Source: an uncultured archaeon | GTDB taxonomy: Archaea; Aenigmatarchaeota; Aenigmatarchaeia; CG10238-14; SCSR01 | Direction of reading: 5' to 3' | Assembly: GCA_964372485.1 (NCBI GenBank) | Contig: CAYJQI010000001.1 | Span: 128,001-192,000, forward strand | DNA length: 64,000 bases | Part shown: positions 1 to 64,000 of the stretch, in pieces | Numbering within the stretch: the stretch's first letter is position 1 | How the letters are laid out: each line of letters opens with the position of its first letter | Position numbers and translations under genes: made by a program | Notes under the pieces: model-generated | Told to the model about the DNA's origin: nothing | Seen by the model: the letters and a program-made list of their open reading frames with translations, nothing else | Database searches by the model: none

Positions 1-631
1 TTCCTTTCAATGGAACAAACACAACTGGTAATATTTCCTCTTTGATTATTTCTCCGGATTTAGATTTTGATACCTTAATGAGTTCCTGTCCATCTGAGGT
101 TTTCATAACCATCAACATGAATCCATTTGAGTTGAGTTGTTTTATTAATGGTCGCGGTATATCTCGTCCGGATGCACTTACAACAATTTTATCATATGGT
201 GCATATCTAGAATATCCTAAAGATCCGTCACCATGTTTCAAAACTACATCACCATATCCAGTATGTTCTAAATTTGCTTTACCAAAGTTGTATGTTGATT
301 TTTTGAATTCAATCCCAACTACAGTACCTTTTTCACCAACTATTTCTCTCATGTATGCAAGTAGTATTCCAGAACCTGAACCAACTTCTAAAACTCGATC
401 ACCTTCTTTTAGACTCAATTCCGATAAAATGATAGCATGCATATGTGGTGCGCTAATTGTTTGTCCACCAGGGATTGGTAGTGGTGTATCGTTATAAGAT
501 TGCCCGTAATATTCTTCTGGAACGAATAATTCCCGCGGAACATTTACCATTGCTCTTTTAACGGGAGGAGTTTTAATATGGCCGGAATTAAGAAGAGACC
601 GGATTAGATTTTTCCTACGTTCAAATGTCAT
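1..631 (-). CDS. pcm: protein-L-isoaspartate O-methyltransferase (partial; C-terminus lies off the window)
   Basis: Not in the ORF track because it runs off the 5' edge. My minus-strand translation from the ATG at 631 gives MTFERRKNLIRSLLNSGHIKTPPVKRAMVNVPRELFVPEEYYGQSYNDTPLPIPGGQTISAPHMHAIILSEL..GDRVLEVGSGSGILLAYM.., the PIMT pattern with SAM motif I. The + ORF 42..497 is its antisense shadow. Confidence 0.85.
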   Translation of the reverse strand, partial: MTFERRKNLIRSLLNSGHIKTPPVKRAMVNVPRELFVPEEYYGQSYNDTPLPIPGGQTISAPHMHAIILSELSLKEGDRVLEVGSGSGILLAYMREIVGEKGTVVGIEFKKSTYNFGKANLEHTGYGDVVLKHGDGSLGYSRYAPYDKIVVSASGRDIPRPLIKQLNSNGFMLMVMKTSDGQELIKVSKSKSGEIIKEEILPVVFVPLKG

Positions 632-670
632 GTATTATATTTGTTGAAAGAAAGAAAAAGGTGAGGAAAC

Positions 671-964
671 TCACTTGGTTATTGAAATGTTTATTGTGGA
701 CACGTTGATTTTCTGTCCGTTTTCAAGTTCTCTTTCCTCTGTTCCAATATCAATTCTAGAAACTCTAGCATCTTGGACAAATTTTCTTCTAACTATTTCA
801 GCAACGTCAACAGCCTTTGAAATTGACCGTCCTCGAGCTTTAACGAAGACTTCTTTCTGACCATTGGACAATTGCGTTACTACACCTAAGACATATGCCA
901 TAGATGGTTTTTGTCCGACGAATACTACGTTTTCTGGTAGTTTTTCTTGTGCTTGTTCAGCCAT
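671..964 (-). CDS. albA: Alba DNA/RNA-binding chromatin protein
   Basis: 97 aa; NVVFVGQKPSMAYVLGVVTQL..VFVKARGRSISKAVDVAEIVRRKF matches the conserved Alba core. Confidence 0.9.
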   Translation of the reverse strand: MAEQAQEKLPENVVFVGQKPSMAYVLGVVTQLSNGQKEVFVKARGRSISKAVDVAEIVRRKFVQDARVSRIDIGTEERELENGQKINVSTINISITK

Positions 965-1081
965 TGTTTTAACCTCCTTGTAATTGAGTTGTAATTGTTA
1001 TTGGAAGTTAGATTTTTAAAGATTCTATGTTTGAAAGTGATAATGATTTAAGTTTTACTGTCATCACATAAATAGATTAAC

Positions 1082-2074
1082 ATGCCAAGAAGTGAAGAAT
1101 TGTATGGACAACATTTGATAACACCTTTTAGAAGATTTATTTTAGGTACCACTACACCATATTTCGTCGTTCCAAGAAATACTTTAACTGGACAGTATTC
1201 ACTACACCCTTTCGGTATTTATTATTCTAATTCAGAATTGATTCCACATCCTTTCAAAGCTAGTGGTTATGTTGTTAATTTGGGTGATGTGCGTAGAGGA
1301 TTCAATATACCTAGACTTGCCTACAAAGATTCGATAGGAGAGGGGGAAGTGGAGATGTTCTTCCGTATATATGTTGATGACGTCTTGGGGATAGAAAATA
1401 GAGGAAATTTATCCCCAGAAGATGCAGCACATCAAAGATTCATGGCATATAGAAACAAACAATTAGCTAGAAATATAAGAGTGAGAGATCGGGTAATAAA
1501 TTTAATTACAAGATTCAGAGAAGTCAATGGTGAAACTGAAGCAGTGGAATTCTTAAGAGAAAAATTGGAGTTACTTATACGTGCTCGTGCAAATCAACTT
1601 GATTACGATCAAGCTGCAGTATATCTCAATCCATTAGTAAGTTTGGATATACCCAAGATTAACGATGGGTATTATATAAAAACAAATCCTCCTGATGTTT
1701 TATCTGAACAAGATTTTGGAAGTAAAAGTATTGAAGAGCAAAGAGCTTATACAAGGCATCATGGTTCAAGAGAAGATCTTTATTTAGAAATAACATCAGT
1801 TGCTGTTAATCCTAGATTAAATCAAGAAGGAGAAGCTGCAAGAAATAGACTTTTTCTAACTTTACAAAGCGCACTAGGTGAGCGTGTACAATTAGAGCAA
1901 AGGGGAGAAGGTCTAAAAAAACTTGCTGAAGGTGAGAAAGAATTATCAAGACAAAGAATACAAGCTCTCACAGAAGCCGGTCTATCACCAGAACAAATTG
2001 CACAAGTGGAAAAAATGCGGGCATTAGGAAATGATGATGACGTAATCTTCGCCGAAATTAGACCCTCACGATAA
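1082..2074 (+). CDS. hypothetical protein (orphan, charged alpha-helical C-terminal half)
   Basis: 330-aa ORF with no competing frame. No motif I recognise. Confidence 0.5.
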   Translation: MPRSEELYGQHLITPFRRFILGTTTPYFVVPRNTLTGQYSLHPFGIYYSNSELIPHPFKASGYVVNLGDVRRGFNIPRLAYKDSIGEGEVEMFFRIYVDDVLGIENRGNLSPEDAAHQRFMAYRNKQLARNIRVRDRVINLITRFREVNGETEAVEFLREKLELLIRARANQLDYDQAAVYLNPLVSLDIPKINDGYYIKTNPPDVLSEQDFGSKSIEEQRAYTRHHGSREDLYLEITSVAVNPRLNQEGEAARNRLFLTLQSALGERVQLEQRGEGLKKLAEGEKELSRQRIQALTEAGLSPEQIAQVEKMRALGNDDDVIFAEIRPSR

Positions 2075-2123
2075 ATTTCTGAAAGTTACTTATTGAAGAA
2101 AATCGAATCTAAAATAAGATATA

Positions 2124-4718
2124 ATGCCCCAATGTAGATTATGTGGACGAGATTATGAAAGTGCTAAATCTCATAGAGACTTACTTCATCCGGACAGAGA
2201 TGTTGTAGAAATTAGTGGTGAACCTCAGGAAATTGTTGCAAGAGTACCTGGTGGATTTGGTGGTAAACTACCTACTATAACACAACCCCCACCACAAAGA
2301 GAACCTGATCTTGGAAAGATTAGAGGTGTAATTAAAGACAAAACTACTAAGAAAGCATTAGAAGATCCAGCAAGTGTATCTGCAATATCACCACTTTTAG
2401 GGAATCCGCTTACTGTACCTACGGATAAAGATTCAATTTATGAAATTGATGTACCAGCTAAAGAGGGTGGAATTTCATATACTGTAATCGCATCAGCAAC
2501 AGGGTATAAACAACCCAGAGCACAAAGAATTGTTGTTCAACCTGGTCAAACTGTTTCTCTTGATTTTGAATTAGAACCTGAAAAAACGAAACTAGGTGAA
2601 AATGTAAAGAAACATGCTCCTATTCTCAGTGGCAATCTACCTGGTCTTAATCCACGAACGTGGTTAAGAATTTTAAATTTCGAATGGTTTACGAAAAATT
2701 TGATAAGAATTGCATTGGCCTTAGGATTGACATTGCTCATATATTTTGCGATTTATAGGCCTATTTTCAGTGCAGCAGGTCAAAACCTTGGATTTGTAAA
2801 CTGGATGATACCAGTTTTGCTTTTTTTCATTCTGTTCTTTACTCTTCCGAAATCCACTGATACTACGAATTTAGCACCCTTTATATTAGCAAGCGGATTT
2901 GCGATTGGAACATGGATAGCGCTTACATTTTTCACGAAGGGAGTAGGTAGAGCTAGTTTCATACAGTGGGGAATACCGATGGCTGTTTATCTGATAACGT
3001 ATTTTACAGCAAAAAAAGAACATGGTACAAGAACTGTTTTAATTGCAATACTTCCACTCCTTTTATTGATTGGGGGAATATTGTTGTTTGTTAATCTATT
3101 TACTAATGGATCATTAACCAATATGGAAACGTATCTCAAACCTATAGATGGTCTGAGATTATTTGGAGTACCTCAAGATAACATAGACGATATAAAAGAT
3201 GGAATACGTCAAATGTTGAGTTGGTTAGGGTTTATTGGAAGTAAACCTTCTACACCTATAGCAGAAAAAATTGGCGGATTTGAAGCCATACAATTAAAAT
3301 TCGGTAGTAAATTCAATGATTTCACATTACCTACATTATTTGCAAGATTAGATTACACACTTCCTGTAACCGTTATCAATCCGAACAAGTTTGACACCAA
3401 ATTAGTTGTAAGAGATTTTACACTTGACGATATTTTCTTGTTGAATAAAAGTACTGAAAGGATATTGTGTGGGTCTGCACCGAGTGAAACCACTCCAAAT
3501 GTTCAAACGGGAATTATAAATCTGCGAGATATAAATCCCGAAGAGGAAAAAATCATTACAATTGATTTCAAGGGTAAAAGTACTAATGGTATATCAGATA
3601 CTATAACTGATTGTAGAAATGTTTTGAATTACAAAAACAGACCTCCTAATTCAATGTTCCCAGCCACAGTTTTGATACCGATGAGTGAAAGCGACTCTAT
3701 AAAATGTAAAGATACAAATGAAGGCGCATGTATTGAAGTACTTGATAAATTCTATATAGACTTTGGTATAACTTCGCAAGCGACTTCAACTGATGTCGAA
3801 GCTAGATATCTCAATAATCAAGGTGCATGCGAGTGTAAAGTTAATCGATATCATAATATTCTAGATAATCTTTGTTTCTTTAGCAACGATAATGCAGAGG
3901 TAACAGTAACATCGAACTATAGTTTTGTTGTGCAGGGAACAGGAGAATTAATTCTAGTTAGAACGGAATCTGATATAAAGAATGCACCAGACCCTAAGAT
4001 CACAAGTAGTGCAGGGCCATTAACAATTACAACATATTTTGTTTCAGATGCTCATGTCCCTCAACCTCCGAGCGCACCAAAAACTAGAACGATATTTATA
4101 CAGGTGAATAATGATGGTGAAGGAACTGCTAGAATATCATCATTAAAAATAAACAATGATCAACCGTTTGATGGGATAACAGTTTCAAACTGTTCACCTA
4201 ATCCCAACAACATAATTATCAGAGAACAAGCAACAACAATTACATGTGGAGTTAATATTCCTAGTTCAGTTGAATTAACAGGACCGTACAAAACTATACC
4301 AATAATTGTAGATGTTAATTACACATATTCACAGGCTCATAAAACAACAATAAAGGTGAATAAGGAATTTATATCTGATAGTGTAAATGATCAACAAAGT
4401 CAAGAACTTGATGAGGCATTTAAGGGATTACCATATTATTGTCCGGGGCCAAGATCTTCATTAGGTGCGTTAAAAATTTATGATCCATCAAATGTAATTG
4501 TATCATCTCAATACACTAACTGTAAAGATAAAATTGATAAAGGATTGGGAAAATGTGGCAATGCCGAAGGTGGATGTACAGATACTGATGAATGTAATAC
4601 AAATGCAGTTAGTGGAACTGGTACAAAATTATCATGTAGAGATGTTGGAGCAGAAGTAAAAGTATGTTGTTGGAGTGACTCGACTAACCAAGATTGTAAG
4701 AATGCTTTTGAAAATTAG
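2124..4718 (+). CDS. large polytopic membrane protein with a C2H2-like N-terminus, a CarboxypepD_reg-like beta domain and a Cys-rich extracellular C-terminal region
   Basis: 864 aa. N-terminus is CRLCGRDYESAKSHRDLLH (CxxC..H..H). 'YTVIASATGYKQPRAQRIVVQPGQTVSLDFELEP' resembles a carboxypeptidase-regulatory-like fold. About 6 hydrophobic helices lie between aa 190 and 330, and the last ~100 aa contain many Cys. Confidence 0.6.
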   Translation: MPQCRLCGRDYESAKSHRDLLHPDRDVVEISGEPQEIVARVPGGFGGKLPTITQPPPQREPDLGKIRGVIKDKTTKKALEDPASVSAISPLLGNPLTVPTDKDSIYEIDVPAKEGGISYTVIASATGYKQPRAQRIVVQPGQTVSLDFELEPEKTKLGENVKKHAPILSGNLPGLNPRTWLRILNFEWFTKNLIRIALALGLTLLIYFAIYRPIFSAAGQNLGFVNWMIPVLLFFILFFTLPKSTDTTNLAPFILASGFAIGTWIALTFFTKGVGRASFIQWGIPMAVYLITYFTAKKEHGTRTVLIAILPLLLLIGGILLFVNLFTNGSLTNMETYLKPIDGLRLFGVPQDNIDDIKDGIRQMLSWLGFIGSKPSTPIAEKIGGFEAIQLKFGSKFNDFTLPTLFARLDYTLPVTVINPNKFDTKLVVRDFTLDDIFLLNKSTERILCGSAPSETTPNVQTGIINLRDINPEEEKIITIDFKGKSTNGISDTITDCRNVLNYKNRPPNSMFPATVLIPMSESDSIKCKDTNEGACIEVLDKFYIDFGITSQATSTDVEARYLNNQGACECKVNRYHNILDNLCFFSNDNAEVTVTSNYSFVVQGTGELILVRTESDIKNAPDPKITSSAGPLTITTYFVSDAHVPQPPSAPKTRTIFIQVNNDGEGTARISSLKINNDQPFDGITVSNCSPNPNNIIIREQATTITCGVNIPSSVELTGPYKTIPIIVDVNYTYSQAHKTTIKVNKEFISDSVNDQQSQELDEAFKGLPYYCPGPRSSLGALKIYDPSNVIVSSQYTNCKDKIDKGLGKCGNAEGGCTDTDECNTNAVSGTGTKLSCRDVGAEVKVCCWSDSTNQDCKNAFEN

Positions 4719-4727
4719 ATCTTACCA

Positions 4728-5369
4728 TTATTGTTCAGGTACAATAGTAAGTTGTTTCCTAACTGGAAATCTTTCAACAACATCTGCATCTATACCATCG
4801 AAGAAAATCACATGATCTTTATCTGCTACCACTCTCCATACATTATCTTCTAATGTTCCAACCACTGAATAATCATCAGCGCTACGAGGTCCTACTGGAG
4901 ATGGATATTGATTTATTCTATTTACAGGTTGTTTCAAAACTACAGCAGAATGTTTATACAAGTTTTCTTTTACTGCGTCGACTTCATTAGCTGTTAAAAA
5001 TGGTATTGTTATTTCCATTCTTGCTTCTTCACAATCATCTCTATATTTACGTAGAGTATCTTCACGATTTTCTCCTAGTTTAGGCAATCTTTGATCGCAT
5101 TTTGGAATATTCTTAACTGAATAAGTATTGAAGATTATACTTCCTGTAACAGGATCAAGAGTTATAAGATTCAATCCTTTGTCAAGAAGTGCACGATCAA
5201 TTACTAAAGGTCTACCAAAAGTTATAGCTTCTGGAGTTCTTTCATTGCCTACGGCATAAGGTAAATTTTTGATTGTACCTGGAATTTGATATACACCATA
5301 CAGTGCAGCTCCTCCTAAAACAGTACCAAGTATTACATTTCTTACACTTCTCAATGTTGGCATTTGCAT
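4728..5369 (-). CDS. membrane-anchored hypothetical protein, last gene of the pilus-like operon
   Basis: 213 aa with one N-terminal hydrophobic helix (VILGTVLGGAALYGVY). Same strand as the upstream pilin-like genes, 53 nt downstream of them. Confidence 0.5.
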   Translation of the reverse strand: MQMPTLRSVRNVILGTVLGGAALYGVYQIPGTIKNLPYAVGNERTPEAITFGRPLVIDRALLDKGLNLITLDPVTGSIIFNTYSVKNIPKCDQRLPKLGENREDTLRKYRDDCEEARMEITIPFLTANEVDAVKENLYKHSAVVLKQPVNRINQYPSPVGPRSADDYSVVGTLEDNVWRVVADKDHVIFFDGIDADVVERFPVRKQLTIVPEQ

Positions 5370-5422
5370 ACTAATAGGAGGGCAGTAAACTATTTAAGCT
5401 TTTTGTCATTTATAAGTGGTAA

Positions 5423-7114
5423 CTAATTCTTGGAAAGAATGTAAAATTTAAGTTGTAAATTCTTGAGATCATCTTGATTTTCTATGTAATCGTAAATAGG
5501 ATATTTTTCGTTGCTTTTAACATTTACAAGAGTTGCAACATCTGCCTTATACTCATATTGACATTGCTTAGTGTAAAGATTCTCTCGTAAAGTACATTCT
5601 GGTACAGATTTCAAACTGGAGTAACATCTACCTGTATTTTGGAATTCTTCTGTACCTGATGGGCATTGTTTATCTTCGTATTTAACACATACATCATTTC
5701 CTATATCGAAATCGTATCCATTTGGACAGTTTGGAGAAGCTTTGTATATGTTAACATTTCCATTCTCAATTTCACAATTGTGTGAAGAATCTATCTCATA
5801 CACATTAGACGATGGGCATCCTATTTCACGCGGACATCCTTGATCATAGTAACATGAATTAGTTAATGTATCGTATACAGCAGATGAACAGCTAGAACCA
5901 GTAGATGGGCAAATAGGAGATGCTTTGACGACACATCTACCATTTTCTTCACTTCCTTCCAAACATAACTTGTCTGTATATTGTTCACAAAGTTCTGTTG
6001 AACCACTTCCTGTTATTATAGATGTGCAAGGAACACATATGTCATTTTGATTAGCTATTCTACCATTCAATTCGACTGTTCTTTGCGAATCACCTAATTT
6101 AACAGGATGGGATCCAATACATTTTTGTTCTATGCACCCACATTCTAAGCTACTTATTGAACTTTGCACTAAACAGGTATCTTCATTTTCAAATTCTATG
6201 TTGGTTTTGATATTGGATAGGGTAACATCTGTAGATAATTCGACTAATGAATCAACAAAATTAATTGTTTCGATATTGTTTGTTAATTTTGAAATGAATT
6301 CTGTTTTACAAGTTTCAGGAAACATCTCTCTTTTTGTGGGGTAAGTAAATTTGGAATTAGGACTATAACATCCATCGTAACGAATCATTTCACAATTTCC
6401 TGAAAGGTTATCATTATTTAATTTAGTTTTAACATCTACCATTCTCATTTGAGAAGCAGATAAAACTATTTTATCATCTATAGGATCATCAGTTCCTAGG
6501 AAAATTTCTTTTGCATTATCAATTAAACTATTTACAATAACTGATACTGTTTTCTCGATAGATGCATCTGTAGAAATTTCTAGATTAGTATTCTGAAATT
6601 TTATTTTATTATTAGTAACATCAGATGTAAAAACTGCAAAAATTTTATTTTTGTTTATCGTGAGGAATGGAACTGAAAATTCAGGCACTTCTAATTGCGG
6701 ATAAAGGTCTCTCATTGATTTAACATATTCAAAGAATAAAAGTGGTAATTTTTGTTGAAGTTTCAGCTGAATTAGATCTATTTGATTCTCGATACATATT
6801 TCATCATAAACTCTCCAATATGGAAGATCAGTTGGAAAATCTACAAGTTGATCTGAATCACAATTTCCTTCATAGTTTTCTACATAACTTCCTGTTTTTA
6901 GTACATCATAAATTCCATGATAGATTGAAAATAATGCGGCAATTGAAAATGTATTTTTAATGGAATTTATTTGATTCATAGATTCGATTATATTTCTTTC
7001 ATTAACACCTTTGGAAATGGATTGAACCTGATAAGCAAAATTAAATGATATTACACCTATCACAACTACGGTGCTAACAGCTGCAATAACTGCAATGTTT
7101 ATAGCTGCCTTCAT
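5423..7114 (-). CDS. large pilin-like / adhesin-like secreted protein, Cys-rich
   Basis: 563 aa. N-terminus MKAAINIAVIAAVSTVVVIGVISF is class III signal-like. The C-terminal ~330 aa are very Cys-rich (e.g. CPSTGSSCSS..CYYDQGCPREIGCPSS). 4-nt ATGA overlap with the upstream gene. Confidence 0.6.
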   Translation of the reverse strand: MKAAINIAVIAAVSTVVVIGVISFNFAYQVQSISKGVNERNIIESMNQINSIKNTFSIAALFSIYHGIYDVLKTGSYVENYEGNCDSDQLVDFPTDLPYWRVYDEICIENQIDLIQLKLQQKLPLLFFEYVKSMRDLYPQLEVPEFSVPFLTINKNKIFAVFTSDVTNNKIKFQNTNLEISTDASIEKTVSVIVNSLIDNAKEIFLGTDDPIDDKIVLSASQMRMVDVKTKLNNDNLSGNCEMIRYDGCYSPNSKFTYPTKREMFPETCKTEFISKLTNNIETINFVDSLVELSTDVTLSNIKTNIEFENEDTCLVQSSISSLECGCIEQKCIGSHPVKLGDSQRTVELNGRIANQNDICVPCTSIITGSGSTELCEQYTDKLCLEGSEENGRCVVKASPICPSTGSSCSSAVYDTLTNSCYYDQGCPREIGCPSSNVYEIDSSHNCEIENGNVNIYKASPNCPNGYDFDIGNDVCVKYEDKQCPSGTEEFQNTGRCYSSLKSVPECTLRENLYTKQCQYEYKADVATLVNVKSNEKYPIYDYIENQDDLKNLQLKFYILSKN

Positions 7115-7539
7115 CCTGTTTCAATCCTCACAAGTTTTATTTGAGATGATGAATCTGGATTGTAAGGTAATGCGATAGAGGTTGTAAAAATATACTTCTT
7201 TTCACATTGGCCATTTTCTGCTATTGTTTCATATGAATCTGGTAATCCTATTTTCAAAGAATAACAATCGGATATTTTATCTAATTCGATTTTTATAAAA
7301 CTGAGATCTACACTATCATATTCACTCTCTGATATTATTTGAGAAACTGTTTTGCCATTGTGAGTAGAAGATAACAATGAAAATAGTGTATACTGTGCAT
7401 TTTCATATTCGTATGTAAGTGATAGTTCACTATCAAGAACTGTTTTAACTATTGAAGGAGGTAATATTCCAAATGCAACTATTGTTGCCGTTGCTATCAA
7501 ACCGATAACTGGTATATCTGCAATTGTTTGTCCTTTCAT
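7111..7539 (-). CDS. pilin-like protein (class III signal peptide)
   Basis: 142 aa starting MKGQTIADIPVIGLIATATIVAFGIL. 4-nt overlaps on both sides. Confidence 0.55.
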   Translation of the reverse strand: MKGQTIADIPVIGLIATATIVAFGILPPSIVKTVLDSELSLTYEYENAQYTLFSLLSSTHNGKTVSQIISESEYDSVDLSFIKIELDKISDCYSLKIGLPDSYETIAENGQCEKKYIFTTSIALPYNPDSSSQIKLVRIETG

Positions 7540-8084
7540 TCAATCACTGTAACTTTTAACATGGCGATATGAACACTCCCATCTGGGTATCGTATGTTTA
7601 CAGGAAAACTATTTCTATCGAATATTGATGTAAACCTTTTAGAACATGCTTCGTATGACTGATCCGTTTGCACGAGCATACAACTTACAAAATCTTTTAC
7701 TCTCTGACTACTATCATTTTTCAGATAGAAACTGTAAGTAGGTGCGATGATACTTTTGTCTTCAATTGTAACCAAAGCAATTGTATCGGGATAGTGAACA
7801 CCAACTTTGGATGTATCAGAATTCACACCACTAGATATTGAATCTAATTTTGTTTTATCAAAAATTCCAATTTCATGTAAACCATCATTTGAATATAATA
7901 AATTTTCATTTCGCATTAGAGAGTTGGCTAGAATTATTGCTTTATTTTCCAATTCAATAGCGTCGATATGCGGAGTGACTTTTATTGCATTTGCAGGTAT
8001 CATTGTTGGCAAAACGATTCCAGCTAATACACCTGTCATCAATAGAGAAAATAATCCGACAACAGATTCTTGACCTTTTTTCAT
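7536..8084 (-). CDS. pilin-like protein (class III signal peptide)
   Basis: 182 aa starting MKKGQESVVGLFSLLMTGVLAGIVL. Abuts the upstream gene with no spacer. Confidence 0.55.
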   Translation of the reverse strand: MKKGQESVVGLFSLLMTGVLAGIVLPTMIPANAIKVTPHIDAIELENKAIILANSLMRNENLLYSNDGLHEIGIFDKTKLDSISSGVNSDTSKVGVHYPDTIALVTIEDKSIIAPTYSFYLKNDSSQRVKDFVSCMLVQTDQSYEACSKRFTSIFDRNSFPVNIRYPDGSVHIAMLKVTVIE

Positions 8085-8450
8085 TTACTCGACCTTTTCT
8101 ATGGAAGATTTAGATATCAATATGGAACTAACTGCATCAGGGCCAAAGTTAATTAATGAAGTTGTTTTTGATATGGCCCATTCTTCTTCTGTACTGACAT
8201 TTACATAACCACCACTTGCAGAAAGTTTGTAATTGACTTCTTCTGGAAATCTATAACTAATCTTAACATCATCTGAGTTAGCAATACTCATCAAATCTGC
8301 TACTTCTGCAGCCTTTTCTATGACTGAAGTTTTGGAAAGAACTAATTGTATATCTTCTATCATTCCTGGAATTCTAGATACAGTTAAAGCCCCAATAACA
8401 GCAAAACCTATTATTGTAATTGTACTTGTAACTGCACTACCTTTGAGCAT
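8085..8450 (-). CDS. pilin-like protein (class III signal peptide)
   Basis: 121 aa starting MLKGSAVTSTITIIGFAVIGALTV. Confidence 0.55.
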   Translation of the reverse strand: MLKGSAVTSTITIIGFAVIGALTVSRIPGMIEDIQLVLSKTSVIEKAAEVADLMSIANSDDVKISYRFPEEVNYKLSASGGYVNVSTEEEWAISKTTSLINFGPDAVSSILISKSSIEKVE

Positions 8451-8473
8451 AATAATAGTTTGTTTCCGTTAAA

Positions 8474-8758
8474 TTAATTGCGACATTTAGAACTTATGAA
8501 TCCTTGTTCGCAACAAGAATCGATACTGTCGGGTTTGAAAATTTTGTATTCAGTACATCCATCATTCCATTCAGAAGAAGGTCGTGTACCACTATTCAAT
8601 GCACTACAATAACTGATGAGACTTGCTTTACAAGAAGCTTGACTTGTTGTAAACTTTGTTGTATCTATCCAACCCCAGAAAATAGCGATTATGAAAAATA
8701 GAGAAATAGCGATCACACCTATAAGAAAAACGGCATGGACTGCAATTCCCTTTAACAT
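8474..8758 (-). CDS. small Cys-rich pilin-like protein
   Basis: 94 aa starting MLKGIAVHAVFLIGVIAISLFFIIAIF. Six Cys, including the C-x6-Y-C motif (SCKASLISYC) shared with three other small pilins in the operon. Confidence 0.55.
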   Translation of the reverse strand: MLKGIAVHAVFLIGVIAISLFFIIAIFWGWIDTTKFTTSQASCKASLISYCSALNSGTRPSSEWNDGCTEYKIFKPDSIDSCCEQGFISSKCRN

Positions 8759-8781
8759 AGTATAGAATTAAAAATTACAGT

Positions 8782-9021
8782 CTATAAGCTTTTACAGATT
8801 TCATCAGTTACAAGATCACATCCTTCTGGATAGGAAGCTGGTTTCGCTGGTTGTGTACTTGTATATGGTGATCCCCATTGATCACACCACGCTTCTTGAG
8901 CAGCTTTACATTCTGCCTCTGGAATTCTTCCACCGGCAACAAATAACCAATATCCGATCAAACCGATAACAGCAACACCAAGAAGAATTGCTATAATATA
9001 AGGAACTGCTACACCTTTCAT
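8782..9021 (-). CDS. small Cys-rich pilin-like protein (MKGVA.PY family)
   Basis: 79 aa. MKGVAVPYIIAILLGVAVIGLIGYWL is nearly identical to the N-termini of 13135..13428 and 13425..13787. Contains ECKAAQEAWC (C-x6-W-C). Confidence 0.6.
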   Translation of the reverse strand: MKGVAVPYIIAILLGVAVIGLIGYWLFVAGGRIPEAECKAAQEAWCDQWGSPYTSTQPAKPASYPEGCDLVTDEICKSL

Positions 9022-9059
9022 AGAAATAATTTGATTTGGACAGTATTTAAATATTACAA

Positions 9060-10772
9060 TTATTTAACAGTCAAACCATCTATCCATAATTTTTTTGCAC
9101 TAGTTAGAGAAGGTGTGTAATCCACTTCTTCAAAATGTATTTCACTTACGGAATTCCAATCGAATGCTGAGTTTTTACTAAATTCATCTTTATTGATACT
9201 TAATGGGGTATTTTGGAAACTTGTAGTAACACCTGTGATTAATTTCTGTACTTGGTCTCCCCCAAAGTCTCTGAGTATGACTTTGACATCTGTACTTACA
9301 TCAGATTTAATCAAAACTAATAATTCACTTAAGGCAAATGGATTTTGAGACGTGTACACCATATAAACATCATTACTTTCACCTCTGATAGAAAAGTAAC
9401 CCATTATTCTATCACTGGAATCAAGATAAACTGCAGTATTTCTCCCGCTCCATCTATCAATTGATTCAGTTATTGGTTCCGATAATGAACTTCGCATAGG
9501 AAGTGTAACTGTTTTTATCTCTGTTACTTTATATGACCCGGTTGAATCAAATGCAATTCCTTGGAAAGCGTAAGTTGATTCTATTGTATTACATATTATT
9601 GAAAACTTGGTTGAACACGCTACACCTTCGTTTGAACAATCATATTCACCTACTTTTTGACGATCATCAATTGTTTGTTTCGGTATGTCAACATCTTGTA
9701 AGAGACAATAATTCTTATTTCCTTGATGATCCAGGTTCAAATAAAGTGATTTTAGGTCACCATTATCATCTTCTGCTGTAAAGGATATTTCAAATAATTC
9801 ACCTAAATCAACTGATCCTTTAACTTGAAGGTTAGCAGATTTGGGTGGTTGTTGGATTGGAGAAATGTCTGGACCGGTTTTTGTCCATATACCAACATCT
9901 CCGTTAAAATCACAATCCGCTTCTCCAAAATCACTTTCGGCTGAATTTTTACATGTATGCCATACTCCATCTGACCCACATAATACACCATATTTTATTT
10001 TATAACCTCTCAAACCTTTGTTATTTTCCAATGCAGATCTATCTAATAAATTACAAAGGTCACCTTTGGCGCAGGGATCATGAGCTAGTAGAGTTTCGTC
10101 ATCGAAAGGAATACTTAAAACAAAATTGTTTTGAATACAACCAATTCTATCCACAAGATCTAAAAATGTAACTTCCCCATAACAGTTCACATAAGCATTA
10201 GGACCTGCGCAACGTTCACCACCTTGGCAAATAGTTGATACATCCCCTCTCACACATTTATCTCCTTCACCAGCTTTGGTTATTCTTTTGGGAATACAAA
10301 CAGGATTAGGATCTATTAATTTCGATTTTATACATTCGTAAGGTGATGAACATGTATCATCAATCTTAGCACCTGGATAGACATAATAATAACCACCATT
10401 GTCAACAGCTTCATTCGCACTTCCTAAAGATCCTTCATCATTTACGAATAAAACACATCTATCAGTGGGCAATTCTCCTGGAAAGAAAAATGGATTTGTT
10501 CCAAAACCTTCATCGTGTGCAGAGTGATGAACAGCATCTTGTCTTTTTTCTATCAATTCAAATGCCCATATTTCACCGGATGGATCAGCTTCATCACCTT
10601 TCACATGAATTGCGTAACCTTTGTCAGGGATGTCGAATCCTCCAAACATATTCTGTAACCATCCCAACAAATCAACACCAAAAGCTTTTGTAAGAAAAGC
10701 CATTCCAACAATAATAACAGCAACCATCAAGAAAATTTTCATGATCGCTTCTATAGCCATTGCCTTTGACAT
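9060..10772 (-). CDS. large pilin-like / adhesin-like secreted protein
   Basis: 570 aa. N-terminus MSKAMAIEAIMKIFLMVAVIIVGMAFL is class III signal-like. Cys-rich middle region and beta-rich C-terminus. Confidence 0.6.
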   Translation of the reverse strand: MSKAMAIEAIMKIFLMVAVIIVGMAFLTKAFGVDLLGWLQNMFGGFDIPDKGYAIHVKGDEADPSGEIWAFELIEKRQDAVHHSAHDEGFGTNPFFFPGELPTDRCVLFVNDEGSLGSANEAVDNGGYYYVYPGAKIDDTCSSPYECIKSKLIDPNPVCIPKRITKAGEGDKCVRGDVSTICQGGERCAGPNAYVNCYGEVTFLDLVDRIGCIQNNFVLSIPFDDETLLAHDPCAKGDLCNLLDRSALENNKGLRGYKIKYGVLCGSDGVWHTCKNSAESDFGEADCDFNGDVGIWTKTGPDISPIQQPPKSANLQVKGSVDLGELFEISFTAEDDNGDLKSLYLNLDHQGNKNYCLLQDVDIPKQTIDDRQKVGEYDCSNEGVACSTKFSIICNTIESTYAFQGIAFDSTGSYKVTEIKTVTLPMRSSLSEPITESIDRWSGRNTAVYLDSSDRIMGYFSIRGESNDVYMVYTSQNPFALSELLVLIKSDVSTDVKVILRDFGGDQVQKLITGVTTSFQNTPLSINKDEFSKNSAFDWNSVSEIHFEEVDYTPSLTSAKKLWIDGLTVK

Positions 10773-10807
10773 TAATAGTAATTAAATTAGGAAAAATAAA
10801 TAACTGG

Positions 10808-10993
10808 TCAGCATGGACCCGGTATATTACCACCAGGTATAAGTGCACAAACAAAATTCTTCAACCCTTCCAATAATACTCCACTAAAGAACGATGTTAT
10901 CTTTTCGTGAAAGATCCAGATCAGAATTAAAGCCGTTAATGCAAATATGACCGACGTTACAATCCACAATACATCTCCTATAGCTTTTGCCAT
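10808..10993 (-). CDS. small pilin-like membrane protein
   Basis: 61 aa starting MAKAIGDVLWIVTSVIFALTALILIWIF. Its ATG shares one base with the stop codon of the upstream micro-ORF (TAATG). Confidence 0.45.
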   Translation of the reverse strand: MAKAIGDVLWIVTSVIFALTALILIWIFHEKITSFFSGVLLEGLKNFVCALIPGGNIPGPC

Positions 10994-11106
10994 TAGCTAC
11001 CTCCTGTTTTTTTCCATATATTGAATGCAGCAAGTAGAATTAATAATGTGAAAACTAGCATTATCAAAAACCAAAATATATACCCCGTCATGGCCCCCTT
11101 TTTCAT
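10993..11106 (-). CDS. micro-ORF, 37-aa pilin-like membrane peptide (below the ORF-track cutoff)
   Basis: My translation is MKKGAMTGYIFWFLIMLVFTLLILLAAFNIWKKTGGS*. It starts 17 nt after the platform gene, ends in a TAATG overlap with the next gene, and has the same M-K-K-G plus hydrophobic pattern as its neighbours. Confidence 0.35.
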   Translation of the reverse strand: MKKGAMTGYIFWFLIMLVFTLLILLAAFNIWKKTGGS

Positions 11107-11122
11107 ATTTATACATTGAATT

Positions 11123-13102
11123 TTAGACTAATAACTTCTCTAGTGAAATGACAGATGTGAAGAGATAATATGTAAACAAGAGTGTGAATACATACACAAT
11201 ACTACTGTAAAGAAGAGTTTTAGAAATAGTAAGACGTTTTAGAAGACTTTCTTCACCATTCGTGATTGCGCTTACGGTAAATGCGATGATTGCAACTATT
11301 TCCACCAGATAAATCCCAACAAGTAATTGAAAACCGTGGATTGGAATAATATCACTGATATTAACTATTGAAGAAACGACTCCTGTACCAACACCACCCA
11401 CAGGTCCTAAAGCAGATCCTATTGTATTGTAAACTTGATCAAATGCTTCTCCAAGGAAAAGATTAAGTCGTGTCATTACTGCAGTCATTGTTACAACAAC
11501 CCCCGCACTTAACGGAGCAAGAAGTACACTTTGGATATTCATAGTCGATGTAACTTCATCCATCATATTTTTCAGTTCTTCACCTACTTGATGCATATCT
11601 TTCATGTATCGTGAGATAATTACCATGGATTTGGATGCACTTTGCATTCCTTTTTTAGAAGTTTCAACTATAACACGCATGGCAGAGTCTATTATACTCG
11701 ATGGGTAATAGTTAATTGCACCATATTTTTTATCGAAAATCGCATTTTCAAATGTCATTCCAAAAGTTTCAATATTATAGAGTATTTTTTGGAAGAAATT
11801 TGATATTTTTAGATTTTTAATATCGCCTTTCATTCTTCTTAATGCAGTTTCCAATGGGATTCCTCGTAATAACATACTACCGAGTTGGAATAATGCCTCG
11901 GAGAATTCAGTTTCAATTTCTCCAATTTCTTTTCTGAGTTTAATTTTTCTTTTAGTAGAGAAATAAAAATATGTAATAAACCCACCAGCCAATCCAAGCG
12001 TTATTAACATTGATGAGAAGAGTAACTTGAAACTAATTATATTTTCATCACCCACTATACCAAATACACCTAATGCAATCAACGGAAACGAAATCAATAA
12101 GGGAATTATATAAGGTTTCTCATAAAACTTTGTTACATAAAAATCAGGATGTCTACTTAGATCAGGTTGTCGTAAACTGTACGGTCTTTTCTCCAGATAA
12201 CTATTCATGAAAAGGTAAACAATAAGAGGCAGGAAGAAATCATAACCTACAGCAAGGAAGATAGGTTTTATTAAATCTGGTAAAAATCCACTCAAGATTG
12301 GGAAGAAAATTAATCCTATTATCGGCAAAAGAATTCCGAAAGCATTTAGAATAGTAACAGGTTCCTTTAATTGTCTCGAATATTGACGCATTCTATCTTT
12401 AGTTCCATCAAGCATAACAGATACTGCTTCATCCAGAAATCTTTCGCGTTTCTCTTGTGATTCAGCACCAGAATTCTTTATAAGATATATTGCTTCTGAA
12501 AATTCCTTACTATCCCGTTTCCACTTTTCTATAAAAGAATCCAAAGCGTCTTCAATCTTATCATATTTCCTTGTGTAAACTCCCCATAGCAATTCTCGTA
12601 AATCAGTAGACAGTGCACCTTTCAAATTTCTGGATGCAAATCTGACTGCATTTTCCAAATTAGGAGACAAATGCATTGATATACTCATGTAAATCGATGC
12701 AAGGACCATTTCAGATGAAGCGTTTATACGAAATACTGTTGCATAATGATTCGGATAATTTATTAGAAAATAAAATGCAATACCAGTCAATAAAAGAGAA
12801 AAAATTACAGACGAAGGGGTTAACAAGCCTGAACCAGATAGTGAATTAAGAAAGATGAAAATGATTATTGTTGTTAGAAAAACTAATAATGTTCCTATTA
12901 CAGCAAGAGAAAAGGCACCTTTAGGCGTTATCTTGAGATGTGAAAATGTTATAGATTCGGCATATTTTTCTTTCAAACTTTTGAAAGGTTGCAACGGAAA
13001 TATTTTTTCTGAAATATTAGCTAGTTTTTCATATTTAGATAGTTTTTTAGCTAATTTTTCTTCTTTTAGAAATTCTTGATATTCACGCGAAACTACTGGC
13101 AT
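11123..13102 (-). CDS. type IV pilus / archaellum-type platform membrane protein (FlaJ/TadC, T2SS-F family)
   Basis: 659 aa and polytopic. Two cytoplasmic helical T2SSF-like domains (..LSTDLRELLWGVY..; ..FSEALFQLGSMLLRGIPLETALRRM..) are each followed by TM clusters. It lies next to the secretion ATPase. Confidence 0.8.
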   Translation of the reverse strand: MPVVSREYQEFLKEEKLAKKLSKYEKLANISEKIFPLQPFKSLKEKYAESITFSHLKITPKGAFSLAVIGTLLVFLTTIIIFIFLNSLSGSGLLTPSSVIFSLLLTGIAFYFLINYPNHYATVFRINASSEMVLASIYMSISMHLSPNLENAVRFASRNLKGALSTDLRELLWGVYTRKYDKIEDALDSFIEKWKRDSKEFSEAIYLIKNSGAESQEKRERFLDEAVSVMLDGTKDRMRQYSRQLKEPVTILNAFGILLPIIGLIFFPILSGFLPDLIKPIFLAVGYDFFLPLIVYLFMNSYLEKRPYSLRQPDLSRHPDFYVTKFYEKPYIIPLLISFPLIALGVFGIVGDENIISFKLLFSSMLITLGLAGGFITYFYFSTKRKIKLRKEIGEIETEFSEALFQLGSMLLRGIPLETALRRMKGDIKNLKISNFFQKILYNIETFGMTFENAIFDKKYGAINYYPSSIIDSAMRVIVETSKKGMQSASKSMVIISRYMKDMHQVGEELKNMMDEVTSTMNIQSVLLAPLSAGVVVTMTAVMTRLNLFLGEAFDQVYNTIGSALGPVGGVGTGVVSSIVNISDIIPIHGFQLLVGIYLVEIVAIIAFTVSAITNGEESLLKRLTISKTLLYSSIVYVFTLLFTYYLFTSVISLEKLLV

Positions 13103-13134
13103 TAATTAGATTTTGATTTGGAGGGAAATTAAGG

Positions 13135-13428
13135 TTACCTACATTCCGTAGGTGGATTTCCACCCGAGATTGTTTGACAAATAGGACATGCATTGGTTTT
13201 CGGATCAAAACCTGTTCCACATGATCTTCCACAAACTTCTTTCATTGTTGTTTCTTTAGACTCATCTGGAGATGTACACCATGCAAATATCCTTGCGTTA
13301 CATTCGCCTTCTTTAGTAACACAATTTCCTGTTCCCCCACTTGAGATAAGCCAATAACCGATTATAGCTACAACAATGACTCCTATTATTAATGCTATTA
13401 TGTAAGGTATGGCCACTCCTTTCTTCAT
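13135..13428 (-). CDS. small Cys-rich pilin-like protein (MKGVA.PY family)
   Basis: 97 aa starting MKKGVAIPYIIALIIGVIVVAIIGYWL. Nine Cys, including ECNARIFAWC. 4-nt overlap with the upstream paralogue. Confidence 0.6.
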   Translation of the reverse strand: MKKGVAIPYIIALIIGVIVVAIIGYWLISSGGTGNCVTKEGECNARIFAWCTSPDESKETTMKEVCGRSCGTGFDPKTNACPICQTISGGNPPTECR

Positions 13429-13787
13429 CTTTCACATCCGCCCCAAACACCATTCACACATTGTTGTATTCCAGATTCTGTAGGAGAAATTACACAATTA
13501 CGTGTTTGACCATTTGTACATTGTTGAGATCCTGATGGGGTAGTGTAAGAAGGTGTTTCGATGCATTTACCTGTAGAATCTTTTTCTGGTTTAAGCCCTG
13601 GGCATTTAGTTTCATCGAAATTTGATGTAAATCCATTACAATAATTGAAAGCCATTGTATCACATTCTGCTTTATTTCCTACAATAATTGTTTTTCCTCC
13701 TTGGAAAATTAACCAATATCCGATTAAACCAATTATAATTACACCAAGTACAAGCGCAATAACATATGGAATGGCCACGCCTTTCAT
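13425..13787 (-). CDS. small Cys-rich pilin-like protein (MKGVA.PY family)
   Basis: 120 aa starting MKGVAIPYVIALVLGVIIIGLIGYWL. Eight Cys, including ECDTMAFNYC. Confidence 0.6.
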   Translation of the reverse strand: MKGVAIPYVIALVLGVIIIGLIGYWLIFQGGKTIIVGNKAECDTMAFNYCNGFTSNFDETKCPGLKPEKDSTGKCIETPSYTTPSGSQQCTNGQTRNCVISPTESGIQQCVNGVWGGCER

Positions 13788-13806
13788 AGAAATAATTTGA
13801 TTTACT

Positions 13807-16044
13807 TTAACTAATTCTTTTCTTAAACCATTCCAACCATTTGTCGTAAATCATTTTCGAGTCCAAGGCACCAACTTCCTGCCTGACTTGCTCGGAAATT
13901 AGATGGAACATTGCATTCGATTCAACGACATAATCTGCTTCGAGGGATGTATCTCTTCCTGTAGTTGCGGCAAGATTGACCATCGTTTCCTTAATCTTGG
14001 CTCTCAAAAGAATATTATCCCAGACCAAATCCCATTGGCCATGCCATTCCCTGACTCTGCTTGATATTTCATTCAATAATTCAGACTCACCATCTATCAA
14101 AGTAGCGGTAGGTTTTAGTTTGTCTTCTTTTGCAGAATATTCCATGAGATTAATAAATCCTCCTTCATCCATTGGATCGTTCTTCCAATGTTTTCTTACT
14201 TCAGTCAATTCAGTAACTCGCCTAAATCTATGAAGACCATCGGATGATTTCAATTGATTACAAACTGTGATTAGATCCAATGCTTTGAAACTAGTTGGTG
14301 GAACACCTAAATCATGAACCACTCTATCATAAACACCATAAGCAGATTCACCATGAATTGTACCTGCAACGACATTTGCTAATGCACCAATTCTCATCGC
14401 CTCATAGAGTGCAAGTGATTCAACAGATCTTACTTCACCAATAATGAGAACAGAATCTCCCAATCTTAATGCAGTTCGCAAGGCTTCGTCTGCTGGTAAT
14501 TCAGTTTCAACACGAGTAATAACAGAACGTGATTTCATTCTTTCGATATTATATCCTAATTGTCGTAATGAAGTCATTGGAAGTTCGAGTGTATCTTCGA
14601 CAGAAATAATTCTGAACTTCGGCATTATTTCCAACATTAATGATCCGAGAACAGATGTTTTTCCTGATCCACGTCCACCCGCTACAAGTAATGCTCTTCC
14701 ACCATCGATAATAAAACTCATCAGCCCTGCATACAATGGATCGAACATTTTATTTTTAACAAATAATGGAAATGTCCAAGGTTTTTCTCTGTGTCTTCTA
14801 AATGCAAAGGCAAGTCCTTCGGGTGATAATGATTTTGTTATAGCTGCAACTCTTGCTCTTCCCCCAGGGACAAACAATTCAGTATCAAGAACAGGATTTG
14901 ATTCATCTAATGGTCTACCGGAATACAATCTGAATCTCGTTGCCCATGATTCTGCATCTTCGTTTGTAGGAATTAAATTTGTTTCACATTCTTCAAAATC
15001 TCCATGAGTAATGTATATAGGTATTAATCCTATAGGTGCGTTAATGTAGACGTCTTGAATTCTTTCATCTGATAATAATAATTCTAAAATTCCAAATCCT
15101 GCTGTGTAACGTGATAGAATTGTTGCGAGTTCTTCTATCTCAGCTGAAGTTAAATTTACTCCCATGTTTCTTGATATATCACGGATAAGATCTCTTCCAA
15201 GATTTTTGAAAAGTTCTCTAGATTTTTCTGGTTCGACGGATTCTGCTTCTGTTGGACGATGCGCGGCAAGATATCTTCTCGCAGAATCGAGTATTGTATA
15301 TTTTTCATCGCTTAGAACAAATTCTTTTGGAGTTATATGATAAAGATGACGAACTTTTGTTGGAAGTTTGTATATTTCCACATCTGCACCTACCATTGAA
15401 TATTTTTCAACTAATCGTGCTCCTTTCGGAATTGAGAGCATGAATCGGGTGAGCATAAAATTTGGACGGGTTGTTGGTGAAAATAATTCTCTGTATATAT
15501 CTCTACTCCCAAGTTGGTAACTCTGTAGAATCGGCATTGCTTTTTGGATTAATGTACAACCTTCAAGAATATTTTTCATCGGAATTAATGCACTATCAAG
15601 ATATTGACTGAAACAAACTTTCTGTTCTATTGGTGCGGTACCTTCGAGAACTTTATTTGCATTAACCATCTTCACAATTCTCAAATAAGCTCCGATTGGA
15701 TCTTTTCTTAGAACCTCCATTGTTAAAAATTGTAAATCTGCTAATCTTTTTGCGAAAAGTTTTTCACATTGTGTAGGACCGAAGTTTTTGATACTGATTA
15801 TTTTGTCGATATTCAAAATCCTATTGTAAGCATCTGCAATTTCACGTAACATTTTAGTTTGTTCAACATCATATTCATTTTCACGAGCTTCGATTAGAAC
15901 AACTCTGTTAGCTTCCCGAGCTTCAAGTAATTTATCGATAACTACGGCCATTGTTGCATCAGAATCTTCTACACTTGGAGGTATGGCCCAATTCATGCAG
16001 TTTATTCTAAGAGCTCCATCTACCACTTCATACTGTATAGCCAA
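13807..16044 (-). CDS. type II/IV secretion-system ATPase (FlaI / GspE / VirB11 superfamily), first gene of the pilus-like operon
   Basis: 745 aa. Walker A is LVAGGRGSGKTSVLGSL, the Walker B / Asp box region is SVLIIGEVRSVE, and the His box is VAGTIHGES. The N-terminal region is long compared with typical FlaI. Confidence 0.9.
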   Translation of the reverse strand: MAIQYEVVDGALRINCMNWAIPPSVEDSDATMAVVIDKLLEAREANRVVLIEARENEYDVEQTKMLREIADAYNRILNIDKIISIKNFGPTQCEKLFAKRLADLQFLTMEVLRKDPIGAYLRIVKMVNANKVLEGTAPIEQKVCFSQYLDSALIPMKNILEGCTLIQKAMPILQSYQLGSRDIYRELFSPTTRPNFMLTRFMLSIPKGARLVEKYSMVGADVEIYKLPTKVRHLYHITPKEFVLSDEKYTILDSARRYLAAHRPTEAESVEPEKSRELFKNLGRDLIRDISRNMGVNLTSAEIEELATILSRYTAGFGILELLLSDERIQDVYINAPIGLIPIYITHGDFEECETNLIPTNEDAESWATRFRLYSGRPLDESNPVLDTELFVPGGRARVAAITKSLSPEGLAFAFRRHREKPWTFPLFVKNKMFDPLYAGLMSFIIDGGRALLVAGGRGSGKTSVLGSLMLEIMPKFRIISVEDTLELPMTSLRQLGYNIERMKSRSVITRVETELPADEALRTALRLGDSVLIIGEVRSVESLALYEAMRIGALANVVAGTIHGESAYGVYDRVVHDLGVPPTSFKALDLITVCNQLKSSDGLHRFRRVTELTEVRKHWKNDPMDEGGFINLMEYSAKEDKLKPTATLIDGESELLNEISSRVREWHGQWDLVWDNILLRAKIKETMVNLAATTGRDTSLEADYVVESNAMFHLISEQVRQEVGALDSKMIYDKWLEWFKKRIS

Positions 16045-16091
16045 GAATTCACCTAATTAATTTATTTGCGTAGTTAAACAAATCTTTTATA

Positions 16092-16520
16092 ATGGACATC
16101 CCTAACCTTCCGCAATTGCCCTTTGAAAGACACGATGAGGAAGTTTCAAAAATAGTCACAGAGCTTGTTAAAAGAGTGAATGAGGATGTGAGGAGAATAA
16201 GAGTTGTGGAGCAGAGAATTGATAGGTTGGAAAGTTCTGTTGAATCAATTCAAGAAGATACATTGACTCAGTTGAATGATTTGAAAATTGGATTGGAAAA
16301 GATTAACAACAAAATAGTTTCTGTTTCTGAAAAGTTGATGAACATCGAGGGCGAGATTTTAAGATTAAGCAAAGAATTGTCAAAAACCGCAACTAGAAGG
16401 GAATTGAAACAGATAGAAACTTTTATTGATTTGATAAATCCTGTTACAGCGAAATTTGTTACGAAAGAAGAAGTAGAAAAAGCGATTGAAGATAAAGTTC
16501 ATAGATTCAAGAAATCATGA
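16092..16520 (+). CDS. coiled-coil protein, function unknown
   Basis: 142 aa with heptad-rich sequence (RIRVVEQRIDRLESSVESIQEDTLTQLNDLKIGLEKINNKI..). Divergent from the pilus ATPase gene across a 47-nt spacer. Confidence 0.5.
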   Translation: MDIPNLPQLPFERHDEEVSKIVTELVKRVNEDVRRIRVVEQRIDRLESSVESIQEDTLTQLNDLKIGLEKINNKIVSVSEKLMNIEGEILRLSKELSKTATRRELKQIETFIDLINPVTAKFVTKEEVEKAIEDKVHRFKKS

Positions 16521-16922
16521 TTTTGGTAGAATTTGTAATGTTGCTTCAAGTTGAGGATGATCACCTTGGCTTCCTTCAGCACATGTTTTACAATAGATTT
16601 TAAATGAACCGACTTTAGATGCAACAAACTCGATCACATCAGGATTTGATGGTGATGTACTGGTAATCAATGTGTTTATTCCAAATTCGTCAATGGAAAT
16701 ACCATGATCATGTGTAGGTTCTGTTGTAATTGCAAGGAATTTTATTAAATCCCCCTCAGTTGCTGTGAATTTATTAGGTTGGTAACCTCCATGAGTTATA
16801 GCAATATCAAATTCTGTTGTATTTCCGGCAAAAGTTGTCTTACCAGGCATTCCAAAGAAGAATCCAGCGAATAAAATAACCGCTACAAGAAGAATGAGTA
16901 AATATAACTTATTTAATTTCAT
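16515..16922 (-). CDS. membrane-anchored cupredoxin-like domain protein
   Basis: 135 aa with an N-terminal TM helix. 'GGYQPNKFTATEGDLIKFLA..THDHGISIDEFG..GSFKIYCKTC..H' resembles the cupredoxin_1 / EfeO-type pattern (His, Cys, His ligand candidates). Confidence 0.5.
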   Translation of the reverse strand: MKLNKLYLLILLVAVILFAGFFFGMPGKTTFAGNTTEFDIAITHGGYQPNKFTATEGDLIKFLAITTEPTHDHGISIDEFGINTLITSTSPSNPDVIEFVASKVGSFKIYCKTCAEGSQGDHPQLEATLQILPKS

Positions 16923-16974
16923 GAGAAAAGCTTAGATTTATGTTCTCTTAAAGGAAAATAACTATAGTGAATTA

Positions 16975-17649
16975 ATGGCATTACCTTTTTTGAGAGGCGG
17001 AAAGGGCAAAGGCGCTATTCCTGTGGAAAGAGTCAAAGATTTGACCGCAAGAGGGTTTTCTGAAGTCGAAATTATAGATGTTTTGAGAAAAGAGGGTTAT
17101 TCTCCAGAAGAAATTGACACCGGATTGACACAATCTTTAAAATTTGCGGCTGCAAACCCAGCAACTCCACCAAATTTAGGATTACCACCAGAGCAACCTA
17201 AGGAAAGGGGTATGTTACCGACTTTGGATGATATTTTACCACGAGAACAACCTCAAACTGTGACTCCACAATTACCAGAAACATCTTTACCGCAAGAATA
17301 TTATCAACAAGACCATCAACAAGCATATCCAACTGAAGATTATGTAGATTATATTGTTCAGGCAAGAATGGGAGACATAAATCAAAAGATTACCGAGTTC
17401 TCAGTCAAGGCTACTGAAATAGAAAAAAGAGTGCAGGAAATAAGTGATAGAATAAGTGAGATTATGAATTTGAGAAATGCTGAACAAACACAGATTTTGA
17501 GTAAGATAGAAACTTTCAAAGAAGGTGTGACTGATATAGAAACTAGAATTAGTGGTTTGGAGAGGGCATTTAAGGAAACATTGCCTGCATTAATAGAATC
17601 TGTGAGGGCATTGACTGATCTTGTGCAAAGATTCAAGAGAGAAGCTTAA
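16975..17649 (+). CDS. coiled-coil protein with a small N-terminal helical domain and a Pro/Gln-rich linker
   Basis: 224 aa. N-terminus VERVKDLTARGFSEVEIIDVLRKEGYSPEEID, a P/Q-rich low-complexity middle, then a C-terminal ~100-aa heptad region similar in style to 16092..16520. Confidence 0.5.
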   Translation: MALPFLRGGKGKGAIPVERVKDLTARGFSEVEIIDVLRKEGYSPEEIDTGLTQSLKFAAANPATPPNLGLPPEQPKERGMLPTLDDILPREQPQTVTPQLPETSLPQEYYQQDHQQAYPTEDYVDYIVQARMGDINQKITEFSVKATEIEKRVQEISDRISEIMNLRNAEQTQILSKIETFKEGVTDIETRISGLERAFKETLPALIESVRALTDLVQRFKREA

Positions 17650-17672
17650 CTTTTCAAAAATAAATTATAATA

Positions 17673-18176
17673 ATGGCATTTGCAATTGAAAATTTTGTTT
17701 CTCAAGAACTAACTCAAATTCTTGTAACTGCGGTAATTCCATTTTTGATAATTTTTGCTGTCCTTTTGTTTGCGTTGAGACAAACTAGAGTTCTTGGAAG
17801 CAATAATTTGATTTATATTATATTATCAGCAGGATTCACGATCATGATTTATGCTGTCCGTCCAGAAACTTTTGCATTTCTTGCATCTTATCTAGTACAA
17901 CTGAGTGTAGCCGGTGCTATTATAGCTCTATTGGGTGTTTTCATAGTCATAGTTTTTTCTTTATTGAGACGTGGACAGAATATTACAGATATGTTCAAAT
18001 CCGAAGCAGACAAATTGAAAGCATTGGAAAAAGAAGAGATCAAATTAAGGAATCGATATCAATCTCGTGGATTTATGTCACCAAATATTGCTGAACGAGA
18101 AGAGATCGCAGGTAAATTAGAAAAAATAGAGCATGAAAAAAAATTCCTACTGGCCAAACTGAGAAGACTTCACTAG
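17673..18176 (+). CDS. membrane protein, paralogue 1 of a 4-gene tandem family (has a C-terminal coiled coil)
   Basis: 167 aa. ..LTQILVTAVIPFLIIFAVLLFALRQTRVLGS.. carries the family signature. The C-terminus is KSEADKLKALEKEEIKLRNRY.. Confidence 0.55.
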   Translation: MAFAIENFVSQELTQILVTAVIPFLIIFAVLLFALRQTRVLGSNNLIYIILSAGFTIMIYAVRPETFAFLASYLVQLSVAGAIIALLGVFIVIVFSLLRRGQNITDMFKSEADKLKALEKEEIKLRNRYQSRGFMSPNIAEREEIAGKLEKIEHEKKFLLAKLRRLH

Positions 18177-18215
18177 CCTTTAAATTTTTACTAAACTAAA
18201 TTAACAAAAGATATA

Positions 18216-18755
18216 ATGGTAAATGTTTTTGAGATTGCGGTTGAAAGGCTTAACGAGTTAGGATTTTACAATTTTCTACTTCCGTTCATATTATTTACTG
18301 CAATCGTATTTGCAGTTCTGAGGAAAACCCACATCTTAGGAGATTCGGTTTCGATCAATGCTGTTGTAGCAGTTTCAGCTGGATTGTTAGTTTTAGGTGC
18401 ACCAGTTCTATTGGGTGGAGATTTAATCCATCCTTTAACAGCATTCATGACGCAGTCACTAGTTGTTATGTTGGTAATTATAGTTGGTTTTATGTTAGCT
18501 AGTTTCTTCTATCCAAATATAACGGAAAAATTAGGGGAAATATTCAAGGCTCCTGGACCAGCGAACTGGCTTATTTGGGGAACTGTTGCACTTGCTGCGG
18601 TATTTGGATTGTTCACATTCATCGGCAAACCTATCGGAACTGCGATAAGTGGCGCTAAAATACCAAGTGAATTAATAAGTATGGTTGTAATAGTATTCAT
18701 AGTTATGATAATTTTACTTGTAGTAACGATAGGTGCAGGGAAGGAGGCTAAGTAA
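18216..18755 (+). CDS. membrane protein, paralogue 2 of the tandem family
   Basis: 179 aa starting MVNVFEIAVERLNELGFYNFLLPFILFTAIVFAVLRKTHILGD, followed by about 4 more TM helices. Confidence 0.6.
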   Translation: MVNVFEIAVERLNELGFYNFLLPFILFTAIVFAVLRKTHILGDSVSINAVVAVSAGLLVLGAPVLLGGDLIHPLTAFMTQSLVVMLVIIVGFMLASFFYPNITEKLGEIFKAPGPANWLIWGTVALAAVFGLFTFIGKPIGTAISGAKIPSELISMVVIVFIVMIILLVVTIGAGKEAK

Positions 18756-19300
18756 TGGTGTCGTTTTTTGAAAATGCAATTTTGAAACTTCAGGAGTTGG
18801 GATTTTTCCAATTCTTCTTACCATTCCTTTTAACAGCTGCTATAGTTTATGGTGGATTGAGAAGAGCGCAGTTGTTTGGAGATCCTGATAAGAATATCGC
18901 TGTGAATGGAATTGTTGCTTTTGTTATTAGTTTGTTTGTATGGGCAGCACCAATAATTCTTGGAGTGGATATAGAATCAAGATTGTCGGCATTTTTCATC
19001 CAAGGGATTAGTGTATCGTTGATAGTTTTATTTGGACTAATAATATCGAGTATGTTTTTCCCACCAGATTTGGCAAAGAACTTGAGTGATAGAGTCAAGA
19101 CACCGATTTTCTGGGGAGGGATTGTTATTGTGGCATTGATTATTTTCATTGTTATTCTGATATCGAGTGGGTTAGCATCTGTTTTGTTTCCACGAGGGGT
19201 AGGAGTTAGTATATCATCGGCAACATGGGGAACAATTGCAGCCATGGCAGCTCTTGTTATAAGTTTATTTATAGTAGTAAGAGCCGGAGGAGGCAAATAA
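18755..19300 (+). CDS. membrane protein, paralogue 3 of the tandem family
   Basis: 181 aa starting MVSFFENAILKLQELGFFQFFLPFLLTAAIVYGGLRRAQLFGD. TAATG overlap with paralogue 2. Confidence 0.6.
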   Translation: MVSFFENAILKLQELGFFQFFLPFLLTAAIVYGGLRRAQLFGDPDKNIAVNGIVAFVISLFVWAAPIILGVDIESRLSAFFIQGISVSLIVLFGLIISSMFFPPDLAKNLSDRVKTPIFWGGIVIVALIIFIVILISSGLASVLFPRGVGVSISSATWGTIAAMAALVISLFIVVRAGGGK

Positions 19301-19333
19301 TGTTTAAATCTTTAGAAAAGAAAATAGGGTTAG

Positions 19334-19981
19334 TTGAAAATGAAAAGTGAAATTACTTCTAAGATTGGATTGAGTTTTATTCTCAGTATTTTGATGTTTT
19401 CTACGATAACGTTTGCTCAAGGATTTGCAAACATTGTTGAGACATTGAAGGAAGTTGGTGTTTTCGAGTTCTATCTTCCTTTCTTATTGGTTTTTGCAGT
19501 TTTGTACGCTTTGTTGTTGAAAGCGGGTATTTTCGGTACACAAAAGCAGCTAGTCACTATTATCGCATTAGCTGCATCTGCATTCATAATGGTTTATGTA
19601 CCTGTAGGAATAACATTTGGACAGTTCTTAACTAATTTTGTAGGAAATGCTGTAACTGCAATATTGACTGTTCTTTTGTTTTTGATATTTATTGGTATGC
19701 TTCAAAGTGGTAAAATATTACCTGAATCTATGGCAGATGTTTTCAAAGGTAGTGTTCTATGGATAGTGCTTATTTTTATTTTATTGATCGCGTTTGGTGT
19801 GTTCATTTCAAGTGGAGGAACTTCAATATTCCCCGGTCTTAAGATATTTCCAACTCAATCATTTGGAGGCGTTGGGGGACTTGAACCATCTACAATTGCT
19901 ATAATTGTTTTGATTATTGGAACGGCTATTATCATTTTCCTATTTGCTAAAGGGGACAAAGCCGCAGCAGCAAAAACTTAG
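19334..19981 (+). CDS. membrane protein, paralogue 4 of the tandem family (extra signal-peptide-like N-terminus)
   Basis: 215 aa. ..FANIVETLKEVGVFEFYLPFLLVFAVLYALLLKAGIFG.. is preceded by KIGLSFILSILMFSTITFAQG. The track start is TTG at 19334; the ATG at 19340 is an equally plausible start. Confidence 0.6.
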   Translation: MKMKSEITSKIGLSFILSILMFSTITFAQGFANIVETLKEVGVFEFYLPFLLVFAVLYALLLKAGIFGTQKQLVTIIALAASAFIMVYVPVGITFGQFLTNFVGNAVTAILTVLLFLIFIGMLQSGKILPESMADVFKGSVLWIVLIFILLIAFGVFISSGGTSIFPGLKIFPTQSFGGVGGLEPSTIAIIVLIIGTAIIIFLFAKGDKAAAAKT

Positions 19982-20045
19982 GAGAAATTAACTACTTTTC
20001 AGTGTCTACACATAACTTTAAATGACTAGTCGTTAACTAATAATT

Positions 20046-20675
20046 ATGAGTGAATCTTTGGCAGTTTTAGCTACGCAATTAGATGAGCCTAAAATCGTTG
20101 TAGAACCTGGGGTGGACGCTTCTAGGGTTAACGAAATAAAAAATAATATTGTTAAAGCTGAACATGGATTGGCTCATTTTATGAGCAGATATATACCAAA
20201 TGCTCGAAGTTTCCTAAACAAAGGAACGTATTACATCAAACGTCTCGGAAGAGGACTTGGAGGTATATTCAATCCTGAAGATGATAGTTTGCAGATAAAT
20301 CCTGATCAACCAAGTTCTAATTTTAGAGATGAATCTACTGTTCATGAAAAGATACATTTCTATCAGAAAGTTGGTGGTGCATTAGGAAGATATTGGGATG
20401 GTCTTATTTCGAACTTGGGTGATTTTGGTGCAATGTTATACAAGCCAATCATAGAAGGTGGAGCATCTTATTTGACACAACTTTATAGAGGACAGAAAAG
20501 TGAAGATGCATATTCTCCATATAGAGCAGGTGCAGAGGAAGTTGCGCATAAGCATGGTGCAGGTGTTTTAGTCAATCCGCCTAAAGATTCAAGAAAACTT
20601 ATGCAAATAGCAGGAACTTTTATTGACGGAATGTCAAAGTACATCAGGAAAAATCCTAGAGTAGCATATGCCTAA
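20046..20675 (+). CDS. hypothetical protein with an HExxH motif (possible zinc metallopeptidase-like)
   Basis: 209 aa. The only recognisable motif is 'STVHEKIHFYQ' (HEKIH). Confidence 0.45.
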   Translation: MSESLAVLATQLDEPKIVVEPGVDASRVNEIKNNIVKAEHGLAHFMSRYIPNARSFLNKGTYYIKRLGRGLGGIFNPEDDSLQINPDQPSSNFRDESTVHEKIHFYQKVGGALGRYWDGLISNLGDFGAMLYKPIIEGGASYLTQLYRGQKSEDAYSPYRAGAEEVAHKHGAGVLVNPPKDSRKLMQIAGTFIDGMSKYIRKNPRVAYA

Positions 20676-21418
20676 ATTAGATATTCTTCTTCTGTGAAAT
20701 GAAGCTTTCCAGGAATAATTATTACGGCGGGTATATCTAATATTTCACGATTCATGATATTATTCACAGTGTCGTAAATTATTACAGGATTTTCACTACC
20801 AACTTTAGCAAAAACAATTATTTTTTCATCGCTGACAATTTCACCATCCAAAAGAACCTTCAATCCTTCGTTAACAGTCATGTATCTGTTTTCTTCAGCC
20901 ACAACATCAAGAAGACATAATGTATGGAGATCTCGTTTCTTGTTTTCTTGAATAACTTCGAAAACTGATTGGGGAGGATTATTTTTTGTTTTTTCCGGGA
21001 ATGGAATTGTAACGTATCTTCCGAATTTTTGAGAATGTAAACCGGTTTCTCCAAGAGCTGATAGAATTGAAGCATTGTGTATTATTTTGGTTTCTATCCC
21101 AAGTTTTTTCGCGTCAAACAAAAGTGAATAATGTGTTGTTTGTATGAGAGGATCTCCTTGGATTAAGATGGCTATTTTCTGATTTTTGGCTTCTTCGATT
21201 ATTTTTCTAGAATCTTCTTCTAGATCTTTTCTTTTCAATTCGAAGATTTTCTTTCCTATCAGATTTTCAAGATTGGTTAAATTTCCATACCATTTACCTG
21301 TATAAAGTTCGATGTAGATTTTATCGGAATTTTTGAGCTCGTCAACTGCTTTCAGAGACAAATCATTCTCATTATACAATCCCAACCCAATTAAATTCAA
21401 TGACATAAACAGAATCAA
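20672..21418 (-). CDS. dph5: diphthine synthase
   Basis: 248 aa. LNLIGLGLYNENDLSLKAVDELKNSDKIYIELYT.. and ..ILIQGDPLIQTTH.. match the diphthine synthase / tetrapyrrole-methylase fold pattern. Confidence 0.85.
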   Translation of the reverse strand: MILFMSLNLIGLGLYNENDLSLKAVDELKNSDKIYIELYTGKWYGNLTNLENLIGKKIFELKRKDLEEDSRKIIEEAKNQKIAILIQGDPLIQTTHYSLLFDAKKLGIETKIIHNASILSALGETGLHSQKFGRYVTIPFPEKTKNNPPQSVFEVIQENKKRDLHTLCLLDVVAEENRYMTVNEGLKVLLDGEIVSDEKIIVFAKVGSENPVIIYDTVNNIMNREILDIPAVIIIPGKLHFTEEEYLI

Positions 21419-21442
21419 TTACAAAACTTTAACTTGTTAATA

Positions 21443-21913
21443 TTACTTTACTGCATCTAATGAATCCATATACCATTTACCAATGCTTCTGCCATTCAAA
21501 AATTCTGTATTTTTAGGTATTCTTTTACCTCTTCCCCATAATCCATGATAAATGCCACCTAAACCGCTCAATATGCTTCCTACTACAGCACCTCCGAAAA
21601 GTACACCTAGAGGACCTAGAGCTAGTCCCATACTTCCGCCCATAATAGCCCCCAAAGCACCTAATCCTTTATATGGTTTTTGAACGAACCACTCGTCTGT
21701 TCTGTTATAAGCTCTTTTCGCATAATCTCCAATTCTAGAAATGTAACTTCTCTGACCAGATTGTCTTTCTTGGTATAATCTACCACTACCCATCTCTTTC
21801 TCACGAAGTTCATAGCGTCTCAAGTCTTCAATTGGGATTCTTTGAGCAGAAGCTCTATCTATTCTACCAAGTTGTTCATACAGTTGCAATGAAAGATTGT
21901 CCACTCTTGACAT
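21443..21913 (-). CDS. hypothetical protein with a glycine-zipper membrane segment
   Basis: 156 aa. GLGALGAIMGGSMGLALGPLGVLFGGAVVGSILSGLGGIYHGLWG. Confidence 0.45.
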   Translation of the reverse strand: MSRVDNLSLQLYEQLGRIDRASAQRIPIEDLRRYELREKEMGSGRLYQERQSGQRSYISRIGDYAKRAYNRTDEWFVQKPYKGLGALGAIMGGSMGLALGPLGVLFGGAVVGSILSGLGGIYHGLWGRGKRIPKNTEFLNGRSIGKWYMDSLDAVK

Positions 21914-21980
21914 ACTTATCTATTCACTACTTCTCAGTGATGGTATATAAGCTTTATTGTTCTGGAGAATATAATTCATT

Positions 21981-22349
21981 ATGGCAGAAGCTGTAATAGT
22001 GGCTATAATTTGGGTGATGGTAACACTTGTTCTGATGGGATTTATTTTCTATGTGTTTGGCTTTGAAATGCCCATATATCTCTTATTAATGGCAATCGGA
22101 TTTATGTCATATACATATTCAGACAATCCTGGTGTCAAATTCGTGGGTGGATTTATTGGAAGATTCTTCGCCACACTTTTCATAATAAGCATGATGTACT
22201 ATTTAGGAACGAAAACGTTCTTTCCCGCAGATCCATTTAATTTTAGATTTCTCTCAATAGGCATACAGTTCTCTGTAGACTTTTTTAATAACATCTCTAA
22301 TTTCATCGGAAGAATAGTTTTAAACTTGTTCAATAGTATTATACCATGA
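21981..22349 (+). CDS. small polytopic membrane protein
   Basis: 122 aa with 3-4 hydrophobic helices. 4-nt overlap with the downstream trm5. Confidence 0.45.
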   Translation: MAEAVIVAIIWVMVTLVLMGFIFYVFGFEMPIYLLLMAIGFMSYTYSDNPGVKFVGGFIGRFFATLFIISMMYYLGTKTFFPADPFNFRFLSIGIQFSVDFFNNISNFIGRIVLNLFNSIIP

Positions 22350-23185
22350 GACCACTGGCCAAAGTCTTGAAAGGAAAGATTTCTGATGAACAGTTGGAAC
22401 TTGTACCGCGTAGTTATGATATCATTGGTTCTGAAGAGAAGGCTGTGGCTGTAATAGAAATACCAGAAGGATTGGATAAGAAATTAATCGCAGAGTCGTT
22501 GATGGAAGTTAATAAGAATGTGAAATCTGTTCTCAATGAAACTTCTGGGAAAAAAGGGACATTTAGATTAAGTGATTTGGAATTAGTTGTAGGGGATAGC
22601 AATACTGAAGTTACACATAAGGAACATGGATATTTGTTGAGATTGGATCCTAGAAAAGTCTTCTTCTCACCAAGAGAAGCTACGGACAGACAAAGAATTG
22701 CGTCATTGGTTAAACCGGGTGAAAATGTGTGTGTATTTTTTTCAGGATGTGCACCCTATTCGATTGCGATTTCTAAAAAACAACCATTAGTTGAGAAAGT
22801 TTATTCGATAGAAATAAATCCTGATGCGCATTCATATGCACAAGAAAATGTTAGGATAAACAAACTCGCACATAAAATTATTTTGATAAATGATGATGTT
22901 AGAAAAGCTGCTGCAAGTTTGAAAATAAAATTTGATAGAATTGTGATGCCTATGGCGGTCGATGGAGAGAAGTATCTTAATGATGCGTTCAAAGTTGTGA
23001 AGCAGGGAGGGATTGTACATTTCTATTCGACTGGAGAGGAAGAGGATTTATTTTCGGAAGCTGAGAAACTAGTGATTAACAACGCGTTGAATAGTATGAA
23101 GAAGATAAAATTTGTTGGTAGAACCCGAATGTCGCCATTTGGTATAAGAAAATACAAGATTTGTTTGGATGTCCAAGTTAATTGA
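22346..23185 (+). CDS. trm5: tRNA (guanine37-N1)-methyltransferase, Trm5 / Met-10+ family
   Basis: 279 aa. ..FFSPREATDRQRIASLVKPGENVCVFFSGCAPYSIAI..YSIEINPDAHSYAQENVRINKL.. is the Met-10+ class I methyltransferase pattern. Confidence 0.75.
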   Translation: MRPLAKVLKGKISDEQLELVPRSYDIIGSEEKAVAVIEIPEGLDKKLIAESLMEVNKNVKSVLNETSGKKGTFRLSDLELVVGDSNTEVTHKEHGYLLRLDPRKVFFSPREATDRQRIASLVKPGENVCVFFSGCAPYSIAISKKQPLVEKVYSIEINPDAHSYAQENVRINKLAHKIILINDDVRKAAASLKIKFDRIVMPMAVDGEKYLNDAFKVVKQGGIVHFYSTGEEEDLFSEAEKLVINNALNSMKKIKFVGRTRMSPFGIRKYKICLDVQVN

Positions 23186-23189
23186 TCGT

Positions 23190-23287
23190 GCAGGGGTCGC
23201 ATAGTCTGGTCAGTTTAACAGAAAATTGCGCCGGGTTCAGGGCTCGGTCGGTTAGTCCGTACGAGAGTTCGAATCTCTCCTCCTGCA
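23190..23287 (+). tRNA. tRNA-Leu (anticodon CAG), class II, 98 nt, with an unusually long D-loop (about 25 nt)
   Basis: Folded by hand. Acceptor GCAGGGG (23190-96) pairs with CTCCTGC (23280-86, one G-U), discriminator A. Anticodon stem CCGGG/CTCGG with loop TTCAGGG (CAG at 23238-40, G37). Variable arm 23248-62 (CGG/CCG stem). T arm GAGAG-TTCGAAT-CTCTC. No encoded CCA. Confidence 0.75.
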
Positions 23288-23385
23288 TTTATATTACAAT
23301 TTTATATACGATTTTTAATAGTCTTGTAAAGATGATTTTCTAAGAAAATTCATAATCATTTCTTTTAGGAATTTTTCTTGAATTA

Positions 23386-24102
23386 TTAATGAAATTGTTT
23401 TTCAGATTTGCGATCTTCATATTGAATTTCTAATCCAACAAGTCCTCTTCCCAATCTAAATTTATCATCGAATGAAATTGTGTAAGGAAAAATACCTCTA
23501 TTCTCAAAAGACTGAGCAACCAATTTTGACACCTTCACACCTTCGATATTTTGCAAGTTTGCGGCAATTCCTTCTAAATCAATTTTGGTAAACTCTCTAG
23601 GTTGAGATAAATGCCCATTAGAGTATGGTTCATGTGATGTTAAAGTTATACAAGGTTCATTGTAAATTTCAATGGGTTGCTGATAAGGTATATGTTTATG
23701 GTGAATTATATTGCCTTCGTCATCAAATTTGTCATCGTCATACCATAAGCCAGATTTATCAAAATACAAGCCACTACAAGAGTTAGACAGTAAAGGATCA
23801 ATTCTACAGTCTTCTTCAAATTCCATCTTTACGTTTCGATTGGGTATTCTAACTCTTGCTCCTCTATTTACAGGATAAGAATGAATTATTGTAGTTAGAA
23901 AAACAGATGCCTGCATTTCTGGAGGTAAATCTGAAACATTGTCTAAATGTTGAAGGTAAAGTTTTTGTCCAATTGGTGTTTTGGGTAGATACGGATTAGA
24001 AGGAAATGTTTTTAAAAAATCGCCTACCAAATCTGCGGCTACTGCCATAATTTGACTATAGTCCCATAAATCGCCAGTTGCTTCTACAATCTGTGAATTC
24101 AT
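23386..24102 (-). CDS. hypothetical protein (orphan)
   Basis: 238-aa ORF, soluble-looking, with no motif I recognise. Confidence 0.45.
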   Translation of the reverse strand: MNSQIVEATGDLWDYSQIMAVAADLVGDFLKTFPSNPYLPKTPIGQKLYLQHLDNVSDLPPEMQASVFLTTIIHSYPVNRGARVRIPNRNVKMEFEEDCRIDPLLSNSCSGLYFDKSGLWYDDDKFDDEGNIIHHKHIPYQQPIEIYNEPCITLTSHEPYSNGHLSQPREFTKIDLEGIAANLQNIEGVKVSKLVAQSFENRGIFPYTISFDDKFRLGRGLVGLEIQYEDRKSEKQFH

Positions 24103-24242
24103 GTTTTTCTATTAACGGTAAATGATTTAAACGTTCTGAACTGCCAACGTACACGCTAATGTCATTCAAAGCTTATTGAGAGATTTGACTATACACTCCC
24201 CTGCATTAACTTAAAAAAACATTAAAACACAATAATGATGTT

Positions 24243-25397
24243 ATGGTAAGTTTAGAAATTGGATCCTTGCTGGTATTCTTGTTCATAGTTGCTGTGTTGG
24301 TTTACAAGGATAGGAAAAACATTTCTTTCAACTATGGATTAGTGATACGACGATGGGAGGGAGGAGTCAAAATAATTGATCGCTTGGTCAAAAAATATCC
24401 GACTTTTATAAGAAGACTGGGTAATGTAGGTGTTGCAATAGGAGTAATTGCCGGAATAGGGGGAATGATTATTTTAATTGCATTAACTGTGAAACTACAA
24501 CAAAGTTTTGCGCTTGTTCTACCAACTGCAGGAGGATATGAGATACCTGGACCTGTTTTTTCAGTTCCATTCTGGTATTGGTTTATAGCAATTTTCATTA
24601 TAGCTCTTACGCACGAAACTTTCCATGCGATTTTCATTAGATTAGAAAAAGTTCCATTGAAAAATTATGGCATAATGATGTTACTTCTATTGCCTATTGG
24701 TGCATTTGTTGATCCTGACAATAATAGAATCAAAAGATTGGCAATGATGAAAAAGTTAAGAATTTTTGCTGCAGGCAGTTTCATAAATTTCATTGTCGGT
24801 TTTCTCTCGATAGGTTTGTTTTTATTGAGTGTGTTAGCATTAGATGGATTAACAAATACAAGTGGTGTTGAAATTGCATCAGTAGATGTTGATTCTCCTG
24901 CCGATATGGTAAATCTACAAGGTAAGATACAGAAATTCAACGATGTTCAAATCACAAGCACTCAAGATTTTGTAAATGCAATGAATACAACTCAAGTTGG
25001 TGACCAAGTTATAATTGTTACAGATATAGGAAGTTATACAGTCATGCTTGAAGAACATCCTCAGATCGAGGACAGACCTTATATCGGAATTAAAATGCGT
25101 GAATTACTTGAATATAATTTGTTTGGAATGAAAGGTATCGTTCCATTAGGATTTTTAGAAATATTCTTTGTGGTATCATCATTTCTTAATTGGCTGTTCA
25201 TGATAAGTTTGGGTGTAGGTGTTGTAAATATGTTACCGGTAAAACCTTTGGATGGTGGATTATTCTTTGAAGAGATATTCGTAAAATATTTTGGTAACAA
25301 AGGAAAATTATTGATAAGAGCAACGACCATATTAATAGTCGGAATTCTGATTTTCAATCTTTTCATTGTTCCGTGGTTAAGAAGCCTTATTGGATAA
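24243..25397 (+). CDS. site-2 protease family (M50) intramembrane metalloprotease with an inserted PDZ-like domain
   Basis: 384 aa. HETFH (HExxH) sits in a TM helix, the second motif is NMLPVKPLDGG, and a soluble insert (..SGVEIASVDVDSPADMVNLQGKI..) lies between them. Confidence 0.85.
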   Translation: MVSLEIGSLLVFLFIVAVLVYKDRKNISFNYGLVIRRWEGGVKIIDRLVKKYPTFIRRLGNVGVAIGVIAGIGGMIILIALTVKLQQSFALVLPTAGGYEIPGPVFSVPFWYWFIAIFIIALTHETFHAIFIRLEKVPLKNYGIMMLLLLPIGAFVDPDNNRIKRLAMMKKLRIFAAGSFINFIVGFLSIGLFLLSVLALDGLTNTSGVEIASVDVDSPADMVNLQGKIQKFNDVQITSTQDFVNAMNTTQVGDQVIIVTDIGSYTVMLEEHPQIEDRPYIGIKMRELLEYNLFGMKGIVPLGFLEIFFVVSSFLNWLFMISLGVGVVNMLPVKPLDGGLFFEEIFVKYFGNKGKLLIRATTILIVGILIFNLFIVPWLRSLIG

Positions 25398-25941
25398 TTT
25401 CAGTTTTTCTAATTTCGAAATTTCGTATAGGATAAAGAACTCGTCCGGCTTTTAGAACTTTTGATTTCATTTCGTTTGAAAGCATTTTTTGTATGAATTC
25501 TTCAAGAGTAACGTCTTCAACTTCTTTCTTTATGACTTCACTAACAAAATCTTTTATTCTACCCGCAACACTTGTCTTTGCTTTTTTAGAAATAATAATC
25601 ATTCCTTTAATTCTGATAGTTACATTATCACTAGTTTTCAAATCTTGAACTGAATCGATTCTTCTAATTCTGTGTAAAACCATTCTTGATATGTAATCTT
25701 GCATGCATTCAGATCCATCAAATTTTGTGGATGCTTTATCACTATTTACAGAATCAATTTTGAATTTCAATTTGATGTAATATTTGTTTATGTCATTTGT
25801 TAGTTCTACTGCATTGACACTTATTGTTTTTCCCACCAATGTTTCAGGTGCAGTTGAAACTGTTTTTCCGATTTCTTTTTCACCAAAATATTTAGGAGCC
25901 AGAACTGTAAACCATTGTTTACCTTTGAGTTTTACTGCCAT
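25387..25941 (-). CDS. rps3ae: 30S ribosomal protein S3Ae (eS1)
   Basis: 184 aa. MAVKLKGKQWFTVLAPKYFGEKEIGKT.. is typical of archaeal S3Ae. Confidence 0.9.
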   Translation of the reverse strand: MAVKLKGKQWFTVLAPKYFGEKEIGKTVSTAPETLVGKTISVNAVELTNDINKYYIKLKFKIDSVNSDKASTKFDGSECMQDYISRMVLHRIRRIDSVQDLKTSDNVTIRIKGMIIISKKAKTSVAGRIKDFVSEVIKKEVEDVTLEEFIQKMLSNEMKSKVLKAGRVLYPIRNFEIRKTEIIQ

Positions 25942-25945
25942 CGAT

Positions 25946-26416
25946 TCACCATTTCTCTACAATCAATCTTGCCTGTTCAGGATCGTAGTTCCATGTCTTT
26001 GGCATTCTACCTGTTCGAACATAATATTTAGATAGTCTTCGTATTTTTGACTCGAGGTTTTCCAATCCTCTTTTAGAATGTCTGTCTTTTCTGTTACCCA
26101 GCATATGTCGTCTCAATTCAACAGCTTTTCGTAATAAAAACATTAGATCTTCAGGAAATTCAGGATATAATTTATTTTCTCTCATTATTTGAGTTATTGA
26201 TTTTCCAGTCACAAGCTCAGAATCTGTGATTCCGTGAGTATCTCTTAAAATTGTTCCTATAACAGCAGAAGTGTTCTTTTTTTCGGCAAGGTCTTTGATT
26301 AGTTTTTCCATGTCCTCTTTCTTGAGTTTGGACCATGTTGGCATCGTTTTTATCGGAGGCTTGTGGCTACCCGAAGCTCCTTTTTTGCCTGAATATACTC
26401 TTGCCATAATCTCCAC
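25946..26416 (-). CDS. rps15: 30S ribosomal protein S15 (uS15 / S13e type)
   Basis: 156 aa. MARVYSGKKGASGSHKP.. with ..LRRHMLGNRKDRHSKRGLENLESKIRRLSKYY. Confidence 0.9.
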   Translation of the reverse strand: MEIMARVYSGKKGASGSHKPPIKTMPTWSKLKKEDMEKLIKDLAEKKNTSAVIGTILRDTHGITDSELVTGKSITQIMRENKLYPEFPEDLMFLLRKAVELRRHMLGNRKDRHSKRGLENLESKIRRLSKYYVRTGRMPKTWNYDPEQARLIVEKW

Positions 26417-26443
26417 TATTGTATCAGAAAAGACTTATATTTC

Positions 26444-27124
26444 TTAAGTTTTTAAATATGCTATCCATCGTGTAGGTGAAAATATTCTACCTAAAAATGG
26501 TATTTTTTCTTTATATTTTTCCAATCCGCCTCGTGTAGCTACACAAGCAATCCATTCTCTTCTTAATCCGAACTTATTTGGCATATCAGTATTCTCAACA
26601 CCAACATACCCATTGTCCTTTTCTGGATCTAACTCGTATTTTTCGCTTATCAGACCAGCTCTGTGAATTTGTTCTTCACCTGCTATAACAAGCACACGAT
26701 CTGTTCTCAATCCATTAAATCCGGCTCGCATATCTTCTGTCGTGTTCGTACCATTGAAAGGAGGTAAACTATAAGGGACATTTTGATTATCCAAATGAGC
26801 CGACATTAAACTAACATCCTGAGGTGTACCTGTAAGCCTTATAGAAGAGAACATATTAGCTCTATATAAATCTACAGCTGTGTTTATTCGGGATTTTGTA
26901 TAGTCGAAAGCTGGATCATTAAAATCATTCGGCTTGGGTACAATCCCACCACTGATGATTACGGCTTCCTCATATCTTTGTCCGAGGGAGGCAAGGTCTA
27001 CTTTTGGACAATCTCCTACTCTTGCTGCATTTGCTATATAAACTGCACCAATTACACCCAGACCTGCACCTACACCACATCTTACCTTAGGGTTTTTTAA
27101 AAGTCGGGTAACTTTATTCGACAT
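26444..27124 (-). CDS. membrane-anchored DUF218 / SanA-YdcF-like protein (tentative)
   Basis: 226 aa with an N-terminal hydrophobic segment. 'AVIISGG..', '..RINTAVDLYRANMFSSIRLTG..' and '..DRVLVIAGEEQIHRA' resemble the DUF218 pattern. Weak call. Confidence 0.4.
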   Translation of the reverse strand: MSNKVTRLLKNPKVRCGVGAGLGVIGAVYIANAARVGDCPKVDLASLGQRYEEAVIISGGIVPKPNDFNDPAFDYTKSRINTAVDLYRANMFSSIRLTGTPQDVSLMSAHLDNQNVPYSLPPFNGTNTTEDMRAGFNGLRTDRVLVIAGEEQIHRAGLISEKYELDPEKDNGYVGVENTDMPNKFGLRREWIACVATRGGLEKYKEKIPFLGRIFSPTRWIAYLKT

Positions 27125-27189
27125 ATAAATTCACTCGATAATACATCATACTGATCAACAAGAAAACATTTAAACATTCCTAATAGACT

Positions 27190-27816
27190 TTATTCCCTAT
27201 TAGCGTATCTGGCTCGCTTCTCTATTTCTTTCAACTGACTTAGAACTTCATTGGGTCTATTGCAAATTTCTTCATATCCCAGAAGAATGTTTTCCCATAC
27301 CAAATCGAAAATTTGGAAATGAGTTGATTTTACAGCTCCTTTCAGTAATTTAAGGTCTATGGCTTTCTCTTCAATTCTTTGTGTGAATTCACCTAGACTA
27401 AAATCAATAAAATAAATCTCACCATTTTTCAAGATCATGTTGGAAGTTGTCAGATCTCCATGAATGATGTTATTGTTGTGTAATTTACCTATCTGTTTTC
27501 CCAGTTGAATGGACAAGGATTTCACATCGTTTTCTGAGATTGAATTAAGATGTTCTTTTAACCTTTGACCATTTATATTTTCCATTAAAATTTTACAATT
27601 CGTTTCATCCACCTGTAGGATTTTTGGTGTTGGTATCCCTATTGATCTAACATCTGTTAGAAGCTTGACTTCTTTTTTGGTGCGTTGTCTTCTTAATTCA
27701 TCATCCAATTGTTTGATTCGGTAACCTTTTGATATTCTCTCCTTAACTATAACATCCTGTCCATCTAACGTATCGAGATACACCTTACTCTCAGCTCCTT
27801 GGTATAAAACTTGCAT
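27190..27816 (-). CDS. bud32: Bud32 / PRPK atypical kinase (KEOPS subunit)
   Basis: 208 aa. GAESKVYL..VKERISKGYR..ELDDELRRQRTKKEVKLL..IIHGDLTTSNMIL..IYFIDFSLG. Confidence 0.85.
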   Translation of the reverse strand: MQVLYQGAESKVYLDTLDGQDVIVKERISKGYRIKQLDDELRRQRTKKEVKLLTDVRSIGIPTPKILQVDETNCKILMENINGQRLKEHLNSISENDVKSLSIQLGKQIGKLHNNNIIHGDLTTSNMILKNGEIYFIDFSLGEFTQRIEEKAIDLKLLKGAVKSTHFQIFDLVWENILLGYEEICNRPNEVLSQLKEIEKRARYANRE

Positions 27817-27847
27817 GAATTAAAACCTGTTGTAAGATATTTAAATA

Positions 27848-28378
27848 ATGAACATTGATTGGAAAACTTATTCTATAGTTGGAGGTTCTTTACTATTGAT
27901 AATAACTCTGTTCTTCCTGGAAAAAGTATTCTTCTTCTTTGTGATTACTATTGCCGCACTTTTACTTGCAGTTATACTAGGATTGTTCCCACCGTTAAAG
28001 TATGCGGGTTTAGAACTTGTAACTTCCTCTACGATACTAGTCGGGATAATTTATGGACCTGTTCTTGGTGGGATATACGGGTTTACGATGTTACTTGCGC
28101 ATCTAGTCATCGGACAATATTACATAGGACCTTATCTCACATGGGTTCTTCCTGAATTTATATTACTTGGAATATTTTCTGGTATTTTCAAGGGCTCTAT
28201 GATAGGTCCTGTGGGAGTGGCGTTTGTAATTGGTATAAATTTGATAAGCATGCTCTTTACGTTTCTTGTAGAAAAAGATAGAGTTGGAAAAGAACTTCCG
28301 TATGTTATAGGAAATGTTATGATAAACTCATTCTTGATAACTCAAGCATTCACTCCAATAATAAATTGGATCAACTAG
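27848..28378 (+). CDS. polytopic membrane protein, unknown function
   Basis: 176 aa with about 5 TM helices. The alternative-frame ORF 27859..28155 is rejected. Confidence 0.5.
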
Positions 28379-29321
28379 CATCAGTAAGCCCATTCTCTGT
28401 AACTTTGAAAACAGCTTCGCCTTCCTGAATGTTAGGTGCATCAATAACTTTACAAATTCTTGTTCCTTCTTTTCCTCTTCTGAGATAAAGACGATAAGTT
28501 GACATGTGTGCAAGAATATTTCCACCAACAGGGCGTGTTGGGTCACCAAATAACATAGCTGGATCTGACATGACTTGATTTGTGATATAGACTGCTATAT
28601 TGTATGCATCGGCGAGTCTCATTAATTGATGAAGATGACGATTAAGTTTTTGTTGTCTTCCTGCAAGTTCACCTCGTCCAACAAAATCAGATCTAAAGTG
28701 AGAAGTGAGTGAATCTATAATGATTAATTTGATTTTTTTCTCCTCAATCATTTCTGGAGCTTTCTCTACAAGTAAAATTTGATGTTCTGTATTGAATGCG
28801 CGAGCGACGAAAATATTTCTTAAAACTTTTTCTGGTTCTAATTTCAATCCTCGTGCTATCTGTACAATTCTTTCTGGTCGAAATGTATTTTCAGTATCAA
28901 TAAAGAGACAGGAACCATCCAAACCACCCTTCTCTTTTGGAAGTTGAACTGACACCGCAAGTTGAAATGCGAGTTGACTTTTTCCAGATCCAAATTGTCC
29001 ATAAGCTTCTGTTATTGCTTGAGTTTCAATTCCACCTTGTAGAAGAGTGTCGAGACTTTTACTTCCAGTTGTTATTTTTGCGACTGTAGTTCTCTTTTCT
29101 AAAAGTTTGTCAGCAGTCTCATAACCAATATCCAACTTTTCTCGTATAGTGCTAATTATTTTAGCCGCAGTTGCTTCTCCTATTTCAGCAATGTTTGCAA
29201 GTTCTGTTGGAGATGATACAGCAATAACCATCGGGTCGGAATAACCAATACTTTTCAACTTCTCGGCAGTCTTTTCACCAACTCCGGGAATATCTTCAAC
29301 GTTGATTTCTTTCTTAGCCAT
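28371..29321 (-). CDS. radA: DNA repair and recombination protein RadA
   Basis: 316 aa. N-terminal HhH ([13 protein letters not shown]), Walker [17 protein letters not shown], Walker [14 protein letters not shown]. Confidence 0.95.
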
Positions 29322-30334
29322 TATACACCAACCAGCGATTCCACTTCACTTAGTAATCTTTTACTCTCTTCCAAAGGATTTATACCTTTAGAATCATTAA
29401 CCATCATTTCTAATCTGTCAAAGAGATTATTTTTCTTTACTCTTCCTGACAAAACGAATTCTTTACCCGAGATTTTATCAGATATCATCTTGTATCGTGT
29501 TTCAGGATCATGATTAAACAATTCTTGCGCAGTAATTTCTGTAAATCTCTCAGCACTTTCACGGAATAATACACATCTCAAATCTCCTGTACCATCGTCA
29601 ATAACGAACGATACAACAAGTTGATGATTTGGAGTCACTTCACCATGATCAGGACATTTATTATTTTCTGTTTTATTATTGCACATTGAACAAACATCGA
29701 AAATAAAATTACCTTTGAAGATTTGAACTATAGTTCCTTTTATTTCAAAATTTCCACCTGATACTATATCGGATATAACAGTTCTTTCTGGTGAAACATT
29801 AAAACCAGTTTTTGATAATTGTTCCACAGAAGGTAATTCCACATAACCGTCTACAGTGTGAATAGAGCCGAATCTACCAACAGAAATTTCAACCTCTCCG
29901 AAAATATTTTCACGGGAAAATCCATTATTAACTTGAACTACATCACCAATTGAAAGAACATCTTCTTCAAGCAATTTTACCTGATCATCCCATAACGGAA
30001 TTCTTATTGATCCTGTGTTATCGCCTATGAAAATATTTGCAACCCGTCCAGCAGAACCATTTGATTTTGTAAACTCATTTATTTTGGATATACGGAAAAT
30101 CCTTCCTATGACACTTACATTTCTTAATCCAACTGCGATGCTCTTGATAGATGGTCCTGAACTAGTCTGTTCTGGTAGATCTATACCCATTTCTTTTGCA
30201 ACCAAATATAACGCACCTTCCTTTGTTATTAATTCACTCATTTCAGAATGTTTCTTGTCAACAAGATTTAGTATGTCGTTCTTTTTAAGGTTAGACTTGT
30301 TCTCAAACTCTGCAACAAGAAAATTAAAATCCAT
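29321..30334 (-). CDS. replication protein A-like ssDNA-binding protein (OB folds plus zinc ribbon)
   Basis: 337 aa. Repeated OB-like segments (..[16 protein letters not shown]..; ..[20 protein letters not shown]..) and [22 protein letters not shown]-type 1-nt overlap with the radA start. Confidence 0.65.
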
Positions 30335-30368
30335 GAAATTTGTATGTTATTTAATTCTAAAATAGATG

Positions 30369-30575
30369 TTATTTGTTTCTGGAAAGCCGAATGTCTTCGC
30401 CGATTATAGTTTTACGTCCTGCATGTTTGGCAAGTGCTGCAGCTTCTTTGGCAATATGCATCATTCTTTCTTCCATTATATTTGCAAATTCCTCCAATGC
30501 ATCTTGAGAAACTCGTTTAGCACCAACCTTTTTTAAAATTCTCTCGAAAGGAAGTTTCGGTAAAATATTTGCCAT
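30369..30575 (-). CDS. archaeal histone (HMf family)
   Basis: 68 aa. [58 protein letters not shown] aligns by eye to the HMfB histone fold. Confidence 0.9.
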
Positions 30576-30599
30576 AAGTAAGATTGAGATTGGTTAATA

Positions 30600-30851
30600 T
30601 TAAACTTTTTCAGTAGGTTCTTTTTCAAATTCTCTCATAATCCAAACTACGATTAGAGAAATTGTAGCTATAAAACTGACCAATGCACCAAAAATTGAAA
30701 ATATTGGACTAATTCCTCGTGTACTTATTATGTTGATGCCAATGCCAAGTGAAAGTATCATTGCACCTACAAAAATAACAAGTATTGAATAGTTTTCTGC
30801 AGTTTCTAACTTGTCTTTTCCTTTCAATTTTGATAAACTTAGAGACACCAT
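30600..30851 (-). CDS. small membrane protein (2 TM)
   Basis: 83 aa, starting 8 nt downstream of aglB on the same strand. Confidence 0.4.
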   Translation of the reverse strand: MVSLSLSKLKGKDKLETAENYSILVIFVGAMILSLGIGINIISTRGISPIFSIFGALVSFIATISLIVVWIMREFEKEPTEKV

Positions 30852-30858
30852 ATGATCA

Positions 30859-32991
30859 CTATATTTTTGCCTTGAATATCTTAACTTCTGGATTAGAATA
30901 CATTAAATCAAAATTACTTAAACCTTGTCCATCAAAGAAGAACATTCTTGTAAATATGGAATCTCGTATTTGCTGATCCATGAAAATAATTGTTCTAAAG
31001 CTTGGATCGATCCAAACCATTCCATCTATAGTTGCATTTGGAAATGTTGAATGCACTCTACCTGTTTCTGTATAAAATACAACATCACTCACCACCGCAT
31101 TACGAACTCCTTCAGATGGAACATTTACAACAGCTATCAAATCAGTTCCATTTTGTAATAATGTAGTTGTGAAACCGCCTTGTGTATAGATTGGTAAACC
31201 TTGTGCATCAAAGTTTGAAAATGGCACTTGAACATAATTTCTTCCATCACACTGCCATTTATCCCCGTGAGTAGTATTCCACAATTGCATATCAAAGTTA
31301 CCGAAACAACTCATCCAATAGTACTTTCCAATCAAATCACTAGTTGCTAGGACATAAACTTCTGAGACATCTTTACATGCATCATCGGGAACTTGAACAT
31401 TTGGGAAAGATTTCTTTGCAGTTTCACATTGTTCTTCGGTCAAGTGAGTATATTTTTTCAATAGATCTAATGACTCGTCCTCATTGCTAGTTGAAAATAT
31501 TTTACCCATATCTCTGATTCTAACATTATGATTGTACGGCGTACATCCCCCACAGTGAGCACCATCTGCATGAGCTTTCAATCCCGTATATCCGGTAATT
31601 ATGTGTCCTGGATCCCACCAAGTTGATATCAAAGAATCTTTATCAGCATTAACCTTCAACCAATCGAGTCCATCATACCAATTCTGACTTATTGCCAAAC
31701 CACTTCCTGATTTTCCTATTTGTATGGCGCCAGATATCAAAACAAAAGTGAATATAGATATTAACGCAAATACCGATGCAAACAACAAAATATTTTTGCC
31801 TTTAAGATAGTTATACAAATTGCCAATAACATAACCTGTGGAAACAGCATTGGATATCATGAAGAATAGAGAGAACCTTATACCTGTCGAAATTAAATAA
31901 AATGAAACTAGCCACCATATTGACAAAAATATTTCAACAAAACTGATTTTTTCCTTTTTGAAAAATTTATACGCCATTAATATTGGTAATCCGAAAAGTG
32001 ATAATGCCATTGGAAGAATTTGTAATGAACTAGATCCAACGGGTAAAAGAAAACCAACCCTTTCAGCAATAGTATGAAGCCCTGAAACAGAAAAAACATT
32101 TATTGTCTGCAATTCTGCAACTGAAATGTTAACAATCAGACGTTCACCGGCAATACCAGTAAATCCTAAACCGCCTATCAGTGCATGGAACATTGTGTTA
32201 AAATTCAGTAAATATCCTATGATGTTTGTAACTACAAAAATGATCACCAAAGGAATGAGAATCGCTTTAGTATCTGGAATTAAATTTTTGAAATGCAATC
32301 TAAACTTTTTCTGATGCCACATTTCCTCCAAAAGTCTGAAAATAACAAATGCGGGAATGAAAACTAGAAACAACAACAGTACAAACCAACCGCCTTCCCA
32401 ATTATAGACAAACAAAAGAGTACTAACTATCGCAAAAAGATAGTAAGGTATATTTTTGAGTTTCAGTGCAGAGTTTTTGAGTGCTAAAAATATGGCAAAC
32501 ACCGACAGGAACATGTAAAACACGGTAGGTGCATCTGTATCCAAATAACCAGCCATTGAAACACCAATGAAAATAGGAGCTGTTACTGCAAACAATCCTG
32601 TTAACAATCCACCAATATTATTTGATAGTAGTCGACCCAATAGAAATGCAGGTATTGGTATTAAGGCAACCAACAACAGTGGAGCAAGCTTACCTACGTC
32701 CATCATTTCAATACTACTTGAAAAACCATTCAGAATTTTGTACAAATATGCTATTGTATACGGCCACCCAACTGAAATTTGAACAGGTCTTCCCGGTGGG
32801 TAATATGTTAAACTATCCCATTCGGGTGTTTTGTAATCGTTTTGAACTATGTCTTCTGCATATCTGTAAAAATACCACGGATCATAGTCAAGAACTGTTG
32901 GCAAACTGAGTGTGCTACTTCGAATAAACACTCCCAAGAAAATTATAGCTCCCAAAGCAGCCGATAAGAGCAGGATATTCTTGATATTCAT
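30859..32991 (-). CDS. aglB: dolichyl-phosphooligosaccharide-protein glycotransferase (archaeal oligosaccharyltransferase, STT3 family)
   Basis: 710 aa with about 13 N-terminal TM helices. The catalytic-loop motif STWWDPGH is a WWDYG variant, followed by a soluble C-terminal domain. Confidence 0.85.
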   Translation of the reverse strand: MNIKNILLLSAALGAIIFLGVFIRSSTLSLPTVLDYDPWYFYRYAEDIVQNDYKTPEWDSLTYYPPGRPVQISVGWPYTIAYLYKILNGFSSSIEMMDVGKLAPLLLVALIPIPAFLLGRLLSNNIGGLLTGLFAVTAPIFIGVSMAGYLDTDAPTVFYMFLSVFAIFLALKNSALKLKNIPYYLFAIVSTLLFVYNWEGGWFVLLLFLVFIPAFVIFRLLEEMWHQKKFRLHFKNLIPDTKAILIPLVIIFVVTNIIGYLLNFNTMFHALIGGLGFTGIAGERLIVNISVAELQTINVFSVSGLHTIAERVGFLLPVGSSSLQILPMALSLFGLPILMAYKFFKKEKISFVEIFLSIWWLVSFYLISTGIRFSLFFMISNAVSTGYVIGNLYNYLKGKNILLFASVFALISIFTFVLISGAIQIGKSGSGLAISQNWYDGLDWLKVNADKDSLISTWWDPGHIITGYTGLKAHADGAHCGGCTPYNHNVRIRDMGKIFSTSNEDESLDLLKKYTHLTEEQCETAKKSFPNVQVPDDACKDVSEVYVLATSDLIGKYYWMSCFGNFDMQLWNTTHGDKWQCDGRNYVQVPFSNFDAQGLPIYTQGGFTTTLLQNGTDLIAVVNVPSEGVRNAVVSDVVFYTETGRVHSTFPNATIDGMVWIDPSFRTIIFMDQQIRDSIFTRMFFFDGQGLSNFDLMYSNPEVKIFKAKI

Positions 32992-33029
32992 TAGAAAACC
33001 TATCTAATTATTCGCTTAAATCTTTTTAA

Positions 33030-33758
33030 TTAGTCCCCTTTTCTGTAAAATAAATCGAATACTTGAGAAAAGAAGTTCAACGGTGTTATGCACAGGAGCT
33101 TGTCCATGAAATCCAGTGGTGCATAGAATTTATCGAATGATTTGCCTAGGTAATTGTTTACTCGACAAACTTGAGCTGGGATTAGGAAACGTCTTTTTAT
33201 TATAAAGTTGTTGATATCGTTCGATTTTAGCAAAATTTTCAGATCATTTCTTGTGTATTTTATTTCATGTGACCAAATTCCCACTTTGCTTGCCATAAAT
33301 TCATTTATAGAATATTTGTTGGGGATGTTGAAAATAAATGCAACTCCACCATCTTTTAAAACTCGGAGATTTTCCTTTATGAATTTCTGATCACTGGGGA
33401 CATGTTCGATTACACCAAATGAAACAACCATGTCAAATTCCTTATCCTTGAATTGTAAGTTTGTAGCGTCTCCGATGAAATACTTGATGTCGTGTTTCTG
33501 ATATTCATCCCATGAAGAAAATTTTTGTATATCTATACCCGTAAGATCTGCTTTAGGATTAATTTTTTTAATCATGGCCGTTGTCATTCCTCGACCACAT
33601 CCTATATCTAAAATTTTAGAATCGTCTTTAATGAATTGACTTACTTCGCTAAGTTGCCGTTCGTATCTTCTCCAATTTAAGTTGCTTAGTACACCGCAAC
33701 CTTCAGTGTCAGTTTTTATAGACTCTAAAGAAATTTTTCTTATCGCGCTAAAATCCAT
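33030..33758 (-). CDS. class I SAM-dependent methyltransferase
   Basis: 242 aa. Motif I ILDIGCGRGMTTAMI, then ..FDMVVSFGVIEHV. Confidence 0.7.
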   Translation of the reverse strand: MDFSAIRKISLESIKTDTEGCGVLSNLNWRRYERQLSEVSQFIKDDSKILDIGCGRGMTTAMIKKINPKADLTGIDIQKFSSWDEYQKHDIKYFIGDATNLQFKDKEFDMVVSFGVIEHVPSDQKFIKENLRVLKDGGVAFIFNIPNKYSINEFMASKVGIWSHEIKYTRNDLKILLKSNDINNFIIKRRFLIPAQVCRVNNYLGKSFDKFYAPLDFMDKLLCITPLNFFSQVFDLFYRKGD

Positions 33759-33794
33759 AATAATACCTAATTTAAAAATTTAATAACTTGACTC

Positions 33795-34958
33795 CTATTT
33801 TAGATTTTTATTTTCTATAAGTTTGTTATAAATCTCCAAGTGGGCATTGACTGATTTTTCCCATGTGAATTGTTTAGAGTAATCGATAGAATTCTTTCCG
33901 AATTCCTCGCGAAGGGATTTGTTATTGTAAAGTTTAATAAGATTTTGTGAAAAACTTTCGGGGTCAGATGAAGATAACAATCCTGTGTTGTTAGTGATTA
34001 TTCTTTCTGGATGAGATCCGAGATTAGTACCGATAGTAGGTACACCGCATGCAGATGCTTCGGCTAACAAGAAACAAAATCCATCAGATAAAGCAGGACA
34101 TATTACAACATCGCATGCTTTGTAAAAGTTTTGTGTTTCATCATGAGGTATTTTACCAAGATAGATTACATTTTCTTGGATCTGAAGGTCATGAATAAGA
34201 GGAATAAGATCTTCGAACCCACTTCCGCCTAATACTAATCTGAGATTAGGTATTTGTTTTGCAGAAATGCTGATAGTTTTTAGAAGAGATTTGATGTTTT
34301 TAGCTTGAGTTGTTTTTTTAATGTTCAATCTTCCAAGATAACCAACTGTGAAATTGTCAGTTAGATTGAATTCTTTCCTATAATCTTTAGAATTGGGCGA
34401 CTTGAAATCAATTCCATGGGGGATGACTGTTATTTTGTTGCTTGGAGTGCCTTGGTTGATTAAACTTTGTTTTGAATATTCTGATGGGCATGCAAACCAA
34501 TCATAGGGAGCTCGTGCCATAGATTTTTCGAAAAGAGGATAAAGATTTTTCTCTACAAAGTTCTGTCCAACATTTTTCCATAGGGGACCATAGAGCTCAT
34601 GACAGAAGAGAAGTGAAGGTTTCCCAGCATATTTTGATATGAACCATCCAGAAAAGCCAGCCACTAGTGAGTTGGATTGAACTATATCCATTTTTTTAGC
34701 AATTTTTATTGCCGGTATTACAGATGTTGCAAAAAATGATTGTCTTCCTGGAAAAAGATATCGATTTGGATAGAAAATTGGAACGCGATGTATGTTGATT
34801 CCATCTAAAGTTTCGGAATTTGTTGTGTTGGGTATTTTTGCTGTAAGCCAGTGAACGTCATGTCCTTCTTTCACTAGTCTAGATCCTAAATTTAGGACAT
34901 AATTTTCAGCCCCACCCCAAACTGGAGGTGCCAAGTCAGAAATTATCATTATTTTCAT
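33795..34958 (-). CDS. glycosyltransferase, GT-B fold (GT4 / group 1)
   Basis: 387 aa. MKIMIISDLAPPVWGGAENYV.. and C-terminal ..FCFLLAEASACGVPTIGTNLGSHPERI (E-x7-E region). Confidence 0.8.
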   Translation of the reverse strand: MKIMIISDLAPPVWGGAENYVLNLGSRLVKEGHDVHWLTAKIPNTTNSETLDGINIHRVPIFYPNRYLFPGRQSFFATSVIPAIKIAKKMDIVQSNSLVAGFSGWFISKYAGKPSLLFCHELYGPLWKNVGQNFVEKNLYPLFEKSMARAPYDWFACPSEYSKQSLINQGTPSNKITVIPHGIDFKSPNSKDYRKEFNLTDNFTVGYLGRLNIKKTTQAKNIKSLLKTISISAKQIPNLRLVLGGSGFEDLIPLIHDLQIQENVIYLGKIPHDETQNFYKACDVVICPALSDGFCFLLAEASACGVPTIGTNLGSHPERIITNNTGLLSSSDPESFSQNLIKLYNNKSLREEFGKNSIDYSKQFTWEKSVNAHLEIYNKLIENKNLK

Positions 34959-34991
34959 GAAATCTTGTATACTAGGTTAAAACAGAATTAT

Positions 34992-35954
34992 TTATAATAC
35001 ACTGGACCAGTGTTGAATGGATCGTTGAAGACCATCATCTAACGACACTTTCGGTTCCCATCCCAATTTATTTTTGATTTTGTTCGAGTCGAGTAATATG
35101 AAAGGTTGGTCAGATACTAATGGTCTGTATGGGTAATCTGGTGGGTAGGATCCGAAAACTAATTTGCTTTGATCAAAGCCTATTTTTTGAGCAATTTTCA
35201 GTGTAAGCTCCTTGTTTGTAAGACCAACACCTGTACTAACATTGAAAACTTCTCTCTGAGATGCTAAATTTTCTACGGCTAGGACATAAGCGTTGACATG
35301 ATCATCAACATACATGTAATCTCGTATCGAATCAGGTGCACCGACGTAGATTTTGTTGCCTTTCAACATTTCTGTCACAAGATATTCAACAACAAAACTT
35401 TTGTCAAACTTTCTCCCGAAAGAATTTGTTGCTCTCATGATAGTTGCATTCAATCCATAACTATCAATCATCATTCGAAGGTACATATCGGCTGCGACTT
35501 TGGAGATTGCATATGGACTGGATGGATTTAATGTGGCTTCTTCTGTTATAGGTTGAACTTTTTGTATTCCATAAACTTCAGCAGTAGATGCTGTAATTAA
35601 TCTGCGATTTTTAAAGTCTGGAAGTTCGAGAAGTGAATAAGCAATATTCATCGTGCCTATCAAATTTGCCTGCATATACTCGAAAGGTCGTTCGAAAGAA
35701 AGCCTAACAGGCGATAATGCAGCTAAATGCACTACAACATCGGGGTTGACCGATTTCAATGCGTTCAATGTTGACAAAAAGTTTGTCATATCGCCATTGA
35801 CCAATGAAACATCTGATAAAAAGTTTTTGAAAATCCTTACATCCCTGCTTGGAACGTGTTTAACTAGTCCGAAAACTTCATGATTTCGTTTAACAAGTTC
35901 TGATGCAAGATGACTTCCTATGAATCCTGTTACACCCGTAATTAGAATTTTCAT
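34992..35954 (-). CDS. NAD-dependent nucleotide-sugar epimerase/dehydratase/reductase (extended SDR)
   Basis: 320 aa. MKILITGVTGFIGSHL with catalytic SPYAISKVAAD (YxxxK). Confidence 0.8.
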   Translation of the reverse strand: MKILITGVTGFIGSHLASELVKRNHEVFGLVKHVPSRDVRIFKNFLSDVSLVNGDMTNFLSTLNALKSVNPDVVVHLAALSPVRLSFERPFEYMQANLIGTMNIAYSLLELPDFKNRRLITASTAEVYGIQKVQPITEEATLNPSSPYAISKVAADMYLRMMIDSYGLNATIMRATNSFGRKFDKSFVVEYLVTEMLKGNKIYVGAPDSIRDYMYVDDHVNAYVLAVENLASQREVFNVSTGVGLTNKELTLKIAQKIGFDQSKLVFGSYPPDYPYRPLVSDQPFILLDSNKIKNKLGWEPKVSLDDGLQRSIQHWSSVL

Positions 35955-36676
35955 TATTGATCAAATCCCATAAGTTTGAATTCTTCGTCTGCTCTCATTA
36001 TATCTTTAACCGTGTTGACTGTGATCCATCTCTCGTTTGAATTAATTTTGTATGCTTTCAAAGCACTCATATCAGCAAGTTGTGGAAACGTAATTTTTTC
36101 TATGTGACCTTTTTCTGGAAGGTACTTTAAGATATTTTTATTGAAAACATAAATTCCTGTGCTGACGAATTTGTCTGTTATAATTGGTTTTTCTTTAAAT
36201 CCCACTATGTTGTCTTCCCAAAGTTCTATAATTCCAAAGGGTGATTTTAGTGGTGAGATTGCAATTGTTGCGACAGATTTGTTGTTCAGATGGAATTCTA
36301 TCATTTTTGATAAATTCATATTTGTAATCTCATCTCCATTCATTGCAACAAAATTTTCGTCTTTAACGTGTCGTTCAATAGCAAGTCTAAAGCCTTCACC
36401 AGTCTCTCCGTCGACTGTATGTTCGCTTATTAGGATGTTTAAACCAAAATTATCGTTTTTAACATAATCTATAACCATTTCTTTTTTGTAAGCAACACCT
36501 AGGACAACATTTTTGATGCCGTGACTCTTTAGCCAGTTCAAAATCCAGTACAAAATAGGCTTACCACCCACTTCTATCATACATTTCGGTCTTTCATTAG
36601 TCAAAGGTTGCATACGTAAAGAAGCCCCACCCACAAGTAAAACAGCTGTTTCAACATTATTCTGCATATGAACCAA
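35954..36676 (-). CDS. sugar-phosphate nucleotidyltransferase
   Basis: 240 aa. AVLLVGGASLRMQPLTNERPKCMIEVGGKPIL is the G-x-G-x-R..P-K signature. Its stop shares one base with the start of the next gene. Confidence 0.8.
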   Translation of the reverse strand: MVHMQNNVETAVLLVGGASLRMQPLTNERPKCMIEVGGKPILYWILNWLKSHGIKNVVLGVAYKKEMVIDYVKNDNFGLNILISEHTVDGETGEGFRLAIERHVKDENFVAMNGDEITNMNLSKMIEFHLNNKSVATIAISPLKSPFGIIELWEDNIVGFKEKPIITDKFVSTGIYVFNKNILKYLPEKGHIEKITFPQLADMSALKAYKINSNERWITVNTVKDIMRADEEFKLMGFDQ

Positions 36677-36780
36677 AAGAAAATTAACAAATATAAAGCT
36701 TTATACTTTCCTAAGGAAGTTCCGATTGAAATTATAAAAAGGCTTATTGTTTAGTTTAATTGAGAGATGTGATGTTATAG

Positions 36781-37860
36781 ATGAAACGGAAGCCTAGAAT
36801 CCTATATCTAGGGAATTTTTCAGATCCAAAATTTGAAGGATTAATGACAATTGTGGGAAGTTTGGTATCAAATTTGAAAGTAGGTAAAATTTACACGAAT
36901 GATGAATCTAAATTGGATCAAGTGGATTTAATAAATATCCATTCATCGGGATTTTTTGAAGGGTGGTCTCATCGAAATACCAAAGGAACGAAAATTTATT
37001 CACTGCATGCAAACATAATACCTCTTTACTGGTCACGGATCAGGGATTATATTCAATGGTTAATGTTTGTTTATGATAAGAGATCTGATAATTCATCCTT
37101 TCGACTCAGAATGACAAAGATTATGGCAAATATAATAAGTAATTTTACTCCGCTCTTTGTGAAAAGGATTATTTTGAGTAAAATGGATGTTGTAGTTGTT
37201 CCAACTTTTTGGCTAATGGATAAACTGAAATTAAAAAATAGCTATTTGATACGTCATGGTATTGATGTAGATAAATTCAGGGGATATAGTAGTAAGAAAA
37301 TTGGGGAAAAGATTGTTGTTAGTTATTTTGGTCACCCGGATTCGGAGAAAGGTATATTTGAATTGATTCATGCATTCTCAAAATTGGATGGGAAATTTGA
37401 AAAGAGAATGTTTTTCACAGAAAAAAGTCAGAAATTAGAAAATTTTATCCGTAAAAAAGATGGGGCGATAAAAGTTTTTGGATTTGTGAAGAATATAGTT
37501 GACGAATACAATGCATCGGATATAGTTGTTCTTCCGTATCGTCATGCTTTAGGTGGAATTGCAACACCTCTTGTACTATTAGAGGCTATGGCATGCGGGA
37601 AGGCAATTATTACAACTGATCTACCACATTTGAGAGAAATTTGCACTGATTCTGCTGTATATGTGAAACCAAATTCACCGAAAAGTATAGTTGAAGCAAT
37701 TAGGAAACTTCAAAGTGATCCTGAGATGATAGAGTTGTTAGGGAAAAGAGCGCGAGAAAGAGCTGTCAAGTATTATGACCAGGAAAAAATGTTTTTTGAG
37801 TATAGAAAATTATACGAAACTGTCATTGCTTCTGTACAACGACGAACAAATGCCGCCTGA
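36781..37860 (+). CDS. glycosyltransferase, GT-B fold (group 1)
   Basis: 359 aa. ..GIATPLVLLEAMACGKAIITTDLPHLREI.. Confidence 0.75.
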   Translation: MKRKPRILYLGNFSDPKFEGLMTIVGSLVSNLKVGKIYTNDESKLDQVDLINIHSSGFFEGWSHRNTKGTKIYSLHANIIPLYWSRIRDYIQWLMFVYDKRSDNSSFRLRMTKIMANIISNFTPLFVKRIILSKMDVVVVPTFWLMDKLKLKNSYLIRHGIDVDKFRGYSSKKIGEKIVVSYFGHPDSEKGIFELIHAFSKLDGKFEKRMFFTEKSQKLENFIRKKDGAIKVFGFVKNIVDEYNASDIVVLPYRHALGGIATPLVLLEAMACGKAIITTDLPHLREICTDSAVYVKPNSPKSIVEAIRKLQSDPEMIELLGKRARERAVKYYDQEKMFFEYRKLYETVIASVQRRTNAA

Positions 37861-38542
37861 AAAAGAGTGGTAATGGTACAAATCGTTCCAAGAATGCAAC
37901 TATTGATCGTAGGATTGGAATTTTGTAGAAAGTACGCGCGTAGGAAAATAATCCGATGGTTTCATGTTTGTAAGGTTTGAAAAATTCTTCCAATTCTCCT
38001 ATAGTGAATAATCGAGTCCTTTCGGCATTTGGACTGGTCAATAAAGAAAGTTTTGTCCATGGGGAATTCTTGTGTGGAAAGTCACATATCACAACTCCGC
38101 CTTTTTTTGTAACTCTATACATTTCTTTGAAAGCTTTTTTGTAATCTGGCAAGTGCATCAAAACATGCATTGTATAGGTACAGTCGAAAGTATTCGCGTC
38201 GTATTGTATATTTTCTATATCGCCTTCTTTCAGATTGACTTTAACATTCAGATTCTTCAATTTTCTTTTGAATTCTGCAAGCATGTTCTTTGAAGGATCA
38301 ATTCCATAACATTCAAGACCGTTTAATGCCAGATACATCAATATTCTTCCTGTTCCGCATCCGGCTTCCAAGATTTTTTGAGAATTATTCTTCTTTATGA
38401 TTTTATGAATCAGTTTTCTCTGCATCTCGTCCATTAATTTTCCTTCAAAGTTTCCTGATCTATCAGAATCATATTCATTTGCAGTTTTTTCGTATTCTTT
38501 TAGAACTTCTTCCTTAGTTCTAAACTTCAATTTCGGTTGCAT
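37823..38542 (-). CDS. class I SAM-dependent methyltransferase
   Basis: 239 aa. ILEAGCGTGRILMYL..FDCTYTMHVLMHL. Its 3' end overlaps the convergent glycosyltransferase gene by 38 nt. Confidence 0.75.
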   Translation of the reverse strand: MQPKLKFRTKEEVLKEYEKTANEYDSDRSGNFEGKLMDEMQRKLIHKIIKKNNSQKILEAGCGTGRILMYLALNGLECYGIDPSKNMLAEFKRKLKNLNVKVNLKEGDIENIQYDANTFDCTYTMHVLMHLPDYKKAFKEMYRVTKKGGVVICDFPHKNSPWTKLSLLTSPNAERTRLFTIGELEEFFKPYKHETIGLFSYARTFYKIPILRSIVAFLERFVPLPLFFRRHLFVVVQKQ

Positions 38543-38609
38543 ATTACCATTATATGGGATTTTAAAGATAGTTAATCTTTTAATGTTTCTTAACTTTATC
38601 TAATGGTAT

Positions 38610-39032
38610 ATGAATATGCCCAACGAAAACATCGAACGTGTTGAGGTTAATGGGGAATTACTGGCTATAGTTGTCAGGAACTCTTATAACGTGATGGGAA
38701 TTAATTTTCTTACTCCTGACGATCTGACACTCCAATTTGGCATACATAATAGGGAATCTGGTGAGCAGTCAAAAGCACACAAACATTTTGTTATACCTGA
38801 ATTATCGGATATACCCATTTTGGAAGTTTTTCACATCGTCGAAGGTAAGGCTAAAGTTACTTTTTTTGATGATAATACGAAGGAATTAAGTAATGTTATC
38901 CTAAACGTCGGAGATTCTCTCATTAATACGGGATTGAGAATGCATTCTGTAGATTATATGGAAAAAACTAAGATGATCGAGATAAAACAAGGTCCTTACA
39001 GAGGAAAAGAGAAGGACAAAATGGCGCAATGA
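38610..39032 (+). CDS. cupin-fold protein (possible sugar isomerase/epimerase accessory)
   Basis: 140 aa. ..GEQSKAHKHFV..EVFHIVEGKAKVTFFDD..GDSLINTGLRMHSV.. resembles a small cupin barrel. Weak call. Confidence 0.4.
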   Translation: MNMPNENIERVEVNGELLAIVVRNSYNVMGINFLTPDDLTLQFGIHNRESGEQSKAHKHFVIPELSDIPILEVFHIVEGKAKVTFFDDNTKELSNVILNVGDSLINTGLRMHSVDYMEKTKMIEIKQGPYRGKEKDKMAQ

Positions 39033-39079
39033 GAAAGTTATTTAAAAGTGTTACCTTTCTATTTATTTAGAGGCGCTGC

Positions 39080-39421
39080 ATGGAAGACAATTTGGTTGAA
39101 GAAATTAGACGACATATAATTTCGAGTAGGATAGAGAAAAGGTCTTTGAACACAGAATTTTTCACGAAATCTGGATTTACACACGTTGAGAAGGATAATC
39201 TAAATTCAGGTGAGTTGGCCAATAGTTGGAAAAAGTCAATTGGAAATAAAGAGATTTCAATCATTCACAGTGTTAAAAGTGAAGAAGGATTGATCATGCC
39301 TGTGCCTGATAAAGTTAGGGTAAGTTTGATAATTAAGAATACTGAAACCAACGAGGAACATAAAGAGGAATATGTTTGGAATGAAAGAGCATCCCCATTG
39401 TCTAAGGAGGAAATATTATAA
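39080..39421 (+). CDS. hypothetical protein
   Basis: 113-aa ORF ending 8 nt before gmd. No motif I recognise. Confidence 0.35.
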   Translation: MEDNLVEEIRRHIISSRIEKRSLNTEFFTKSGFTHVEKDNLNSGELANSWKKSIGNKEISIIHSVKSEEGLIMPVPDKVRVSLIIKNTETNEEHKEEYVWNERASPLSKEEIL

Positions 39422-39429
39422 GTGATGTT

Positions 39430-40485
39430 ATGAAAACTGCGTTGATAACAGGAGTCACAGGTCAAGATGGTGCATATTTGGCTGATTTTCTATTAAAGAA
39501 AGGGTATAGTGTATTTGGAACGTACAGACGTGTATCAACTCCTAACTTTTGGAGATTACAATCAATGAATGTTTTTGATAAAATCGATTTGATACCAGTA
39601 GATTTGGTAGATACGGGATCTATTTTGGAAGCCATAAAAATCTCCAATCCTGATGAAGTCTATCATTTGGCAGCACAAAGTTTTGTTGGTGCGTCATTCG
39701 AACAACCTATATCAACTGGAATGGTTACAGGATTGGGAACCGTTAGACTCCTTGAAGCAATACGAGTATTCAATCAAAAAATTAAATTCTATAACGCAAC
39801 TACAAGTGAACTTTATGGAACTGTAAAATCAGAACCGCAAAATGAGAATACACCATTTTATCCAGCGAGCCCATATGCTACAGCGAAATTGTATTCATTC
39901 TGGACAACATCAAACTACAGAAATGGATATGGAATTTTTGCAAGCAATGGAATTTTGTTCAATCATGAATCTCCTATGAGAGGATTGGAATTTATTACAA
40001 GAAAAATTTCTAATAGTGTTGCGAAAATAAAACTTGGGATAGAAACCAAACTTGAGATTGGTAATTTAGAAGCGAAAAGGGATTGGGGATATGCTCCAGA
40101 ATATGTTGAAGGGATGTGGAATATACTTCAACATGACACTCCAGATGATTTTGTTTTGGCGACTAATGAAACTCATTCCGTAAAAGAATTTGCGCAACAT
40201 GCATTCGAGGCTGTTGGATTAAATTGGGAAGAGTATGTTCAGATCAATAAAAGATTCAAACGACCTTTGGAAACTGGTACTTTGAGGGGAGATGCTTCAA
40301 AAGCAAAACAGAAATTGGGATGGGAACCGAAAACGAAATTTGCGAATTTGGTAAAAATAATGGTTGAAGAAGATCTCAAAAGATGGAAAATGTGGCAAGA
40401 AGGAAAAGCATTTCCATGGGATGCTCCAAATTATCCTAATGAGTCAAGAATTTTATCAAGATCTATGACTCTGGAAAAGGTATAA
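39430..40485 (+). CDS. gmd: GDP-mannose 4,6-dehydratase
   Basis: 351 aa. ALITGVTGQDGAYLADFLLKKGY.V.GTYRR.S..NFWRL.., SPYATAKLY, ..LFNHESPMRG..FITRKI.. are characteristic GMD blocks. Confidence 0.9.
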   Translation: MKTALITGVTGQDGAYLADFLLKKGYSVFGTYRRVSTPNFWRLQSMNVFDKIDLIPVDLVDTGSILEAIKISNPDEVYHLAAQSFVGASFEQPISTGMVTGLGTVRLLEAIRVFNQKIKFYNATTSELYGTVKSEPQNENTPFYPASPYATAKLYSFWTTSNYRNGYGIFASNGILFNHESPMRGLEFITRKISNSVAKIKLGIETKLEIGNLEAKRDWGYAPEYVEGMWNILQHDTPDDFVLATNETHSVKEFAQHAFEAVGLNWEEYVQINKRFKRPLETGTLRGDASKAKQKLGWEPKTKFANLVKIMVEEDLKRWKMWQEGKAFPWDAPNYPNESRILSRSMTLEKV

Positions 40486-40496
40486 GCTGTGATTTT

Positions 40497-41597
40497 GTGA
40501 AAGTCGCTCTGGTAAATAATTACCATCCATTTTCAGGAGCAGGTAAATACGCATTCAATTTGTTAACGAATTTTAGAAAATTTGATAAAAATGTTAAAAT
40601 GTTTTACTTGGAAACAAAGGATAACAAAATTGGAAATGTAAATGGGGTTCAGAAAATTCAAAAAGATCTTTTTTTTACGGAAATAAACAAAAGTATTCTT
40701 CCATATTTCTGGTTTACACAAAATGTGCCATCGGGTTTCGATATTTATCACGCCACAAATCAATTCCTAGCAAGGGTAGCCAAGTATCATAAAAACAGTA
40801 TAATCACTCACATGGATATTCGACCAATAGCATTTCCATACGACTTTAGAATGAGATTAGTTGGTGTAATGTTGAAACGTTTGATGAAATATTATAAACA
40901 CGCCGCAAAAATTCTCGCACTTTCACAAGTTGTCAAAGATGAAATTGTTGAAATGAAAATAGTAGAAGAAGATAAGGTGGATGTTGTTTATCCTGGATAT
41001 GATCCTAAAACTTACAAACCAATTTCAAAAATTAAAGCCAGACAAAAACTTGGACTACCTCAAAATGCAAAGATTGTTATAAATGTTGGGAGTGAAGAAC
41101 CAGTAAAAAATATTCCGATGCTTATGAATGCTATATCCGAAATACAGAAAGATTTGCCAGAAATAATGTTAGTTAGAATTGGTGGAAGTAAGGAATCTGG
41201 GAAATACTGGAAAGAAGAATCAGATACACGAGATAAAATAAATGTCAGACAATTCCAGAAGATACCAGAGTCAGAGATGCATCTGTATTATAATGCAGCA
41301 GATGTGTGCGTAACTCCGGTTTTGTATGGTGAAGGGTTTCTCTTTCCTCCATTAGAAGCGATGGCATGTGGTGTACCATCAATAGTATCGGATGAATTGA
41401 AAGTTTTTGAGAAAGGTAGTATAGTTGTTGGGAAGAATGATGAAAAAGAGTTGAAAGAATCCATTCATGATGTCTTAACCAATCGTTTGTTAAGTAAAAA
41501 ACTTTCTCGGAAAGGTTTGGTAGAAGCAAAGAACTTTACTTTGGAGAAGAATGTACAAAAAACATATAAAGCATATGAAGAAGTTATGAGAGGTTAA
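40497..41597 (+). CDS. glycosyltransferase, GT-B fold (group 1)
   Basis: 366 aa with a GTG start. ..EGFLFPPLEAMACGVPSIVSDELKVFE.. Confidence 0.75.
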   Translation: MKVALVNNYHPFSGAGKYAFNLLTNFRKFDKNVKMFYLETKDNKIGNVNGVQKIQKDLFFTEINKSILPYFWFTQNVPSGFDIYHATNQFLARVAKYHKNSIITHMDIRPIAFPYDFRMRLVGVMLKRLMKYYKHAAKILALSQVVKDEIVEMKIVEEDKVDVVYPGYDPKTYKPISKIKARQKLGLPQNAKIVINVGSEEPVKNIPMLMNAISEIQKDLPEIMLVRIGGSKESGKYWKEESDTRDKINVRQFQKIPESEMHLYYNAADVCVTPVLYGEGFLFPPLEAMACGVPSIVSDELKVFEKGSIVVGKNDEKELKESIHDVLTNRLLSKKLSRKGLVEAKNFTLEKNVQKTYKAYEEVMRG

Positions 41598-41636
41598 CAA
41601 GATTAAATTAGTTAAAAATTATTTAGGATTGATGAA

Positions 41637-42746
41637 ATGATAAAAATACCAGTATCAGAACCACTTTTGAGCGGAAATGAAGCAAAGTATGTTGAAGATT
41701 GCGTAAAAACAGGTTGGATATCATCAGGTGGAAAGTACATAGGAGAATTTGAAAATAGTTTTGCGAAGTATGTAAATTCAAAACACGCTATAACATCTTC
41801 CAATGGAACAACCGCGTTACATTTAGCAATGTTGGCATTAGGAATAGGAAATAAGGATGAAGTAATCGTACCTAATTTCACAATGATCGCGAGTGTGAAT
41901 TCTGTAGTATACACAGGTGCAAAACCAGTTTTTGTCGATGTAGAGCCTCGAACGTGGACTATCGACGTAAGTAAGATTGAAGAAAAAATAACCGAGTCAA
42001 CGAAAGCTATAATGCCTGTTCACATTTTCGGACATCCGTGTGATATGGATCCTATATTGGATATTGCGAAAGAACATGATCTTTTTGTAATTGAAGATGC
42101 AGCAGAAGCAATTGGTGCAGAGTATAAAGGAAAAATAGTTGGGTGTCTTGGTGATGTAGGTGCATTCAGTTTCTATGGCAATAAAAATATTACAACAGGA
42201 GAAGGTGGAATGACTGTAACAAATAATGATGAGTTAGCAGAGTTGATGAAATCATTCAAAAATCATTGGTTTGATAAAGAAAGAACGTACGTACACAAAA
42301 AAGTTGGATTTAATTATCGAATGACAAATATACAAGCTGCAATTGGATTAGCACAACTTGAGAATGTGAATAAACATGTGGAACTTAAACGAAAAATGGG
42401 GCAGACTTACAATAAATTATTAGAAAATGTTACTGGTGTTAGAATTCCTATAGAAGAAAAATGGGCGAAAAATGTTTATTGGATGTATTCGATTTTACTG
42501 CAAAATAGTTTCGGAAAAACTAGAGATTTTGTAAGAGCAGAATTGGAAAAAATGGGTGTTGACACCAGACTTTTGTTTTTTCCAATGAATTCACAACCAT
42601 GTTACAAATTTTTGAATGATACAGATAGTTATCCTGTATCTGAAGAACTATATAAGACTGGATTCTATCTTCCATCAGGATTAACACTAAAAAATGAAGA
42701 TATTGAATTTGTTGTTGATTGCTTACAGAAAATAAAATCATTGTAG
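41637..42746 (+). CDS. DegT/DnrJ/EryC1-family PLP aminotransferase, GDP-perosamine synthase-like
   Basis: 369 aa. IPVSEPLLSGNEAKYVEDCVKTGWISSGGKYIGEFENSFAKYV..KHAITSSNGTTALHLAM resembles the RfbE/Per N-terminus. ..SFYGNKNITTGEGG.. is the PLP-lysine region. gmd lies 1.1 kb upstream. Confidence 0.8.
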   Translation: MIKIPVSEPLLSGNEAKYVEDCVKTGWISSGGKYIGEFENSFAKYVNSKHAITSSNGTTALHLAMLALGIGNKDEVIVPNFTMIASVNSVVYTGAKPVFVDVEPRTWTIDVSKIEEKITESTKAIMPVHIFGHPCDMDPILDIAKEHDLFVIEDAAEAIGAEYKGKIVGCLGDVGAFSFYGNKNITTGEGGMTVTNNDELAELMKSFKNHWFDKERTYVHKKVGFNYRMTNIQAAIGLAQLENVNKHVELKRKMGQTYNKLLENVTGVRIPIEEKWAKNVYWMYSILLQNSFGKTRDFVRAELEKMGVDTRLLFFPMNSQPCYKFLNDTDSYPVSEELYKTGFYLPSGLTLKNEDIEFVVDCLQKIKSL

Positions 42747-42755
42747 AGTGTAATT

Positions 42756-43835
42756 ATGAAAATCGGAATGATAGGCAGATTTCCTCCGGAAAATATTCCA
42801 TTCGCAAGCTACTTGAAGAATCTAGTGGATAATCTTGAAGAAGAATGCGAAGTCGTCACAATAGGTTTGCGTGAATCTGATTGTGATTATGTGTTAAATG
42901 TAAATAAAAATTTCACGAAAGAACTTGAAAATATTGTTCAAAAAGAAAAATTAGATATTTTACACATCCAATACATTGCAAGTAGTGATTATTTTGCGCA
43001 GAATAGTAGGTTCTCTGTGAAAAATTATGTTAACACAATACGCGCGACTCTGAAATTATCAAAAGTTATGAAAAAATTAAAAATCCCTAAAGTTACTACG
43101 CTCCACGAGTTGAATATATATTCTGAAAATATGAAACAATCGATGGTTAGGTGGCTTGAACAAAAAATTATTTCGAAATCAGATATAATATTAGTTCATT
43201 CAAATCGACAAAAGAAAATTTTAACGAATAGAAAAATAAATGTAGAATCCGTGAGATTTGGTCTTATACCAGTAAATCTTGAGAAGAAAGTTGGGAAGAA
43301 CCTTTTATATCTCGCAACAATCTATCCCTCAAGAGGAGTAGAATACTTGATAAGAGCGATGAAGTTTTTACCAGATTATAATTTAGTTATAAAAGGCCCT
43401 ATAATGGATGAAGCTTATGCGCAACTTTTGAAAGACGAAATAAAAAATAATGATTTGAAAAATGTGAGTTTAGGATTTGACTGGGGAAATAAAAAAGATA
43501 GAGATAAGTTGTATAGAAAGGCGAATATTGTTGTACTACCGTATTTGTGGGCCCCGAATCAATCCGCTGCTTTACACGATGCATTTTCTTACAAGACACC
43601 AGTTGTAGTCACAAATACTAATGGGCCTATAGATGAAACGGTTAAAGAATTTGGATGTGGGGTGGTTGTAGAGAAGAAAGATCCACAAATGTTAGCAGAA
43701 GGTGTTCAAGAAGTGTATAAAAATTATAAAAAATACATGAAAGGCATTGAAGACTACAGAAAAATTTCAAATTGGCGTTCTGTAGCCGAGTCACATATAA
43801 AAATCTATAAAAAACTTTTGAAAGTGAGTAATTAA
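42756..43835 (+). CDS. glycosyltransferase, GT-B-like
   Basis: 359 aa. MKIGMIGRFPP.. and ..AALHDAFSYKTPVVVTNTNGPIDETV.. Divergent member. Confidence 0.65.
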   Translation: MKIGMIGRFPPENIPFASYLKNLVDNLEEECEVVTIGLRESDCDYVLNVNKNFTKELENIVQKEKLDILHIQYIASSDYFAQNSRFSVKNYVNTIRATLKLSKVMKKLKIPKVTTLHELNIYSENMKQSMVRWLEQKIISKSDIILVHSNRQKKILTNRKINVESVRFGLIPVNLEKKVGKNLLYLATIYPSRGVEYLIRAMKFLPDYNLVIKGPIMDEAYAQLLKDEIKNNDLKNVSLGFDWGNKKDRDKLYRKANIVVLPYLWAPNQSAALHDAFSYKTPVVVTNTNGPIDETVKEFGCGVVVEKKDPQMLAEGVQEVYKNYKKYMKGIEDYRKISNWRSVAESHIKIYKKLLKVSN

Positions 43836-44650
43836 TGTCTTTCCTAAAGAAAATTTTTGTTTTCGTAACCAATTTCAGATATGGATCTACAATAGCTGAT
43901 AAAATAAAAATATTTTTACATAATTTTTTGTTTATGGTAACATATCCCTTAAATCGGATATCATTTTTATTACTGAAAAGAAATTTGTTTCATCCCAAAA
44001 TACTTTTCAGACAGTTTAAGGTGCGAAACTCTGATGGAGTTTTCATTTGTCGAGATAATGTAGATGTAGATATTGTTTCAGAGAGCTTTGAAAAAGAGAT
44101 AAGAAATGTGTTTAAGGATTTTAAAGAAGGTGTTTTCGTAGATATTGGAGCAAACATAGGAAAATATACCGTAATGATTGGAAATCAAATGAAAGGGAAG
44201 GGAAAAATAATTTCAGTAGAGCCTCATCCGAGTAATTTTGAGATCTTGAAGAAGAATGTTGAATTGAACAAATGTGATAATGTAACATTGGTAAATGCCG
44301 CATGTTGGAATACAAAAAGTACTTTGAAATTATTCAGTCATGAGACTCATCCGTTATTAGCTTCTGCTGTAAAAGAATCCAAAGAGTTCATTACAGTGGA
44401 CAGTGAACCTCTCGATGATATTTTAGACAGAGTTGGTGTAAAGGATGTGGATTTGGTCAAAATAGATGTAGAAGGCGCTGAACCAAAGGTGATGGAAGGT
44501 ATGAAACGTCTACTTCAAACTAGTAAGCCTAAAATTATCTTTGAAGCGTGGGATGCAAGCTTTGTTGAAGCATGTAGAAAGGTTTTGGAGACGTACAATT
44601 ATAAAATAAATCAATTAAGCTCAATATATTGGGTAGGGACAAGCAATTGA
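43835..44650 (+). CDS. FkbM-family methyltransferase
   Basis: 271 aa. VFVDIGANIGKYTV..ISVEPHPSNFEILKKN..DLVKIDVEGAEPKVMEGM. Confidence 0.75.
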   Translation: MSFLKKIFVFVTNFRYGSTIADKIKIFLHNFLFMVTYPLNRISFLLLKRNLFHPKILFRQFKVRNSDGVFICRDNVDVDIVSESFEKEIRNVFKDFKEGVFVDIGANIGKYTVMIGNQMKGKGKIISVEPHPSNFEILKKNVELNKCDNVTLVNAACWNTKSTLKLFSHETHPLLASAVKESKEFITVDSEPLDDILDRVGVKDVDLVKIDVEGAEPKVMEGMKRLLQTSKPKIIFEAWDASFVEACRKVLETYNYKINQLSSIYWVGTSN

Positions 44651-44692
44651 TCTCTTTAAAAATTTTAGGTGTTAATATAACATATCTTACAA

Positions 44693-46294
44693 GTGAATAA
44701 AGTGAAAATAGACATAAACTCAAGGGACTTTATTTTGGTACTTCTAATCATAATCGGTATAGTATTCATTCTCGAGTCCAATCTCTCGCTAAAAAGTGAG
44801 ATTACTTTTGGGGACGAAGGTTTCCACGCTGGAACAATCAGATGGATAGCAGAGAATAAGGAATACCCTCAATGGGACCATCTCGGATATACGGATGTGT
44901 TTAAAACAAGTTACTCTAGACCGCCACTATTTCATTTTCTTGGCGCTGGATTTATGATGCTATCAGGAAATAGTGAGACGATTTTAAAAATTTTACCTCC
45001 TCTGATCAGTGCGTTAATAGGAATTACATTCTATCTACTCACCAAAAGATTATACAACAAAGAAATAGGTGCGATCGCAACATTAATTCTATTAGGACTA
45101 CCCTCTTTTGTTACATACACTGTACTAGTGCTTGATGAAATTCTCTTTACGTTCTACATGCTGATGTTTGTTTTCACATTCTTCCTTGCAATAAAGGAGA
45201 ACAGTAAAAAATATTGGATCTTATCAGCAATCTTTGCAGGATTATCAATATTAACGAAAAATGCGGGTCTGATAGTTTTCGTTTTCATGGGATTATCATT
45301 TTTATATATAGCCCTCAAGGAAAGAAAATACAAATATCATTTGAAACAATACGCTTCATTTGCTATAATAATTTTGCTAATAACTGGGTTCTACTTTTTG
45401 AGAAATCTTGCCTTTTTCGGAACACCGACATGTTATCCAATACCTCTTTTATCAGTTGATATAAGCGGGTGTGAGGTGAGAAATTTTGTAGATCAAAGGG
45501 AATTTGATGTAAGAACTTTGTCGGGTGGTAGTGAGAATAGTATATTGAACTTTGGTCTGATTAATTACATTAATTTTGCATATGGAAATTATTTGTTTGT
45601 ATTAATGGGACTCATCGGGGGATTAATTGTTTTCTTCAGAAAACCAGATAGTGTAACACCATTCTTTCTAATAATTTTAGTGTTGGGTGTAGTTGTTTTG
45701 TTGCAAACTGTACAGAGAACAGAAGATGCGGCAAGACAATTGATACCATGGGCAACTTTATTATCTGTAGTTAGTGCAAAATACTGGAATGAAATTTATA
45801 CATTCTTAGGAAAATATCTAAAATACTTGGGAATGATAGTTATAGTTGTTATTTTGTTTCTCGGTTATCATAGTGTCACTGACAAATTAGCAACGATGGA
45901 GAATGTAAAAAGATTTTCTCCATTATTCTTTGAAGATTGTAATTGGGTTAAAGCAAATCTAGCTGAAGACGTTAAGATATTGACATTCTGGGGATATAGA
46001 GCTGCATATAGTTGCGATAGAATCATAAGTCCGGCATGGGCAGATATACGTCTCAATGATAATCCAGATGATATTGTTAATATATCAAAGATGCATGGTA
46101 TAACACACTTTTTCATACAAAAATTCAGTCTTTCTCAACAACCATCTAGAGAAAGTTATTCGATTGCATTTGTACAGTTGCTTGAAAATAATCCTGAAAA
46201 GTTTGTAAAAGTACACGAGAGTGGTCCACTCTTGAATGATTGTATACAACAAGGTGGATGTGATGGGAATATAATTTATAAAGTCGCCTATTAA
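44693..46294 (+). CDS. GT-C fold glycosyltransferase (ArnT / PMT family 39/83-like)
   Basis: 533 aa with a GTG start. ..FGDEGFHAGTIRWIAE..YSRPPLFHFLGAGFMML.. followed by about 10 TM helices and a soluble C-terminal domain. Confidence 0.6.
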   Translation: MNKVKIDINSRDFILVLLIIIGIVFILESNLSLKSEITFGDEGFHAGTIRWIAENKEYPQWDHLGYTDVFKTSYSRPPLFHFLGAGFMMLSGNSETILKILPPLISALIGITFYLLTKRLYNKEIGAIATLILLGLPSFVTYTVLVLDEILFTFYMLMFVFTFFLAIKENSKKYWILSAIFAGLSILTKNAGLIVFVFMGLSFLYIALKERKYKYHLKQYASFAIIILLITGFYFLRNLAFFGTPTCYPIPLLSVDISGCEVRNFVDQREFDVRTLSGGSENSILNFGLINYINFAYGNYLFVLMGLIGGLIVFFRKPDSVTPFFLIILVLGVVVLLQTVQRTEDAARQLIPWATLLSVVSAKYWNEIYTFLGKYLKYLGMIVIVVILFLGYHSVTDKLATMENVKRFSPLFFEDCNWVKANLAEDVKILTFWGYRAAYSCDRIISPAWADIRLNDNPDDIVNISKMHGITHFFIQKFSLSQQPSRESYSIAFVQLLENNPEKFVKVHESGPLLNDCIQQGGCDGNIIYKVAY

Positions 46295-46299
46295 TTAGT

Positions 46300-47316
46300 A
46301 TGATTATACTAGCAGTGAGTGTATCAGTAGCTTTTTTTGTAACGTTATTTGTTACACCAATCATGATTCGATTTCTAAATAAAATTGGAATAGTTGGTAT
46401 TGACCAACATAAAAAAAATAAACCAGTTATAACATCTTCAGGCGGTATTTGTGTTGCTATAGGTGTTCTGAGTGGATTGTTGACATTTGTCGGATTGGAA
46501 ACATTTATTTCGGGTTATGATCCTTTTGTTGTAAATTTCTTAGCTATAATTTCATCTGTTTTGATTGCAACTCTCGTTGGTATTTTTGATGATTTGAATA
46601 TTGTTTCGCGAAAAGTTGTTACGAAAGGCGTTAAAGATATTAGAATTGGGTTACCTCAATGGGCAAAACCTTTGTTGACATTACCAGCAGCAATACCTTT
46701 GATGGTAATTAGTGCAGGAAATTCTGAGATAACTCTTCCATTGATAGGAATGATGGATGTTGGAATTCTTTATCCATTATTATTAATTCCAATCGGAGTT
46801 GTGGGAGCTAGTAATGCGGTTAATATGTTGGGTGGATTTAATGGACTTGAAGCAGGAATGGGGTTTGTATACATGTTTGGTATAGGACTTTTTGCATTGT
46901 TGTCACAAAATGAAATATCGGTTTTGTTTCTTGTCACTGCAGCTTGTTTACTTGCATTTCTTAAATTCAATTGGTTCCCGGCGAAAATACTACCCGGAGA
47001 TTCTTTAACATATTTGATGGGCGCGCTTCTTGCAGCTGGTGTCATTGTAGGAAATATGGAAAGAATAGGAGTGATAGTGATGATTCCGTTCTTCCTTGAA
47101 TTCTTTTTGAAAGCTCTATCAAGATTCAAAGCAAGTAGTCTAGGAAAACTTAGAAAAGATGGTACGATTGAGAATGTTTACGGGAAATACGCATTTAGTT
47201 TAACACATATTGTGATGATTTTGGGGAGGTTTAGGGAAAAACAAATAGCAGGAATTCTTATTCTTTCAGAAGTTTTGTTTGTTACGTTGGGATTTGTTCT
47301 TTATCTTTTCCAATAA
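46300..47316 (+). CDS. UDP-HexNAc:dolichyl-phosphate HexNAc-1-phosphate transferase (MraY/WecA/AglH family)
   Basis: 338 aa and polytopic. ..VGIFDDLN.. and ..ASNAVNMLGGFNGLEAG.. are the family motifs. Confidence 0.8.
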   Translation: MIILAVSVSVAFFVTLFVTPIMIRFLNKIGIVGIDQHKKNKPVITSSGGICVAIGVLSGLLTFVGLETFISGYDPFVVNFLAIISSVLIATLVGIFDDLNIVSRKVVTKGVKDIRIGLPQWAKPLLTLPAAIPLMVISAGNSEITLPLIGMMDVGILYPLLLIPIGVVGASNAVNMLGGFNGLEAGMGFVYMFGIGLFALLSQNEISVLFLVTAACLLAFLKFNWFPAKILPGDSLTYLMGALLAAGVIVGNMERIGVIVMIPFFLEFFLKALSRFKASSLGKLRKDGTIENVYGKYAFSLTHIVMILGRFREKQIAGILILSEVLFVTLGFVLYLFQ

Positions 47317-48807
47317 GATAGATTTAATTTTATTTGAATAATTGCTGATGGATGGAAATCTTTCTGAGATAAAGTCCAATACTTTTATTTCATTTTCATT
47401 GTAAAAGTTTAGGAAATACAGGACTATGAAATAAATTACTGTAAAGAATGCAGTTAAAATTCCACCCATTAGTAGATTAGGAACTTGGAATGAGAGAACG
47501 TATAAAATGTAAAAGGTTGCGAAGCTGCTTGTGAAGATTTTAAACAATCCCGGATAATCTACTTTGAATGCCATGTATTTTCCAAGGTAATACAAACTTA
47601 CAATAGTCATTAAAATTGTTGTTGATAGATACGCAAGAGATGTACCGAATGCGGAGAAGAAATATGTTAATGTTATTGAAGATATCAGATAGTAAATTGT
47701 AAACACTATCGAGATCATTTGAAATGTCATTGTTCTACCTATAGCATACAATGTTCGTGATAAGAGTGTGGCTACACCGAAAAATAATGAAGCAGTAACT
47801 AGAATTGGTACCATGCTTGCAGCGGGAAAGAAAGTAACTCTACCTATGAGGAATATTAATGGTTGTGGAAATATTGAAATGAAAAATAAAATCGGGAGAG
47901 ATATCAGAAATGAATATCTCAATGCAATATTTAGTAAACTGCGTTGTTGTTCTATAGAATTTTTATTTCCTGATAGTTTAGATGTTATAGGAAATAATGC
48001 ATCTGATATTATCCTTGGAATGTAGTAAATTTGACTTGCTAGAATCATTCCAACGGTAAAAAGGCCTGTTGCATAAGTGTCTTGCACTATTGTTATAATT
48101 AAATATTGTCCGCTTAGAAGCAACAACCAAAATATTTGAGTTGTAAACGATGGAATGGCATATTTCACAACTAATTTAATATCAGGCATTTTGAATTTTG
48201 TTACAATTTGTTTAATCACACCAATCCTAAGGAAGAATATTGAAAGAATTGAAACTGCATATCCTGTTAGAAATCCGAATATCTTAAAGCCGGCTACCAA
48301 AAGTGAACCAGACACTAGTAATTTGAGAAAATCACCTACTACTGCGGTAATTGAAAGATATCGCATATTCTGATATCCTCTAAGTATTCCTGCTAGGAAA
48401 AATGAAATTGAAAATGGAAGAAGAATTGAAACACTAAATAGAAAAACTGTGTGAGGGATTTTTAGTATACGAGTCATGTCGCTAGAAAATAACAACAAAC
48501 ATATGATTGCGATAATATTTAGGAAAATTGTGGTGAGCAAGAAAAACCATAGCACTGAATGAAGATAATTGTCTTTATTTTTTCCAGAATAGAAAGAAGT
48601 CAATCGTTGTGTTGTTTGCTCCATTCCAAAAACAAGTATGGATGCAAGGACGGCGCTGAAACTAATAGCTGTGCTCAATATTCCTAGTTCTTCCGGAAGT
48701 AAAGTCTTTGCAGCGAGTAATTGGAAAGTGAAATTAAGAATAATAGAGCCTATCCAACCTATTACTAGGTACAACGTGTTTGAAATTAATTTCCTACTTA
48801 CTTCCAC
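47266..48807 (-). CDS. oligosaccharide/polysaccharide flippase (Wzx / MOP superfamily)
   Basis: 513 aa with about 14 TM helices. N-terminus ..SNTLYLVIGWIGSIILNFTFQLLAAKTLLPEELG.. Its 3' end overlaps the convergent gene by 51 nt. Confidence 0.75.
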   Translation of the reverse strand: MEVSRKLISNTLYLVIGWIGSIILNFTFQLLAAKTLLPEELGILSTAISFSAVLASILVFGMEQTTQRLTSFYSGKNKDNYLHSVLWFFLLTTIFLNIIAIICLLLFSSDMTRILKIPHTVFLFSVSILLPFSISFFLAGILRGYQNMRYLSITAVVGDFLKLLVSGSLLVAGFKIFGFLTGYAVSILSIFFLRIGVIKQIVTKFKMPDIKLVVKYAIPSFTTQIFWLLLLSGQYLIITIVQDTYATGLFTVGMILASQIYYIPRIISDALFPITSKLSGNKNSIEQQRSLLNIALRYSFLISLPILFFISIFPQPLIFLIGRVTFFPAASMVPILVTASLFFGVATLLSRTLYAIGRTMTFQMISIVFTIYYLISSITLTYFFSAFGTSLAYLSTTILMTIVSLYYLGKYMAFKVDYPGLFKIFTSSFATFYILYVLSFQVPNLLMGGILTAFFTVIYFIVLYFLNFYNENEIKVLDFISERFPSISNYSNKIKSILLEKIKNKSQRNKQNF

Positions 48808-48819
48808 TATTCTCTACCT

Positions 48820-50343
48820 TCAATCGCTCCTCGGAATATGATCTATGATATAATTAAATTGCTTTTTAAAGATAGGTGATTTATTTGAAAAGTATCTTAC
48901 TATTTTAAGATCGTCCGAAGTTATGAATTTCAAAATTAAAAGAATCGAAACGTAAATTACACTACTCGCAACGGCAAATAAGATTTCTTCGAAAAAGTTT
49001 AGATTGCTTGGAATGACCAAAAGAAATCCGTAAGTTATGAGGCCTGAAATTATTATTTTTGCTAAACTTTCATAAGGTAATTGGAATTTCAAAAATTTCT
49101 TAATATTGTAAATACTGAATGTTATCAAAAGTACGGAATATATCAAATACGCATATGACATTCCATTAGCTGAGAAGAAATATGTTAATGGTATAGCCAA
49201 CAAAAGGAAAATTATAGAAGATATTATTGAAATGTTTCTTTGAATTTTAGGTTTACCGATTGCATATATGGTGCTGTTGAAAACCACACTTATTCCATAC
49301 AAAACTGCCGCTGCTGAAATTATAGGAATTAATTCAGATGCTGCCAAGTATTCTGGACCAGAGAATAATAAAATTAATTTGTCGGAAAACATGTTGAAAA
49401 ATATCAGAACGGGAATTGAAACAAATAATCCGTATTTCAGAACGAGATTGATAAAATATACTTGAGTTGTGTTTGATCCACTACGTGCAGATAATTGAGA
49501 TGTTATTGGAAAGAGTGCTCGACTCAAAATTCTAAACACCATAATGAGTACGTTGGACAGAATGAATGCTACTGAAAAAATACCAGTTACTTCAGGTGAT
49601 TTTATTAAACTGAGAATGGTAATTTGACCGTTTGTCAACAAAATTGTACTAATTGTAACTATAAAAGATGGAATAGCATACTCGAATAAAATGTTTTTCT
49701 TGTCAATATTCTTAACAGAGAGATCTAATTTGGGCAATAATCGAAATCGAAGCAATAAAACCAAAACAGTCCCAACACCAAATCCTATTATTGGACCTAA
49801 AAATTTGAATCCGAAGAACATGAGAACTATAGATAAACCGAGTTTTGCTGTGTTAGATATAAGATCGATGAAAAATAGACCTTTCATGTTCTGATAACCA
49901 GTTAAAATACTGAAAAATATTTGGGACAATGATGCAGAAATTACAATAGCTGATAAGAAATAAAATACATGCGCTGGAATTTCAAATAATTGGGATAGAA
50001 GTGGTGCACCAGCCACAAAAATTATTCCTATGATCAAACCTGAAAACAAAGATACTATTAGAGAGAACTTGATCAGCTCTTTGGCTTGTGTAAATTGTTT
50101 CTTTTCAAGATATTCTGGAAGAAGTTTTATGATCGCAATCGATAATCCTAGTCCAGACAGCCCAGAAAGCATGATTATCAAATTTATTGAAGTTGACGCT
50201 ACACCATAATCGGAAGGAAGTAGGAATTTACTTGCAGTAGACCAGAAAAATAATGACAGGGCTGAAAGAATGACATAATCTAATGACAGGAAAAAAGTAT
50301 TGGAGGCTAAGCGATGTTTAATCTTGTTGAGATCATTTCTCAT
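48820..50343 (-). CDS. oligosaccharide/polysaccharide flippase (Wzx / MOP superfamily), tandem paralogue
   Basis: 507 aa with about 14 TM helices. ..SNTFFLSLDYVILSALSLFFWSTASKFLLPSDYG.. is collinear with its neighbour. Confidence 0.75.
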   Translation of the reverse strand: MRNDLNKIKHRLASNTFFLSLDYVILSALSLFFWSTASKFLLPSDYGVASTSINLIIMLSGLSGLGLSIAIIKLLPEYLEKKQFTQAKELIKFSLIVSLFSGLIIGIIFVAGAPLLSQLFEIPAHVFYFLSAIVISASLSQIFFSILTGYQNMKGLFFIDLISNTAKLGLSIVLMFFGFKFLGPIIGFGVGTVLVLLLRFRLLPKLDLSVKNIDKKNILFEYAIPSFIVTISTILLTNGQITILSLIKSPEVTGIFSVAFILSNVLIMVFRILSRALFPITSQLSARSGSNTTQVYFINLVLKYGLFVSIPVLIFFNMFSDKLILLFSGPEYLAASELIPIISAAAVLYGISVVFNSTIYAIGKPKIQRNISIISSIIFLLLAIPLTYFFSANGMSYAYLIYSVLLITFSIYNIKKFLKFQLPYESLAKIIISGLITYGFLLVIPSNLNFFEEILFAVASSVIYVSILLILKFITSDDLKIVRYFSNKSPIFKKQFNYIIDHIPRSD

Positions 50344-50413
50344 AATAAGATAGAAACTAATTAATTTTTATGTTTTTGTACGTTATTTAAAGTGATCTGG
50401 CCAAGTGAAATAA

Positions 50414-51487
50414 ATGTATCCAAAAGTATCTTTACTCTGGGTGAACTATAACAGCTCGGAGTTCAAGAATGTCATCAAGGAATCTATTTCTAGCATTGAA
50501 AAGTTGAATTATCCTGATTTTGAACTGATTGTGATAGATGGTTGTTCAACAGATGATAGTCCAGATTATGTTTTGGGATTACTGAAGAAATCTAAATTAA
50601 AGTACAAGTTCATCAAACAGAAAAAAAATCTTGGATTACACAGTTCTTGGAATGTTGGTTATGAAGCGCTGAGTTCAAGGACAAAATATCTGATGCTGGT
50701 GAATAATGATGTTAAACTTTACCCGAATTCTGTGAAGGAGTTTGTTTCTAGAATGGAGAAGGACCCGAAAATAGGAGCTCTCAATGGAATAGAGTTTAGA
50801 TGGAATTCTAAAGTGGTTGATCATGCGGGAATGATGTTTGATGAGTTATTCACAACTACGCCATTGTCGCAGGGATATGAAGAAAAGGATTGTGAGAAGA
50901 AAGAACATGTGATATCAGTTGCTTCATCTGTTTTAGGGATGTTTAGAAGAAGTGCGACAGATAAATTGGGCAAGCCTTTGTTGGAAGAAAACATGGTCAG
51001 ACATTTTAATGAAACGATACTTGGAGCGAGAATTTGGAATGAAGGATATAAGATATTGTACGTTCCCATCAAAGTTGGGGAACATTATACAAGAATGATT
51101 AAGGAAAGTAGATCATTCAAAAGAATTTATTACGCCACACGAGGTTGGTTAACATTATTGTTCATATCAAACAGTCCTTACAAGAAATCTTTTCTACAAG
51201 ATTCATATTTAGCAAAGCAATTATTGAATCGCTTGATGAAAGGATTTGATTTCAAAAATTACAAGGAAGCAATAAGCTACTATAGAGAAGTTTCTAAAGA
51301 TGCTGAACAAAAGGCTGCAGGGTTGATGAAAAGGAAGATAAAAATCGACCTTTACAAAATACCTCACATAAAGGGATTTAGATATTATTGGGTATTTCCG
51401 AGAACTGTAACGAAAATGGTGCAGCCGAATAAAAAATTCACAGAATTGATGAAGAGCAAGTCGGTGTACATTCCAGAGGGAGTTTAA
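50414..51487 (+). CDS. glycosyltransferase family 2 (GT-A)
   Basis: 357 aa. VSLLWVNYNSSEF..NYPDFELIVIDGCSTDDS.. and ..LMLVNNDVKL.. Confidence 0.75.
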   Translation: MYPKVSLLWVNYNSSEFKNVIKESISSIEKLNYPDFELIVIDGCSTDDSPDYVLGLLKKSKLKYKFIKQKKNLGLHSSWNVGYEALSSRTKYLMLVNNDVKLYPNSVKEFVSRMEKDPKIGALNGIEFRWNSKVVDHAGMMFDELFTTTPLSQGYEEKDCEKKEHVISVASSVLGMFRRSATDKLGKPLLEENMVRHFNETILGARIWNEGYKILYVPIKVGEHYTRMIKESRSFKRIYYATRGWLTLLFISNSPYKKSFLQDSYLAKQLLNRLMKGFDFKNYKEAISYYREVSKDAEQKAAGLMKRKIKIDLYKIPHIKGFRYYWVFPRTVTKMVQPNKKFTELMKSKSVYIPEGV

Positions 51488-52365
51488 TTATTTCTCACAC
51501 AAAGTAAGTTAGTAACTCTACCTTTTTCAAATTTCTTTTTACCGGCGAGATAAGTTTTCAACAGATATTCTTTTGTTACTGGCTGTTTCTTTTCCCCATT
51601 AACATCATAGAATGTAAAATTATATTTTGACAACATTTCAAGATATTTTTCCGCATCAATGGCATATTGAAGTCTTTCTGGGAAGAATTCTGTGAGAATT
51701 TTCACGTTTTTATTTTTTGTAACGAGATTTTTCATCCCTTCGAGTGCTTTTCCTTCCGATCCTTCGATGTCCATTTTGATAAAATCAATGTGATTATCTT
51801 CATTTTTGAAGAAATCGTCCAAAGTTATCACATCCACTTCAATTGATTTGTCGCTCAGTGAAGAATCTACTATCTGACTGTTATCAGTATCTCCAGCAAG
51901 AAACAAATTGGTCTTGCCGGTCTTGTTTGAAACAGCTTTGTTCACACATATGATATTTTTGTATCCATTTTGATCGACATTCTTCTTTAGAATCTCAAAA
52001 TTACTTGGGTCTGGTTCGAATGCATAAACTTTACCAGATGGACCGACTAATTTTGCTGCCAATAATGTGTAATATCCTATGTGAGCTCCGAGGTCTATTA
52101 CCGTATTTCCGTTTTTAATTTCCGTTTTGAAAGTTTCAACCTCATTTTTCTCTCCCCAGCGGTTGAATAATGAAATATCATGACTAATATCACCTACATC
52201 GGTTTTAGGAAAGGAAATTTTATGACCTTCAAACTCGACATAATCCGGCTTTAGATTGGAAAAGAGGAATTTGTAGAATATACTTATTGGCCATATTCTG
52301 CTCAATCCTAATCCTGAAAATATTCTAACAAATCTCTTGAATATCTTGAACGATAAATTTCGCAT
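51484..52365 (-). CDS. FkbM-family methyltransferase
   Basis: 293 aa. VIDLGAHIGYYTL..YAFEPDPSNFEILKKN..IDFIKMDIEGSEGKALEGM. Confidence 0.8.
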   Translation of the reverse strand: MRNLSFKIFKRFVRIFSGLGLSRIWPISIFYKFLFSNLKPDYVEFEGHKISFPKTDVGDISHDISLFNRWGEKNEVETFKTEIKNGNTVIDLGAHIGYYTLLAAKLVGPSGKVYAFEPDPSNFEILKKNVDQNGYKNIICVNKAVSNKTGKTNLFLAGDTDNSQIVDSSLSDKSIEVDVITLDDFFKNEDNHIDFIKMDIEGSEGKALEGMKNLVTKNKNVKILTEFFPERLQYAIDAEKYLEMLSKYNFTFYDVNGEKKQPVTKEYLLKTYLAGKKKFEKGRVTNLLCVRNN

Positions 52366-52423
52366 AATAGATTAACTTCATAGCAAATATTAAAAAGATG
52401 TGACGTTTGCCAACAAACTGAAT

Positions 52424-52876
52424 CTATGAAGGTGCTTCTGGTGAATTTAAACTGTATGTCAATATTTTATATTCATTTGTTCCTTCCGGATTGAAAATTT
52501 CAAATGTATCTATAGATGAATAGTTGGTATATCTCACAAGATACTGCAATAAGATAAAGTCACCGCTTCCTATGGTACCTACTAATTGGTTATATTTGGT
52601 AACTTTCCAACCGATTAAATTATAGTTTTCTTCGTTCCCTAAAATCTCCTTAGAATCCGCCAATAGAGAAATCAATTGTTGCTTAGATGTTTCATTTGGA
52701 AGGGCTCTACTATCAAATAATTGTGATATAGCTTGATAGTCACCACTATTGTACTTAGTATAAAAGATATCTACGACTCCCATGGCGTTATCTTTTTGCA
52801 CATTAAATTGTTCGGAATCCACACATCCAGAAATGAAGATTATACCGATAATGGTAAATACATAAGCAAATCTCAC
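52424..52876 (-). CDS. putative lipoprotein, unknown function
   Basis: 150 aa. The signal-like N-terminus ends in the lipobox-like IFISGC. Confidence 0.45.
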   Translation of the reverse strand: MRFAYVFTIIGIIFISGCVDSEQFNVQKDNAMGVVDIFYTKYNSGDYQAISQLFDSRALPNETSKQQLISLLADSKEILGNEENYNLIGWKVTKYNQLVGTIGSGDFILLQYLVRYTNYSSIDTFEIFNPEGTNEYKILTYSLNSPEAPS

Positions 52877-53009
52877 ATTACTAAATGTGAAAACGATTTT
52901 AAATTTATTTATTACTGTTTCAAAACGACATTGACATACTATTTGCGATATTAAGGAATGATAGATAATTTCAATAAATATTTATAGTAGAAGTATCAAG
53001 TCTATTGGT

Positions 53010-53951
53010 ATGAAAATTCTTGTAACTGGAGCGGCCGGACACATCGGCAATCATATGACCCGATACTTGTTGAATCAAGGTCATGAGATAGTAGTCTTGG
53101 ATAATTTGTCTTTTGGATCTAGAGAAAATCTCAAGGATCTGGAAGGTAAGATAACATGGATACAAGGCGATATGAGAAAGATGGAAGATGTTATGAAGGC
53201 TATGGAAGGGGTGGATGTCGTTAACCACCAGGGAGGACCTTCTTCGATGCTGATGTATGTTGACGAACCTGTTGATAGAACTTATTCGACTGTCATCGGA
53301 TTTTTGAATATTTTGGAAGCAATGAGGAAGATGGATATTAAGAAAATTGTTTATGCAAGTTCGGGTGGAGTTTATGAAGGAAATCCTTGCCCTCATCATG
53401 AAAATTTACCTTTAAATCCTCCTGATTTGAAAGCTTTGGCAAAGAAATTTGTTGAAGATATGGCGAACTTGTACACAACTCAATATGGAATCAAGAGTGT
53501 TGGTATAAGACCATTCATGGTGTATGGTGATAATGAAAAATCTAAGGGTGAATATGCAAGTACAATTTCACTTTTTGTTTGGATGATGCTTAAGAAAGAA
53601 AATCCAACAGTTTGGGCTGATGGTAATCAGATGCGTGATTTCATTCATGTTGAGGATGTAGTTAGAGCATATGCACTTGCGATGGAGAAGGACTTTCCAA
53701 AGGCAGAAGTGTTTAATGCTGGTACTGGAGTTGAGACTAGCATGAATCAGGTGATTCAATACATCAACGAATATCTTGGAACAAACTACACTCCAATTTA
53801 CGTACCTCCAAAGTTACCTGTTTATACTAGAAGATCACTCGCAGATCCAACTAAAGCAGAAAAGGTTCTTGGATTCAAGGCAGAAATTCCTATCAAAGAA
53901 GGAATCGCACGAGTCATAAGAGCTAATGGTGGACCTGCTCAATCTGTGTAA
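53010..53951 (+). CDS. extended-SDR nucleotide-sugar epimerase-like protein (divergent active site)
   Basis: 313 aa. MKILVTGAAGHIGNHM is the Rossmann motif. At the position where I expect YxxxK the sequence reads KALAK. The antisense ORF 52971..53399 is rejected. Confidence 0.75.
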   Translation: MKILVTGAAGHIGNHMTRYLLNQGHEIVVLDNLSFGSRENLKDLEGKITWIQGDMRKMEDVMKAMEGVDVVNHQGGPSSMLMYVDEPVDRTYSTVIGFLNILEAMRKMDIKKIVYASSGGVYEGNPCPHHENLPLNPPDLKALAKKFVEDMANLYTTQYGIKSVGIRPFMVYGDNEKSKGEYASTISLFVWMMLKKENPTVWADGNQMRDFIHVEDVVRAYALAMEKDFPKAEVFNAGTGVETSMNQVIQYINEYLGTNYTPIYVPPKLPVYTRRSLADPTKAEKVLGFKAEIPIKEGIARVIRANGGPAQSV

Positions 53952-53994
53952 ATGGAAATAAGTTAAATATTACCCTAATCTATGCATCAACAAT

Positions 53995-54411
53995 CTACTC
54001 AAAAGTTATTTTACTGAGTATTCTATCGTCCTCACAATCCTTCTCAATTTTAAATATTAATGTATCGGGTAATTTCCCATTTTTCGGTATAACACCTTTT
54101 ATATCATATTCAAAATCAACATCCCATGCAATATTATATTTTTTTGCCAAATGTACCAAGGCTCTTATCCAAAATTCCGCATCAAGTAATATTCCACTAC
54201 TATCTTTAATGATATCTTCTTTTGCTCCAATTTTTGTCAAAAATTCGATTTTATTTTTGCCAAAATCACTCAAATTTCTTTTAATCGGTGGGGAAGGATT
54301 ATCATCATTCCAAAACCTTTTCAATTGAATTTTACCTATTTCATCGATCAATTTTTCTCTAAGATTATTTTCAGTGTGTCCTATTACTGTAAACCGTGCT
54401 ATTTGGGACAT
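53995..54411 (-). CDS. hypothetical protein
   Basis: 138-aa ORF with no motif I recognise. Confidence 0.4.
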   Translation of the reverse strand: MSQIARFTVIGHTENNLREKLIDEIGKIQLKRFWNDDNPSPPIKRNLSDFGKNKIEFLTKIGAKEDIIKDSSGILLDAEFWIRALVHLAKKYNIAWDVDFEYDIKGVIPKNGKLPDTLIFKIEKDCEDDRILSKITFE

Positions 54412-54450
54412 ATTACTTTCCTGAATTTATTAAATTCATCTGTTTATCTT

Positions 54451-55668
54451 TCATTCCACAACATGCGGTTCTGGATTAGGAACAATTATTTTTCCTGAAT
54501 ATCCTTTTGCTCTAAGTTTTGGTATAATATCATCCTTTATGTTCCAAGGCAGCAATAATGCATATTCTGGGTTGTCTTCGAACAATTTTGACTCGGGTAA
54601 TATTTTGATGTGCATTCCAGGTGAGTATTTACCGATTTTTAATTCACTAGTCTCTGCAAGATAATCGAGCATACTTGAATCAATCTTACAGAAATTCAAT
54701 AACGTTGTCCCTTTGGCTGGTGCTCCAATTCCCACTATTCGATGACCTTTAGATTTAGCATCGTGAAGTATCATTGTTAATTTCTTTCTGTTGTCATTAA
54801 CTCGTTTTCTAAAATTGTCAAAATTTTCATGAGAATTAAGATTCATTTGTTTTTCTTGTTCGAGTAATGACTTTACAGAATCTGAAATAGGATATGCGCC
54901 TTTCTTACAAGCAATTATACGAATTGATCCACCATGAGTTGGAATACGTTCTGCATGAAATACATCCATACCAAAACGATTGAAAAGATTCACAAGAGCT
55001 TCTACTGAATAATATCTGAGATGTTCATGATAAATGGCGTCGTACTGGAGTTTCTCTATCATATCAACAATGTAATGACATTCAGCTAGGAACACTCCCT
55101 TATCATCGAGAAGCAATTTCACTCCTTCAATTATTGAAGCTAGTTCCTTTGCATGAGGAATCAAACTTAATCCTGTTATCAATTTTGCTTTACCATGTTC
55201 ACGTAAGATTGATTGTGCAAGGTTTTCATTAAAGAAATCTTTGATCGTAGATATTCCATTCGCCATTGCAATATCAGCTACACTTGCTGGATCTACACCA
55301 AGAATTCTCATGTTTTGTTTTTTGAATTCCTGAAGTAATGCACCATCGTTGGATGCTATATCAATAACAAGATCTTTTTCAGTAAGAGTAAACTCTTTTA
55401 CAAATCTTTCAGCTAGAGATTTCATATGGACCAGAAGAGGTTTGTTGGAAGTGGACGTGTAAACATATTGGTCAGTGAAAAGAATTTTTGGATCGACTGC
55501 ATAACTAAGTTGAACGAGTTTACAATCTTCACAAAAGAATACTTTTAATGGATAGAATGTTTCGCTTTCGTTTAGTTTTTCTTCGGATAAGAATGCATCG
55601 CTCGGAGGTTGATGACCTAAATCGAGAACTTCATATGAATTAGAGCTCGAGCATATTTCACATTTCAT
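54451..55668 (-). CDS. NDP-hexose C-methyltransferase (TylCIII-like, N-terminal zinc ribbon plus class I methyltransferase)
   Basis: I start it at the internal Met (MKCEICSS..) because the track's extension to 55764 overlaps the upstream gene by 65 nt. MKCEICSSSNSYEVLDLGHQPPSDAFL..YPLKVFFCEDCKLVQL..LFTDQYVYTSTS matches the C-methyltransferase pattern. Confidence 0.75.
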   Translation of the reverse strand: MKCEICSSSNSYEVLDLGHQPPSDAFLSEEKLNESETFYPLKVFFCEDCKLVQLSYAVDPKILFTDQYVYTSTSNKPLLVHMKSLAERFVKEFTLTEKDLVIDIASNDGALLQEFKKQNMRILGVDPASVADIAMANGISTIKDFFNENLAQSILREHGKAKLITGLSLIPHAKELASIIEGVKLLLDDKGVFLAECHYIVDMIEKLQYDAIYHEHLRYYSVEALVNLFNRFGMDVFHAERIPTHGGSIRIIACKKGAYPISDSVKSLLEQEKQMNLNSHENFDNFRKRVNDNRKKLTMILHDAKSKGHRIVGIGAPAKGTTLLNFCKIDSSMLDYLAETSELKIGKYSPGMHIKILPESKLFEDNPEYALLLPWNIKDDIIPKLRAKGYSGKIIVPNPEPHVVE

Positions 55669-55699
55669 AGTATAAGTTGTGGGATGATAAATTCTTAAA

Positions 55700-56644
55700 T
55701 TAAACTGCTTGATGAGAATTATTTTTCTTAAACCATTCAATTGTCGAGTCCAATCCTTGTTCAAAACTTACTGTAGGCTCCCATCCTAGTAATTTCTTTG
55801 CAAAAGAGTTATCACCACACATTCTCATAGAACCGGGAATTTGTTTATTCAAAACTGAGAGTGGTGCGTCAAACCTTTCAGATATTTGTTTGGCTATATC
55901 GATTACTTTTATCTCACGTCCATATCCTATGTTGATAGGTCCTCCAACAAAATCAGTTTGAGCAGCTTTGATCAACGCATCTACAGCATCGTTAACAAAA
56001 ACAAAATCTCTAGTAGGTTTGTCTGTCCATATTTCAAGTTTTTTGTCCTTCATTGCTTGAGTTATTACGGTTGGTATGAAGAATCCTTCATTTTGTCTTG
56101 GTCCGAATATGTTGAAAAATCTGAAGAAAACAATTGGCATGTTGTGCTCTCGTATAAAAGTCATGCACATGTCTTCACCTAATTTTTTGGAAACTCGATA
56201 AATGTCACCAGTCTTGTAAACATCAACCACTTGAGTAGGATGTTTCTCGTCTATCGGAAGGTATTTTGGTTCGCCGTAGATTAATGCGGTTGACGTGAAT
56301 ACCAATTTTTTCAGAGATGCAATTTTCACCGCAGATTTCAGAACATTATAAGTTCCTAAAACATTTACTTTGAATGCAACATCATATTGTTCATTACTAA
56401 TAGAAGGAGATGTATATGCCGCTAGATGGAATATGTAATCAAAATCTCCTGGAAGTATAAAGTTGTATTCGGTTATGTCTTGTTTGATAAAAGATACCTT
56501 ACCTTCAAGATGTTGGATATTTTTTCCAAACTCTACATCAAGTACACTTACATTTGCACCCAATTCGAGCATTTTTTCAGCTAAGTGACTTCCTATGAAA
56601 CCCGATCCTCCAGTTATCAAAACTTTTTTATTTTGCCAATCCAT
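55700..56644 (-). CDS. NDP-sugar 4,6-dehydratase/epimerase (extended SDR)
   Basis: 314 aa. KVLITGGSGFIGSHL with catalytic IYRVSKKLGE (YxxxK). Adjacent to the thymidylyltransferase. Confidence 0.8.
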   Translation of the reverse strand: MDWQNKKVLITGGSGFIGSHLAEKMLELGANVSVLDVEFGKNIQHLEGKVSFIKQDITEYNFILPGDFDYIFHLAAYTSPSISNEQYDVAFKVNVLGTYNVLKSAVKIASLKKLVFTSTALIYGEPKYLPIDEKHPTQVVDVYKTGDIYRVSKKLGEDMCMTFIREHNMPIVFFRFFNIFGPRQNEGFFIPTVITQAMKDKKLEIWTDKPTRDFVFVNDAVDALIKAAQTDFVGGPINIGYGREIKVIDIAKQISERFDAPLSVLNKQIPGSMRMCGDNSFAKKLLGWEPTVSFEQGLDSTIEWFKKNNSHQAV

Positions 56645-56666
56645 ATTTAACTCTCTACTTTATCTT

Positions 56667-57758
56667 TTAAATTTTTACGAATGAGTGCTCTCCAACAACA
56701 AGCTGAACTATTTTCGAGGGTGTTCCTGACGCTTCTGAAATATTAACATTCTTTCCTATCAAACTATCAACAATTCTTTGCTTGCAGTTTATTTTCGAAT
56801 CTCCAATAACGATGCTTGATTCAATTTCTGCATTTTCGATTGTCGTATTGTCTCCGATTGATGTGTAAGGTCCGATGTATGCCGTACTTTCAATCACACA
56901 ATTCTTTCCGATGGCAGCTGGCCCTCTTACAGATGCTCCTTTCTTTATTACAGAACCTTCGTCTACATTCACTTTACCAATTATTGTTGCACCATCTTCA
57001 ATTGTACCTTTGTTAGAAGGTTTTAATTCATCCAACAAGAGTCTGTTAGCTTCCAAAATGCCTGAAGGGTCTCCAGGATCTTTCCACCATTCTGCATCTA
57101 CAATTTCATGATGAACATTCTTCCCTCTATCAATAACACCTTGTACTGCATCTGTAATTTCATATTCGTTTCTTGCCGAAGGTTGGAGATTTTCTATTGA
57201 TTCGAAAATTGAATTATTGAACATGTATATCCCGACCATTGCCAGATCACTTGGAGGAATTCGTGGTTTTTCAACCAGTCTTACAAGTTTTCCGTCTTTT
57301 ATTTCAGCAACACCGAATCTGTTTGGATTCTGAATGCTTTTTAGTAAAATTACGCTGTCTATACTGGGATCGGAAAATTTCTCAAGATATTTTTTGATAC
57401 CGCCTTTCACTATATTGTCACCAAGATGAACAACAAATTTACCATCGTTATTGTTAGATGTGAGAAATTCCTTTGCAACTTTTACTGCATGAGCCAAACC
57501 TTTTGGTGCATCTTGTTCGATATAAGTAACTTTGATATTGAATTGAGACCCATTGCCTATTGCATCTTTTATTTCTTGTATTCGTTGAGGTGTATGTCCG
57601 ACTATGATTCCTATATCAGTAATTCCAGCTTCCTTTAGAGTTTCTATCGGATAGAACAACATTGGTTTATTTGCTAAAGGTATCAAGTGTTTGTTTGAAG
57701 TGTGTGTTATGGGCCTCAAACGTGTTCCATGCCCCCCTGCCAGTATCAAACCTTTCAT
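56667..57758 (-). CDS. glucose-1-phosphate thymidylyl/nucleotidyl-transferase, long form with a C-terminal left-handed beta-helix
   Basis: 363 aa. MKGLILAGGHGTRLRPITHTSNKHLIPLANKPML.. with C-terminal hexapeptide-like repeats (..IGDNTTIENAEIESSIVIGDSKI..). Confidence 0.85.
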   Translation of the reverse strand: MKGLILAGGHGTRLRPITHTSNKHLIPLANKPMLFYPIETLKEAGITDIGIIVGHTPQRIQEIKDAIGNGSQFNIKVTYIEQDAPKGLAHAVKVAKEFLTSNNNDGKFVVHLGDNIVKGGIKKYLEKFSDPSIDSVILLKSIQNPNRFGVAEIKDGKLVRLVEKPRIPPSDLAMVGIYMFNNSIFESIENLQPSARNEYEITDAVQGVIDRGKNVHHEIVDAEWWKDPGDPSGILEANRLLLDELKPSNKGTIEDGATIIGKVNVDEGSVIKKGASVRGPAAIGKNCVIESTAYIGPYTSIGDNTTIENAEIESSIVIGDSKINCKQRIVDSLIGKNVNISEASGTPSKIVQLVVGEHSFVKI

Positions 57759-57826
57759 GAAATCATCTCTTTAAATCCCACACTTTACATATAAGCGTTA
57801 ATTTATTAAAGGTAATTGTTGGTTTG

Positions 57827-58957
57827 ATGATACCGCTGTTTAGACCATGGGTTGGTAAGGAAGAAGCTGATGCTGTAGCCGAAGTTATAAATTCTGGATG
57901 GCTGGGAATGGGTCCGAAGACGCAGGAATTTGAAGAAAAGTTCGCCAAGTATGTGGGAAGTGACTATGCAATATCTTTGAATTCTGGAACTGCTGCTCTG
58001 GATATTGCGGTGAAGGCTTTGGGGGTAAATTCTGGTGAAATACTTGTTCCTTCATTGACTTTTGCTGCTACAGCGAATGTTGCTTTATACAATAATGCCA
58101 AACCCGTGTTTGTGGATATTGAAAAAGATACTAATTGCATGAGTGTGGAGGATTTGAAAAAGAAAATAACATCTAAGACGAAAGCAATTATTCCTGTGCA
58201 TTATGGTGGGCATCCATGCGATATGGATGAGATTATGGAAATAGCGAAATCGAAGAATATTCCTGTCATAGACGATGCTGCGCATGCTGCTGGAGCTGAG
58301 TATAAGAATCGTAAGATAGGATCTGTGGGGGATGTTACTTGTTTTAGTTTCCATCCTGTTAAAAATCTCGCCACAAATGATGGGGGGATGGTTACTACAA
58401 ATGATCAAAAGATTTATGAGAAAATTAAGAAGTTGAGATGGTTCTGCATAAACAAATCTACATTCGAAAGAGCTGAGACGAAGAAATATTCTTGGTATTA
58501 TGAGATTGATGGACTAGGTTACAAGTCACATATGAATGATGTCACTGCTGCGATTGGACTGATGCAGTTGAAGAAGCTGGATGAAGGGAATGAATTGAGA
58601 AGAAAAATTGTTGAAGAGTATATGAAAGCTTTCAAAGATCTTAATTGGATGGAATTACCAGTGGAGAAGACACATGTAAAGAGTTCATGGCATATGTTTG
58701 TGCCTAAAGTGGAGAATAGAGATGGATTGATAGAACATTTGACTGGGATGGATATATCTGCTGGAGTACATTACCTTCCACTGCATCTGCAACCATTCTT
58801 TAGTGGTCTTATCAAGAAGAATGAGATAAAAAATGCTGATGTTCCAGTGACAGATGAAGTTTGGAAGAAGATAATTACGTTACCCGTATTTCCGGGGTTG
58901 ATGAAAGATGATTTGCAGAAGGTAATTGATGCTGTTAGAACATTCTCATCGAGTTAG
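57827..58957 (+). CDS. DegT/DnrJ/EryC1-family PLP-dependent sugar aminotransferase
   Basis: About 376 aa from the ATG at 57827 (the track starts at TTG 57824). MIPLFRPWVGKEEADAVAEVINSGWLGMGPKTQEFEEKFAKYVG..; ..FSFHPVKNLATNDGG.. is the PLP-lysine region. Confidence 0.85.
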   Translation: MIPLFRPWVGKEEADAVAEVINSGWLGMGPKTQEFEEKFAKYVGSDYAISLNSGTAALDIAVKALGVNSGEILVPSLTFAATANVALYNNAKPVFVDIEKDTNCMSVEDLKKKITSKTKAIIPVHYGGHPCDMDEIMEIAKSKNIPVIDDAAHAAGAEYKNRKIGSVGDVTCFSFHPVKNLATNDGGMVTTNDQKIYEKIKKLRWFCINKSTFERAETKKYSWYYEIDGLGYKSHMNDVTAAIGLMQLKKLDEGNELRRKIVEEYMKAFKDLNWMELPVEKTHVKSSWHMFVPKVENRDGLIEHLTGMDISAGVHYLPLHLQPFFSGLIKKNEIKNADVPVTDEVWKKIITLPVFPGLMKDDLQKVIDAVRTFSSS

Positions 58958-59097
58958 ATACTAAATTTTATTCTTTTACCATAGTCTTTGATTATTTTTT
59001 TGACAGCTTGCTTCTTATTTCGCAATTTATAAAAAATTTTTACAAGATTAACTATTCTACTTTCCTCATCGTCCAAGTCAAATTGCATTTTTGACAT
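58954..59097 (-). CDS. small ORF, 47 aa, ribbon-helix-helix-like (below the ORF-track cutoff)
   Basis: My translation is MSKMQFDLDDEESRIVNLVKIFYKLRNKKQAVKKIIKDYGKRIKFSI*. It looks like a short beta strand followed by two basic helices, like CopG/antitoxin-type small archaeal proteins. Divergent from the LamG/Rhs gene pair. Confidence 0.35.
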   Translation of the reverse strand: MSKMQFDLDDEESRIVNLVKIFYKLRNKKQAVKKIIKDYGKRIKFSI

Positions 59098-59120
59098 AAT
59101 AATAAATAGCATTTTATATT

Positions 59121-59171
59121 AAAAAGATATCTTTAAATATAAATAATATCTAAAAGATACTTAAAGATATA
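59121..59171 (+). promoter_or_regulatory. candidate promoter/operator upstream of the LamG-Rhs gene pair
   Basis: Three copies of AAAGATA(T/C) at 59123-30, 59153-60 and 59163-70. The first lies in the perfect palindrome AAAGATATCTTT. TATA-like TTTAAATATAAATA lies between copies. Confidence 0.25.
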
Positions 59172-61154
59172 ATGAAAGCTGTCGTAAAAGTAAGCCTTAT
59201 TGCTCTAGCGGTTGCTTTTTTAGTGATTTCTTTAGGATTTATCATACCATTTCTTTCAGAATCGACTATAGCAGATGGAATGCAGGCTGGAACTGAGAAT
59301 TTTAAAATAACATATAATGTCATAACAGAAGACGTGACAGGTACTGGGATAGTTTATACGCCTCAATGTTTCGAATGTCATCTACCAATTAATTTTTCTT
59401 ACTCTGGTTCCACTGCTCCAGACTCTGTGAATATTCCTCTTTCAAAGTTCACTCATACCTGGAATAAAATTAATCAAAGCGATGACATCAGCTTAACTGG
59501 GATAAGTATTTTGGTGAACAAAACATTTGTGAGTGAGTTCAATAACATAACAACCATATGTGAAAATCAGACTGCTGTCAATGAAACTAATTATAGCGAA
59601 TGTGTATATGAAAACAATCCATATCAAGTTCAGGGATGGAGATGGGAATGGGAATCTTTATCATCCGATTTGACTTTTGAGAAAAATAAATGGTATGTAA
59701 TCGATTATATTGCAGAAAGAACTCCGAGACTTGGTGGTTATGCGTCGGATCTTATACCCAGCATAAACTCCGTAGAGCTTAGTAATTTAGCATGGTTTAA
59801 TTCAAGTTACCATCAAAGAACAAATTTCACAGTTTTTGTACCTTCTAGTACTATAGCATATATTTCAGCAAATACGACAGTAGTGATCCCTATAAACTGG
59901 GATACTGCTACGGAAATTTCGGAAGGTCAGCTTAATAGTAATGGTTCGGATTTAACTATTGTAAATCAAAACAATACTCAGCTCAGTTGGACATGGTGTG
60001 AATATGGAAATCCAACATATGGAATAAATAAAGCGAATACTTGCATATTTGTTAAGGATGTGTTAAGAACAGACAACACAACTGTGATATCTTTCTACCA
60101 TGATAACCCAAACGACAATGTATTTGCTAATTCATCATTTAACAATACATTTTCGCTAAGAAACACCGTAAATCTAGTATCATTGATATATGGTGGGACA
60201 AATGGTACCCACATACCAGACAGAGAAGAAGATACCAGATGGGGTGGTGGAATATTCTCGAAAAGTGCGGGAAGCAATGTTAATAATGCGACTGGACTAA
60301 AGGTAACTGGTATTAATGTCACTGCCGGAACTACTACATATTTCATATCAAACGAAAGTGCAACATTCCCAAATAGTCCAATTAGTTTATATTACTGGTA
60401 TAGAACTCCGGCGAATGCCATAACAGCTTCGGCATATATTCTCACCACCACGGGGGAATCCTTCGGTGTGAGAACCAATGTAGCTGGCCAACCTATATAC
60501 TATTCATCCTCTTCTGCAACATCCTTGGGAAGCCAAACTACAAGTCAATGGTACTTTGGTGCTGTTCGCGATGATTCAGCAAATGGAATACGACTATCAG
60601 GGTTCGCAGATAATAGTTTTATCGGTTCGACAACGACGTCTGGAACAAATGGACATGGTGGACAGGTAATATTATTCGCTAAATCCGGTGGAACATTTGA
60701 TTTTTCAGGAATATTACAAATTTTAGCTATCTACAATGGTACTTTAACTGATAATGAAGTGAATGCGACATGGGCAGTGTGGAGCAATAATTCGCTTGTG
60801 GTAAAACAAGGTGAAGAAAATGTGGGGGTTTCCATAGGCGCGAATGAAACGGTCGGAAGGTCCGCAATTGAACAAGGTATAGGAAATTCTTCTATATCAG
60901 GAACTACAATCTACACAGATCAGCAAATTTATGTAAGATATGTAAATACAACCCAACAATTGGCGAGGTTTGACAAAGTAACCAAGTTCGGAAATCAAAT
61001 CTGGGCGTTCAACTATTTTTACAACACTAGTTCTTCTTTCACAAATATGCAGAATATAACACCATCGCTTTACATTCTGGAAATTGCAAATATGAGCGAA
61101 GCCTCTCTAAGAACTAGAATATCAACATTTATCAATCAGACAAATGTTTCATGA
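59172..61154 (+). CDS. secreted/anchored LamG (concanavalin A-like) domain protein, extremely rich in N-glycosylation sequons
   Basis: 660 aa. N-terminal hydrophobic helix VSLIALAVAFLVISLGFIIPF. ..SQWYFGAVRDD..IRLSGFADNSFIG..ILQILAIYNGTLTDNEVNATW is the LamG_3-type pattern. About 30 N-x-S/T sites counted by eye. Confidence 0.65.
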   Translation: MKAVVKVSLIALAVAFLVISLGFIIPFLSESTIADGMQAGTENFKITYNVITEDVTGTGIVYTPQCFECHLPINFSYSGSTAPDSVNIPLSKFTHTWNKINQSDDISLTGISILVNKTFVSEFNNITTICENQTAVNETNYSECVYENNPYQVQGWRWEWESLSSDLTFEKNKWYVIDYIAERTPRLGGYASDLIPSINSVELSNLAWFNSSYHQRTNFTVFVPSSTIAYISANTTVVIPINWDTATEISEGQLNSNGSDLTIVNQNNTQLSWTWCEYGNPTYGINKANTCIFVKDVLRTDNTTVISFYHDNPNDNVFANSSFNNTFSLRNTVNLVSLIYGGTNGTHIPDREEDTRWGGGIFSKSAGSNVNNATGLKVTGINVTAGTTTYFISNESATFPNSPISLYYWYRTPANAITASAYILTTTGESFGVRTNVAGQPIYYSSSSATSLGSQTTSQWYFGAVRDDSANGIRLSGFADNSFIGSTTTSGTNGHGGQVILFAKSGGTFDFSGILQILAIYNGTLTDNEVNATWAVWSNNSLVVKQGEENVGVSIGANETVGRSAIEQGIGNSSISGTTIYTDQQIYVRYVNTTQQLARFDKVTKFGNQIWAFNYFYNTSSSFTNMQNITPSLYILEIANMSEASLRTRISTFINQTNVS

Positions 61155-61161
61155 TGGTGAC

Positions 61162-64000
61162 ATGCATTTGAAACAGTTTAAAAATTATCAGAAGAAAACT
61201 CTGTTATTTGTATTTATTGTAACGTTGATTGGATTTGGATCAATTGTTGTCGCAGATGATAATTACAAACCATATATTCACAAAGCCAATGTACCAGACC
61301 ATCCAAAGATAAAATTATACGGAAGTTATCAAACAAATTTATTTCCCGGAGCTGCAACATATTCATATCCTATAGAAGTGCCTCAGGGAACAAATGGTCT
61401 ACAACCTTCAATATCAATATCATACAATAGTCAAACCGCAAAACAGAGACCTGGGATACTGGGTGCTGGATGGTCATTGACACAAAACTACATATACAGA
61501 GATGTTAATTCGACTCCAAGTAATACAACCGATGATGAATTCAAATTAATTCTGAATGGAGGTTTCTATGATCTGGTATATGACTCTTCAGATAGTTTAC
61601 ATCATACTAAAATAGAATCATTCTTTAGAATACAGAATTTAACTGGCGCACCTAATACATACGGAACGTATTGGGTCGTTACTACAAAAGAGGGAACACA
61701 ATTTAGATTTGGTTATAATACAGATTCAGAATTAGCATCAAATACAGGAAGAAATTACGCTTTGAGATGGAGTCTGGATCAAGTTCAGGATACGCATGAT
61801 AATAAGATATTCTATTCGTACTCAGAAAATCCCAATACAATGGACAATGGCACATCATATATTTCTCAAATTCTTTACAATAATGACCAGAAAAGAAAAG
61901 TTAGTTTTGTATACGAAACCTCTGTCAGACCTGATGTAAGGACTATATATGATCAAGGAAATTTGCTGAATGAAACTAGAAGACTCTCGGAAATTAGGAT
62001 TCTTGTGAATGACAGTTTGGTTAGAAAATATCAGTTTGAGTATTCAAACCTGACAGGAGAAAGATCTGTATCAGCATTATCGAAAATAAAGTTTATTGGT
62101 GCAGACAACTCCTCTATATTGCATCAGATTTTATTTGATTATCATGCAAGCACATCACAATACACGAATGCATCGAATTTATATGAACCACCTCCATCTC
62201 CTTACCTGTTTGACGCAATAGGTGCAATCGACGAAGGTGTAAGGCTTGTAGATTTCAATAACGACGGTTTTGTTGATATTGTAAAGGGAGACGCGTCATC
62301 ACCAGCCACGAAAAAATCATGGTTCAATAATAGAACTGGATGGAACGAAACTACTTCCTGGATATTGCCTGAATATATTGTGGATAGCAGTAACACGGAT
62401 AATGGAATAAGGTTTGTTGACTTTGATGGTGATGGTTTCTTAGACATACTTCGAGGTAACAATGGACTTAGGAATGCATGGAGGAATAACGGTACTGGAT
62501 GGGTGAACGCATCATCCGTATGGAATCCTCCAATTGATTTTTACACCGGTGGTGAGCTTGGGGTTGTGTTGATAGATTTCAACGGTGATGGTAGAACTGA
62601 TATCCTGAAAGCAAGTAACACACATGGCAACCAATCTTACATGAACAACGGAAACGGGTGGACAAATACAACTTCTCAATGGCAGTCGCCAGATTATTTT
62701 CTATTTGCAACCAATGATGCAGGCAGCAGAATTGAGGATGTCAATGCAGATGGTCTGCCTGATATTATCAGAGGATATGATAGGGAAGTTAATGTTAGAA
62801 AGACATGGCTGAATAACGGAAGTGGATGGACTCTGCATGATGTATGGAGTCCTCCTGTGGTGTTCACTTCGAATGCAAAAACTGATACAGGTGTAAGATT
62901 TTGGGATGTTAATGGAGACGGGCTTCCTGATCTTATTGAAGATTATGCAGATGCAACAGAAACTGTAACACATGCTTATATAAATAATGGCAACGGATGG
63001 ACTCAGAATGATTCCTGGGTATCTCCTGAACATTTCACTGTTAACGGCAGGAATTATGGCAGAAGGCTTGCTGATGCAAATGGTGATGGATTTGCAGATA
63101 TAATCATATCTTATACTGAAAGTGGTGTGACACAAAGGTACACTCAAGTGAAGAACTTTTCCACACCTTTCATGCTCAAGAGTATCACAAACGAACTGGG
63201 AGGTGTGACAACAATCTCCTATGGAAATTCCACATCATTCAACAATACAGGAAATGACTCGCTATCTGACATCGGCTTCAATGTCTTTGTGGTGAAGAAT
63301 ATCACATACAACAACTCATTGTCCGGTGCATTTAATTCACTCTTCAATTATTCCTACAATTATTCCGGGGGCAGGTATGACTACAATGATACCGACTTTA
63401 GGGGATTTGCTGTTGTAAATGAAACATTGCCGGATAGCTCTCTTATCATTCACCGGTTCCATCAGGATGACGCTCTTAAGGGCAGGGAATATCTTACAGA
63501 AGTTTACAATTCTTCCGGAAGTATTTTCTCCGAGGATGAAACCCTATTCAATTTCACAAATACAACTGTGAATGTTACGGGGAATTACTTTAAAGTTTTC
63601 ACTGCCGCGCAGATCAGCTACAGCCATGATGGAAGTTCGACAAATCCGAGAATAACCAATGTCACGTATGCTTACGATAGCTTTGGCAATGTCATCAGCA
63701 GAAGACTTCTTGGTGATGTGAATGCAAGCGGGGATGAAAAGTATGAGAATTACTCCTATGTGATTAACACGACGAACTGGATTGTTGACAAATTGAGTTT
63801 GTACAGATTATTCTCAGACAACTCCACGAAAGTTAAGGAGATTAAATATTCCTATGACGGGCAAGTATTCAATAAGAATGCAACGAAAGGCGATGTTACT
63901 GCTGTTGAACAGTGGAACAGCAACGGCACTCATCCGATTGCGAGATTTGAGTATGATGGGTTTGGAAATGTAATCAAGGAGATAGATCCTCTCGGAAGGC
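61162..64000 (+). CDS. Tc-toxin TcB/TcC-like / Rhs-family protein, 5' partial (SpvB N-domain, FG-GAP/VCBS propeller, TcdB-mid, YD repeats)
   Basis: Not in the ORF track because it has no stop in the window. My translation from ATG 61162 stays open for 946 codons: MHLKQFKNYQKKTLLFVFIVTLIGFGSIVVA.., ..YSYPIEVPQGTNGLQPSISISYNSQ..GAGWSL.., six D-x-N-x-DG-x-x-D loops, PFMLKSITNELGGVTTISY, DFRGFAVV, YAYDSFGNVISR, FEYDGFGNVIKEIDPLGR. Confidence 0.85.
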   Translation, partial: MHLKQFKNYQKKTLLFVFIVTLIGFGSIVVADDNYKPYIHKANVPDHPKIKLYGSYQTNLFPGAATYSYPIEVPQGTNGLQPSISISYNSQTAKQRPGILGAGWSLTQNYIYRDVNSTPSNTTDDEFKLILNGGFYDLVYDSSDSLHHTKIESFFRIQNLTGAPNTYGTYWVVTTKEGTQFRFGYNTDSELASNTGRNYALRWSLDQVQDTHDNKIFYSYSENPNTMDNGTSYISQILYNNDQKRKVSFVYETSVRPDVRTIYDQGNLLNETRRLSEIRILVNDSLVRKYQFEYSNLTGERSVSALSKIKFIGADNSSILHQILFDYHASTSQYTNASNLYEPPPSPYLFDAIGAIDEGVRLVDFNNDGFVDIVKGDASSPATKKSWFNNRTGWNETTSWILPEYIVDSSNTDNGIRFVDFDGDGFLDILRGNNGLRNAWRNNGTGWVNASSVWNPPIDFYTGGELGVVLIDFNGDGRTDILKASNTHGNQSYMNNGNGWTNTTSQWQSPDYFLFATNDAGSRIEDVNADGLPDIIRGYDREVNVRKTWLNNGSGWTLHDVWSPPVVFTSNAKTDTGVRFWDVNGDGLPDLIEDYADATETVTHAYINNGNGWTQNDSWVSPEHFTVNGRNYGRRLADANGDGFADIIISYTESGVTQRYTQVKNFSTPFMLKSITNELGGVTTISYGNSTSFNNTGNDSLSDIGFNVFVVKNITYNNSLSGAFNSLFNYSYNYSGGRYDYNDTDFRGFAVVNETLPDSSLIIHRFHQDDALKGREYLTEVYNSSGSIFSEDETLFNFTNTTVNVTGNYFKVFTAAQISYSHDGSSTNPRITNVTYAYDSFGNVISRRLLGDVNASGDEKYENYSYVINTTNWIVDKLSLYRLFSDNSTKVKEIKYSYDGQVFNKNATKGDVTAVEQWNSNGTHPIARFEYDGFGNVIKEIDPLGR

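What the first reader, a model, noticed from the sequence alone, without database searches (positions are those of the whole stretch)
61162..64000. Tc-toxin BC / Rhs-type 'cocoon' protein encoded in an archaeal genome (missed by the ORF track)
The frame starting at ATG 61162 is open to the window end (946 codons). It gives, in order: a signal/anchor helix (KKTLLFVFIVTLIGFGSIVVA), then 'FPGAATYSYPIEVPQGTNGLQPSISISYNSQTAKQRPGILGAGWSL' and 'YALRWSLDQVQDTHDNKIFYSY' (SpvB/TcaC N-terminal pattern). Next come six Ca-loop-like repeats: VDFNNDGFVDIV, VDFDGDGFLDIL, IDFNGDGRTDIL, EDVNADGLPDII, WDVNGDGLPDLI and ADANGDGFADII. Five of these are followed by [WY]-x-NN-x-x-GW, the FG-GAP/VCBS beta-propeller pattern. 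After that come 'PFMLKSITNELGGVTTISY' (TcdB mid-N pattern), 'DFRGFAVVNE', and YD repeats 'YAYDSFGNVISR' and 'FEYDGFGNVIKEIDPLGR'. In bacteria this domain order is the TcB (or fused TcB-TcC) / Rhs shell, which encapsulates and autoproteolytically releases a variable C-terminal toxin. The family is overwhelmingly bacterial. Finding it beside a glycosylation island and a large adhesin/pilin repertoire suggests a contact-dependent weapon or host-interaction effector. No TcA-like gene is visible upstream, and the toxin tip and any immunity gene lie beyond the window.
Basis: partly seen in the sequence, partly recalled or inferred. Interest (0 to 1): 0.85.

Follow-up and report, generated by a model that had tools for sequence, protein, structure and literature searches.

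The report
Archaeal Tc-like toxin cocoon gene
The end of this window from a small symbiotic-type (DPANN) archaeon encodes the first 952 of 1645 residues of a secreted protein cage of the kind bacteria use in insecticidal Tc toxins, here carrying a swappable toxin tip with a matching antidote gene, which points to a weapon for fights between microbes.

Summary
The frame from 61162 (more likely 61144) is open to the window end, and every quoted motif is present. Pfam scores SpvB, FG-GAP, TcdB_toxin_midN and RHS_repeat above their cut-offs. The full-length protein (P0001, 1645 aa, 100% identical) continues with YD repeats, an Rhs-associated core (TIGR03696) with the autoprotease Arg/Asp/Asp, and a 200-aa tail. 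An AlphaFold model of residues 40-1239 (pLDDT 91.7) matches TcB subunits specifically (TM 0.70-0.80), against 0.34 or less for T6SS Rhs proteins and teneurins. The host is archaeal (S3Ae, RadA, RPA, AglB), and about 70 relatives are almost all DPANN. In relatives the gene sits in a movable cassette: small ORF, a conserved lectin-like partner, the toxin, a small immunity ORF and orphan toxin tips. Shells are conserved and tails hypervariable. The tail resembles CdiA-CT/RelE-type RNase toxins and co-varies with the downstream small ORF in four loci. Shells are enriched in N-glycosylation sequons and tails have almost none. No TcA gene was found. The SpvB-propeller-RHS architecture was catalogued in 2012, Euryarchaeota included. 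I therefore rate this an archaeal variant of a known kind, with moderate interest. The window's own immunity gene and the delivery route remain unseen.

The parts
58960..59097 (-). Small ORF (about 46 aa) at the left edge of the toxin cassette
   Evidence: It is 50% identical (E = 3e-11) to the 50-aa ORF that flanks the partner gene in L080. It moves with the cassette although the cassette sits at a different genomic position in L080. Function unknown.
59098..59171 (+). AT-rich intergenic region upstream of the partner gene; putative archaeal promoter (TTTAAATA at 59132-59139, about 33 nt before the ATG)
   Evidence: Read from the sequence. This is inference only. The genome is AT-rich, so the TATA-like match has low specificity.
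59172..61154 (+). Partner gene: a 660-aa exported or anchored, sequon-rich surface protein, probably co-transcribed with the toxin
   Evidence: It has an N-terminal hydrophobic signal or anchor. It carries 30 N-X-S/T sequons against 14.5 expected (z = 4.8). No Pfam or NCBIfam hit for this copy, but positional homologues carry DUF2341 (L080) or Laminin_G_3 (L082, L083). Its stop overlaps or abuts the toxin start.
60840..61142 (+). Conserved C-terminal domain of the partner, about 100 aa (motif AIEQGI..IYTDQQVYVR..FDKV..GN..WAFNY..NITP..Y.LE..N.S....FIN.T)
   Evidence: tblastn finds it next to the toxin array in 7 of 7 loci: the window and L080-L085 (E = 1e-7 to 1e-35). It lies upstream in 4 and downstream in 3. 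Alignment A5. No Pfam or PDB match.
61144..64000 (+). 5' 58% (residues 1-952 of 1645) of the single-chain TcB-TcC-like Rhs cocoon toxin gene; it runs off the window end
   Evidence: Open frame. P0001 is 100% identical and 1645 aa. Pfam and NCBIfam hits. AlphaFold2 model with pLDDT 91.7 matching TcB at TM 0.70-0.80.
61192..61254 (+). N-terminal signal peptide or membrane anchor (P0001 K17-A37, KKTLLFVFIVTLIGFGSIVVA)
   Evidence: Read from the sequence. The family consensus keeps an Ala just before a conserved D.Y.PY, which fits a signal-peptidase site. No signal-peptide predictor was available.
61348..61839 (+). SpvB/TcaC-type N-terminal domain (P0001 residues 69-232)
   Evidence: Pfam SpvB at 47-50 bits against a cut-off of 22. 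The model also matches the SpvB N-domain 6p0x at TM 0.60, normalised to the target.
62206..63138 (+). Six-bladed FG-GAP/VCBS beta-propeller (P0001 residues about 355-665)
   Evidence: Six D-x-N/D-x-D-G loops spaced 52-56 aa apart. FG-GAP_3 at 78-85 bits in 5 stretches. Six groups of beta-strands in the model.
63061..63441 (+). TcdB_toxin_midN region (P0001 residues 640-766)
   Evidence: Pfam PF12256 at 84-93 bits against a cut-off of 24.8.
63442..64000 (+). First RHS/YD repeats of the shell (P0001 residues about 767-952)
   Evidence: RHS_repeat and TIGR01643 hits. In the full protein the repeats continue to about residue 1340.

Best explanation
The window ends inside the lead gene of a polymorphic-toxin cassette of a DPANN archaeon. 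The 1645-aa product is exported through an N-terminal signal or anchor. It folds into a compact single-chain equivalent of the TcB-TcC 'BC cocoon' of bacterial Tc toxins: an SpvB-like domain, a six-bladed FG-GAP propeller, the TcdB mid region, an RHS/YD shell and an Rhs-core plug. The Rhs-core aspartyl autoprotease (R1401, D1414, D1441) is inferred to cut after about residue 1445 (DPTG|C). That would leave a 200-aa cargo inside the shell, made of a hydrophobic segment, a Pro-rich linker and a domain of about 95 aa with a RelE/colicin/CdiA-CT-like (BECR) fold, which is probably an RNase. The outer surface of the shell is probably N-glycosylated by the AglB pathway encoded in the surrounding island, and the cargo avoids glycosylation sites. 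A small ORF directly downstream, lying beyond this window, is the immunity protein. Orphan tips supply replacement toxins by recombination. A conserved lectin-like partner protein encoded alongside probably helps attachment or delivery. Shown here: domain content, the TcB-like fold, an intact core motif, the contrast between conserved shells and variable tails, co-variation of toxin and immunity modules, conservation of the partner, the sequon pattern and the archaeal host. Inferred: cleavage, encapsulation, RNase activity, glycosylation, the target and the delivery route.
For: Domains: (TIGR03696 at 57.1 bits against a cut-off of 32.5). Core residues align to TccC3 and to teneurin-like cores. 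Fold: pLDDT 91.7 and pTM 0.89; the 13 best PDB matches are all TcB, with E from 6e-55 to 3e-47 and TMq 0.70-0.80, while T6SS Rhs proteins and teneurins reach 0.34 or less. Polymorphism: 105 of 105 shell pairs are homologous (median 51% identity) against 7 of 105 tail pairs. Tail: only 18 relatives among 1.84 billion representatives, all C-terminal, several directly after an Rhs core. The tail model (pLDDT 68) best matches CdiA-CT 8ey4 (prob 1.00, TM 0.56/0.60), and RelE, colicin E5 and colicin D appear lower in the list. Immunity: subtype A tails (48% identical) are followed by ORFs 42.5% identical to each other (E = 8e-34); subtype B tails are followed by ORFs matching at E about 1e-15. Orphan tips and shell duplicates. 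Partner in 7 of 7 loci. Sequons: shells 2.89 per 100 aa against tails 0.03 per 100 aa; the archaeal clade is enriched 1.78-fold over shuffles and distant relatives 1.00-fold. Archaeal host. The cassette occupies a different site in a backbone that is 61-85% identical.
Against: There is no expression, cleavage or toxicity data. This genome's own sequence downstream of 64000 could not be retrieved, so its immunity gene is predicted and not seen. The tail model is of moderate confidence and its best Foldseek E-value is only 0.013. The tail has no Pfam or NCBIfam family, and its catalytic residues are not identified. Pfam TcdB_toxin_midC was not detected. The toxin gene is compositionally shifted (GC 0.38-0.40, tetranucleotide r = 0.86), which is compatible with a foreign origin. 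No translocator was identified, so delivery is unexplained. The role of the partner rests on gene linkage alone.
Confidence: 0.8

Rival explanations
1. It is the BC component of a classical three-part Tc (ABC) toxin. A TcA translocator encoded elsewhere in the genome docks on the propeller and injects the cargo into eukaryotic cells such as protists or invertebrates.
For: The fold is specifically TcB-like, including the propeller that binds TcA in Photorhabdus and Yersinia toxins. Autoprotease positions align with TccC3.
Against: The largest ORF in the 64-kb window is 864 aa, and the large ORFs I scanned gave no TcA-type domains. None of the loci of relatives, about 20 kb each, contains a TcA-sized gene. 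DPANN genomes are about 1 Mb, and a TcA gene is about 7.5 kb. Cognate immunity genes and orphan tips are hallmarks of conflict between prokaryotes and not of anti-eukaryote Tc toxins. The part equivalent to TcC is shorter than the 851-1050 aa, and the 200-aa tail just below the 201-400 aa, that Song et al. 2021 (PMC7861908) report for more than 97% of TcC proteins.
Confidence: 0.06
2. It is mainly a surface adhesin used for attachment of the symbiont to its host, as in metazoan teneurins. The YD shell would then be a scaffold and the C-terminal 'toxin' a relic.
For: Supporting points are its place in a cell-surface glycosylation island, heavy sequon enrichment, the propeller and the lectin-like partner. 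[quoted passage not shown]
Against: The autoprotease Arg/Asp/Asp are kept. Tails turn over rapidly while shells are conserved. Tails co-vary with small downstream ORFs in four loci. Arrays of orphan tips are maintained. Tails are almost free of sequons, as expected for a cargo that must work in a cytoplasm. Teneurin-type structures match poorly, with TM 0.34 or less. Adhesion and toxin delivery do not exclude each other.
Confidence: 0.08
3. The 59-64 kb segment is bacterial DNA, either an assembly chimera or a very recent transfer, and says nothing about archaeal biology.
For: GC rises to 0.38-0.40 and tetranucleotide correlation falls to 0.86 in the last 4 kb. True bacterial relatives exist, such as L001 in a Nitrospirae contig at 35% identity.
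Against: GC3 and synonymous codon usage lie within the window's range. The partner-toxin unit recurs in at least six other archaeal contigs, among them a closed DPANN genome and contigs of 0.4-0.9 Mb. 17 of 18 named close homologues are DPANN. The whole clade shows sequon enrichment, and the distant, mostly bacterial relatives show none. In a rough NJ tree the bacterial L001 copy is nested inside the archaeal clade.
Confidence: 0.02

Closest known systems
TcB-TcC 'BC cocoon' of Tc (ABC) toxins: Photorhabdus TcdB2-TccC3 (4o9x, 6h6e) and Yersinia entomophaga YenB-YenC2 (4igl)
   Same: Shared features are the SpvB-like N-domain, the six-bladed FG-GAP propeller, the TcdB mid-N region, the RHS shell and the Rhs core with Arg/Asp/Asp autoprotease positions followed by a variable C-terminal cargo. 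The structural match is TM 0.70-0.80 over the modelled 1200 residues.
   Different: This protein is a single chain of 1645 aa, against about 2150-2450 aa for TcB plus TcC. It has an N-terminal export signal. No TcA was found nearby. TcdB_toxin_midC was not detected. The cargo is only 200 aa. Immunity genes and orphan tips are present. The host is archaeal and the shell is rich in glycosylation sequons.
'TcdB/TcaC' class of polymorphic toxins defined by Zhang, de Souza, Anantharaman, Iyer and Aravind 2012 (PMC3482391, Table 1)
   Same: The defining architecture is the same: signal peptide, SpvB, integrin-like beta-propeller, RHS repeats, then a variable C-terminal toxin with an immunity gene. 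Euryarchaeota are already listed in its phyletic range.
   Different: That class was defined from comparative genomics and has no described delivery mechanism. The DPANN clade, its conserved partner gene, the split in sequon density between shell and cargo, and this toxin-immunity family are not described in the papers I could search.
Bacterial teneurin-like proteins (TLPs), Raoelijaona et al. 2026 (PMC13018210; structures 9ifo, 9pt5)
   Same: Both are Sec-exported, surface-exposed YD shells enclosing a small polymorphic C-terminal toxin, about 15 kDa in TLPs, with a cognate immunity gene directly downstream. The Rhs core of P0001 gives its best PDB sequence match to a TLP (E = 7.6e-10).
   Different: TLPs have the teneurin 'superfold' and not the SpvB plus FG-GAP TcB-type front end. 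The overall structural match here is poor (TM about 0.2). TLPs are reported from bacteria only.
T6SS-delivered Rhs effectors (RhsA 7q97, Tse5 8cp6, RhsP 8h8a)
   Same: They share the RHS shell, the Rhs core autoproteolysis motif, polymorphic toxins, immunity genes and orphan tips. These are the best full-length PDB sequence hits over the core.
   Different: Those effectors use PAAR/VgrG-linked N-termini and a T6SS. Here there is an export signal and a TcB-type N-terminus with a propeller instead. Structural match is TM 0.30 or less.
CdiA-CT / RelE / colicin E5-D (BECR-fold) RNase toxins
   Same: The predicted tail domain has a (beta)-alpha-alpha-beta4 topology. Its best match is CdiA-CT 8ey4 (TM 0.56/0.60, RMSD 2.8 A), and RelE, colicin E5 and colicin D also appear in the list.
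   Different: There is no detectable sequence similarity to any Pfam or NCBIfam toxin family. Only 18 relatives were found in 1.84 billion representatives. No activity has been tested.

Membership tests
Rhs / YD-repeat polymorphic toxin | Multiple RHS/YD repeats forming the shell | tested here: met
   PF05593 at 79.4 bits (cut-off 22) in 4 stretches. TIGR01643 at 73.7 bits (cut-off 15.8) in 5 stretches.
Rhs / YD-repeat polymorphic toxin | Rhs-associated core domain ending in a DPxG-type motif, with the autoprotease Arg and two Asp | tested here: met
   TIGR03696 at 57.1 bits (cut-off 32.5) over residues 1367-1444. R1401, D1414 and D1441 align with the TccC3 and teneurin-like cores. Catalysis itself was not tested.
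Rhs / YD-repeat polymorphic toxin | Hypervariable C-terminal toxin beginning right after the core motif | tested here: met
   105 of 105 shell pairs are homologous against 7 of 105 tail pairs. The break falls at NNPY.Y.D..G.
Rhs / YD-repeat polymorphic toxin | Cognate immunity gene directly downstream | tested here: inconclusive
   This is met in relatives. Small ORFs co-vary with this toxin domain in L081, L086, L087 and L088. This genome's own downstream DNA could not be obtained.
Rhs / YD-repeat polymorphic toxin | Orphan C-terminal tips with their own immunity genes downstream | tested here: inconclusive
   Orphan tips are present in L082, L084 and L086, and shell duplicates in L080 and L081. 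This is unknown for the window's own genome.
TcB subunit of Tc toxins | SpvB-type N-terminal domain | tested here: met
   PF03534 at 47-50 bits against a cut-off of 22. Match to 6p0x at TMt 0.60.
TcB subunit of Tc toxins | Six-bladed FG-GAP beta-propeller inserted in the shell | tested here: met
   Six repeats at residues 369-654. FG-GAP_3 at 78-85 bits. Blades visible in the model.
TcB subunit of Tc toxins | TcdB_toxin_midN region | tested here: met
   PF12256 at 84-93 bits against a cut-off of 24.8.
TcB subunit of Tc toxins | TcdB_toxin_midC region | tested here: not met
   It is absent from the Pfam hit list for P0001 even at E up to 1. The protein is shorter than TcB plus TcC, so this segment may be lost or too divergent to detect.
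TcB subunit of Tc toxins | Overall three-dimensional similarity to solved TcB | tested here: met
   The 13 best Foldseek hits are TcdB2, TcdB1 and YenB, with E from 6e-55 to 3e-47 and TMq 0.70-0.80.
Tc (ABC) toxin complex | A TcA translocator gene in the locus | tested here: not met
   No ORF in the window exceeds 864 aa, and the large ORFs I scanned gave no TcA-type Pfam hits. No TcA-sized gene lies in the loci of six relatives. The rest of the genome was not searchable.
Tc (ABC) toxin complex | TcC-type size and a hypervariable region of 201-400 aa (ranges reported by Song et al. 2021, PMC7861908) | tested here: not met
   The tail is 200 aa, and family tails are 168-233 aa. The whole fused protein is 1645 aa.
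'TcdB/TcaC' polymorphic-toxin class (Zhang et al. 2012) | Signal peptide + SpvB + integrin-like propeller + RHS + C-terminal toxin | tested here: met
   All elements are present. The class definition is read. The signal peptide is judged by eye only.
Teneurin / teneurin-like protein | Teneurin superfold in front of the YD shell | tested here: not met
   Teneurin and TLP structures match at TMq 0.25 or less and SGS1 at 0.34, against 0.70-0.80 for TcB.
BECR-fold RNase toxin (tail domain) | RelE/colicin-like alpha-alpha-beta4 fold | tested here: inconclusive
   Model pLDDT is 67.9. The best hit is CdiA-CT 8ey4 (E = 0.013, prob 1.00, TM 0.56/0.60), and RelE, colicin E5 and colicin D score TM 0.37-0.43.
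BECR-fold RNase toxin (tail domain) | Ribonuclease activity and catalytic residues | not testable with these tools

The most novel reading that the evidence does not exclude
DPANN archaea run a minimal delivery system that does not need TcA. The glycosylated BC-type cocoon is held or aimed by the conserved lectin-like partner, whose novel C-terminal domain docks on the propeller in the way the TcB-binding domain of TcA does. The hydrophobic segment released with the cargo carries a small RNase across the membrane of a host or rival archaeon. This would be the first mechanism for toxin delivery between archaeal cells by a Tc-like device, and a tool these symbionts use on their hosts.
Probability: 0.2. 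Interest if true: 0.8.

Novelty: new variant of a known kind. Interest (0 to 1): 0.55.

Why it matters
According to a 2021 paper, polymorphic toxin systems have been predicted in archaea but not characterised experimentally (PMC8416519). How DPANN symbionts compete with rivals or act on their hosts is largely unknown. This locus offers a well-defined, testable system. It has a confidently modelled TcB-like cage, a small new toxin domain with a matching immunity family, and a conserved accessory protein that no Tc or Rhs system I know of has. A simple sequence signature, the glycosylation-site-rich shell against the site-free cargo, separates the exposed part from the encapsulated part. It also shows that the Tc-type cage can operate without a nearby TcA gene, which bears on how these cages evolved and on their use as protein-delivery tools. 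The basic architecture is already catalogued, so the finding extends known biology and does not overturn it.

Tried and rejected
(1) I tried to get the window's own downstream DNA. Exact look-ups of P0001 and of the partner found nothing. The DegT look-up returned only a 6.2-kb Logan contig that ends inside the partner gene. An exact 51-mer scan of metagenome contigs found nothing. It returned mostly unrelated propeller proteins and did not find the source genome. (3) The word-index search with the 200-aa tail found nothing, not even P0001 itself. With the partner C-terminal profile it found only 3 proteins. Both results reflect limits of the tool and are not evidence of absence. (5) The partner C-terminal domain gave no hit against the PDB or Pfam, so the idea that it resembles the TcB-binding domain of TcA has no support yet. 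(6) I considered a programmed frameshift for the 11-nt overlaps between orphan ORFs in L080 and L081. I rejected it because a GGAGG sits 6-7 nt before the second ATG, which indicates coupled separate genes. (7) I suspected the 'Nitrospirae' contig L001 of being mis-binned. That was rejected: it carries an RND pump with an outer-membrane factor and an HrcA-GrpE-DnaK-DnaJ operon, so it is truly bacterial. (8) Makarova et al. 2019 (mBio), the main survey of archaeal polymorphic toxins, is not held in the library, so I could not check whether it covers this DPANN clade. (9) Rfam and tRNA scans of the window found nothing.


Full report
OBSERVATION. The frame beginning at ATG 61162 is open to the last base of the window, 946 codons. 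The ORF lister leaves it out only because it does not report ORFs that run off an end. The six Ca-loop-like repeats lie 52-56 residues apart, at residues 369-654 of the full protein, and five of them are followed by [WY]xNNxxGW. The database gene model starts six codons earlier, at 61144, and overlaps the stop codon of the upstream gene by 11 nt.

THE REST OF THE PROTEIN. A homology search returned a 1645-aa protein that is 100% identical to the window part (P0001, from a 791-kb contig). Past the window end it continues with YD repeats (PF05593 79 bits, TIGR01643 74 bits). It then reaches an Rhs-associated core (TIGR03696, 57 bits against a cut-off of 32.5, residues 1367-1444). HMMER aligns this core to TcdB2-TccC3 and to bacterial teneurin-like structures. 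The Arg/Asp/Asp positions described for the YenC2 and TccC3 autoprotease (my own knowledge of Busby 2013 and Meusch 2014) correspond to R1401, D1414 and D1441. The chain would then be cut after about C1445, in DPTG|C. A 200-aa tail follows that matches no Pfam or NCBIfam family.

FOLD. The predictor accepts at most 1200 residues, so I modelled residues 40-1239 with a 55-sequence family alignment. The model is very confident (pLDDT 91.7, pTM 0.89) and almost entirely beta. Against the PDB, the 13 best matches are all TcB subunits (TcdB2-TccC3, TcdB1, YenB), with E from 6e-55 to 3e-47 and TM-scores of 0.70-0.80 normalised to the query. T6SS Rhs effectors and teneurins score 0.34 or less. The front 1200 residues therefore have a TcB-type fold specifically and are not just a generic Rhs shell. 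At 1645 aa the protein is about two thirds the size of TcB plus TcC. Pfam TcdB_toxin_midC was not detected.

HOST AND THE CHIMERA QUESTION. The window encodes ribosomal protein S3Ae, the archaeal/eukaryotic S15 (S13e N-domain), RadA/Rad51 (326 bits), RPA, TYW2/Trm5, a RIO kinase and STT3/AglB, so it is archaeal. The last 4 kb is compositionally shifted, with GC 0.38-0.40 and tetranucleotide r = 0.86 against about 0.96 elsewhere. However, GC3 (0.34) and synonymous codon usage (r = 0.82) lie within the window's own range of 0.13-0.37 and 0.80-0.95. Part of the shift therefore comes from the Gly/Asp/Asn/Tyr-rich repeats. The same gene arrangement recurs in independent archaeal assemblies (next section). 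An assembly artefact is very unlikely.

THE FAMILY AND ITS LOCUS. About 70 proteins share 33-66% identity with the query. 17 of the 18 that carry a name are Woesearchaeota, Nanoarchaeota, Pacearchaeota or archaeon GW2011_AR15. Clearly bacterial hits fall to about 25% identity. I fetched six loci of relatives (L080-L085). Their flanks hold archaeal markers (RadA with an intein, RPA, an archaeal histone, AglB), and L082 is a closed genome (CP010425.1). Four features recur.
(i) A 590-700-aa exported protein sits next to the toxin array in 7 of 7 loci, upstream in four and downstream in three. Its middle part varies: DUF2341, Laminin_G_3, or nothing detectable as in this window. Its last 100 or so residues are conserved (E = 1e-7 to 1e-35) and match nothing in Pfam or the PDB. 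The window's upstream ORF 59172-61154 is this partner.
(ii) A small unannotated ORF follows the toxin gene directly.
(iii) Orphan modules come next. In AR15, genes of 415 and 446 aa match P0001 residues 1246-1461, which is the end of the shell plus the Rhs core. Each has a different C-terminus and is followed by small ORFs. In L080 and L081, genes of 273-295 aa are 85-87% identical copies of a shell segment of their own main gene.
(iv) Four of the seven loci (the window, L080, L081 and L085) lie in glycosylation gene clusters.

CASSETTE MOBILITY. The window and L080 share the backbone RadA-RPA-histone-small membrane protein-AglB-GT-epimerase-NTP transferase at 61-85% identity. In L080 the roughly 10.7-kb cassette lies between the histone gene and the small membrane-protein gene. 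In the window those two genes are 24 bp apart, and the cassette lies 28 kb away, after DegT. A small ORF of about 46 aa (58960-59097, minus strand) moves with the cassette.

POLYMORPHISM, TOXIN AND IMMUNITY. Among 15 full-length members, all 105 shell pairs are homologous (median 51% identity), but only 7 of 105 tail pairs are detectably similar. The break falls at the family motif NNPY.Y.D..G. A two-sequence profile of P0001's terminal domain of about 95 aa found only 18 relatives in 1.84 billion representatives. All of them are C-terminal. Several sit directly after an Rhs core in short orphan proteins, and one ends a 2150-aa SpvB-FG-GAP-TcdB-RHS protein. The AlphaFold2 model of this domain is of moderate quality (pLDDT 68). 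It has a (beta)-alpha-alpha-beta4 topology. Its best PDB match is a CdiA-CT toxin (8ey4: prob 1.00, TM 0.56/0.60, RMSD 2.8 A, E = 0.013). RelE, colicin E5, colicin D and another CdiA-CT appear further down the list. I read this as a BECR/RelE-like RNase fold, with moderate confidence. In the four other loci that carry this domain, the ORF immediately downstream co-varies with it. Subtype A tails (L081 and L086, 48% identical) are followed by ORFs 42.5% identical to each other (E = 8e-34). Subtype B tails (L087 and L088) are followed by ORFs matching at E about 1e-15. P0001's tail is nearest to subtype B (35-38% identity). This is the pattern expected of a toxin-immunity pair. In about half the family, P0001 included, the cargo begins with a hydrophobic or Gly-rich segment. 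I speculate that this segment helps membrane entry.

A SIGNATURE OF ARCHAEAL ADAPTATION. P0001 has 49 N-X-S/T sequons against 22.7 +/- 4.1 expected from shuffling its shell, and none in the tail. Across 15 members the shells carry 615 sequons in 21,307 aa (2.89 per 100 aa), and the tails carry 1 in 3,040 aa (0.03 per 100 aa). The archaeal clade is enriched 1.78-fold over its own shuffled composition (median z = 4.6), while the distant, mostly bacterial relatives show no enrichment (1.00). The partner is enriched too (z = 4.8). Cytoplasmic proteins of the window are not. This fits an exposed, N-glycosylated shell and a cargo that has to stay unmodified. It also argues for long residence in archaea. 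A rough NJ tree without support values puts all DPANN-named sequences in one clade with the clearly bacterial distant relatives outside. The truly bacterial L001 copy is nested inside that clade, which hints at transfer from archaea to a bacterium.

MECHANISM. The protein is most likely exported by Sec and folds into a compact BC-type cocoon. It then cuts its own chain at the Rhs core and keeps the 200-aa cargo inside. The cocoon is displayed or released with the help of the partner, and it delivers a small nuclease into neighbouring prokaryotes. The producer and its kin are protected by the immunity protein. I give about 0.8 to 'autoproteolytic cocoon-type polymorphic toxin with cognate immunity', about 0.5 to 'RNase', and 0.2-0.3 to any particular delivery route. 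No TcA-like gene is present in the window or in the loci of relatives. Immunity genes and orphan tips point to prokaryotic targets, so a classical Tc holotoxin is unlikely.

COMPARISON WITH WHAT IS KNOWN. Zhang et al. 2012 define a 'TcdB/TcaC' class of polymorphic toxins (signal peptide, SpvB, integrin-like propeller, RHS, toxin) and list Euryarchaeota among its carriers (PMC3482391). NCBI already names DPANN homologues 'toxin TcdB middle/N-terminal domain-containing protein' or 'VCBS repeat-containing protein'. A 2026 study showed experimentally that bacterial teneurin-like proteins are Sec-exported YD shells with a polymorphic toxin of about 15 kDa and a downstream immunity gene. It does not mention archaea (PMC13018210). 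No paper in the searchable library combines DPANN with 'RHS repeat'. Makarova et al. 2019, the key survey of archaeal polymorphic toxins, is not held, so some of this may already be covered there. A 2021 paper states that archaeal polymorphic toxin systems had not been characterised experimentally (PMC8416519).

VERDICT. The thing itself belongs to a known kind. The DPANN clade adds a conserved new partner protein, a split in glycosylation sites between shell and cargo, a compact single-chain BC architecture, and a new toxin-immunity family. I therefore rate it a new variant of a known kind, on the border with 'new member'.

Noticed in passing
window 28371-32991 compared with L080 181-16911: The backbone RadA-RPA-histone (30369-30575, minus strand)-83-aa membrane protein (30600-30851, minus strand)-AglB is shared with L080 at 61-85% identity. 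L080 has the whole toxin cassette inserted between the histone gene and the small membrane-protein gene. In the window these two genes are 24 bp apart and the cassette lies 28 kb away.
   Followed up: yes
L080 181-2541 compared with window 28371-29321: The RadA gene of L080 carries an intein with a LAGLIDADG domain (786 aa). The 85%-identical RadA in the window (316 aa) has none.
   Followed up: no
window 5423-7114 (-) and 9060-10772 (-): Two large ORFs with no Pfam hit are depleted in N-X-S/T sequons relative to shuffles (1 observed against 7.1 expected, and 0 against 3.6; z = -2.7 and -2.1). This is the opposite of the toxin and its partner.
   Followed up: no
window 13807-20675: A PilB/T2SSE-type ATPase gene (13807-16044, minus strand) lies next to six tandem ORFs of about 170-220 aa (16975-20675, plus strand) with no family hits. 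The first ORF gives a sub-threshold LXG-domain hit (22.8 bits against a cut-off of 26.5), probably spurious.
   Followed up: partly
L080 11480-14531, L081 15312-18327, L085 13385-15661: A second type of RHS-containing gene of 724-758 aa recurs downstream of the main toxin (42-49% identity between loci). It also forms the C-terminal half of the AR15 main toxin (36% identity) and lacks a recognisable Rhs core by Pfam. In L080 and L081 it overlaps the preceding 273-295-aa shell-duplicate ORF by exactly 11 nt, with a GGAGG just upstream of its ATG.
   Followed up: partly
L001 9806-18385: A truly bacterial contig (RND efflux pump with an outer-membrane factor, HrcA-GrpE-DnaK-DnaJ operon) carries a relative at 35% identity, split over three ORFs totalling about 2800 aa. 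In a rough NJ tree it is nested within the DPANN clade, which suggests transfer from archaea to a bacterium.
   Followed up: partly
P0010, 8-kb contig labelled Ignavibacteria: This protein is 55% identical to the query and sits deep among Woesearchaeota sequences in the NJ tree. It is probably a mis-binned archaeal contig, or else a very recent transfer.
   Followed up: partly
L083 5271-8041: In this locus an 836-aa YD-shell protein and a 74-aa DUF7660 ORF lie upstream of the main toxin, and the Laminin_G_3 partner lies downstream. The order of cassette components is therefore not fixed.
   Followed up: no
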